Assembly (NCBI GenBank): GCA_044892525.1
Contig: CM097885.1
Location: 1,614,001 to 1,678,000, forward strand
Length of the DNA: 64,000 nt
Reading direction: 5' to 3'
Source of the DNA: Schmidtea polychroa
Lineage: Eukaryota
The notes under the pieces were generated by a model. The model was given only the letters and a program-made list of their open reading frames with translations. It searched no databases and was not told the origin of the DNA. Below are positions 1 through 64,000 of this stretch, piece after piece. The number at the start of each line of letters is the position of its first letter. Within the stretch, counting starts at the first letter, position 1. Position numbers and translations under genes: made by a program.

Positions 1-2
1 TT

Positions 3-3000
3 GCAGTAAATTCAGACCACAAATTAACGTATTTGCAGCAGCTTGAATTAGAAATTCAAGAAGAAAGAAACAGGTTAGCAAGGCTAACAACAAATGAAAC
101 TGATGGGTACGATGAAAATGAAGGTGTTTATATGACGTCAGCCAGAAAAAGGCGAAATAAAAATAATTATGTAGAACTTGAAGTGTTGATGCTTCAAGAA
201 AGTCCACAGGAGGACAACGAGGAAAAGACTGTGGTCATAGAACCAGAGGTCTGTGAGGGTTTACAGGTTTCACCCAGGAAAAATCTAGTGGCTGTGGCCA
301 TGGAGCCAGAAGCCAACAGAGAAATAGAAGGTTTACCGGTTTCACCAGTTAAAAATCGTAAGGCTTTGGACATGGATCCAGTAGCTAAGGAAATTGTTCC
401 AACAGGAGTTTTGGAAAAAAAATGGGCTTCGGTCAGTGAACCGGAAGTTCTTATAGCCACATCATCCATGCGAGGTGAGTGTGGTAGTGAACCAATAAAG
501 GTTCGAGAAACATCGAAAGAGGAAAGAAATCCCATCGATGACTGTAGAAAAATACTATTACGCAAGAGCGTATGGCAAAGAGAAATGAGACAGAAATTGG
601 AAAATATTCGTTTAAACCCCGTTAATGAGAATGAGGTTGACAAAGTAATAGATATCATATCAGAGTTAGACAGAAATGAGGAATATTATCCAGAACTGAG
701 AGAAATTCTGAGAAATATTGGCCTAAATTGGAAACAAAGAGAGAATCTGGAGGATTCTACAATTTTTGTATCTTTCCCAAAAGGTTGTTTTCGTAGATAT
801 ACAATTAAGCCAAGTGAAAAGGTAGAAGCATTGGCAAAGAGAGTTTCTGTGGTAAAACCTCAACAGAGATGCAAACTATATTTACTGGGAGAAAGATTAT
901 TAGAGGGAGAAACCTTGTTAGATTGTGGTATACTACCAGGGAAAAATATGGTTATAAAAGCAAAGTTTCACAAGGAAACTGTTACAGTAGTGGACTTGGA
1001 TAATGTCCTTACTATAAGCGAGATTGAAATTGATCAATTAAATCAAATATCAGCCGTACCACATAGATTGGGAATTGAACTGATGAAAAACCCAAGAGAT
1101 GGGGAAGCCATTAAGATGATAATGGATTGGATACTGGAGTTGCGAATCCCAGTAGATACTCTTAGAGAGATAATGCCATTGGTGGTGCCTTTAGTAAAAG
1201 AGACATCACAATTCCAGACACAAGCAAAGATGCTGTTGATTAAAAATGGACATGCTATTAGACATTTGGAAGGTAGACAAGGTCCAGTGATGTTAGATAT
1301 CAGGATACCCAGGAGAGGACACCTGATACAACAATTCTCATGTTATCATAGGGTAAAGAAACTGAGAAAAAGGATATCAGAAATATTAAAAGAGTCATTC
1401 CTCATAATGATACATGGTTGTCAGGTGGATGACGACGAATTTCTAGTAGATGTTGGATGTTTTCCCAATGAGGAAACAGTTGTATTAATATTACTGGTAG
1501 AGTTTCCAGAGGATGAATGGGCAACTTTGAGATTGCCAGATAATGCAGAAATGGAGGATGAAACAGTACATCCTGAGCAAAAACAAGTAGACGGGAATAC
1601 TCATCAGGAACCCGTAACCACAGTAGATTTAGATGAAGAGATAGATAAATATCTCAAGGAACTTGATAACACTGAAGACGAGTTGGTCGAAATATTTCCT
1701 ACAGAGGAAGATAATGAAGTACAATTAAATCGAGATGAAACAAACATCGGAGCTAGTACATCGCGACAAGTCGAGCCACCAAGAGAAAGAGTGAGCCCGA
1801 AATTAGTCGAGAATAAAAAGAAAAGGGAGAGAAGGGGTAGACCGAGGAAAAGTCAAATGAACCCACCTCCAAGAGAACTTCTAAAACCAGTTACAATACA
1901 AAATGTAACTAAGCAGGCTCTAGCAGGGATAGCTAGCCAAATCGATAAAAGCGTTGGAGACGCTAGTGACAAAACGGAAACATGGAAAAGACTGAATCAA
2001 ATCTTACGACTGATTAAGCCCGATTGGCAAATCAAGAAAGATAAAAGTGTTAATGTTGACAAAATTGCAGAAAAAGTCAAGAAAGCTATGGAAAAGATTC
2101 CAGGAAGCACTACGGAACAGGAGATGTTCGAAATAGCAGGGCAATTCATAGATGAAGGCCTGACGAAAGGGAAAATGATAACGATTCTAGCCTTAATGTT
2201 TAAAAATGCATTGAGCATAATTAAAGATGATTCGTCGAAAATTCCAGCAGCCATAGACAAGCTGACTGATATCATCGAAGTGAATTTCAGAACATGGATG
2301 ACTGAGCACAAGTTTTGGGATATAAAAGAAACGAAAGGAAAATATGAATTAAATGAAGAATTGTTGACAGAAAATATTTCAAGTAGTCCACGGGGAACAG
2401 GTGGATTTACTAGTTGGATGATGATGTTGTTGGTAATGATGGGAATACTGCGACAGACAAATTCCCTAACGGCATATGATTGTAGTGAACCAATACTATC
2501 GCGAATCTACTCATTAGTTGACACAGTGGAATGCAAGGAAGCATATCCAGATAAAGTTGCAAAAAGGGAAGACGTAGAATATCATGTTTATCAGCAAACA
2601 GAGTTTTACAGAACCAGAGTGAGGGAATGTCGAATACAGAGAGCGACGTTCGAATATTACTGTGGATCGAATAGTTATTCAGCATTTTTAGGAGCTAAAC
2701 TCATTCCTATACCGTTAATCATCCCACCAGAGGATTGTGTAAATGCTTTCCGGTCAAAAACAGTCAAAATAGATCAGGAGGTAACAATTACCGCGGAAGA
2801 GGGGAAAAAGTTGGGTATAACTATTACCCGGGGTGGACCGATAGCAGAAGATGGTTCTTGTCATGGTAGAAAGAAAGTTAGAGGTTCTAATGTAGTAAGC
2901 TATGTGGTAACAGTTGAGGACTACACAGTAGAGCTGATAGAGTACGAAGGAACTTTCGAAGTATCCACGGGAAAAATGATGTCTCATCCAGAATGCAACG

Positions 3001-6000
3001 TGAAATATGGTTATTGTAAAACCAGTTTAGCAGTATTAACGTACCAATCAATGAGAGATTTTTGTGATTTAGGATACCTGAAAAAGGTAGTATTTTCAAG
3101 GCTAGATGGGAAAAGTTTTACGTCTCAGGATTCACAACAAAGTGGTTGGGGAGACAAGATAACTCACAAAACGAAAAAGGAAGTAGTACCGGAGAAAAGC
3201 ACAGCAGTAGTATTAGTCTCCAAGGACCCAACAGATGCAATTCGTTTAGTCAGAAAGAAACAGACAACGAAATGTGGTGTACCAATATTTGAAACCAACT
3301 ACAAGGGAATATACTTAGCATACAAGTATGTTCCAGCAGCAGAATCATTGCATCTATCAGATATTAAAATAGCCAAGTATATCAATAATAAGATTGATTT
3401 CTTGTATCATGATCTGCAGAAACAATTATTAGATGTCTATCAGGAAGTGATCCTGAACGACTGTCGTTTGAATCGGGAAATAATACGGAATAGATTAGCA
3501 ATATCTATAGCTAATCCGGATCTAATAATGCCAATGTTGACAGAGGAAGGAACATTCGGCAGAATTTTGGGCGAAGCAATTTATAGCTATCAGTGCAAAG
3601 CAATAGAGGTGGAAATTACCAAATATGATCGATGTACATTGGAGTTACCAGTGAAATATAAAGGAAAATTGAGATTCCTGATGCCAGTATCACACCAGCT
3701 ATTAAAGGAGGATACCTCACCATTAACAGCAATTTGCAATCCAGCAATGTCACCATTATACAAAATTAACAATATTTGGATTTCGTTGCCAGATAGAAAA
3801 CCGCCTTCAAAACCAGTTGAAGTGCTTCAAGCGACAAAGTTAGAAACTAAAATGGAGTTTCAACCATTAAACGAGATGTCAAAAGGAGGAGTATATACTC
3901 CGGAAGATATTGAAGAAGCTCGGAGAGCAATCGTATTTCCCCAAATCAGAGATAGGGGAGTGACGGAAATAATAACAAGAATCTATCAATCATATGATGG
4001 AAAACCGGACTATAACTTATTATTTGGACCAGAACATTATAAACAAGCTGCATCCAATGTAATACGGAAAATCTGGGGTAGATTTACAAGCTTTGGCATT
4101 TTTGTAGCAGGATGTTCAGGTATATATGCAATAGTGATGATATTGAAAATAATCATATCGCAATTATTTTCTACCTATAGTATCTTCAAGATCGGGGGAT
4201 GGTCTTGGAAGTTGCTACTAGGAATGTGTCCAGTTTGTGCAGATTTTGCAGTATTTCATCATCATAATAAAGAGATTAAAAGAATGAAGAGACAAACTAT
4301 AAAGAAGCATGAGTTAATAATGTATGAACCTAGTCATCGAGACGATGACAATTCTGACGAGGGAGGTAACCTAGAGGGCTATGAGACCTCAGACAACACC
4401 TCAATAAAACCAGACAACAAAAAACCGAAATTTCAAAATTTTGAAAACAGTACTTTACAACAGTACCCTGTTAAAGCAAAAAGGAGGAAACGGCAGGAGT
4501 GGCCCGTAAATTACTTGTCTCCATACGAGGGTAGAAAAAAGATAATACCAGAACGAGTTGAAGAAGAAATGTTAAAGAGGCTCGAGTTTAGAACGAATAC
4601 AGATATATCACCATCTACCTCATACCCAACGTATAAAATGAAGTTCGAGACAATGCCACCCTTGGGTACATCAGTATTTGAGATGGTACCGAAATATCCA
4701 TTTAGCACGTTGGAACGGCTAAAGGAAGAGTATAAAGAGGAAATAAAATCAGAAAATGACAAAGATAGTGATGATCAACAAAAGTTCAGAGACAATATTA
4801 GAGGAATCTCAACAATATTAATGGTCAATATGGGTAAAAAGACTCATAAACCTACGATTAAACTAAAAGTTAACAGGCATACGGTACATGCCATTATTGA
4901 TTCAGGATCAGATTTGACATTGATCGAAGCAAATTTATTAAATGAAAAAGAATTACAAGCAATAGTGCCGACATTACTTGTTGCATCGGGAGCAAATGGA
5001 CAACCTATCAATGTTATCGGAACATTAGATTGCGAATTAAGGTTGTGTGATCAAAAATTTAGACACGATATCAAGGTCACTAGACAATGTATGGCAGAAT
5101 GTATCGTGGGAATGGATATATTGAAAAAGTTAAAAGATATTGTATTTGATTGTGCAACAGGTGAATTAGTGAAAATGACTGGTAGAAAACGGAAAACCTA
5201 CAGTGTGGATGTAGTGTTTTTGGATAGAACGGTGACAATACCACCGAGGACCGAAACAGTTTGTTTCGTAGCAACACACCAAGAGGTGGAAGGAGATGTT
5301 ATTTTCGAACCCAGTGAGCAGTTCGTAAATAGGTATAAAACGCCTATGGTGCAAAACTTGGCAACAATACGGGGAGGAAGGATCCCGATTAGATTAACAA
5401 ATCTAGCGAGCAAATCATTGAGATTATACCCAGAGACTAGAGTGGGTAAAGTGATACAACTATCTAACATGCAGAAAGAGTCTGAATCGATATTATCAGT
5501 AGAAGAGGATGAACGAGATCCTGATATCGAATATTACGACGCACCGAGCTGCGATAGTAAAACCTTATCTAGAAAAGAAAATATCAGAGTCAATCAATTA
5601 TTACGTAAATATGACCAAGTTTTCGCAAAACACGAATATGACTTAGGGCAAGTTAATATTCTAGAGCATGAGATTAAATTAACAGAAAATAAACCGATAA
5701 AAATTCGCCCGTACAGAATACCTCAAAGCATACAAGGGTCCGTTGACAAACAAATTAAATTAATGCAAAAATATAATATAATCAGACCCAGTAAATCTCC
5801 ATATTCCTCACCTTTGGTGGTTGTAGCTAAAAGAGACGGCTCAGTCAGATTATGTAATGACTATAGGAAATTAAATGAACAAACAGTTAGTGATAATCAC
5901 CCGCTACCTTTGCTAGACTACATTTATGATAAAATGAAAAATTCAAAGTTGTTTACTGTGATGGATGCACAGAAAGGTTTTTATCAAATAAAGATGAGCG

Positions 6001-9000
6001 AAGACTCAATTCCTATGACAGGATTTTCTACAAGTAGTGATCATTTTGAATACTTAGTAATGCCGTTTGGACTAAAAGGAGCCCCTCCAACTTTCCAGAG
6101 GGCAATGAATATCATGTTGATGGATGCACATCACGCAATGGTATATATAGACGATATTATCATCTTCTCGGAAGACTTAGATAAACATTTGGATCATCTG
6201 GAGGACATTTTCAAAAGATTAATTATGGCAAACCTGAAAGTAAAGCCAAGCAAATGCAAATGGGCAGAATCGGAAGTGATTTACGTGGGGCATGTAATAT
6301 CACACGATTGCGTAAGACCAGATCCGGCGAACACGGATAAAGTAAAGAATTTCCCACAACCAGTGAATGTAAAACAAATCAAAGGATTTTTAGGGTTGAC
6401 GGGATACTATCGGAAATTTATACGAAATTTTTCAGCAATAGCTTTTCCTCTAACTACCTTAGAAAAGAAAGGTATAAAATTTTTATGGGGAGAAGATCAG
6501 CAACAGGCATTCGATAAGTTAAAAGATGCACTATGCAAACCTCCAATTCTACGATTTCCAGATTTTAAAAGACAATTCATGGTGATGACCGATGCATGCA
6601 CAAGAGGTATAGGTGCCGTTTTGGGACAGAAAGACGAAATTGGCGATGAGTACGCAGTAGCATATGCAAGTCGTGGATTGAAGCCACACGAAAAAAGTTA
6701 TGCTGTAATAGAATTGGAAGCATTAGCATTAGTATTTGCAGTGGAAAAATTTAGTCATTACCTATGGGGCAGAAAGGTAATTTTCTATACAGATCATAGA
6801 CCCTTGCAATGGCTGTTAAAACATAGAGACGAAGCATCAAAATTAGTAAGATGGGCATTGAGATTACAGCCATATAATATCGAAATTGTATATCGTAAAG
6901 GTAAAGCTAATGGTAATGCAGATGCATTATCACGAATGGAACAAGAGCCTGAGTTAGAAGATATAAAGGAAGGAAGATTAGAAGGAACAATCTTCATGCT
7001 AACAAGAGAGGCTAACACTTTGAGCGATATAGTAGAAGCACAGAAAAATGATGACGAAATCAATATGATCAGACAAGCTATAGAAGCAAAGGCCATACCA
7101 AATGAATTTCAGAAATATTGGGAGAAACATAAAGATAAATTCATATTGGAAGAAGGGCTAATCAAATACGTTGAATCAAGGGATAATGTAATATTAGTAC
7201 CAAAGAAATACAGAGAATCACTATTATTACAATACCACGACGGAGCACTGGGAGGACATCTCTCAGCTAGACATACACTGTCAAGATTAAAAATGAAATA
7301 CTTCTGGCCAGATATGAAAGATGATGTTAAAAAGTGGTGTCAATCATGTAAGATATGTATAACCAGAAGGAACACAGGCAGGAAACCACATGTTCCATTG
7401 AAACCAATGCCAGTACCGTCCTCGCCAATGGAGATGACTGCTATGGACGTACTAGGGCCGTTTAAAGAATCAAAAATGGGAAATAAATTTATCATAGTAT
7501 TTTGCGATTACTTAACCAAGTGGCCCGAAGCATTCCCAATTCCGAATCATAAGGCAGACACAATTGCCAGAATCTTTGTAGAACAAATAGTATTCAGATA
7601 TGGTGTTCCAACAAAATTACTTACCGACAGAGGAAAGGATTTCATGAGTAATCTGTTAAAAAGTATAAATGATTATTTTGGTATTTTAAAATTAAATACC
7701 TCACCATACCATCCACAGACGGATGGATTGGTAGAAAGGTTCAATGGAACCTTGGCAAACATGTTATCATCATACGTAAACTCAGGTCAGACGGACTGGG
7801 ATGTACACATACCATCGTGTTTGTTTGCGTACAGAAATGCTGTTCATTCAGTAACAGGAGAAACACCTTTCTATCTGATGTATTTAAGGCATAGCAAGAT
7901 GCCAGTCGATCTTATATTTTATCCGAAAGCTTCACAGAATTGTGACGAAGGAAATTACTTATTCGAGATGAGAGAGAGAATGCAAGAAGCCTGGGAGAAA
8001 GCAGGTTTGAACATTCGTTATAACCAAGAAACAATGAAAGAATATCATGATCGTAAAGCGAAGGATCATGGGTTTTTGGTAGGAGATTATGTCATGTTAG
8101 AAGGACATTACAACAAAAAAGGTTTATCTCCAAAATTAATGAGAAATTACAAAGGGCCGTATCAAATTTTGAAAGTCACAGAAACCAATTTAGTCTTACA
8201 GTTAGTGGCAAACAGAAAAGCCGAACCGATAATGGTTCATGCAAACAGATGTAAAAAGATAGCCCCACCAGAAAAGGAGAAACCAAAATCAGAAATCAAT
8301 GAATTCGAAATAGTTAAGAAATCGAAAAAGAAAACGTTGGAATCATACAAAAGTATCCTAAAAGGACAACCGGAACGATACCCCTTACGATCTCGGCAAA
8401 TCCCGAAAACAGTTACATTTCTAGCAGTGATTAGTTGTGTTATGATGATTGGACAGGCATTCGAGGTATTCACACCTAAAGCCAGTCAACATCCAGATAT
8501 CGAATATCAACGAACAGATAGAGCGTTCAGATTTCATTTAACGAATATACAATGGCACAGATATGATTTATATTTGGTAGCTGCTGAAAGAGGGATATCA
8601 TTTCACTTGAATACATGGGATCGAGTAAAAGTAATAGAAGGACTTATGCCGAATACAAGTTATCTATTAGAAATCAAAACATTTTTTGCAGATCCAAACG
8701 TTTTTGCAGACGGCGGAGATTGCGTAGATAAAGCAGCATGGATTTTGAAGACTGCAAAATTTACCAAAAAAGTAGAGATTTCATATCTCAGGCAGATAGT
8801 TAGATTCACTCATCCACGGTGGAAAAGAAATGACACATCTTCCACTCACGATTGGAGGACGAATAATAAAATTGCGCTAATCGTCATATTAGAAAACGAC
8901 CAGCGAGTCGAGAGATTAGTGCTCAACCATGCGTATCTAAGTAGAAGATGGAAAATCAAACCAGACACCGTGACAAAAGCGAATATTTCGTATTTGGAAT

Positions 9001-9386
9001 TTACGGAGAGAACCGGTTGGTATACAATATATCAAGAAATAGTAAATCTAATACCTCCCACAAAGGGAGAACTAACTAGCAAAGAAGGAAAGGCTAGATT
9101 AGTAAATATTCCTGGTTGTAAAGGAATAAATGCTTTAGATTGGTTTAGTATTAGAAAGGTAGCGAGTGTAAAACAGCCCCGCATAACTAAAATAATTAAT
9201 AATTGTAGTTGTCAAAATACGTTAAAGGGGGCAGCGAGGGAGAAAACGCCAACATGGCTATTGTTAATTATGATAGGGGGAGTAATTTGCATGATTTTAA
9301 TTTTGCTTTTAACCACCCTATGGATGTTTAGATTAAATATACGAGATATGCGTTATTGGGAAAATATTTACGAAACCGAGGTATAG
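3..9386 (+). CDS. Giant retroelement polyprotein (5'-partial): UBL-UBL-AT-hook-Bcl2-like-Env(class III)-PR-RT-RH-IN-FN3/TM
   Basis: Frame is open from nt 3 (the TTG at 33 is only the ORF-finder start) to TAG 9384-9386. Motifs: IIDSGS ~4899, YIDD ~6143, TDAC ~6588, H-x6-H...CxxC ~7236-7358, MDVLGP/LLTDRG/VERFNG integrase DDE, GPY ~8154. Confidence 0.95.
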   Translation, partial: AVNSDHKLTYLQQLELEIQEERNRLARLTTNETDGYDENEGVYMTSARKRRNKNNYVELEVLMLQESPQEDNEEKTVVIEPEVCEGLQVSPRKNLVAVAMEPEANREIEGLPVSPVKNRKALDMDPVAKEIVPTGVLEKKWASVSEPEVLIATSSMRGECGSEPIKVRETSKEERNPIDDCRKILLRKSVWQREMRQKLENIRLNPVNENEVDKVIDIISELDRNEEYYPELREILRNIGLNWKQRENLEDSTIFVSFPKGCFRRYTIKPSEKVEALAKRVSVVKPQQRCKLYLLGERLLEGETLLDCGILPGKNMVIKAKFHKETVTVVDLDNVLTISEIEIDQLNQISAVPHRLGIELMKNPRDGEAIKMIMDWILELRIPVDTLREIMPLVVPLVKETSQFQTQAKMLLIKNGHAIRHLEGRQGPVMLDIRIPRRGHLIQQFSCYHRVKKLRKRISEILKESFLIMIHGCQVDDDEFLVDVGCFPNEETVVLILLVEFPEDEWATLRLPDNAEMEDETVHPEQKQVDGNTHQEPVTTVDLDEEIDKYLKELDNTEDELVEIFPTEEDNEVQLNRDETNIGASTSRQVEPPRERVSPKLVENKKKRERRGRPRKSQMNPPPRELLKPVTIQNVTKQALAGIASQIDKSVGDASDKTETWKRLNQILRLIKPDWQIKKDKSVNVDKIAEKVKKAMEKIPGSTTEQEMFEIAGQFIDEGLTKGKMITILALMFKNALSIIKDDSSKIPAAIDKLTDIIEVNFRTWMTEHKFWDIKETKGKYELNEELLTENISSSPRGTGGFTSWMMMLLVMMGILRQTNSLTAYDCSEPILSRIYSLVDTVECKEAYPDKVAKREDVEYHVYQQTEFYRTRVRECRIQRATFEYYCGSNSYSAFLGAKLIPIPLIIPPEDCVNAFRSKTVKIDQEVTITAEEGKKLGITITRGGPIAEDGSCHGRKKVRGSNVVSYVVTVEDYTVELIEYEGTFEVSTGKMMSHPECNVKYGYCKTSLAVLTYQSMRDFCDLGYLKKVVFSRLDGKSFTSQDSQQSGWGDKITHKTKKEVVPEKSTAVVLVSKDPTDAIRLVRKKQTTKCGVPIFETNYKGIYLAYKYVPAAESLHLSDIKIAKYINNKIDFLYHDLQKQLLDVYQEVILNDCRLNREIIRNRLAISIANPDLIMPMLTEEGTFGRILGEAIYSYQCKAIEVEITKYDRCTLELPVKYKGKLRFLMPVSHQLLKEDTSPLTAICNPAMSPLYKINNIWISLPDRKPPSKPVEVLQATKLETKMEFQPLNEMSKGGVYTPEDIEEARRAIVFPQIRDRGVTEIITRIYQSYDGKPDYNLLFGPEHYKQAASNVIRKIWGRFTSFGIFVAGCSGIYAIVMILKIIISQLFSTYSIFKIGGWSWKLLLGMCPVCADFAVFHHHNKEIKRMKRQTIKKHELIMYEPSHRDDDNSDEGGNLEGYETSDNTSIKPDNKKPKFQNFENSTLQQYPVKAKRRKRQEWPVNYLSPYEGRKKIIPERVEEEMLKRLEFRTNTDISPSTSYPTYKMKFETMPPLGTSVFEMVPKYPFSTLERLKEEYKEEIKSENDKDSDDQQKFRDNIRGISTILMVNMGKKTHKPTIKLKVNRHTVHAIIDSGSDLTLIEANLLNEKELQAIVPTLLVASGANGQPINVIGTLDCELRLCDQKFRHDIKVTRQCMAECIVGMDILKKLKDIVFDCATGELVKMTGRKRKTYSVDVVFLDRTVTIPPRTETVCFVATHQEVEGDVIFEPSEQFVNRYKTPMVQNLATIRGGRIPIRLTNLASKSLRLYPETRVGKVIQLSNMQKESESILSVEEDERDPDIEYYDAPSCDSKTLSRKENIRVNQLLRKYDQVFAKHEYDLGQVNILEHEIKLTENKPIKIRPYRIPQSIQGSVDKQIKLMQKYNIIRPSKSPYSSPLVVVAKRDGSVRLCNDYRKLNEQTVSDNHPLPLLDYIYDKMKNSKLFTVMDAQKGFYQIKMSEDSIPMTGFSTSSDHFEYLVMPFGLKGAPPTFQRAMNIMLMDAHHAMVYIDDIIIFSEDLDKHLDHLEDIFKRLIMANLKVKPSKCKWAESEVIYVGHVISHDCVRPDPANTDKVKNFPQPVNVKQIKGFLGLTGYYRKFIRNFSAIAFPLTTLEKKGIKFLWGEDQQQAFDKLKDALCKPPILRFPDFKRQFMVMTDACTRGIGAVLGQKDEIGDEYAVAYASRGLKPHEKSYAVIELEALALVFAVEKFSHYLWGRKVIFYTDHRPLQWLLKHRDEASKLVRWALRLQPYNIEIVYRKGKANGNADALSRMEQEPELEDIKEGRLEGTIFMLTREANTLSDIVEAQKNDDEINMIRQAIEAKAIPNEFQKYWEKHKDKFILEEGLIKYVESRDNVILVPKKYRESLLLQYHDGALGGHLSARHTLSRLKMKYFWPDMKDDVKKWCQSCKICITRRNTGRKPHVPLKPMPVPSSPMEMTAMDVLGPFKESKMGNKFIIVFCDYLTKWPEAFPIPNHKADTIARIFVEQIVFRYGVPTKLLTDRGKDFMSNLLKSINDYFGILKLNTSPYHPQTDGLVERFNGTLANMLSSYVNSGQTDWDVHIPSCLFAYRNAVHSVTGETPFYLMYLRHSKMPVDLIFYPKASQNCDEGNYLFEMRERMQEAWEKAGLNIRYNQETMKEYHDRKAKDHGFLVGDYVMLEGHYNKKGLSPKLMRNYKGPYQILKVTETNLVLQLVANRKAEPIMVHANRCKKIAPPEKEKPKSEINEFEIVKKSKKKTLESYKSILKGQPERYPLRSRQIPKTVTFLAVISCVMMIGQAFEVFTPKASQHPDIEYQRTDRAFRFHLTNIQWHRYDLYLVAAERGISFHLNTWDRVKVIEGLMPNTSYLLEIKTFFADPNVFADGGDCVDKAAWILKTAKFTKKVEISYLRQIVRFTHPRWKRNDTSSTHDWRTNNKIALIVILENDQRVERLVLNHAYLSRRWKIKPDTVTKANISYLEFTERTGWYTIYQEIVNLIPPTKGELTSKEGKARLVNIPGCKGINALDWFSIRKVASVKQPRITKIINNCSCQNTLKGAAREKTPTWLLLIMIGGVICMILILLLTTLWMFRLNIRDMRYWENIYETEV
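756..972 (+). other. Ubiquitin-like domain 1 within polyprotein
   Basis: TIFVSFPKG..YTIKPSEKVEALAKRV..QQRCKLYLLGERLLEGETLLDCGILPGKNMVIK aligns by eye to ubiquitin (IFV..[34 protein letters not shown]); no C-terminal GG. Confidence 0.7.
1284..1500 (+). other. Ubiquitin-like domain 2 within polyprotein
   Basis: VMLDIRIPRRGHL...RVKKLRKRISEIL..FLIMIHGCQVDDDEFLVDVGCFPNEETVVLILL has the UBL pattern hxhxGxxhxDDxxLxDxG. Confidence 0.5.
1829..1850 (+). other. AT-hook / NLS-like motif
   Basis: KKKRERRGRPRK contains the canonical AT-hook core RGRP. Confidence 0.6.
1905..2325 (+). other. Bcl-2-like (BH3/BH1/BH2) helical domain
   Basis: LAGIASQID (BH3-like); FEIAGQFIDEGLTKGKMITILAL (BH1-like, cf. FxxVAxELFxDGxNWGRIVAL); NFRTWMTEHKFWD (BH2-like, cf. 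WIxxxGGWD) at the expected BH1-BH2 spacing. Confidence 0.55.
2406..4260 (+). other. Env-like class III fusion glycoprotein (chuvirus G / herpes gB-like) with internal signal peptide and C-terminal TM
   Basis: Signal WMMMLLVMMGILRQTNS|LTAYDC; CRIQR..YYCG; YINNK; GEAIYSYQC..CTLELPVKY..FLMPVS..C..W..GGVY cysteine pattern; TM FGIFVAGCSGIYAIVMILKIII. Confidence 0.85.
4851..8250 (+). other. pol: Pol region: aspartic protease, reverse transcriptase, RNase H, integrase (Zn finger, DDE, GPY)
   Basis: DSG; RLCNDYRKLN, MPFGLKGAP, YIDD; TDAC, ELEALA, TDHRPL, NADALSR; HHCC, D-D-E, GPY. Confidence 0.97.
8409..9386 (+). other. Second type I membrane protein fused after integrase (signal peptide, FN3-like ectodomain, TM, short tail)
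   Basis: TVTFLAVISCVMMIGQA|FEVF signal; VIEGLMPNTSYLLEIKT FN3 signature (LxPxTxY); TM WLLLIMIGGVICMILILLLTTLWMF ~9255-9330; tail ends YWENIYETEV*. Confidence 0.7.
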
Positions 9387-9586
9387 GGGGAAAGTCTCAC
9401 CATATACTAGGAAGTGTAAATATATATAGTTATTTATTTCATATGTTATTTATATTAGTATGTAGACTAATGTGGGCTCAAATGAGCATCGGTAAAATCA
9501 GACATCAGCGTATGTCGACTTTGGTTACCCTGCGAGGGTCTATCACGAAAGTGATAAAAGCTGTTAATTATTTTATTTTTAGAAAA

Positions 9587-11659
9587 ATGAATTATAACAG
9601 AGAATCAAAGCCGCCAGTCAAAGCAAATCGACGACACCCATTGGCAACGTACAATTCCCAAACTCGAGTTGAAACGGAAGTGTATAGCACCTATAAAGAA
9701 GAGTATGTATATCGGTTCATCGGAACCACGGTAGCAGCAAAGATGAATCACCTCACCTCAAACTATTGGTATTATCCCAGGAGAGTGGATATTCCAAACG
9801 ACTTCAAATTCCCAGGAGGGCCTCGAAGGCAAATGATGGTAACGGTTGTAAATAACCAAGGTAGATTAAAATTGGCGGAACTATGTAGAGAGTATGGTTC
9901 ATGTCCGAAAGTAGAAAACATTTGGATCCATGCGATCAATAGGCCATTTACTGTGTTTATGGCGGGTTTAGAGCTACCTGTTGAATTAGAAAAACAGTGT
10001 ACTCTGGAGATATACCACGCTGATGGACGAGAACGGAATATTATGATCCAGGCAGCAGCGGTGGACACCATAATCGTAGTGGAAATCTTAGACTTCAGGA
10101 AACCATACTCTATAGTCAGCAAAAACGAGCCAACTTGGATTTATAATGTAAATGAAGCTGATATACAGCAGTGTAAATCATTCGTGAGGAAGAAGTTAAC
10201 CAAAGCCGAGGAGGATGAGGCTACAATTTTCATATCGGCAGGTTTTGCCAAATCCCGAATCGAATTGAAGGAGACAATTATCCAAATCGCAATTATGGAT
10301 ATGAGAGGAAATAATTTATTGAGTGCGGTAGTGACTCCCAGAGATCCTGTAAAACACTACCAAACGCACCAATACAAGTTAAAGGAACCCGACATTAGAG
10401 GAAACCTCGACGAAGATGATTGTCATCATCTGATAAGAAAGATCTGCGATAAGAAAATACTGGTAGGTATTTTACTTAAAGATCTGATCTCGGTAGCCAA
10501 TCTACCAGTGCAGCGAATTTTGGGTATTCGTGACCTTTCTGCAAATAAACTATTGGAAACCAGAGGAGTCCCAAAGATCCATGGTCATTACAGATTGGGA
10601 TTCCTGACAAAAACTTTCCTGCGTACGGTTCCCGGAGAACCAAGGAATTTAGTGGTCACCAATGAGGCACTGGCAATACGTGCTGTTTATTTACATATCA
10701 GAAACGAATGGTTAGACCATATCACGATACCTCAGGAGGAATTCATTTCCGCAACTACAGCAGCGATAGTTGAACAAGAAATGACGCAGAAGAGGAGATT
10801 ACCTGAGCAACCATCTACATCAGAGCAACCCCAGCCCAAGAGGAAATCACCTGTGGATCTACCACCGCCTCCAGCCATATCTATTGGAGAAGAAGATGAA
10901 TATGAAACATGTGCTAGTGAAATAGAGACAGCAAAATCACCTAAACAACCATCAGGAGCTGCCTATCAGCCAAAGGATAAATCGGATAATGCGGTCAGAA
11001 AAGAAAACCCAGAAGGAGGCAAGGTGAAAAAGATGTTAAAGAAAATGTTACCCATTAAAAGAGACAAATCGAAGTTAAAGTTGAAGAAAGTTGTTAAACC
11101 GTCGGAAGGAACGACAAAAGATACACCCAGCGGTTCGGAAGATAGGATTATTAAACCTCAAAAGATATTCAGCGAACCAGATGATGACATTATGGAAGTT
11201 GCCTTTCAACCTCCGGTTAAGGAGATGCAGGAAGCAATAAAGGTTAAATCTGAACCTGTGGTAAGGCAGAAATTGTTAAAGATTGCCAAGGAGAATATCA
11301 TCAAGAAACCAGTTTCGGTTGATGTGGACGGTTTCGAACCAATGTGGTACAAACGTCCGGATAGTAAATGGAAACCCAGAGCGAAGGAGTATGACTGCCA
11401 ACCAGTCACGAGAATGGCAGTCAATAATAACCAAAAATATGATGTTTATGACGTAGACGGGATCCCTTACGTGGTGTCTACAGTCATATTAACAAGTGCT
11501 CTGGATGGTAAGCCTTTAGCAGTGAGTTTTGAGCCAGATGTCTTACAGAAGAGGAAGAAGAAGTTGTTGCAGCAATACGTTATTGCGAATAGCTACAGCA
11601 CAAAGGAAGTGCACCTTTACAAAGTTCCAGACCCAGATCCCGATGATCTGGATATCTAA
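9587..11659 (+). CDS. Accessory ORF2 of the LTR element with degenerate DEDDh (REX4/ISG20-like) exonuclease domain and a low-complexity charged C-terminal half
   Basis: Open frame 9356-11659; likely ATG 9587 just after a polypyrimidine-AG acceptor (9581-9582). QIAIMDMRGNNLLSAVVTP..V.HYQT, KILVG, IRDLS, NEALAIRAVY at ~10220-10700. Confidence 0.8.
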   Translation: MNYNRESKPPVKANRRHPLATYNSQTRVETEVYSTYKEEYVYRFIGTTVAAKMNHLTSNYWYYPRRVDIPNDFKFPGGPRRQMMVTVVNNQGRLKLAELCREYGSCPKVENIWIHAINRPFTVFMAGLELPVELEKQCTLEIYHADGRERNIMIQAAAVDTIIVVEILDFRKPYSIVSKNEPTWIYNVNEADIQQCKSFVRKKLTKAEEDEATIFISAGFAKSRIELKETIIQIAIMDMRGNNLLSAVVTPRDPVKHYQTHQYKLKEPDIRGNLDEDDCHHLIRKICDKKILVGILLKDLISVANLPVQRILGIRDLSANKLLETRGVPKIHGHYRLGFLTKTFLRTVPGEPRNLVVTNEALAIRAVYLHIRNEWLDHITIPQEEFISATTAAIVEQEMTQKRRLPEQPSTSEQPQPKRKSPVDLPPPPAISIGEEDEYETCASEIETAKSPKQPSGAAYQPKDKSDNAVRKENPEGGKVKKMLKKMLPIKRDKSKLKLKKVVKPSEGTTKDTPSGSEDRIIKPQKIFSEPDDDIMEVAFQPPVKEMQEAIKVKSEPVVRQKLLKIAKENIIKKPVSVDVDGFEPMWYKRPDSKWKPRAKEYDCQPVTRMAVNNNQKYDVYDVDGIPYVVSTVILTSALDGKPLAVSFEPDVLQKRKKKLLQQYVIANSYSTKEVHLYKVPDPDPDDLDI

Positions 11660-11906
11660 CCCAAGAGCGTTGCCACCCAACATGTGTCGTCAAATTCAAA
11701 TGTGTACAAAATGACTTAACTATTATTTGAGTTGTGTTTTTCAGTGTTCTGACATTCATTATTTGTGATCTGAAACATTTATATTTTTTGTGTTTTGTCT
11801 TATTTGATTAATTTTTATGTTTTATTGTAATACTGTTTACCAAAAGCCTTCTTTAGTCTTGCTTTTATCTTGTTTTCGAGACGAAAATCTTTTAGGGGGT
11901 AAGACT

Positions 11907-12982
11907 TGTTAGGGATAGGCCTTGGGGCCTGGAGTGTAAAATAAATAAAGAATTACTATATTTAGAAACAGTATAAATAAAAATTACTGAAAATAGAAGA
12001 TAGGTTTTACTAATTACTATTAATAGATTTAGGTAATATATAGGAATATTTGATAATACTATTACTATATATAGTAATTATAAAATTACTATTAATAAAA
12101 TAAATAATTAAAATGTGATATAAATACTGGTTCAAAACAAGAACCAGGGACGATAAAAACATAGACAATAAAATTGACGATAATTTGCGGACGGGAAAAC
12201 TGACAAGAAAGTTCGAAAAGGAATTGAAACAATAATTTAGAAAATTATTATCATTTTGAAAACGAAAACGTGATTAAAGAATCACTGTGTCAATTATTAA
12301 GTTTAGAAGTTCAACATTTGTCTACAACAATAAAACGTGATTAAAGAATCACGGTGTTCATCAATCAACCAGACGATAACTCAACTCAAATTTCAGATCG
12401 TTTTACAAATTAGAAAGTGACTATAAATTGTCAAACGGAACAAACTAGAATCAGAGAGAATAATTTTGGAGAGAAAATTGGAACAGATTCGTGAAACAAT
12501 AGAAAGGAGCTATTAATCTAGAAGGTAAAAGAAGTTCTGTACTTGAGTTGTGTAAGGATAAATTATTATCCTTGTGAAGTGAGATAATTAAAATAAAGCG
12601 AACACAAAGCACAGACAGCGGCTTTCGTGTTACCTGGTAGCCCCAAAATCAGCCCTCTTACTTTACCGTCATCTTTTCAATTTATTTAGCGATCGTTGTG
12701 CTACACAGGAGCCATCGATTTCTTGCAGGCTGTGGTAAACAGTAAGGATTAATAAATCCGTTTTCTTGTATTCTTTGCACATATATTATAAATATCTGTT
12801 GTAAATTATTAAATACATTTTTATAAAAGAGAAAGGCGTTTGTTGTTAATTCAGTGATTTAAAAACTCATATACGCAACCACATTAAATAACTTATTTAT
12901 ATTTATTTTTATTTATTTATCTTAATTAAGTTATTGGAGTCATTTGTGTTAAGATCTGTAGTCCCCGTTTTTCGATCTTAAC

Positions 12983-12983
<1 letters not shown>
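11907..12983 (+). repeat. 3' LTR (1077 bp)
   Basis: Starts TGTTA right after the PPT and ends TAACA (inverted termini); TATA-like TATAAATA ~12119; AATAAA at ~12592 and ~12751; followed immediately by (AAT)n. Confidence 0.85.
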
Positions 12984-14106
<1,123 letters not shown>

Positions 14107-14324
14107 TCTTGGGAAAATGTTTATAACTTTGTTAATATTAACAATGGTGATGACAACAATAACTCATTCGAAAGGTCTTGCACCAAGCTTCAAAATAAGC
14201 TATCAATCGATGAAATAAGTTGATGTGAACGATAACTTTTGGCAGGCCAAATAGTAGATCACCGCTGGAACAAAGACATTAGAAATAATAATATTTTTAA
14301 AAATAATAATAATTATATATCATT

Positions 14325-14458
14325 GATGAGTCATATGTCTTTGTTCTTAAGTCGACCTTGAATGCTTGATGAGTCATCGGATGAGTCATATGTCTTTGTT
14401 CTTAAGTCGACCTTGAATGCTTGATGAGTCCTCTGATGAGTCATATGTCTTTGTTCTT
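14325..14458. repeat. Short tandem repeat (~55-bp unit, ~2.5 copies) containing TGAGTCA motifs
   Basis: GATGAGTCATATGTCTTTGTTCTTAAGTCGACCTTGAATGCTT repeated. Confidence 0.85.
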
Positions 14459-14759
14459 GAAAAAAAAAATTTAAAAATTTTTCCCGGCGGGGGGGGGGGG
14501 GGTGGGGTAAAAAATGTCTTTGTTCCAGCGGTGACCTGTTCTAGCGGTGACCATACCATCTACTGGAGTATTATTATTTTTGATTTATTTTTGAATTCCA
14601 AATTGTTATGTTTTACATTGCAGGTGCTTCCATATCACTACTGTCTAGAATGCACGGGAAACCTTCATATGGTCATCACTCGCATGCTTTATTTGGACAG
14701 GAAGACGGACCTGTCAGCAACGTACGAAATGGTAAACATACGTTTGATCCAGCGCCAAT

Positions 14760-15560
14760 AAAATTGGATAATGGCGCGTTGGACGTACTTCATGAATGAT
14801 TTCGTGTCACTAGCAACATCACTAGGATTTTATTTTTCAATTGTAGATTGTGAGCCCAGCAGATACTGTATCTGAAAGAAATATTCTGTTTGCAACGCGT
14901 TAAACTCGATGTTCTTAGAACAAAATATAATTGAAGAGATTCTGAAAGACAATGGACTGAGTTTACACTTTCAAGAATTCAGAAACTTTGCAGATATGTG
15001 TGATGCCTGAATAAAATATCGTTACACCCATAAACCAGAAGGTAATGGCGTACCAGAAAGAAACCACATAACCATAAAGCGAATATTAGCGGGGGTACTT
15101 CCGTGTTATCTTACACCCCTAAAAATTAAATTAAAAAAGAACATATATAATTATTATATTTATTTTCTAAATCACAGTTACAAACTCAGTAAATGTTTGT
15201 AAAGAGTTTGTAAATGGTCATCCAGGTGGCCAGGAAACCACAATGTCGTTGAGAATAGTGTCAAACACATCGGCACTGTTGCTTAGAACGCATTTGCGCC
15301 ACATAAACTCACATAAATCACAGATAGCCCTAATAAATTCATGTTCAATAATGTTCAATAACGTCATCAATAATGAATTCTCCATTTTTTATATTGTTAT
15401 TTTAATTGTATTTTATAATTTAATTTTTGGGGGTAAGATAACACGGAAGTACCTTAGCGGGACCAGGCTGCAACCTTCTTAAGGCTGTTTTCTTCTATAA
15501 CATTACGCTAGATCTAGATTTAGACAATGAAATCGTCCCATCAAAGGTGCACTTAGGTAG
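14760..15560 (+). pseudogene. Decayed Gypsy-type integrase relic, interrupted by a Merlin derivative
   Basis: EEILKDNG..QEFRNFA and HKPEGNGVPERNHITIKRIL (integrase second Asp and Glu motifs) with stops. Confidence 0.6.
15094..15453 (-). mobile_element. Internally deleted Merlin (IS1016-like) DNA transposon
   Basis: ~38-bp TIRs GGTACTTCCGTGTTATCTTAC; 8-bp TSD TTAGCGGG (15086-15093, 15454-15461); minus-strand remnant LCEFMWRK..VFDTILNDI..WPPG* resembles a Merlin transposase C-terminus. Confidence 0.85.
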
Positions 15561-16199
15561 GGAATGGGCTTCGGTTGCAGCAATTATTGACGAATAAACA
15601 CTTTTGTCAATATGTAAACATTTTTAATTTGTGATATATTCTTTATAATAATAATTTACTATAGAGAATTTAAACTATGTGGTTTGAATAATAAACGCGA
15701 CGATTAAATTGAAGGGCATTTACTTATTCGTAACTACTTTATAACAAAAATGACAATAATTAAATATTTGACAATACACTAAAATCTCTAATAAAAAAGA
15801 TTCTTTGGAAATTCTTGTTTAAATTAAAAAAGTGAAAAGATTATTGTATCAAATCATAATTATTAAATAATAATATTTTTTTATCAATTCCACAAATAAT
15901 GTCATTTTGCATGCGGAGTGGAAGGCTACGTACGATGAGACTGCTAATTTAACCCTAGAAATGAAAATTATTATGTAAATCGAACCACAAGCTTTCAACA
16001 GAAAAACCACAATCCGAAAATAGCAGTTGGAACTATTGGAGTAAATGATGAGACGAGGCCACAGGAGTATTCAGGCAATGCAGAAGACAAGTGTGAAAAT
16101 ATTCAGCATCCAAAAATACACGGGAGGCAATGATTTGAGCAATTTACTTGGTAATTTTCAGGGTTATTATAATAAATTAATTTTTCTTGTTTTCATAGA

Positions 16200-17950
16200 A
16201 GCAAATTTTTACATTATTAAAGTGTTACGCAAAATAATTTCGGCACTCGATGCGACGCATCCTTTGGTTACAGCCTAGAATCAGAACTGCCAATATTGCT
16301 CTTGAGTCCTGTTTGTTTGTTAATGACGTATACAACACTGGAATATTCTTCATTCTGTTTCGCATAAATGGCATTGTTTATGTCATTTCTTTTTTGATGA
16401 AGTTGAAGGCGCCATTGAATTTTTGCATTTGTTTCCAACTAAACAGTTTATAAAACTAATTGATTCTTTCAAGTCTTTGTTGAGTAAATTTTGATGCTGT
16501 CTTCGCTGCAAATTCGGTAAAATTAGTGACTCACTAACTTCTTCCAAAAACGAATTTCTTCTGTTGTTCTTTTTTATATTCCAATCTTTATAAAGAATTG
16601 TGTATATAAGATACACCGCCAATGCACTGCTATCTAAAATCTTCATCAAAAATGCTACAGGTCATCTGTTTGTCTTCCTTTTTCATGTGTAAGTTTTTAG
16701 CAGTTTTTCCATAAGATCAGTGCATCATTTCGTTTTGTTATACTCAATTATCATTTCCGGTTTGCGTTTATCATCTTCCACAATCGCATCACTCTAGTAC
16801 ATTGTGGACAGTAAAACTACTGCTCTTCCTTTTCGTGATACATATGATGCCAAAGTGAGATTTTTTGTGAAGTCGAAAATTATCGAAAGTTCTTCTCGAG
16901 AACGATTTGAGTGGGAATTTTTAGAAATAAATGGTTTGTTTTTTCACAGTGTTCCAGTTATAGTTAGGCCACAACTTTTCATATTTAGAGCTAATTGCTT
17001 TGAGGTAAAAAAATTATAGATTGTTATATTTCTATTTTAACCATGATATGGAATGAATAATTTTTCGACAATGTTTTCGCCGAGATTGATAGTATGTTGG
17101 TTTCCTTCTTTTCCAAAATACGGTATCCCTCCTAATGTAATTCCTGTAAATGAATCATTGATCCAAAATATTTTGATTCCATATTTTTCTGGTTTTGATG
17201 GCATATATTGTTTGAATGGACACTTTCCATCCAAACCAAACAATTGTTTGTATACAGTGAGATTACATGATGGTATTTAAAATGTTCACAAATTGCTACT
17301 TATCCATTCTCATAAGTCTCTGATAGGTGCAAGTTTATCATTGGCACCCATTTCATGTCTTAAATTTTTATCATCGAATCTAATAAATTGACAAATTTGA
17401 TGGTATCTATTTTTAGACATGAACGCTCAAAATTTTGGAGATCCGTATTTTTTGCTCCATATTCGGTCAATACTCACACCTACCGATTTTTGATTATTAT
17501 CTTCAACAACTCCCCAATAAATGCACCTATTTCAATATTACCGACTGGTTTCCACATTTTTTATATTGCTTTTCTGTGTGCACCTTGAGAGCTTCCTTTT
17601 CTGTCATGTCTGTTATTATGGATAACAATAACGATTTAATTGTTGATTTAATTAATATAATACATAACTGTATACAAAATGACGACAGTTAAAAATTTTA
17701 AAACTGACACAAACCCTCTTAGTGAAGGTCAAACGACAACTAATACTCGTCGGCAGCTGCGGCCGTTAAAGAGGGAATGGCGGAGTTATTTTATAAACAC
17801 TTGACAATATGTTTTTCTAGAAGTTTTACATTTATTTTTGGAACTAGGAGATTATTTAAAGTCTTTTTAATGGTTGTTAATTCTAGGAAAAAATACACCT
17901 AAGTAAAAGTAGACACGGCCCCTCCAGCCGGTAGAATAGGTTAAAGGTTA
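16200..17950 (-). mobile_element. Decayed piggyBac (PGBD4-like) transposon; ends approximate
   Basis: GKCPFKQYMPSKPEKYGIKIFW..YFGKE..LGENIV motif with frameshifts and stops; TTAA sites near 17941-17951. Confidence 0.8.
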
Positions 17951-18364
17951 ATAAAACAATAATAATTTCGTTTATATTAAAACAAGCTAAACATTAAAAT
18001 TGCATTATTTCCCCTTGATCGAGACCAACTTCTTCACTTTAATCTTATCAATTTCTTGGTGATTGCCAGATTGTGAATTGATTATTTATTTCATAAAATT
18101 TGAATTTTATAGTAAATTTTATTTCTGCTAACAAAATTTTGAAACAATTTTAGTATTATTTAAAAAGCTATTTTGTTTAAAAGTAAGAAGAAATCAAAAA
18201 CTGAGATTTATAATAATTTATATTAAATTAAAATTATGTAATTATAAAATTTTATATTTTTCAAACATTAACTAAATGAATATAATTTTATAATTTCCTT
18301 AAAGTTTCGATTTAATTGATTGTTTTAATACATTTAGCTTGTGCCTCACAATTAAAAAAACAAC

Positions 18365-20702
18365 ATGACTGTACTTGATGATTTAACAGAATGTTTGCGA
18401 AATATTATTCCATATTATTTTGTCCTAATAGTTCCATTATTAATATTTATTTCTCCAATCGATCCTGTTAAAGCTGCTCAACAGTTTACGGCTTATAGAC
18501 TACACCAATATGATATCCAGGGAGCAAAATTAGGTACGTTTTAATTTTCCTGTAAACGTTGAATGTTAAATCTTAAGGTAGTCGTAGCTCTGCTTTTAAT
18601 TTTGAGGCGCAAACTTCACATTCAAAATTAATTAGTAGGAAATGTTTGCTTTTAAAAATTATAGAAGTATCTGCTGCTTCGATTAAACTAGCAATTTCAC
18701 AAAATGTTGGAAGTATAATTATATTACTTCCACTCAAATCGAGCTGGGATGCGACAATTAAAGAGGTTTATATTGAATTACAGATAATAAAATCAATGGT
18801 TAAATGATGTAGCATATTAGTAATGTGGAGAAAGAATTATTGATAGATGAATTTGCGATTCCTATATATTTTGCATTTGGTACTCCTGAGGTGGAAAATA
18901 TTTATAGCAATGTACAGCAACTAATGGAATCTTCCAAATCGACTTCTGCAGCCCAAGGTAATCTAGGTGATTGATTACAAGAATGAAATTGTTATCGTTT
19001 ATCAGCATTGATCAGTTCAATCATGAGCAACGGTTACCAGCTTTACACGTCTTCATATCAGGCCCAGAAACCGCTGCAGGATTTTCAAATTACCAATATA
19101 TTTGTAATAATTTTGTGAAATGAATTCAATGTAATTTGAATGTTAATGAATGCGTTAAGGGGAAATTGGCTGGCAACGGAATTGAGGAGCAATTGCCGAC
19201 GGTGCTGATCGTGGCCCATTACGATGCGATGGGGATGGCGCCGGTAATTGAGATTGAGATTGATATGATGATTATTATTATGTCGTCTGTTGTGCTAATG
19301 ACAGAGCTTGGCATTCGGATTCGACAGTAACGCCAGCGGGGTCGTCATGATGATGCAGCTGATGCGGATATTCTCAAGGCTCTACGCAGCCCAGAGGAGC
19401 CATGCCAAGTAAGGGGGGAACGCGGTTGATTGGTTGTATTGATTGATTGATTGATTGGCTGGTTGCGCAGGTACAATTTGGGGTTCCTGCTGTCGGGAGG
19501 CGGGAAATTGAATTTTATCGGCACCAAGAAATGGCTGGAGGAAATTCACGAGGTCGCAGATGGCTCCTCATCGTCAATCAATACCGACAGGCTCATGCTG
19601 GCCGTCTGTCTGGAGCGGCTCGCGGTTGCCAAGGACGATGGCATCTCGGTGCACGTGTCAAAGCCGCCCAAGGAGGGATCAAGTGGCCACCGATGGATCG
19701 AGGCGCTCAACTACAGCGTGGCGCTCCTCAATAGCTCGCTTCATGTCGTTCACAAGCGCATCAATCTCAATGAGGACGAGCTACAATGGGAACATGAGCG
19801 GTTCTCGCTGCGCAAAATGCCCGCATTGACTGTGAGTGCCGAGCGCGACAGATTCACCAATCGCAAATCGATTCTCGATGATTCTATTTCGGTGGAGCTG
19901 CTGGCGAGGAACACGCGGGCGGTAGCGGATACTTTGATGCGGCTGTTGTATGGGCTGGAGGATGGCCACGGGCCGATAATTGAGGAGCACTGGGTGATGG
20001 AGGAGGCCATTAAGGCTGACCTGTCGTTGTTGACGCGATTCCCACGGAGCCAGCAGCTGCTTGGTCCCAAGCATCCGCTTATTCTCAGCATGGAGCGGGT
20101 CATGAAGCGCTATCTTGGCAATGTGAGGCTCACCAAGATCCGTGCTGACGCTCGCGATCCAGAATTCATGCTCTATTCAGATGCTGAGGTGACAATCACT
20201 GCACACAGGTGAGAGAGGCGCTGATTGATCTGATTGTGTCATTTGTGATCCTGATTGATCTGATTGGGTTAATTGTGATGGTGATTGATCTGATTGGGTC
20301 AATTGTGATGGTGATTGATCTGATTGGGTCAATTGTGATGGTGATTGATCTGATTGGGTCATTTGTGATCCTGATCGGGTCAATTGTGATCCTGACTGAT
20401 CCATTTGTGATGTTGATTGATCTGATTGGGGGTAAATTGTGATACTAATTGATTTTATAGTTCTAATCTATGATATTTATTGATTTATTGGCATTTCAGA
20501 GTGAAACCAGCTTTGTTCGACTTCCTGGTGGCCTGCGTGATTATTGCATATCTAGGACTCGTCTATTTGTTTGTAGAGGTTCATTTGTTCTTCCGTTTAT
20601 CATAATTGATTTATTATTCTCGTTCAGAACTTCTCGTCAATTTGTCGGGTCGTCCTGAAAATATCGATCGCGCACGACAAGAACAAAGAGAAGCACACAT
20701 GA
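18365..20702 (+). CDS. NCLN: Nicalin (M28 peptidase-like ER membrane protein), 9 exons
   Basis: Exons 18365-18533, 18578-18765, 18813-18957, 19006-19103, 19160-19243, 19305-19408, 19471-20208, 20500-20578, 20628-20702, all GT-AG. Motifs FTAYRLHQYD, LPTVLIVAHYD, DSNASGV, LSGGGKLNFIGTKKW, HKRINL..WEHERFS, RVKPALFD + TM; C-terminal KEKHT ER-retrieval signal. Confidence 0.93.
20221..20440. repeat. Intronic ~30-bp minisatellite (GTGATTGATCTGATTGGGTCAATTGTGATG)
   Basis: About 6-7 diverged copies in nicalin intron 7. Confidence 0.9.
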
Positions 20703-22136
20703 ATTTTTATTAAAATATTTCTAATAATTATAATTTTATCTTCCAAATGCTCCTCAATTCGTTAATGGATTTTTATAGTAAATAACTTTGTTATTTGATT
20801 GGCTGCTGATTATGTGTGCGCTTGTGAGTGTGTATGAGAAAGGCATTATGCAATTGACAAGGAGCAATTTGAGCACTTTTGATTGTGATTGGTCGATATT
20901 TATACGGTAAGCTGACGAAGAATTACGATTTTCGCGCTTGATTGGTCAGTCTTACTAAATTGCGGGTGAAATGTAATCTGATGTCACTGATGCTCAACTG
21001 GGAAAGCAGAAAACCTTCGCCATTGGATATGTTCATAATTGACCAGTTAATTCAATGCATTAGTAACTATTTGTATGTTAATATTATTTTGCAAAATTTT
21101 TATTCTGAACGTCATTTCACTACTTAAAAAGTTTATACAATTCGAATTTGAGCAATTCCAATAGAAAGTACACTGCCTAACTTGAGCATGAATTATTGGC
21201 TAAGCCATGTCATCACAATGACTTATGGATCACATCTGGTACTAGTCAGGCTAGGAAATGATGTACCGTGACTATACAACATATTCGGTGCAGATGCGTG
21301 ACGAATGAAATATATATATATATATATATAAATATATAAATATATAAATATATATATTGTTTAAAATAAAACACGGCTATTTTCCAGTGGGGTATCAGAA
21401 GACACACCATACTCGAAGAATATCAACTAATGTCATATGCCTACATAAATTTTCGTAGGTCATTCGTAGCTAAATAAAAAATCCACTCGTTACTCACAAA
21501 GATAAAACTCAGAAATCATGGAAACCATCGTATTCATCGCAAGATACAAGATAAAGCCGTATTGTAATCTGTTTCTGTATTGTCAACTTGACTGTTATTT
21601 CTATACCTCAAAGGTACTAATAAAACACTTGAACAGTTTTCTCAATAATTAAAAAATGGTGCACTGAATAATTTATCTCGTCAGTCATAACATTCTATGA
21701 ATTTCGAAAAATCTAGCGAATATTGTATATAAGAATTTAAATGTGGTGAGTAATTTTTATCTTATTACAAGTGTAATTTTCATGCGTATCCTTTCTTTGT
21801 GTTATTGGACAGAATTTACTATCCTTAGATATTAAGGTTGTGCAAATGTAATAAATTGGCCAATCAAATCACAGAGAGGACAGTTAAGAAATTAGGATGA
21901 ACGGGAAAATAATCATTGATAAAGAGAATAAAACAAAATCCAAATATATGAAAGAGAAATGAAAAAATTAACCTTTTGGACGCGTAAATCAACTAGTCGC
22001 CGGAATTTGTTATTAAACAAATTTTACCGCGTTGAAAGAATTAACAAATAACAAGATAAAAACAGAAAAAACAGTAATTGGTATTTGATTGATCAATTAA
22101 GCTAAAAGAAATAATTTCCCCTTTGAAGATTATAAA

Positions 22137-22145
22137 CTATATTAC

Positions 22146-22176
<31 letters not shown>

Positions 22177-22202
22177 ATTATTATTTGATATTATTATTAT
22201 TA

Positions 22203-22259
<57 letters not shown>

Positions 22260-22279
22260 TATTATTATTATTATGATTA

Positions 22280-22330
<51 letters not shown>

Positions 22331-22376
22331 ATTATTTGATATTATTATTATTATTATTATATATTATTATTATTAT

Positions 22377-22470
<94 letters not shown>
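22137..22470. repeat. (ATT)n microsatellite flanking the Penelope element on the left
   Basis: Directly visible; a second (ATT)n tract at ~26088-26187 flanks the right end. Confidence 0.95.
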
Positions 22471-22471
<1 letters not shown>

Positions 22472-23867
22472 TAAAACAATAAAATGATAATTTAAGCCTT
22501 TTGCTGCAAATAATGTATTTAATGAAAGAATTTTCGACTATACGATAGTCCTTGTCAATCTCCTGGAATTTAGCAATGTTCTTCCCCCAAATACCTTTCA
22601 ATCTTTCTTTTATTTCCTTTCTCTTAATTCTCATTGGTTGTAAATCTAATGAAATGTTTTACTAAAAACTTTTAAAATTTTTACATTTAAAATTTCAAAA
22701 TGACACAAACTAAAAATTTTTAAATTTTTTACAGCTTCTATAATTAGCTTCTAGAAGCCTAATAAAATATTTGAAAATATTTTAAATAAAGCCTCCAATA
22801 ACCATTTATATATTCTATTTAAATATTTCAATAAATGTGTCAATTTTGATTTTCAAAACCTATTTTTTAAAATTTTTTTTATATTATTCTAATTATTACT
22901 TTTTAATTTATTCTATTTTTTTTAATTTCTTTATATATTGTCAGTTATTCTCAAAGTCAATGACAACAGATCAAATTCATGATTTCATTGATTTCTTCTT
23001 TAGTGTTGATCTTTGGCTGTCTGTTTATGATGAGAATTGCTTCTTTGATTCTGACATTTTTCTTTTGGATGTTTCCATTAGCTATGATTTCTATTGAAAT
23101 ATTTTTTCTTTCCTCTGTTGGCTGACACTGCCGGAGATGTCTGCCCAACGAGGATGTTCCACCAGGATCTAGATGTTCTTTAACTCTTTGGTGCAAGGTC
23201 CTGAGGGTACTTCCAATGTAGATTTCATTGCATACATTGCACGTGATGCAATAGACGATGTTTTTCCTTCTCAACTATCTCCATGATTTTGTGACAGACC
23301 CCACCAGGATCTAGATGTTCTTTAACTCTTTGGTGCAATGTCCTGAGGGTACTTCCAATGTAGATTTCATTGCATACATTGCACGTGATGCAATAGACGA
23401 TGTTTTTCCTTCTCAACTATCTCCATGATTTTGTGACAGACCTTTGAGAGTGTTGAATCTAATTCTGCATCAGGATTTGGTTGATAGAGTTTATCTGTGT
23501 TTATGTATACTGGGAGCTGGTTTTCGCTATTTTCATTTTCATGCGGCATTGTATTGTTCCATTTGATCTGGTACGCAATGCGACAAAGAGCTGTTTTGAA
23601 ATTGAGGATGGCTGCTTCATCTATTTCTCTGTTTATACTGAACTTTGGTCCTAGTGAAAGTAATCCTTTTTCACCTTTGGATAGACAATTTGTGAGGTCG
23701 GTTACTAGTTCTTTGTTCACTGTAATGCTTTCGTTTCCGTCCAGTGTTTCATTGTTCGTAACAAGGCCTGCTTTGAGCTCCTTTTTTCTCAAAAGGTGTT
23801 TGATTCTTTTGTCAAATCGCAGGGAATAATGTGCTTCTGCTGTCATGAAGGATTGTCTTTTATTTTA

Positions 23868-25604
23868 TATCTCTCAAACCTAACGAAAGACGAACAGGCA
23901 ATATTAAATTCCCTTAAAAAGAAACCGTACGTTTACTTACCAAGTGACAAGGGGGGAGAATTTTGCATTATAGAGAAGAATCGTTACTGTGAAGCTGGTT
24001 ACGAACACCTCGGCAACATCGAAACATACAAGAAAGTCAGCCGCATGTCACCAAACACCATCGAAATGAAGATCAACAAAGTATGGAAAGCCATAGCTTT
24101 GGAAATGAGGCTCAACAACAACAGCTTCGTCACAAAAAATTCTGATCTTCCTAACTTCTACCACCTAATTAAAACTCCCAAAGAGGGTCCTGGTATCAAA
24201 ATTAGACCCATAGTGTCCAACAAAAATGGACCAACAACTAAAACAAGTTGGCTCCTTGCAAAGATCTTGAAACCTTTATTGGACACGATACCACACCATC
24301 TTCAAAGCAGCGACTGCCTCATGACAAGACTAAATAATAACATGACTTGTCATAGAGAATTCCAATACCCATTTAGTCTTGATGTCGTATCACTATACAC
24401 ATCTGTCGAACCAACAGAGGCTATTCAATGTTTAGAAAAGAAATTAAGAGAAAGCAACTTGTTAATAAAGGAAATGAATATCGAGAATATCACCAAACTA
24501 CTTACTGTTATCCTCGAGAACACCTATTTTACCTTTGAACAAAATATCTATAAACAAGTTAAAGGTCTGCCTATGGGTTCTAGCATATCAGGACTGCTAG
24601 CAATCATCTTTATCGATAACCTCGAACGACAGACACTGACGACCATACAACCCATCGGTTTCTATGCAAGATATGTAGATGATATCTTCATCACGACCAA
24701 AAACAGAAAAGAAGCGGAGTAAATATTTCATACATTCAATGCGGCTCATCAAGATATTAAGTTCGAAATCGAATATCCGGAACAAGATGGATCCCTCAAT
24801 TTATTGGATTTGAGAATCAAAATAGAAGAAAATACTCCAACATACGGGTTCTACAGAAAACCAGCTCGCAAAGAAATATTTATGCACCAAAGATCAGCGC
24901 TTCCATACTTACAGAAAGTACATGTCATAAGAAACGAAAAACGAAGAATAGCCAATCGATGCACGGAGAAAAACGAAAACTTTAAAGAACAATCAAATTT
25001 CAATAAAATCCTACACCGAAACGGATACCAAGGTGAGGACATTGAAAGAATGAATTCTACCCCAAGAAGATCTAGGGAATCAACACAAAAGAATCAGAAA
25101 TATTTCTATCTGAATATCCCATTCATCAGTGACATACTCGACTTCAAGATCCTGAAAGAACTTAAACGTACCGGTCTTCCAATTCGGATAGCACATAAAT
25201 CTTGGACATTGAGAAAGGCTCTGGCAGGCAACATAAATAGAGAGAACAATTGCACAATGAAAAACTGCCAGACACCGAAAGATATGTGCTTTAGAAAAAA
25301 CATCGTCTATTGCATCACGTGCAATGTATGCAATGAAATCTACATTGGAAGTACCCTCAGGACCTTGCACCAAAGAGTTAAAGAACATCTAGATCCTGGT
25401 GGAACATCCTCGTTGGGCAGACATCTCCGGCAGTGTCAGCCAACAGAGGAAAGAAAAAATATTTCAATAGAAATCATAGCTAATGGAAACATCCAAAAGA
25501 AAAATGTCAGAATCAAAGAAGCAATTCTCATCATAAACAGACAGCCAAAGATCAACACTAAAGAAGAAATCAATGAAATCATGAATTTGATCTGTTGTCA
25601 TTGA
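23868..25604 (+). pseudogene. Penelope RT/GIY-YIG ORF, 5'-truncated, with one in-frame TAA (24720-24722)
   Basis: SDKGG, KIRPIVS, SLDVVSLYTSV, GLPMGS, RYVDD, YRKP, VYCITC..C..YIGST.R.L..R..EH; the two ORF-track pieces are in the same frame. Confidence 0.92.
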
Positions 25605-25998
25605 CTTTGAGAATAACTGACAATATATAAAGAAATTAAAAAAAATAGAATAAATTAAAAAGTAATAATTAGAATAATATAAAAAAAATTTTAAAAAATA
25701 GGTTTTGAAAATCAAAATTGACACATTTATTGAAATATTTAAATAGCATATATAAGTAGTTATTGGAGGCTTTATTTAAAATATTTTCAAATATTTTATT
25801 AGGCTTCTAGAAGCTAATTATAGAAGCTGTAAAAAATTTAAAAATTTTTAGTTTGTGTCATTTTGAAATTTTAAATGTAAAAATTTTAAAAGTTTTTAGT
25901 AAAACAATTCATTAGATTTACAACCAATGAGAATTAAGAGAAAGGAAATAAAAGAAAGATTGAAAGGTATTTGGGGGAAGAACATTGCTAAATTCCAG

Positions 25999-26037
25999 GA
26001 GATTGACAAGGACTATCGTATAGTCGAAAATTCTTTC
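25999..26037 (+). ncRNA. Minimal type I hammerhead ribozyme variant (U3-A8) in the Penelope pseudo-LTR; mirror copy at 22524-22562 on the minus strand
   Basis: GAGA-UUGACAA-G-[GACUAU cgu AUAGUC]-GAA-AAUU-C-UUUC: stem I GAGA/UUUC, 6-bp stem II, palindromic AAUU stem III, UUC cleavage triplet. Confidence 0.65.
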
Positions 26038-26117
26038 ATTAAATACATTATTTGCAGCAAAAGGCTTAAATTATCATTTTATTGTTTTATTATTATTATT
26101 ATTATTATTATTGTTAA

Positions 26118-26169
<52 letters not shown>

Positions 26170-26298
26170 GTTATTATTATTATTATTGGATATTTGATAT
26201 TATATTTGATATTATTCAGTTGGATCTGGATTTCATAAATTTGCAATTCAATCAATATAACTAAATTTTCTAAATTCCAAAAATCAATAAGGACTATA

Positions 26299-29200
26299 GA
26301 TGACCAACAAGGATGACAAGTGATGCCCAACAAGGATGCCCAGCAAGGATGACCAGCAAAAATGCCCAGCGATGCCCAGCAAGGATGAACGGCAAGGATG
26401 GCCAGCAAGGATGACCAACAAGGATGCGCAGCAAGGATCCCCAGCAAAGATGCCCAGCAATGACCAGCAAGGATGCCCAGCAAGGATGGCCAGCAAGGAT
26501 GGCCAGCAAGGATGCCCAGCAATGACCAGCAAGGATGCGCAGCAAGGATGACCAGCAAGGATGCCCAGCAAGGAAGGCCAGCAAGGATGACCAGCAAGGG
26601 TGCCCAGCAAGAATGCCCAGCAAGGATGCCCAGCAAGAATGCCCAGCAAGGATGAACAGCAAGGATGAACAGCAAGGATGCCCAGCAATGTCCAGCAAGG
26701 ATGCCCAGCAATGACCAGCAAGGATGCCCAGCAATGACCAGCAAGGATGCGCAGCAATGCCCAGCAAGGATGACCAACAAGGATGCGCCGCAAGGATGCC
26801 CAGCAAGAATGCCCAGAAAGGATGAACCGCAAGGATGACCAACAAGTATGAACAGCAAGGATGCCCAGCAAGGATGCCCAGCAAGGATGCCCAGCAAGGA
26901 TGCCCAGCAAGGATGCCCAGCAAGGGTGCCCAGCAAAGATGCCCAGCAATGCCCAGCAAGGATGCCCAGCAATGACCAGCAAGGATGCCCAGCAATGCCC
27001 AGCAAGGATGACCAACAAGGATGCGCAGCAAGGATGCCCAGCAAGAATGCCCAGCAAGGATGAACAGCAAGGATGACCAACAAGTATGAACAGCAAGGAT
27101 GCCCAGCAAGGATGCCCAGCAAGGATGACCAGCAATGATGACCAGCAAGGATGACCAGCAATGATGACCAGCAAGGATGAACCGCAAGGATGAACAGCAA
27201 GGATGCCCAGCAAGAATGACCAGCAAGGGTGCCCAGCAAGAATGCCCAGCAAGAATGCCCAGCAAGGATGAACAGCAAGGATGAACAGCAAGAATGCCCA
27301 GCAAGGATGAACAGCAAGGGTGCCAATCAAGGATGACCAGCAATGATGACCAGCAAGGATGCCCAGCAAGAATGCCCAGCAAGAATGCCCAGCAAGGATG
27401 AACAGCAAGGATGACCAACAAGTATGAACAGCAAGGATGCCCAGCAAGGATGAACAGCAAGGGTGCCAATCAAGGATGACCAGCAATGATGACCAGCAAG
27501 GGTGCCCAGCAAGGATGCCCAGCAAGGATGCCCAGCAAGGATGCCCAGCAAGAATGCCCAGCAAGGATGAACAGCAAGGATGAACAGCAAGGATGAACAG
27601 CAAGGATGACCAGCAAGGGTGCCCAGCAAGGATGCCCAGCAAGAATGCCCAGCAAGAATGCCCAGCAAGAATGCCCAGCAAGGATGAACAGCAAGGATGA
27701 CCAACAAGTATGAACAGCAAGGATGCCCAGCAAGGATGAACAGCAAGGGTGCCCAGCAAGGATGACCAGCAATGATGACCAGCAAGGGTGCCCAGCAAGA
27801 ATGCCCAGCAAGGATGCCCAGCAAGAATGCCCAGCAAGAATGCCCAGCAAGGATGCCCAGCAAGAATGCCCAGCAAGAATGCCCAGCAAGAATGCCCAGC
27901 AAGAATGCCCAGCAAGAATGCCCAGCAAGAATGCCCAGCAAGAATGCCCAGCAAGAATGCCCAGCAAGGATGAACAGCAAGGATGACCAACAAGTATGAA
28001 CAGCAAGGATGTCCAGCAAGGATGCCCAGCAAGGATGAACAGCAAGGATGCCCAGCAAGGGTGCCCAGCAAGGATGCCCAGCAAGAATGCCCAGCAAGAA
28101 TGCCCAGCAAGGATGAACAGCAAGGATGACCAGCAAAGATGTCCAGCAAGGATGCCCAGCAAAGATGTCCAGCAAGGATGAACAGCAAGGGTGCCCAGCA
28201 AGGATGAACAGCAAGGATGACCAGCAAGGGTGCCCAGCAAGAATGCCCAGCAAGGGTGCCCAGCAAGGATGAACAGCAAGGATGACCAACAAGTGTGAAT
28301 AGCAAGGATGCCCAGCAAGGATGAACAGCAAGGGTGCCCAGCAAGGATGACCAGCAATGATGACCAGCAAGGGTGCCCAGCAAGGATGACCAGCAATGAT
28401 GACCAGCAAGGATGAACAGCAAGGATGCCCAGCAAGAATGACCAGCAAGGGTGCCCAGCAAGAATGCCCAGCTAGGATGAACAGCAAGGATGAACAGCAA
28501 GAATGCCCAGCAAGGATGAACAGCAAGGGTGCCAATCAAGGATGACCAGCAATGATGACCAGCAAGGATGCCCAGCAAGAATGCCCAGCAAGAATGCCCA
28601 GCAAGGATGAACAGCAAGGATGACCAACAAGTATGAACAGCAAGGATGCCCAGCAAGGATGAACAGCAAGGGTGCCCAGCAAGGATGACCAGCAATGATG
28701 ACCAGCAAGGGTGCCCAGCAAGAATGCCCAGCAAGGATGCCCAGCAAGAATGCCCAGCAAGGATGAACAGCAAGGATGAACAGCAAGGATGAACAGCAAG
28801 GATGAACAGCAAGGATGCCCAGCAAGGATGACCAGCAATGATAACCAGCAAGGGTGCCCAGCAAGAATGCCCAGCAAGGATGCCCAGCAAGAATGCCCAG
28901 CAAGGATGAACAGCAAGGATGAACAGCAAGGGTGCCCAGCAAGGATGACCAGCAATGATGACCAGCAAGGGTGCCCAGCAAGAATGCCCAGCAAGGATGA
29001 ACAGCAAGGATGAACAGCAAGAATGCCCAGCAAGGATGCCCAGCAAGAATGCCCAGCAAGGATGAACAGCAAGGATGAACAGCAAGGATGACCAACAAGT
29101 ATGAACAGCAAGGATGCCCAGCAAGGATGCCCAGCAAGGATGCCCAGCAAGGATGCCCAGCAAGGATGCCCAGCAAGGATGCCCAGCAAGGATGAACAGC

Positions 29201-32200
29201 AAGGGTGCCCAGCAAGGATGACCAGCAATGATGACCAGTAAGGGTGCCCAGCAAGGATGCCCAGCAAGAATGCCCAGCAAGGATGCCGAGCAAGAATGCC
29301 CAGCAAGGATGAACAGCAAAGATGAACCGCAAGGATGACCAGCAAGAATGCCCAGCAAGGGTGCCCAGCAAGGATGAACAACAAGGGTGCCCAGCAAGGA
29401 TGCCCAGCAAGAATGCCCAGCAAGAATGCCCAGCAAGAATGACCAGCAAGGATGCCCAGCAAGGATGCCCAGCAAGAATGCCCAGCAAGAATGCCCAGCA
29501 AGAATGCCCAGCAAGAATGCCCAGCAAGAATGCCCAGCAAGGATGAACAGCAAGGATGAACCGCAAGGATGACCAGCAAGAATGCCCAGCAAGGGTGCCC
29601 AGCAAGGATGAACAGCAAGAGTGCCCAGCAAGGATGACCAGCAATGATGACCAGCAAGGGTGCCCAGCAAGGATGACCAGCAATGATGACCAGCAAGGAT
29701 GAACAGCAAGGATGAACAGCAAGGATGAACAGCAAGAATGCCCAGCAAGAATGCCCAGCAAGAATGCCCAGCAAGGATGAACAGCAAGGATGAACAGCAA
29801 GAATGCCCAGCAAGGATGCCCAGCAAGAATGCCCAGCAAGAATGCCCAGCAAGGATGCCCAGCAAGAATGCCCAGCAAGAATGCCCAGCAAGAATGCCCA
29901 GCAAGAATGCCCAGCAAGAATGCCCAGCAAGAATGCCCAGCAAGAATGCCCAGCAAGAATGCCCAGCAAGGATGAACAGCAAGGATGACCAACAAGTATG
30001 AACAGCAAGGATGTCCAGCAAGGATGCCCAGCAAGGATGAACAGCAAGGATGCCCAGCAAGGGTGCCCAGCAAGGATGCCCAGCAAGAATGCCCAGCAAG
30101 AATGCCCAGCAAGGATGAACAGCAAGGATGACCAGCAAAGATGTCCAGCAAGGATGCCCAGCAAAGATGTCCAGCAAGGATGAACAGCAAGGGTGCCCAG
30201 CAAGGATGAACAGCAAGGATGACCAGCAAGGGTGCCCAGCAAGAATGCCCAGCAAGGGTGCCCAGCAAGGATGAACAGCAAGGATGACCAACAAGTGTGA
30301 ATAGCAAGGATGCCCAGCAAGGATGAACAGCAAGGGTGCCCAGCAAGGATGACCAGCAATGATGACCAGCAAGGGTGCCCAGCAAGGATGACCAGCAATG
30401 ATGACCAGCAAGGATGAACAGCAAGGATGCCCAGCAAGAATGACCAGCAAGGGTGCCCAGCAAGAATGCCCAGCTAGGATGAACAGCAAGGATGAACAGC
30501 AAGAATGCCCAGCAAGGATGAACAGCAAGGGTGCCAATCAAGGATGACCAGCAATGATGACCAGCAAGGATGCCCAGCAAGAATGCCCAGCAAGAATGCC
30601 CAGCAAGGATGAACAGCAAGGATGACCAACAAGTATGAACAGCAAGGATGCCCAGCAAGGATGAACAGCAAGGGTGCCCAGCAAGGATGACCAGCAATGA
30701 TGACCAGCAAGGGTGCCCAGCAAGAATGCCCAGCAAGGATGCCCAGCAAGAATGCCCAGCAAGGATGAACAGCAAGGATGAACAGCAAGGATGAACAGCA
30801 AGGATGAACAGCAAGGATGCCCAGCAAGGATGACCAGCAATGATAACCAGCAAGGGTGCCCAGCAAGAATGCCCAGCAAGGATGCCCAGCAAGAATGCCC
30901 AGCAAGGATGAACAGCAAGGATGAACAGCAAGGGTGCCCAGCAAGGATGACCAGCAATGATGACCAGCAAGGGTGCCCAGCAAGAATGCCCAGCAAGGAT
31001 GAACAGCAAGGATGAACAGCAAGAATGCCCAGCAAGGATGCCCAGCAAGAATGCCCAGCAAGGATGAACAGCAAGGATGAACAGCAAGGATGACCAACAA
31101 GTATGAACAGCAAGGATGCCCAGCAAGGATGCCCAGCAAGGATGCCCAGCAAGGATGCCCAGCAAGGATGCCCAGCAAGGATGCCCAGCAAGGATGAACA
31201 GCAAGGGTGCCCAGCAAGGATGACCAGCAATGATGACCAGTAAGGGTGCCCAGCAAGGATGCCCAGCAAGAATGCCCAGCAAGGATGCCGAGCAAGAATG
31301 CCCAGCAAGGATGAACAGCAAAGATGAACCGCAAGGATGACCAGCAAGAATGCCCAGCAAGGGTGCCCAGCAAGGATGAACAACAAGGGTGCCCAGCAAG
31401 GATGCCCAGCAAGAATGCCCAGCAAGAATGCCCAGCAAGAATGACCAGCAAGGATGCCCAGCAAGGATGCCCAGCAAGAATGCCCAGCAAGAATGCCCAG
31501 CAAGAATGCCCAGCAAGAATGCCCAGCAAGAATGCCCAGCAAGGATGAACAGCAAGGATGAACCGCAAGGATGACCAGCAAGAATGCCCAGCAAGGGTGC
31601 CCAGCAAGGATGAACAGCAAGAGTGCCCAGCAAGGATGACCAGCAATGATGACCAGCAAGGGTGCCCAGCAAGGATGACCAGCAATGATGACCAGCAAGG
31701 ATGAACAGCAAGGATGAACAGCAAGGATGAACAGCAAGAATGCCCAGCAAGAATGCCCAGCAAGAATGCCCAGCAAGGATGAACAGCAAGGATGAACAGC
31801 AAGAATGCCCAGCAAGGATGAACAGCAAGGGTGCCAATCAAGGATGACCAGCAATGATGACCAGCAAGGGTGCCCAGCAAGGATGCCCAGCAAGAATGCC
31901 CAGCAAGGATGAACAGCAAGGCTGAACAGCAAGGATGACCAGCAAGGGTGCCCAGCAAGGATGCCCAGCAAGAATGCCCAGCAAGGATGAACAGCAAGGA
32001 TGACCAACAAGTATGAACAGCAAGGATGCCCAGCAAGGATGCCCAGCAAGGATGAACAGCAAGGATGCCCAGCAAGGGTGCCCAGCAAGGATGCCCAGCA
32101 AGAATGCCCAGCAAGAATGCCCAGCAAGGATGAACAGCAAGGATGACCAGCAAAGATGTCCAGCAAGGATGCCCAGCAAAGATGTCCAGCAAGGATGAAC

Positions 32201-35200
32201 AGCAAGGGTGCCCAGCAAGGATGAACAGCAAGGATGACCAGCAAGGGTGCCCAGCAAGAATGCCCAGCAAGGGTGCCCAGCAAGGATGAACAGCAAGGAT
32301 GACCAACAAGTGTGAATAGCAAGGATGCCCAGCAAGGATGAACAGCAAGGGTGCCCAGCAAGGATGACCAGCAATGATGACCAGCAAGGGTGCCCAGCAA
32401 GGATGACCAGCAATGATGACCAGCAAGGATGAACAGCAAGGATGCCCAGCAAGAATGACCAGCAAGGGTGCCCAGCAAGAATGCCCAGCAAGGATGAACA
32501 GCAAGGATAAACAGCAAGAATGCCCAGCAAGGATGAACAGCAAGGGTGCCAATCAAGGATGACCAGCAATGATGACCAGCAATGATGACCAGCAAGGATG
32601 CCCAGCAAGAATGCCCAGCAAGAATGCCCAGCAAGGATGAACAGCAAGGATGACCAACAAGTATGAACAGCAAGGATGCCCAGCAAGGATGAACAGCAAG
32701 GGTGCCCAGCAAGGATGACCAGCAATGATGACCAGCAAGGGTGCCCAGCAAGAATGCCCAGCAAGGATGCCCAGCAAGAATGCCCAGCAAGGATGAACAG
32801 CAAGGATGAACAGCAAGGATGAACAGCAAGGATGCCCAGCAAGGATGACCAGTAATGATAACCAGCAAGGGTGCCCAGCAAGAATGCCCAGCAAGGATGC
32901 CCAGCAAGAATGCCCAGCAAGGATGAACAGCAAGGATGAACAGCAAGGGTGCCCAGCAAGGATGACCAGCAATGATGACCAGCAAGGGTGCCCAGCAAGA
33001 ATGCCCAGCAAGGATGAACAGCAAGGATGAACAGCAAGAATGCCCAGCAAGGATGCCCAGCAAGAATGCTCAGCAAGGATGAACAGCAAGGATGAACAGC
33101 AAGGATGACCAACAAGTATGAACAGCAAGGATGCCCAGCAAGGATGCCCAGCAAGGATGCCCAGCAAGGATGCCCAGCAAGGATGCCCAGCAAGGATGAA
33201 CAGCAAGGGTGCCCAGCAAGGATGACTAGCAATGATGACCAGTAAGGGTGCCCAGCAAGGATGCCCAGCAAGAATGCCCAGCAAGGATGCCGAGCAAGAA
33301 TGCCCAGCAAGGATGAACAGCAAGGATGAACCGCAAGGATGACCAGCAAGAATGCCCAGCAAGAATGCCCAGCAAGGGTGCCCAGCAAGGATGAACAGCA
33401 AGGGTGCCCAGCAAGGATGCCCAGCAAGAATGCCCAGCAAGAATGCCCAGCAAGAATGACCAGCAAGGATGCCCAGCAAGGATGCCCAGCAAGAATGCCC
33501 AGCAAGAATGCCCAGCAAGAATGCCCAGCAAGAATGCCCAGCAAGGATGAACAGCAAGGATGAACCGCAAGGATGACCAGCAAGAATGCCCAGCAAGGGT
33601 GCCCAGCAAGGATGAACAGCAAGGGTGCCCAGCAAGGATGACCAGCAATGATGACCAGCAAGGGTGCCCAGCAAGGATGACCAGCAATGATGACCAGCAA
33701 GGATGAACAGCAAGGATGAACAGCAAGGATGAACAGCAAGAATGCCCAGCAAGAATGCCCAGCAAGAATGCCCAGCAAGGATGAACAGCAAGGATGAACA
33801 GCAAGAATGCCCAGCAAGGATGAACAGCAAGGGTGCCAATCAAGGATGACCAGCAATGATGACCAGCAAGGGTGCCCAGCAAGGATGCCCAGCAAGAATG
33901 CCCAGCAAGGATGAACAGCAAGGATGAACAGCAAGGATGACCAGCAAGGGTGCCCAGCAAGGATGCCCAGCAAGAATGCCCAGCAAGGATGAACAGCAAG
34001 GATGACCAACAAGTATGAACAGCAAGGATGCCCAGCAAGGATGCCCAGCAAGGATGAACAGCAAGGGTGCCCAGCAAGGATGACCAGCAAGGGTGCCCAG
34101 CAAGAATGCCCAGCAAGGATGCCCAGCAAGAATGCCCAGCAAGAATGCCCAGCAAGAATGCCCAGCAAGGATGAACAGCAAGGGTGCCAATCAAGGATGA
34201 CCAGCAATGATGACCAGCAAGGGTGCCCAGCAAGAATGCCCAGCAAGGATGAACAGCAAGGATGACCAACAAGTATGAACAGCAAGGATGCCCAGCAAGG
34301 ATGCCCAGCAAGGATGAACAGCAAGGATGCCCAGCAAGGGTGCCCAGCAAGGATGCCCAGCAAGAATGCCCAGCAAGAATGCCCAGCAAGGATGAACAGC
34401 AAGGATGACCAGCAAAGATGTCCAGCAAGGATGCCCAGCAAAGATGTCCAGCAAGGATGAACAGCAAGGGTGCCCAGCAAGGATGAACAGCAAGGATGAC
34501 CAGCAAGGGTGCCCAGCAAGAATGCCCAGCAAGGGTGCCCAGCAAGGATGAACAGCAAGGATGACCAACAAGTGTGAATAGCAAGGATGCCCAGCAAGGA
34601 TGAACAGCAAGGGTGCCCAGCAAGGATGACCAGCAATGATGACCAGCAAGGGTGCCCAGCAAGGATGACCAGCAATGATGACCAGCAAGGATGAACAGCA
34701 AGGATGCCCAGCAAGAATGACCAGCAAGGGTGCCCAGCAAGAATGCCCAGCAAGGATGAACAGCAAGGATAAACAGCAAGAATGCCCAGCAAGGATGAAC
34801 AGCAAGGGTGCCAATCAAGGATGACCAGCAATGATGACCAGCAAGGATGCCCAGCAAGAATGCCCAACAAGAATGCCCAGCAAGGATGAACAGCAAGGAT
34901 GACCAACAAGTATGAACAGCAAGGATGCCCAGCAAGGATGAACAGCAAGGGTGCCCAGCAAGGATGACCAGCAATGATGACCAGCAAGGGTGCCCAGCAA
35001 GAATGCCCAGCAAGGATGCCCAGCAAGAATGCCCAGCAAGGATGAACAGCAAGGATGAACAGCAAGGATGAACAGCAAGGATGCCCAGCCAGGATGACCA
35101 GCAATGATAACCAGCAAGGGTGCCCAGCAAGAATGCCCAGCAAGGATGCCCAGCAAGAATGCCCAGCAAGGATGAACAGCAAGGATGAACAGCAAGGGTG

Positions 35201-38200
35201 CCCAGCAAGGATGACCAGCAATGATGACCAGCAAGGGTGCCCAGCAAGAATGCCCAGCAAGGATGAACAGCAAGGATGAACAGCAAGAATGCCCAGCAAG
35301 GATGCCCAGCAAGAATGCCCAGCAAGGATGAACAGCAAGGATGAACAGCAAGGATGACCAACAAGTATGAACAGCAAGGATGCCCAGCAAGGATGCCCAG
35401 CAAGGATGCCCAGCAAGGATGCCCAGCAAGGATGCCCAGCAAGGATGAACAGCAAGGGTGCCCAGCAAGGATGACCAGCAATGATGACCAGTAAGGGTGC
35501 CCAGCAAGGATGCCCAGCAAGGGTGCCCAGCAAGGATGCCCAGCAAGGATGCCCAGCAAGAATGCCCAGCAAGGATGAACAGCAAGGATGAACAGCAAGA
35601 ATGCCCAGCAAGGATGCCCAGCAAGAATGCCCAGCAAGGATGAACAGCAAGGATGAACAGCAAGGATGACCAACAAGTATGAACAGCAAGGATGCCCAGC
35701 AAGGATGCCCAGCAAGGATGCCCAGCAAGGATGAACAGCAAGGGTGCCCAGCAAGGATGACCAGCAATGATGACCAGTAAGGGTGCCCAGCAAGGATGCC
35801 CAGCAAGAATGCCCAGCAAGGATGCCGAGCAAGAATGCCCAGCAAGGATGAACAGCAAGGATGAACCGCAAGGATGACCAGCAAGAATGCCCAGCAAGGG
35901 TGCCCAGCAAGGATGAACAGCAAGGGTGCCCAGCAAGGATGCCCAGCAAGAATGCCCAGCAAGAATGCCCAGCAAGAATGACCAGCAAGGATGCCCAGCA
36001 AGGATGCCCAGCAAGAATGCCCAGCAAGAATGCCCAGCAAGAATGCCCAGCAAGAATGCCCAGCAAGAATGCCCAGCAAGGATGAACAGCAAGGATGAAC
36101 CGCAAGGATGACCAGCAAGAATGCCCAGCAAGGGTGCCCAGCAAGGATGAACAGCAAGAGTGCCCAGCAAGGATGACCAGCAATGATGACCAGCAAGGGT
36201 GCCCAGCAAGGATGACCAGCAATGATGACCAGCAAGGATGAACAGCAAGGATGAACAGCAAGGATGAACAGCAAGAATGCCCAGCAAGAATGCCCAGCAA
36301 GGGTGCCCAGCAAGGATGAACAGCAAGGGTGCCCAGCAAGGATGCCCAGCAAGAATGCCCAGCAAGGATGAACAGCAAGGATGAACCGCAAGGATGACCA
36401 GCAAGAATGCCCAGCAAGGGTGCCCAGCAAGGATGAACAGCAAGGGTGCCCAGCAAGGATGCCCAGCAAGAATGCCCAGCAAGAATGCCCAGCAAGAATG
36501 ACCAGCAAGGATGCCCAGCAAGGATGCCCAGCAAGAATGCCCAGCAAGAATGCCCAGCAAGAATGCCCAGCAAGAATGCCCAGCAAGAATGCCCAGCAAG
36601 AATGCCCAGCAAGAATGCCCAGCAAGGATGAACAGCAAGGATGAACCGCAAGGATGACCAGCAAGAATGCCCAGCAAGGGTGCCCAGCAAGGATGAACAG
36701 CAAGGGTGCCCAGCAAGGATGACCAGCAATGATGACCAGCAAGGGTGCCCAGCAAGGATGACCAGCAATGATGACCAGCAAGGATGAACAGCAAGGATGA
36801 ACAGCAAGGATGAACAGCAAGAATGCCCAGCAAGAATGCCCAGCAAGAATGCCCAGCAAGGATGAACAGCAAGGATGAACAGCAAGAATGCCCAGCAAGG
36901 ATGAACAGCAAGGGTGCCAATCAAGGATGACCAGCAATGATGACCAGCAAGGGTGCCCAGCAAGGATGCCCAGCAAGAATGCCCAGCAAGGATGAACAGC
37001 AAGGATGAACAGCAAGAATGCCCAGCAAGGATGAACAGCAAGGGTGCCAATCAAGGATGACCAGCAATGATGACCAGCAAGGGTGCCCAGCAAGGATGCC
37101 CAGCAAGAATGACCAGCAAGGATGCCCAGTAAGGATGCCCAGCAAGAATGCCCAGCAAGGGTGCCCAGCAAGGATGCCCAGCAAGAATGCCCAGCAAGGA
37201 TGAACAGCAAGGATGACCAACAAGTATGAACAGCAAGGATGCCCAGCAAGGATGAACAGCAAGGGTGCCCAGCAAGGATGACCAGCAAGGGTGCCCAGCA
37301 AGAATGCCCAGCAAGGATGCCCAGCAAGAATGCCCAGCAAGGATGAACAGCAAGGATGAACAGCAAGGATGACCAGCAAGGGTGCCCAGCAAGGATGCCC
37401 AGCAAGAATGCCCAGCAAGGATGAACAGCAAGGATGACCAACAAGTATGAACAGCAAGGATGCCCAGCAAGGATGCCCAGCAAGGATGAACAGCAAGGGT
37501 GCCCAGCAAGGATGACCAGCAAGGGTGCCCAGCAAGGATGCCCAGCAAGAATGCCCAGCAAGAATGCCCAGCAAGAATGCCCAGCAAGAATGCCCAGCAA
37601 GGATGAACAGCAAGGATGAACAGCAAGAATGAACAGCAAGGATGACCAACAAGTATGAACAGCAAGGATGCCCAGCAAGGATGACTAGCAATGATGACCA
37701 GTAAGGGTGCCCAGCAAGGATGCCCAGCAAGAATGCCCAGCAAGGATGCCGAGCAAGAATGCCCAGCAAGGATGCCCAGCAAGAATGCCCAGCAAGGATG
37801 AACAGCAAGGATGAACAGCAAGGGTGCCCAGCAAGGATGACCAGCAATGATGACCAGCAAGGGTGCCCAGCAAGAATGCCCAGCAAGGATGAACAGCAAG
37901 GATGAACAGCAAGAATGCCCAGCAAGGATGCCCAGCAAGAATGCTCAGCAAGGATGAACAGCAAGGATGAACAGCAAGGATGACCAACAAGTATGAACAG
38001 CAAGGATGCCCAGCAAGGATGCCCAGCAAGGATGCCCAGCAAGGATGCCCAGCAAGGATGCCCAGCAAGGATGAACAGCAAGGGTGCCCAGCAAGGATGA
38101 CTAGCAATGATGACCAGTAAGGGTGCCCAGCAAGGATGCCCAGCAAGAATGCCCAGCAAGAATGCCCAGCAAGAATGCCCAGCAAGGATGAACAGCAAGG

Positions 38201-41200
38201 ATGAACCGCAAGGATGACCAGCAAGGGTGCCCAGCAAGGATGAACAGCAAGGGTGCCCAGCAAGGATGACCAGCAATGATGACCAGCAAGGGTGCCCAGC
38301 AAGGATGACCAGCAATGATGACCAGCAAGGATGAACAGCAAGGATGAACAGCAAGGATGAACAGCAAGAATGCCCAGCAAGAATGCCCAGCAAGAATGCC
38401 CAGCAAGGATGAACAGCAAGGATGAACAGCAAGAATGCCCAGCAAGGATGAACAGCAAGGGTGCCAATCAAGGATGACCAGCAATGATGACCAGCAAGGG
38501 TGCCCAGCAAGGATGCCCAGCAAGAATGCCCAGCAAGGATGAACAGCAAGGATGAACAGCAAGAATGCCCAGCAAGGATGAACAGCAAGGGTGCCAATCA
38601 AGGATGACCAGCAATGATGACCAGCAAGGGTGCCCAGCAAGGATGCCCAGCAAGAATGACCAGCAAGGATGCCCAGTAAGGATGCCCAGCAAGAATGCCC
38701 AGCAAGGGTGCCCAGCAAGGATGCCCAGCAAGAATGCCCAGCAAGGATGAACAGCAAGGATGACCAACAAGTATGAACAGCAAGGATGCCCAGCAAGGAT
38801 GAACAGCAAGGGTGCCCAGCAAGGATGACCAGCAAGGGTGCCCAGCAAGAATGCCCAGCAAGGATGCCCAGCAAGAATGCCCAGCAAGGATGAACAGCAA
38901 GGATGAACAGCAAGGATGACCAGCAAGGGTGCCCAGCAAGGATGCCCAGCAAGAATGCCCAGCAAGGATGAACAGCAAGGATGACCAACAAGTATGAACA
39001 GCAAGGATGCCCAGCAAGGATGCCCAGCAAGGATGAACAGCAAGGGTGCCCAGCAAGGATGACCAGCAAGGGTGCCCAGCAAGGATGCCCAGCAAGAATG
39101 CCCAGCAAGAATGCCCAGCAAGAATGCCCAGCAAGAATGCCCAGCAAGGATGAACAGCAAGGATGAACAGCAAGAATGAACAGCAAGGATGACCAACAAG
39201 TATGAACAGCAAGGATGCCCAGCAAGGATGCCCAGCAAGGATGCCCAGCAAGGATGAACAGCAAGGGTGCCCAGCAAGGATGACTAGCAATGATGACCAG
39301 TAAGGGTGCCCAGCAAGGATGCCCAGCAAGAATGCCCAGCAAGGATGCCGAGCAAGAATGCCCAGCAAGGATGCCCAGCAAGAATGCCCAGCAAGGATGA
39401 ACAGCAAGGATGAACAGCAAGGGTGCCCAGCAAGGATGACCAGCAATGATGACCAGCAAGGGTGCCCAGCAAGAATGCCCAGCAAGGATGAACAGCAAGG
39501 ATGAACAGCAAGAATGCCCAGCAAGGATGCCCAGCAAGAATGCTCAGCAAGGATGAACAGCAAGGATGAACAGCAAGGATGACCAACAAGTATGAACAGC
39601 AAGGATGCCCAGCAAGGATGCCCAGCAAGGATGCCCAGCAAGGATGCCCAGCAAGGATGCCCAGCAAGGATGAACAGCAAGGGTGCCCAGCAAGGATGAC
39701 TAGCAATGATGACCAGTAAGGGTGCCCAGCAAGGATGCCCAGCAAGAATGCCCAGCAAGGATGCCGAGCAAGAATGCCCAGCAAGGATGAACAGCAAGGA
39801 TGAACCGCAAGGATGACCAGCAAGAATGCCCAGCAAGAATGCCCAGCAAGGGTGCCCAGCAAGGATGAACAGCAAGGGTGCCCAGCAAGGATGCCCAGCA
39901 AGAATGCCCAGCAAGAATGCCCAGCAAGAATGACCAGCAAGGATGCCCAGCAAGGATGCCCAGCAAGAATGCCCAGCAAGAATGCCCAGCAAGAATGCCC
40001 AGCAAGAATGCCCAGCAAGGATGAACAGCAAGGATGAACCGCAAGGATGACCAGCAAGAATGCCCAGCAAGGGTGCCCAGCAAGGATGAACAGCAAGGGT
40101 GCCCAGCAAGGATGACCAGCAATGATGACCAGCAAGGGTGCCCAGCAAGGATGACCAGCAATGATGACCAGCAAGGATGAACAGCAAGGATGAACAGCAA
40201 GGATGAACAGCAAGAATGCCCAGCAAGAATGCCCAGCAAGAATGCCCAGCAAGGATGAACAGCAAGGATGAACAGCAAGAATGCCCAGCAAGGATGAACA
40301 GCAAGGGTGCCAATCAAGGATGACCAGCAATGATGACCAGCAAGGGTGCCCAGCAAGGATGCCCAGCAAGAATGCCCAGCAAGGATGAACAGCAAGGATG
40401 AACAGCAAGGATGACCAGCAAGGGTGCCCAGCAAGGATGCCCAGCAAGAATGCCCAGCAAGGATGAACAGCAAGGATGACCAACAAGTATGAACAGCAAG
40501 GATGCCCAGCAAGGATGCCCAGCAAGGATGAACAGCAAGGGTGCCCAGCAAGGATGACCAGCAAGGGTGCCCAGCAAGAATGCCCAGCAAGGATGCCCAG
40601 CAAGAATGCCCAGCAAGAATGCCCAGCAAGAATGCCCAGCAAGAATGCCCAGCAAGGATGAACAGCAAGGGTGCCAATCAAGGATGACCAGCAATGATGA
40701 CCAGCAAGGGTGCCCAGCAAGAATGCCCAGCAAGGATGAACAGCAAGGATGACCAACAAGTATGAACAGCAAGGATGCCCAGCAAGGATGCCCAGCAAGG
40801 ATGAACAGCAAGGATGCCCAGCAAGGGTGCCCAGCAAGGATGCCCAGCAAGAATGCCCAGCAAGAATGCCCAGCAAGGATGAACAGCAAGGATGACCAGC
40901 AAAGATGTCCAGCAAGGATGCCCAGCAAAGATGTCCAGCAAGGATGAACAGCAAGGGTGCCCAGCAAGGATGAACAGCAAGGATGACCAGCAAGGGTGCC
41001 CAGCAAGAATGCCCAGCAAGGGTGCCCAGCAAGGATGAACAGCAAGGATGACCAACAAGTGTGAATAGCAAGGATGCCCAGCAAGGATGAACAGCAAGGG
41101 TGCCCAGCAAGGATGACCAGCAATGATGACCAGCAAGGGTGCCCAGCAAGGATGACCAGCAATGATGACCAGCAAGGATGAACAGCAAGGATGCCCAGCA

Positions 41201-44200
41201 AGAATGACCAGCAAGGGTGCCCAGCAAGAATGCCCAGCAAGGATGAACAGCAAGGATAAACAGCAAGAATGCCCAGCAAGGATGAACAGCAAGGGTGCCA
41301 ATCAAGGATGACCAGCAATGATGACCAGCAAGGATGCCCAGCAAGAATGCCCAACAAGAATGCCCAGCAAGGATGAACAGCAAGGATGACCAACAAGTAT
41401 GAACAGCAAGGATGCCCAGCAAGGATGAACAGCAAGGGTGCCCAGCAAGGATGACCAGCAATGATGACCAGCAAGGGTGCCCAGCAAGAATGCCCAGCAA
41501 GGATGCCCAGCAAGAATGCCCAGCAAGGATGAACAGCAAGGATGAACAGCAAGGATGAACAGCAAGGATGCCCAGCCAGGATGACCAGCAATGATAACCA
41601 GCAAGGGTGCCCAGCAAGAATGCCCAGCAAGGATGCCCAGCAAGAATGCCCAGCAAGGATGAACAGCAAGGATGAACAGCAAGGGTGCCCAGCAAGGATG
41701 ACCAGCAATGATGACCAGCAAGGGTGCCCAGCAAGAATGCCCAGCAAGGATGAACAGCAAGGATGAACAGCAAGAATGCCCAGCAAGGATGCCCAGCAAG
41801 AATGCCCAGCAAGGATGAACAGCAAGGATGAACAGCAAGGATGACCAACAAGTATGAACAGCAAGGATGCCCAGCAAGGATGCCCAGCAAGGATGCCCAG
41901 CAAGGATGCCCAGCAAGGATGCCCAGCAAGGATGAACAGCAAGGGTGCCCAGCAAGGATGACCAGCAATGATGACCAGTAAGGGTGCCCAGCAAGGATGC
42001 CCAGCAAGGGTGCCTAGCAAGGATGCCCAGCAAGGATGCCCAGCAAGAATGCCCAGCAAGGATGAACAGCAAGGATGAACAGCAAGAATGCCCAGCAAGG
42101 ATGCCCAGCAAGAATGCCCAGCAAGGATGAACAGCAAGGATGAACAGCAAGGATGACCAACAAGTATGAACAGCAAGGATGCCCAGCAAGGATGCCCAGC
42201 AAGGATGCCCAGCAAGGATGAACAGCAAGGGTGCCCAGCAAGGATGACCAGCAATGATGACCAGTAAGGGTGCCCAGCAAGGATGCCCAGCAAGAATGCC
42301 CAGCAAGGATGCCGAGCAAGAATGCCCAGCAAGGATGAACAGCAAGGATGAACCGCAAGGATGACCAGCAAGAATGCCCAGCAAGGGTGCCCAGCAAGGA
42401 TGAACAGCAAGGGTGCCCAGCAAGGATGCCCAGCAAGAATGCCCAGCAAGAATGCCCAGCAAGAATGACCAGCAAGGATGCCCAGCAAGGATGCCCAGCA
42501 AGAATGCCCAGCAAGAATGCCCAGCAAGAATGCCCAGCAAGAATGCCCAGCAAGAATGCCCAGCAAGGATGAACAGCAAGGATGAACCGCAAGGATGACC
42601 AGCAAGAATGCCCAGCAAGGGTGCCCAGCAAGGATGAACAGCAAGAGTGCCCAGCAAGGATGACCAGCAATGATGACCAGCAAGGGTGCCCAGCAAGGAT
42701 GACCAGCAATGATGACCAGCAAGGATGAACAGCAAGGATGAACAGCAAGGATGAACAGCAAGAATGCCCAGCAAGAATGCCCAGCAAGGGTGCCCAGCAA
42801 GGATGAACAGCAAGGGTGCCCAGCAAGGATGCCCAGCAAGAATGCCCAGCAAGGATGAACAGCAAGGATGAACCGCAAGGATGACCAGCAAGAATGCCCA
42901 GCAAGGGTGCCCAGCAAGGATGAACAGCAAGGGTGCCCAGCAAGGATGCCCAGCAAGAATGCCCAGCAAGAATGCCCAGCAAGAATGACCAGCAAGGATG
43001 CCCAGCAAGGATGCCCAGCAAGAATGCCCAGCAAGAATGCCCAGCAAGAATGCCCAGCAAGAATGCCCAGCAAGAATGCCCAGCAAGAATGCCCAGCAAG
43101 AATGCCCAGCAAGGATGAACAGCAAGGATGAACCGCAAGGATGACCAGCAAGAATGCCCAGCAAGGGTGCCCAGCAAGGATGAACAGCAAGGGTGCCCAG
43201 CAAGGATGACCAGCAATGATGACCAGCAAGGGTGCCCAGCAAGGATGACCAGCAATGATGACCAGCAAGGATGAACAGCAAGGATGAACAGCAAGGATGA
43301 ACAGCAAGAATGCCCAGCAAGAATGCCCAGCAAGAATGCCCAGCAAGGATGAACAGCAAGGATGAACAGCAAGAATGCCCAGCAAGGATGAACAGCAAGG
43401 GTGCCAATCAAGGATGACCAGCAATGATGACCAGCAAGGGTGCCCAGCAAGGATGCCCAGCAAGAATGCCCAGCAAGGATGAACAGCAAGGATGAACAGC
43501 AAGAATGCCCAGCAAGGATGAACAGCAAGGGTGCCAATCAAGGATGACCAGCAATGATGACCAGCAAGGGTGCCCAGCAAGGATGCCCAGCAAGAATGAC
43601 CAGCAAGGATGCCCAGCAAGGATGCCCAGCAAGAATGCCCAGCAAGGGTGCCCAGCAAGGATGCCCAGCAAGAATGCCCAGCAAGGATGAACAGCAAGGA
43701 TGACCAACAAGTATGAACAGCAAGGATGCCCAGCAAGGATGAACAGCAAGGGTGCCCAGCAAGGATGACCAGCAAGGGTGCCCAGCAAGAATGCCCAGCA
43801 AGGATGCCCAGCAAGAATGCCCAGCAAGGATGAACAGCAAGGATGAACAGCAAGGATGACCAGCAAGGGTGCCCAGCAAGGATGCCCAGCAAGAATGCCC
43901 AGCAAGGATGAACAGCAAGGATGACCAACAAGTATGAACAGCAAGGATGCCCAGCAAGGATGCCCAGCAAGGATGAACAGCAAGGGTGCCCAGCAAGGAT
44001 GACCAGCAAGGGTGCCCAGCAAGGATGCCCAGCAAGAATGCCCAGCAAGAATGCCCAGCAAGAATGCCCAGCAAGAATGCCCAGCAAGGATGAACAGCAA
44101 GGATGAACAGCAAGAATGAACAGCAAGGATGACCAACAAGTATGAACAGCAAGGATGCCCAGCAAGGATGCCCAGCAAGGATGCCCAGCAAGGATGAACA

Positions 44201-47200
44201 GCAAGGGTGCCCAGCAAGGATGACTAGCAATGATGACCAGTAAGGGTGCCCAGCAAGGATGCCCAGCAAGAATGCCCAGCAAGGATGCCGAGCAAGAATG
44301 CCCAGCAAGGATGCCCAGCAAGAATGCCCAGCAAGGATGAACAGCAAGGATGAACAGCAAGGGTGCCCAGCAAGGATGACCAGCAATGATGACCAGCAAG
44401 GGTGCCCAGCAAGAATGCCCAGCAAGGATGAACAGCAAGGATGAACAGCAAGAATGCCCAGCAAGGATGCCCAGCAAGAATGCTCAGCAAGGATGAACAG
44501 CAAGGATGAACAGCAAGGATGACCAACAAGTATGAACAGCAAGGATGCCCAGCAAGGATGCCCAGCAAGGATGCCCAGCAAGGATGCCCAGCAAGGATGC
44601 CCAGCAAGGATGAACAGCAAGGGTGCCCAGCAAGGATGACTAGCAATGATGACCAGTAAGGGTGCCCAGCAAGGATGCCCAGCAAGAATGCCCAGCAAGG
44701 ATGCCGAGCAAGAATGCCCAGCAAGGATGAACAGCAAGGATGAACCGCAAGGATGACCAGCAAGAATGCCCAGCAAGAATGCCCAGCAAGGGTGCCCAGC
44801 AAGGATGAACAGCAAGGGTGCCCAGCAAGGATGCCCAGCAAGAATGCCCAGCAAGAATGCCCAGCAAGAATGACCAGCAAGGATGCCCAGCAAGGATGCC
44901 CAGCAAGAATGCCCAGCAAGAATGCCCAGCAAGAATGCCCAGCAAGAATGCCCAGCAAGGATGAACAGCAAGGATGAACCGCAAGGATGACCAGCAAGAA
45001 TGCCCAGCAAGGGTGCCCAGCAAGGATGAACAGCAAGGGTGCCCAGCAAGGATGACCAGCAATGATGACCAGCAAGGGTGCCCAGCAAGGATGACCAGCA
45101 ATGATGACCAGCAAGGATGAACAGCAAGGATGAACAGCAAGGATGAACAGCAAGAATGCCCAGCAAGAATGCCCAGCAAGAATGCCCAGCAAGGATGAAC
45201 AGCAAGGATGAACAGCAAGAATGCCCAGCAAGGATGAACAGCAAGGGTGCCAATCAAGGATGACCAGCAATGATGACCAGCAAGGGTGCCCAGCAAGGAT
45301 GCCCAGCAAGAATGCCCAGCAAGGATGAACAGCAAGGATGAACAGCAAGGATGACCAGCAAGGGTGCCCAGCAAGGATGCCCAGCAAGAATGCCCAGCAA
45401 GGATGAACAGCAAGGATGACCAACAAGTATGAACAGCAAGGATGCCCAGCAAGGATGCCCAGCAAGGATGAACAGCAAGGGTGCCCAGCAAGGATGACCA
45501 GCAAGGGTGCCCAGCAAGAATGCCCAGCAAGGATGCCCAGCAAGAATGCCCAGCAAGAATGCCCAGCAAGAATGCCCAGCAAGGATGAACAGCAAGGGTG
45601 CCAATCAAGGATGACCAGCAATGATGACCAGCAAGGGTGCCCAGCAAGAATGCCCAGCAAGGATGAACAGCAAGGATGACCAACAAGTATGAACAGCAAG
45701 GATGCCCAGCAAGGATGCCCAGCAAGGATGAACAGCAAGGATGCCCAGCAAGGGTGCCCAGCAAGGATGCCCAGCAAGAATGCCCAGCAAGAATGCCCAG
45801 CAAGGATGAACAGCAAGGATGACCAGCAAAGATGTCCAGCAAGGATGCCCAGCAAAGATGTCCAGCAAGGATGAACAGCAAGGGTGCCCAGCAAGGATGA
45901 ACAGCAAGGATGACCAGCAAGGGTGCCCAGCAAGAATGCCCAGCAAGGGTGCCCAGCAAGGATGAACAGCAAGGATGACCAACAAGTGTGAATAGCAAGG
46001 ATGCCCAGCAAGGATGAACAGCAAGGGTGCCCAGCAAGGATGACCAGCAATGATGACCAGCAAGGGTGCCCAGCAAGGATGACCAGCAATGATGACCAGC
46101 AAGGATGAACAGCAAGGATGCCCAGCAAGAATGACCAGCAAGGGTGCCCAGCAAGAATGCCCAGCAAGGATGAACAGCAAGGATAAACAGCAAGAATGCC
46201 CAGCAAGGATGAACAGCAAGGGTGCCAATCAAGGATGACCAGCAATGATGACCAGCAAGGATGCCCAGCAAGAATGCCCAACAAGAATGCCCAGCAAGGA
46301 TGAACAGCAAGGATGACCAACAAGTATGAACAGCAAGGATGCCCAGCAAGGATGAACAGCAAGGGTGCCCAGCAAGGATGACCAGCAATGATGACCAGCA
46401 AGGGTGCCCAGCAAGAATGCCCAGCAAGGATGCCCAGCAAGAATGCCCAGCAAGGATGAACAGCAAGGATGAACAGCAAGGATGAACAGCAAGGATGCCC
46501 AGCCAGGATGACCAGCAATGATAACCAGCAAGGGTGCCCAGCAAGAATGCCCAGCAAGGATGCCCAGCAAGAATGCCCAGCAAGGATGAACAGCAAGGAT
46601 GAACAGCAAGGGTGCCCAGCAAGGATGACCAGCAATGATGACCAGCAAGGGTGCCCAGCAAGAATGCCCAGCAAGGATGAACAGCAAGGATGAACAGCAA
46701 GAATGCCCAGCAAGGATGCCCAGCAAGAATGCCCAGCAAGGATGAACAGCAAGGATGAACAGCAAGGATGACCAACAAGTATGAACAGCAAGGATGCCCA
46801 GCAAGGATGCCCAGCAAGGATGCCCAGCAAGGATGCCCAGCAAGGATGCCCAGCAAGGATGAACAGCAAGGGTGCCCAGCAAGGATGACCAGCAATGATG
46901 ACCAGTAAGGGTGCCCAGCAAGGATGCCCAGCAAGGGTGCCTAGCAAGGATGCCCAGCAAGGATGCCCAGCAAGAATGCCCAGCAAGGATGAACAGCAAG
47001 GATGAACAGCAAGAATGCCCAGCAAGGATGCCCAGCAAGAATGCCCAGCAAGGATGAACAGCAAGGATGAACAGCAAGGATGACCAACAAGTATGAACAG
47101 CAAGGATGCCCAGCAAGGATGCCCAGCAAGGATGCCCAGCAAGGATGAACAGCAAGGGTGCCCAGCAAGGATGACCAGCAATGATGACCAGTAAGGGTGC

Positions 47201-49868
47201 CCAGCAAGGATGCCCAGCAAGAATGCCCAGCAAGGATGCCGAGCAAGAATGCCCAGCAAGGATGAACAGCAAGGATGAACCGCAAGGATGACCAGCAAGA
47301 ATGCCCAGCAAGGGTGCCCAGCAAGGATGAACAGCAAGGGTGCCCAGCAAGGATGCCCAGCAAGAATGCCCAGCAAGAATGCCCAGCAAGAATGACCAGC
47401 AAGGATGCCCAGCAAGGATGCCCAGCAAGAATGCCCAGCAAGAATGCCCAGCAAGAATGCCCAGCAAGAATGCCCAGCAAGAATGCCCAGCAAGGATGAA
47501 CAGCAAGGATGAACCGCAAGGATGACCAGCAAGAATGCCCAGCAAGGGTGCCCAGCAAGGATGAACAGCAAGAGTGCCCAGCAAGGATGACCAGCAATGA
47601 TGACCAGCAAGGGTGCCCAGCAAGGATGACCAGCAATGATGACCAGCAAGGATGAACAGCAAGGATGAACAGCAAGGATGAACAGCAAGAATGCCCAGCA
47701 AGAATGCCCAGCAAGGGTGCCCAGCAAGGATGAACAGCAAGGGTGCCCAGCAAGGATGCCCAGCAAGAATGCCCAGCAAGGATGAACAGCAAGGATGAAC
47801 CGCAAGGATGACCAGCAAGAATGCCCAGCAAGGGTGCCCAGCAAGGATGAACAGCAAGGGTGCCCAGCAAGGATGCCCAGCAAGAATGCCCAGCAAGAAT
47901 GCCCAGCAAGAATGACCAGCAAGGATGCCCAGCAAGGATGCCCAGCAAGAATGCCCAGCAAGAATGCCCAGCAAGAATGCCCAGCAAGAATGCCCAGCAA
48001 GAATGCCCAGCAAGAATGCCCAGCAAGGATGAACAGCAAGGATGAACCGCAAGGATGACCAGCAAGAATGCCCAGCAAGGGTGCCCAGCAAGGATGAACA
48101 GCAAGGGTGCCCAGCAAGGATGACCAGCAATGATGACCAGCAAGGGTGCCCAGCAAGGATGACCAGCAATGATGACCAGCAAGGATGAACAGCAAGGATG
48201 AACAGCAAGGATGAACAGCAAGAATGCCCAGCAAGAATGCCCAGCAAGAATGCCCAGCAAGGATGAACAGCAAGGATGAACAGCAAGAATGCCCAGCAAG
48301 GATGAACAGCAAGGGTGCCAATCAAGGATGACCAGCAATGATGACCAGCAAGGGTGCCCAGCAAGGATGCCCAGCAAGAATGCCCAGCAAGGATGAACAG
48401 CAAGGATGAACAGCAAGAATGCCCAGCAAGGATGAACAGCAAGGGTGCCAATCAAGGATGACCAGCAATGATGACCAGCAAGGGTGCCCAGCAAGGATGC
48501 CCAGCAAGAATGACCAGCAAGGATGCCCAGCAAGGATGCCCAGCAAGAATGCCCAGCAAGGGTGCCCAGCAAGGATGCCCAGCAAGAATGCCCAGCAAGG
48601 ATGAACAGCAAGGATGACCAACAAGTATGAACAGCAAGGATGCCCAGCAAGGATGAACAGCAAGGGTGCCCAGCAAGGATGACCAGCAAGGGTGCCCAGC
48701 AAGAATGCCCAGCAAGGATGCCCAGCAAGAATGCCCAGCAAGGATGAACAGCAAGGATGAACAGCAAGGATGACCAGCAAGGGTGCCCAGCAAGGATGCC
48801 CAGCAAGAATGCCCAGCAAGGATGAACAGCAAGGATGACCAACAAGTATGAACAGCAAGGATGCCCAGCAAGGATGAACAGCAAGGGTGCCCAGCAAGGA
48901 TGACCAGCAAGGGTGCCCAGCAAGGATGCCCAGCAAGAATGCCCAGCAAGAATGCCCAGCAAGAATGCCCAGCAAGAATGCCCAGCAAGGATGAACAGCA
49001 AGGATGAACAGCAAGAATGAACAGCAAGGGTGCCCAGCAAGGATGCCCAGCAAGGATGCCCAGCAAGGATGAACAGCAAGGGTGCCCAGCAAGGATGCCC
49101 AGCAAGAATGCCCAGCAAGAATGCCCAGCAAGAATGCCCAGCAAGAATGCCCAGCAAGGATGAACAGCAAGGATGAACAGCAAGAATGAACAGCAAGGAT
49201 GACCAGCAAGGGTGCCCAGCAAGGATGCCCAGCAAGGGTGCCCAGCAAGGATGAACAGCAAGGATGAACAGCAAGTATGAACAGCAAGGATGCCCAGTAA
49301 GGATGCCCAGCAAGGATGCCCAGCAAGGATGCCCAGTAAGGGTGCCCAGCAAGGATGCCCAGCAAGAATGCCCAGCAAGGATGAACAGCAAGGATGCCCA
49401 GCAAGGATGCCCAGTAAGGATGCCCAGCAAGGATGAACAGCAAGGATGCCCAGTAAGGATGCCCAGCAAGGGTGCCCAGCAAGGATGCCCAGCAAGGATG
49501 AACAGCAAGGATGACCAACAAGTATAAACAGCAAGGATGCCCAGCAAGGATGAACAGCAAGGATGACCAGCAAGGGTGCCCAGCATGGATGCCCAGCAAG
49601 GATGACCAGCAAGGATGAACAGCAAGGATGAACAGCAATGATGAACAGCAATGATGACCAGCAAGGGTGCCCAGCAAGGACGCCCAGCAAGAATGCCCAG
49701 CAAGAATGCCCAGCAAGAATGCCCAGCAAGGATGAACAGCAAGGATGAACAGCAATGATGAACAGCAATGATGACCAGCAAGGGTGCCCAGCAAGGACGC
49801 CCAGCAAGAATGAACAGCAAGGATGACCAGCAATGATGACCAGGAAGGATGAACAGCAAGGATGACAA
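26299..49868. repeat. ~23.5-kb satellite of 13-bp monomers (consensus CAGCAAGGATGCC), ~1800 copies, with higher-order duplications
   Basis: Monomer CAGCAA-[GGA/GAA/GGG/TGA]-T-[GCC/GAA/GAC]; 9-bp deletion monomers at the left edge; block offsets of 2002, 1547, 6487 and 4927/4940 bp. Confidence 0.98.
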
Positions 49869-50030
49869 GCGACCACAATACTACCAGCCACAACATATAT
49901 TGCAAATGAAATGTATCATAAAGTATAACCTAACACCAATATTGGATAGCACGTTACAACAGACAAAACAACAGAGGAAATCAAATAACAATCGGACGAC
50001 AGCTGCTCAGAAAACATCCTCCCATGGCAA

Positions 50031-63203
<13,173 letters not shown>

Positions 63204-63431
63204 CTGAAAATGGAAACCAGTGGAATTCAAGGTTTACAATAGATAAATATCAAAATAATTACCAAAATCATCACCATCCAAACATTCAAATAAATGGCAA
63301 ATTGTTCCCCTTATATGTTAATATCAATCAAACCCTTTAATAGCCTTTGACAAACCCATTTCTTCGTGAAATATATGGAAATTTGAAAGGGGTCAGATTA
63401 ATCATATAAGGAAGTCAAATGTTGATTATTG

Positions 63432-63641
63432 AGGTTTTCATCTATTAGTGTGACCTTGGCATTTAATAGTGTTTTATTTTAATTTCATTTTGTTATTTTA
63501 TCTCATAATTATTAATAATTTGGACTGACAAAGTCAAACGATTAATTGAAATATAATCAAGCTTTAATCAATATTTACGAATGTGTATAATGGACATCTA
63601 ACACTATCTAATGTCAAGGTCACACTAACCGATGGAAAACC
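63432..63641. mobile_element. Small degenerate MITE-like element with ~30-bp imperfect inverted ends
   Basis: GGTTTTCATCTATTAGTGTGACCTTGGCATT versus AATGTCAAGGTCACACTAACCGATGGAAAACC. Confidence 0.5.
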
Positions 63642-64000
63642 ACATAAATGAAAATTATAATGATATTCACGCGCCTTATATTGGTTACAACTGAACTTGC
63701 CGCACAAAATCCGAATACATAGGAAAGACAACATATAATTCCCATCCTAAGGTCTTTGTCACTGTCAACTGATGAGATTGATTAATATGTTTGTATTGTC
63801 GTATTTTGAATGCCATATGGTTTGGATAAAGATTTTGAGTAAACATTTGTGTAATTTACCTTGTAAAATTGTCTCGAAGTCGTGTTAATTGTACATTGCG
63901 TTTATCAGTGTTAGGATCATATTTCTCAATGTAAATGTCACGGTGCAATACCACATATATAAGAATGACTGGTTGTCATTTCGTGCTCAAGTTCTTCATC

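Follow-up and report, generated by a model that had tools for sequence, protein, structure and literature searches.

We identified in a 64,000-nucleotide stretch of the Schmidtea polychroa genome (the window) a Ty3/Gypsy-type LTR element with a class III fusion glycoprotein lying in frame before protease, reverse transcriptase, RNase H and integrase (PR-RT-RH-IN). At 15.3 kb, the element is a compact member of the Burro-type group. The layout with Env inside the polyprotein is real, yet it is known from earlier descriptions of related flatworm elements. It is likely that the element is an endogenous retrovirus-like Ty3/Gypsy of a planarian, in the Burro or "Smed errantivirus" group, with the processing route and the roles that we propose below.

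Extent and age of the element

The full-length copy, from 5' LTR to 3' LTR, is about 15.3 kb. As in the preliminary description, ORF1 is followed by ORF2, a polypurine tract and an LTR, whose length is 1077 bp. The features inside the window are as follows:

3..9386, + strand: ORF1, the part in the window (3127 of 3495 codons), open at the window 5' end
540..746, + strand: helical region before UBL1 (AlphaFold: three predicted helices, model residues 2-64, block pLDDT 70-79)
747..977, + strand: ubiquitin-like domain 1 (UBL1), beta-grasp (profile and fold comparison)
978..1271, + strand: helical domain separating UBL1 and UBL2 (AlphaFold block pLDDT 70-89; kept in relatives)
1272..1505, + strand: ubiquitin-like domain 2 (UBL2) (profile and fold comparison)
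1833..1850, + strand: AT-hook core RGRPRK within a basic stretch (motif)
1965..2342, + strand: predicted Bcl-2-like helical domain, BH1-BH2 region (profile against PDB)
2412..2474, + strand: internal hydrophobic signal-like segment before the glycoprotein (motif; position kept in two other families)
2475..4187, + strand: class III fusion glycoprotein, ectodomain 2475-4091, transmembrane (TM) anchor 4092-4187 (hydrophobicity)
4845..5135, + strand: retroviral aspartic protease, DSGS (RVP E 7.2e-7, 29.9 bits against cut-off 20.7)
5826..6875, + strand: reverse transcriptase (YIDD) and RNase H (RVT_1 2.8e-30, RT_RNaseH_2 1.2e-33, RT_RNaseH 2.3e-34)
7197..7715, + strand: integrase, zinc-binding domain and catalytic core (Integrase_H2C2 1.6e-19; rve 1.6e-7)
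8409..9383, + strand: post-integrase membrane protein, signal-like segment 8409-8465, ectodomain 8466-9251, TM 9252-9329
9356..11659, + strand: ORF2, 767 aa from TTG, -1 frame relative to ORF1
10229..10723, + strand: ISG20/REXO-like (DEDDh-type) exonuclease-like domain of ORF2 (profile against PDB)
11890..11906, + strand: polypurine tract, abutting the 3' LTR
11907..12983, + strand: 3' LTR, 1077 bp, TG...CA ends

The ATG of ORF1 and most of Gag lie outside the window, the ATG 1104 nt to the 5' side of window base 3. The 5' LTR (C1:1611684-1612760), outside the window too, has 100% identity to the 3' LTR. Because the LTR pair is identical and many copies are intact, the element is young, a recent insertion, in agreement with the recent activity proposed in the preliminary description. 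The insertion site is an (AAT)n tract, and ATAA is a possible 4-bp duplication.

Domain order of ORF1

Complete ORF1 encodes 3495 aa, in the order Gag with four CCHC knuckles, UBL1, UBL2, AT-hook, Bcl-2-like domain, signal, class III glycoprotein, TM, PR-RT-RH-IN, signal-like segment, beta-rich ectodomain and TM. Pfam, PDB profiles, fold searches, motifs and hydrophobicity supported every module of the order first described, save the FN3 label of the ectodomain after integrase.

The Pfam order was PF24664, RVP, RVT_1, RT_RNaseH, Integrase_H2C2 and rve; the rve match to the integrase core (31.9 bits) is slightly below the cut-off of 32.6. The glycoprotein, of rhabdovirus/chuvirus type, is matched with PF24664 (Monjiviricetes_fusion) at E 7.1e-82, 275.8 bits against a cut-off of 27. 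The signal-like segment before it was located by motif, its 19-residue Kyte-Doolittle value staying under the cut-off of 1.5; the mature glycoprotein end would be near Y-D-C. Past the TM anchor there is a second hydrophobic, Cys-rich stretch at 4200-4256. The glycoprotein ectodomain (503 aa) has zero N-x-S/T sites, an unusual feature in a viral glycoprotein that is secreted.

Ubiquitin-like, AT-hook and Bcl-2-like modules

Fold searches agreed with the earlier calls of two ubiquitin-like domains. UBL1 matched Pfam ubiquitin under the cut-off (E 7.6e-4) and polyubiquitin with phmmer (E 3.5e-5), and it was superimposed on ubiquitin by VIA-align with Z 9.3 and rmsd 1.5 A over 71 residues. UBL2, which holds the conserved motif D-D-D-E-[YF]-L-x-D-x-G, gave profile matches in PDB to polyubiquitin (2.9e-33) and ISG15 (7.1e-9), VIA-align matches to SUMO1 (Z 12.0, rmsd 1.5 A, 72 residues) and the ISG15 C-domain (Z 11.9), and a Foldseek match to linear tetra-ubiquitin (1.1e-8). 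The C-terminal GG is absent from UBL1, and both domains would be non-conjugatable. No family was assigned to the helical regions at 540..746 and 978..1271. GRP cores like that of the AT-hook are also found in relatives P0009, P0006 and P0026.

The region 1965..2342 is a putative Bcl-2-like domain, judged by its profile (E 2e-5). In the search against PDB, BFL-1 (2.1e-5) and Bcl-xL (5.6e-5) were matched and the Bcl-2 family made up 59 of 60 among the matches listed; a designed helical protein, listed second, tied the best E-value. Pfam Bcl-2 gave E 0.012 in the element and 8.9e-4 in relative P0027, both under the family cut-off, and AlphaFold confidence over this part was 48-71. Where relatives have GGW in the BH2-like motif, the element copy has KFW.

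Membrane protein after integrase

The ectodomain at 8466-9251 is beta-rich with 4 N-x-S/T sites, and the short tail of the protein ends in E-T-E-V, which looks like a PDZ ligand. A counterpart in another family has 19% identity and the tail E-T-R-L. The FN3 label of the element's ectodomain was left unconfirmed: Pfam gave no match at E<=5 except a TM-segment family (E 0.1), the PDB search gave no match to the ectodomain, its single row (E 0.43) spanning the TM, and AlphaFold predicted strands and a TM helix in an unusable model (pLDDT 37.9). A language-model search pointed weakly to FN3 membrane proteins: the score was 0.90-0.91, and recognition did not reach the tool's bar.

ORF2 and its exonuclease-like domain

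ORF2 overlaps the last 31 nt of ORF1, and its first ATG is at 9443, 57 nt past the ORF1 stop. The 775-codon frame is open in 11 of 65 rows (genome copies). The ORF2 profile matched ISG20L2 in PDB (7yw5, E 1.8e-6, 149 residues); in the alignment, the two G-H histidines of the 7yw5 chain face I/L in ORF2. The catalytic motifs are apparently degenerate, and the domain has probably lost catalysis, judging from one alignment and the expected catalytic residues. Of the cargo proposed earlier, the ubiquitin-like parts, the Bcl-2-like part (by profiles) and a nuclease-like ORF2 with such replaced histidines were supported; the FN3 fold and the receptor-mimic reading were not, and the cargo may stem from the host or from other viruses.

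Copies, related families and selection

The same 3516-codon stop-to-stop frame was found in 10 of 74 rows, on three chromosome-sized contigs, so that at least 10 genomic copies have the ORF1 frame intact; one copy with 87% identity has a frame of 3513 codons. A chance open frame is excluded, because this 10.5-kb frame in 37% GC DNA recurs at the same length in those rows. Two other abundant families in the genome, at about 25% identity, conserve the layout, as the sister copies do. The 3334-aa family (9 loci) has 24-25% identity over query residues 45/59/64-631, and the 3437-aa family aligns as two pieces with 26-29% and 26-30% identity. The idea that the element is an assembly chimera or a one-off fusion of unrelated genes is refuted by the ten rows, by the identical flanking LTRs and by the same order in related families.

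We also scanned 20 library relatives, chosen from 35 matches, for domains. PF24664 was present in eight of them; among these eight, glycoprotein and aspartic protease are joined in one protein in three, and CCHC and glycoprotein in two. Library proteins with the same domains in the same order have 23-51% identity and are distinct from every family searched in the genome.

Against a sister subfamily, the accessory region had a dN/dS of 0.12. The value was 0.07 in UBL1, 0.24 in UBL2 and 0.14 in the Bcl-2-like domain, and the final 348 codons of ORF1 had 0.18. The extra domains are under purifying selection (dN/dS 0.07-0.24), a result of the accessory-domain check proposed at the start. It is highly improbable that the UBLs, the Bcl-2-like domain, the post-integrase ectodomain and ORF2 are inert chance passengers of an active Gag-Env-Pol core with no role in the cycle. 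The degenerate BH2-like motif of the element copy and the dead-looking nuclease motifs of ORF2 would fit with passengers, but each accessory part shows low dN/dS between subfamilies, the same domains keep their order in the diverged families and library proteins, and another abundant family has ORF2-like frames of 761-762 codons.

Proposed processing and roles

Hydrophobic segments at 2412-2474, 4092-4187, 8409-8465 and 9252-9329 alternate, which would place the enzymes and Gag on one membrane side and both ectodomains on the other. Their order fits an ER-threaded polyprotein that might be cut by signal peptidase. Polytopic polyproteins of flavivirus type are cut by signal peptidase and a viral protease. 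If our reading is right, the element is similar: signals and stop-transfer anchors alternate, capsid and enzymes are cytosolic and envelope ectodomains are lumenal. Flaviviruses are unrelated to the element, which is reverse-transcribing.

In the proposed route, the ORF1 polyprotein would be synthesised on the ER, and the first signal would send the glycoprotein ectodomain into the lumen. After the signal peptidase cut, Gag-UBL-UBL-Bcl2 would stay cytosolic, anchored in the membrane by the signal at its C terminus, as cellular tail-anchored Bcl-2 proteins are. The glycoprotein TM would turn the chain back, leaving PR-RT-RH-IN in the cytosol; the post-integrase ectodomain would be displayed by the second signal/TM pair, and the element's own protease would make the cytosolic cuts. 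In the producing cell, the Bcl-2-like and UBL parts may slow down death or degradation, and the glycoprotein may mediate entry from cell to cell or from animal to animal.

It is also conceivable, though rather unlikely, that translation of ORF1 on the ER does not run through the whole frame. The glycoprotein, the post-integrase protein and ORF2 would then be made separately, from subgenomic RNAs that are spliced or internally initiated, and Gag-Pol would come from an RNA or translation mode without membrane insertion. As a rule, env is expressed separately in retroviruses and insect errantiviruses, which speaks for such a mode. ORF2 is in another frame with its ATG past the ORF1 stop, which calls for a separate route for at least one product, and PMC13524379, in its text on such elements, handles GAG, ENV and POL as separate ORFs or segments. 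Against it, the junctions are open in 10 copies, and frames of 3334-3437 codons are open in families only about 25% identical; a frame open across all junctions is hard to explain if the joins are never translated. The three library proteins joining glycoprotein and protease, and the consistent topology given by the alternating segments, also favour the ER-threaded polyprotein.

Comparison with known elements

The preliminary description took the layout as new. According to the Burro section of PMC6431247, the Burro elements (GYPSM1/Burro-1 to -4), known from Schmidtea mediterranea and Dugesia, were already described in 2018-2019 as having env placed in frame between gag and pol and as carrying ubiquitin-like and BCL2-like motifs (Grohme et al. 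2018, summarised by Arkhipova & Yushenova 2019). Burro and the element are both planarian gypsy-like LTR elements with thousands of copies and with accessory ORFs. Their giant ORF1 opens with Gag and its CCHC knuckles; a ubiquitin/SUMO-like motif, a BCL2-like motif, env with matches to mononegavirus fusion glycoproteins and PR-RT-RH-IN follow. Burro is larger, at more than 30 kb and 4873 aa of ORF1, against about 15.3 kb and 3495 aa in the element. A Pfam search at E<=0.1 showed no MATH, BIR, ankyrin or dUTPase in the element, which is different from Burro. The post-integrase membrane protein and the ISG20-like ORF are unmentioned in that Burro section, and Grohme et al. 2018 may itself describe them.

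PMC13524379 (2026; 2023 preprint) catalogues "errantiviruses" with GAG-ENV-POL order from Platyhelminthes, Nematoda and Bryozoa. Smed_errantivirus_1 to 6 are, like the element, Ty3/gypsy with multiple intact copies and a class III ("HSV/gB-type") Env before Pol. Compared by eye, the Env stretches of Smed_errantivirus_1 and 2 match our 3437-aa and 3334-aa families, respectively, and Smed_errantivirus_4 is nearest to the element (roughly 70% over ~250 residues); judged by the Env stretch given, the element's family is absent from the six entries. The main text of PMC13524379 has no ubiquitin, Bcl, exonuclease or accessory, and it lists the Smed elements without tRNA type.

Non-canonical endogenous retroviruses of nematodes (Sacco et al. 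2022, J Gen Virol 103:1739, cited in PMC13524379) are also metaviruses with a captured RNA-virus glycoprotein gene before pol; they are of a different phylum and are likened by glycoprotein placement only. Mosquito BEL/Pao (some gypsy) elements are LTR retroelements that acquired a chuvirus-derived, Monjiviricetes-type class III glycoprotein (PMC7642597, PMC13524379), but in another retroelement superfamily and host; UBL and Bcl-2 modules are unreported for them at abstract level.

Juno and Vesta of bdelloid rotifers also have an extra ORF past pol which is DEDD-superfamily 3'-5' exonuclease-like (PMC5408684). Their ORF3 is RNase D-like (DEDDy), with invariant residues intact save DEDD-to-DEED, whereas ORF2 of the element has ISG20L2, of DEDDh type, as its nearest match and seems degenerate. 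Inactive RNA-binding DEDD derivatives are discussed by the Juno/Vesta authors (PMC5408684).

Overall structure of the element

The long coding element in the window is young and compact, and it belongs to the enveloped retroelements of planarians, which are already known as a group. The Schmidtea polychroa assembly of 781 Mb includes four chromosome-sized contigs, and the window is C1:1614001-1678000. The preliminary description reported one giant frame followed by a second frame, a polypurine tract and an LTR, all of which were recovered, and extension beyond the window supplied the 5' end:

C1:1611684-1612760, outside the window: 5' LTR, 100% identical to the 3' LTR
window 3..9386 (+): ORF1, part in the window, 3127 codons, open at the window 5' end
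window 2412-2474: signal-like segment 1, directly ahead of the glycoprotein, below the scan cut-off and located by motif
window 4092-4187: transmembrane segment, C-terminal anchor of the glycoprotein
window 8409-8465: signal-like segment 2, downstream of integrase
window 9252-9329: strong transmembrane segment, followed by 18 residues ending E-T-E-V
window 9356..11659 (+): ORF2
window 11890-11906: polypurine tract, abutting the 3' LTR
window 11907-12983: 3' LTR, 1077 bp, TG...CA

The ATG of ORF1 lies 1104 nt upstream of window base 3, so the whole ORF1 encodes 3495 aa. Two bases, TT, separate the 5' LTR from a primer binding site beginning TGG. The whole element measures about 15.3 kb and is inserted in an (AAT)n tract; a 4-bp duplication (ATAA) is possible but ambiguous. 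The Gag part showed four CCHC knuckles within the first 400 residues of ORF1 (Pfam zf-CCHC, E 9.6e-15), and its match to retrotransposon gag was weak (E 0.14).

The core domains were identified with a Pfam scan of the whole window part of ORF1. They follow one another in the same frame as Monjiviricetes_fusion (PF24664), RVP (E 7.2e-7), RVT_1 (E 2.8e-30), RT_RNaseH (E 2.3e-34), Integrase_H2C2 (E 1.6e-19) and rve (E 1.6e-7; 31.9 bits, slightly below the cut-off of 32.6), which bears out the earlier claim that Env precedes Pol in one polyprotein. Paired LTRs, primer binding site, polypurine tract, CCHC Gag and the order PR-RT-RH-IN are those of Ty3/Gypsy (Metaviridae) elements.

Comparison with published elements

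Burro elements were described from Schmidtea mediterranea and Dugesia (Arkhipova and Yushenova 2019, PMC6431247). According to the accessible part of that paper, their ORF1 polyprotein starts with Gag and CCHC knuckles, followed by a Ubi2/SUMO-like motif and a BCL-2-like motif, and carries env between BCL2 and PR, with a match to mononegavirus fusion glycoproteins; PR, dUTPase, RT, RH, IN and accessory ORFs are also present, and domains linked with apoptosis and ubiquitination are prominent. The window element shares the env in frame between gag and pol in one ORF, and the ubiquitin/SUMO-like and BCL2-like motifs upstream of env. The preliminary description implied that this layout is novel, which does not hold: publications on planarian Burro have included it since 2018-2019, as the accessible part of PMC6431247 shows. 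Since env before pol together with ubiquitin-like and Bcl-2-like domains was already published, the element does not open a new kind.

Burro-1 is described there as larger than 30 kb and as carrying MATH_TRAF_C, BIR, ankyrin and dUTPase motifs, whereas the window element lacks several of these. We found no Pfam match at E≤0.1 to MATH_TRAF_C, BIR or ankyrin in the window part of ORF1, nor to the dUTPase that Burro has between PR and RT. Because of this and its length, we regard the element as a compact relative of Burro-1 and not Burro-1 itself.

A second report (PMC13524379, issued as 2023 preprint and 2026 article) describes, in its accessible part, Ty3/gypsy elements of GAG-ENV-POL order whose Env is of class III. 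They come from Nematoda, Bryozoa and Platyhelminthes and include Smed_errantivirus_1 to 6; a platyhelminth element is placed beside Cer1. Compared by eye, the available Env stretches of Smed_errantivirus_1 and 2 match two other abundant families of the S. polychroa genome, with frames of about 3437 aa and 3334 aa respectively, and Smed_errantivirus_4 is nearest to the window element (roughly 70% identical). The words ubiquitin, Bcl, exonuclease and accessory do not occur in its main text. Rotifer Juno and Vesta elements carry DEDDy exonuclease ORFs downstream of pol, as stated in the accessible part of PMC5408684. Our literature search gave nothing further relevant on a retrotransposon Bcl-2 homologue or ISG20-like ORF. 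A post-integrase membrane protein and an ISG20-like ORF2 were not found in the literature accessible to us, which does not include Grohme et al. 2018.

Ubiquitin-like domains

Between Gag and the glycoprotein, ORF1 carries an accessory region with two ubiquitin-like domains (UBL1 and UBL2), an AT-hook and a Bcl-2-like domain. Pfam matches to ubiquitin (E 7.6e-4) and Bcl-2 were below threshold, so profiles were built from relatives. Both UBL segments were aligned with relatives (15 rows), and this alignment, searched against PDB, matched polyubiquitin (2.9e-33) and ISG15 (7.1e-9), and all 60 matches shown were ubiquitin, ubiquitin-derived or ubiquitin-like chains. Structure prediction agreed with this. 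An AlphaFold model of window 540-2402 (621 residues, 20-row alignment) had block pLDDT of 69-96 over model residues 1-320, and its best Foldseek matches, ranging from 1e-8 to 1e-6, were linear tetra-ubiquitin (1.1e-8), di-ubiquitin and ISG15. With VIA-align, UBL2 superposed on SUMO1 (Z 12.0, rmsd 1.5 A, 72 residues) and UBL1 on ubiquitin (Z 9.3, rmsd 1.5 A, 71 residues). The predicted models thus support the ubiquitin-like beta-grasp fold for both domains. The C-terminal G-G for conjugation is absent from UBL1 and UBL2; they are built-in domains and not modifiers.

Bcl-2-like domain and AT-hook

The Bcl-2-like domain matched PF00452 with 16.6 bits (E 0.012) in the window element and 20.2 bits in a library relative (P0027), both under the cut-off of 31.4. 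An 11-row alignment of retroelement sequences, searched against PDB, matched BFL-1 (2.1e-5) and Bcl-xL (5.6e-5); 59 of the 60 matches shown belonged to the Bcl-2 family and the other was a designed helical protein. The alignment extends through BH1-BH2 as far as a W-x(4)-G-G-W motif conserved among the relatives, and the window copy reads KFW where relatives have GGW. AlphaFold gave six helices for this part with moderate confidence (block pLDDT 48-71), so the model does not confirm a Bcl-2 fold, and the Foldseek and VIA-align lists for the 621-residue model were occupied by the UBL domains. It is the sequence profile, then, that points to a Bcl-2-like domain. Likewise, a putative AT-hook is indicated by its motif: the core RGRPRK at window 1833-1850, a G-R-P with basic flanks, has similar cores in three relatives.

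Fusion glycoprotein and predicted membrane topology

The match of ORF1 to PF24664 was very strong (E 7.1e-82, 275.8 bits against a gathering cut-off of 27) and covered profile positions 240-626 of 653. A second, separate match at profile 6-63 was weak when taken alone (E 0.011, 14.1 bits). Membrane segments were located with a simple 19-residue hydrophobicity scan and motif look-ups, by which the glycoprotein ectodomain is flanked by an N-terminal signal-like segment and a C-terminal transmembrane segment.

If the four hydrophobic segments are taken as signal, stop-transfer, signal and stop-transfer, then Gag, the UBLs, the Bcl-2-like domain and PR-RT-RH-IN would stay on the cytosolic side, and both ectodomains would enter the lumen. 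Cutting by signal peptidase would leave signal-like segment 1 as a C-terminal membrane anchor of the Bcl-2-like domain; cellular Bcl-2 proteins are also built with a C-terminal membrane anchor. Threading through the ER with processing by signal peptidase and the element's own protease, as was proposed earlier, appears to be the most economical reading, and it fits the conserved 10.5-kb frame with alternating hydrophobic segments. N-x-S/T sequons were absent from the 503-aa ectodomain of the fusion glycoprotein (window 2475-4091), which counts against a simple glycoprotein picture; there were three and five in the flanking parts predicted as cytosolic, and four in the 263-aa last ectodomain.

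The main rival is that the products are expressed separately from spliced RNAs instead of from an ER-threaded polyprotein. In four sequencing runs (Logan contigs, one presumed to be RNA), no listed joint had GT..AG ends or occurred in all four runs, and six occurred in two or three of them; these joints speak neither for nor against expression or splicing.

Membrane protein after integrase

The last ectodomain, between signal-like segment 2 and the strong transmembrane segment, had no Pfam match at E≤5 except a family of transmembrane segments (Insulin_TMD, E 0.1). Its profile matched in PDB only through the transmembrane segment (E 0.43) and gave no relatives among proteins of 191-676 aa in a library of 5.8 billion. 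The AlphaFold model from a three-row alignment was strand-rich with a transmembrane helix and unusable (pLDDT 37.9). The Atlas pointed to FN3 membrane proteins (feature score 0.90-0.91), with a recognition of 2029 that is under the tool's mark of 2300. Hence, among the domain calls of the preliminary description, which were largely right, FN3 is the one left unconfirmed; the UBL fold stood, the Bcl-2-like and ISG20-like calls were backed by profiles and the AT-hook by its motif.

The post-integrase membrane protein is a conserved feature. In the 3334-aa family, integrase is likewise followed by a counterpart of similar length that starts signal-like, contains a transmembrane segment and has the tail E-T-R-L, at 19% identity. 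Towards a sister subfamily, identity was 65% in the post-integrase part versus 87-88% in the accessory region.

ORF1 of the window ends Y-E-T-E-V (window 9369-9383), and the frame 810..2399 (-) of a 3334-aa family locus (L067) ends Y-E-T-R-L, with the domain 19% identical. We take these tails to resemble a class I PDZ-binding tail, as in some viral oncoproteins.

Outside the window, a long tandem array at C3:106.49-107.23 Mb of the same assembly (G000) has a period of about 2.87-2.88 kb. Its units hold a post-integrase fragment, corresponding to residues 171-348 of window 8340-9383 at 87-89% identity, and carry open frames of 187-188 codons. Part of the retroelement has given rise to a satellite here.

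Downstream ORF2

ORF2 uses the -1 frame; it shares 31 nt with the end of ORF1, and its first ATG is at 9443. It had no Pfam match at E≤5 and a single library relative (P0038, 31% identity). The profile of these two matched ISG20L2 in PDB (7yw5; E 1.8e-6, 29.7 bits, 149 aligned residues), with one other match at E 0.21. Opposite the G-H-A-I-H-N-D and G-H-S-S stretches of ISG20L2, ORF2 reads G-I-L-L-K-D-L and L-V-V-T; the Exo I stretch was left unaligned. Catalysis by DEDDh exonucleases depends on D-E-D-D-h residues; combined with this, the I and L facing the G-H histidines suggest a degenerate ISG20/REXO-type nuclease. The earlier 'pseudo-nuclease' call is thus plausible but provisional.

ORF2-like frames of 761-762 codons were found in another abundant family (75 of 1274 candidates scored). 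Downstream of ORF1 the gene content differs between families, since at L067 a 106-codon coiled-coil-like frame (L067:389-709 (-)) begins within about 100 nt after the ORF1 stop, and an ISG20-like ORF was absent within the 800 nt viewed after that stop. For the N-terminal domain of ORF2 (window 9674-10255), the Atlas gave small viral kinase-like clusters (RIO1/Kdo/APH) as nearest, at 0.92-0.94, a tentative lead with few shared features (125-146 of 256).

Copies, related families and selection

The accessory region was found in at least 74 genomic matches with 74-100% identity (70 of 2449 candidates scored). An identical stop-to-stop frame of 3516 codons was present in at least ten copies including that of the window, one copy with 87% identity carries a frame of 3513 codons, and the 775-codon frame of ORF2 was kept in 11 of 65 matches. 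The preliminary description had called the element recently active. With 100% identical LTRs and at least ten full-frame copies it is young and probably active. The same modules are kept in other copies, and structure searches back the UBL domains, which goes against both refutations proposed earlier. Assembly chimerism, which was considered, is ruled out by the identical LTRs and the at least ten copies with the same frame.

With two library relatives as genome probes, we detected two other families, whose open frames span 3334-3336 and 3435-3437 codons, in at least 150 and at least 121 matches (2320 and 1513 candidates). The accessory region of the window element aligned with the 3334-aa family from query residue 45, 59 or 64 to 631 at 24-25% identity, and with the 3437-aa family in two pieces. 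Both families have UBL, UBL, an acidic linker, a Bcl-2-like domain with GGW, a signal and the glycoprotein. Searched exhaustively with the accessory region, 1.84 billion library representatives yielded 35 proteins at E≤1e-3, which were shorter or partial; none of the library proteins of 1719-5473 aa contained it. PF24664 was detected in 8 of the 20 scanned among these 35, of which three join the glycoprotein with an aspartic protease and two join CCHC with the glycoprotein.

One library protein, P0003 (791 aa), combines a decayed related element (Bcl-2-like part and glycoprotein fragments) with an ion-channel domain (PF00520, E 5.6e-14), and probably reflects a chimeric gene model where an element has inserted.

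A 15-nt complement of the primer binding site (L011:4767-4781, a genomic locus) had 1807 genomic occurrences (460 forward and 1347 reverse), and its reversed control had none. Among about 100 of the 1807 occurrences listed, several adjoin copies of the other long-ORF families, so the families appear to share one primer tRNA.

Selection was estimated as simple pairwise Nei-Gojobori dN/dS between the window family and the sister subfamily (three pairs and one pair). The value was 0.12 for the accessory region, 0.07 for UBL1 and for the inter-UBL part, 0.24 for UBL2 and 0.14 for the Bcl-2-like domain, so that the check on accessory domains proposed earlier gave 0.07-0.24; the last 348 codons had 0.18. 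Synonymous divergence from the sister subfamily, compared over window 720-2612 (against locus L038) and 8340-9383 (against locus L066), was mosaic: it was 0.12-0.17 from UBL1 to UBL2, and 0.83-1.27 in the linker with the AT-hook, in the Bcl-2-like domain and in the last 348 codons. This suggests recombination between subfamilies.

Possible biological meaning

The window copy adds a compact, apparently intact and very young example with a cleanly readable layout: its topology is self-consistent for co-translational ER threading, and it has a conserved post-integrase membrane protein and a conserved ISG20-like ORF2. A bolder reading, which we consider rather doubtful, is that compact planarian elements are 'complex' retroviruses with undescribed conserved genes in addition to gag-env-pol. 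The first would be a Gag-linked module of tandem UBLs and a Bcl-2-like domain, tail-anchored by the glycoprotein signal peptide after cleavage. The second would be a fast-evolving second surface protein after integrase, with a class I PDZ-ligand-like tail E-T-x-[VL]; this tail is present in two families at 19% identity. The third would be a catalytically dead, ISG20-like RNA-binding protein from ORF2, in several families. If this were true, the envelope of these elements would consist of two proteins, a fusogen and an attachment protein, and they would also have means to counter host cell death and RNA decay or silencing.

RNAi works well in planarians, which also possess pluripotent stem cells. 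The element is a practical system for studying how cytosolic and lumenal proteins are made from one retroelement frame, and could show whether anti-apoptotic and ubiquitin-like modules of viral style aid the persistence of a transposon.

Other features of the window

At window 26317-49864, the 13-bp unit CAAGGATGCCCAG is repeated about 1814 times with 85% matches, forming an array of 23.5 kb. The array has a GC content of about 54% and a very strong A-over-T skew, the rest of the window being AT-rich, and numerous spurious long open frames arise from it on the minus strand. Just ahead of this satellite, at window 23709-25604 (+), two open frames, of 337 and 293 codons, lie next to each other.
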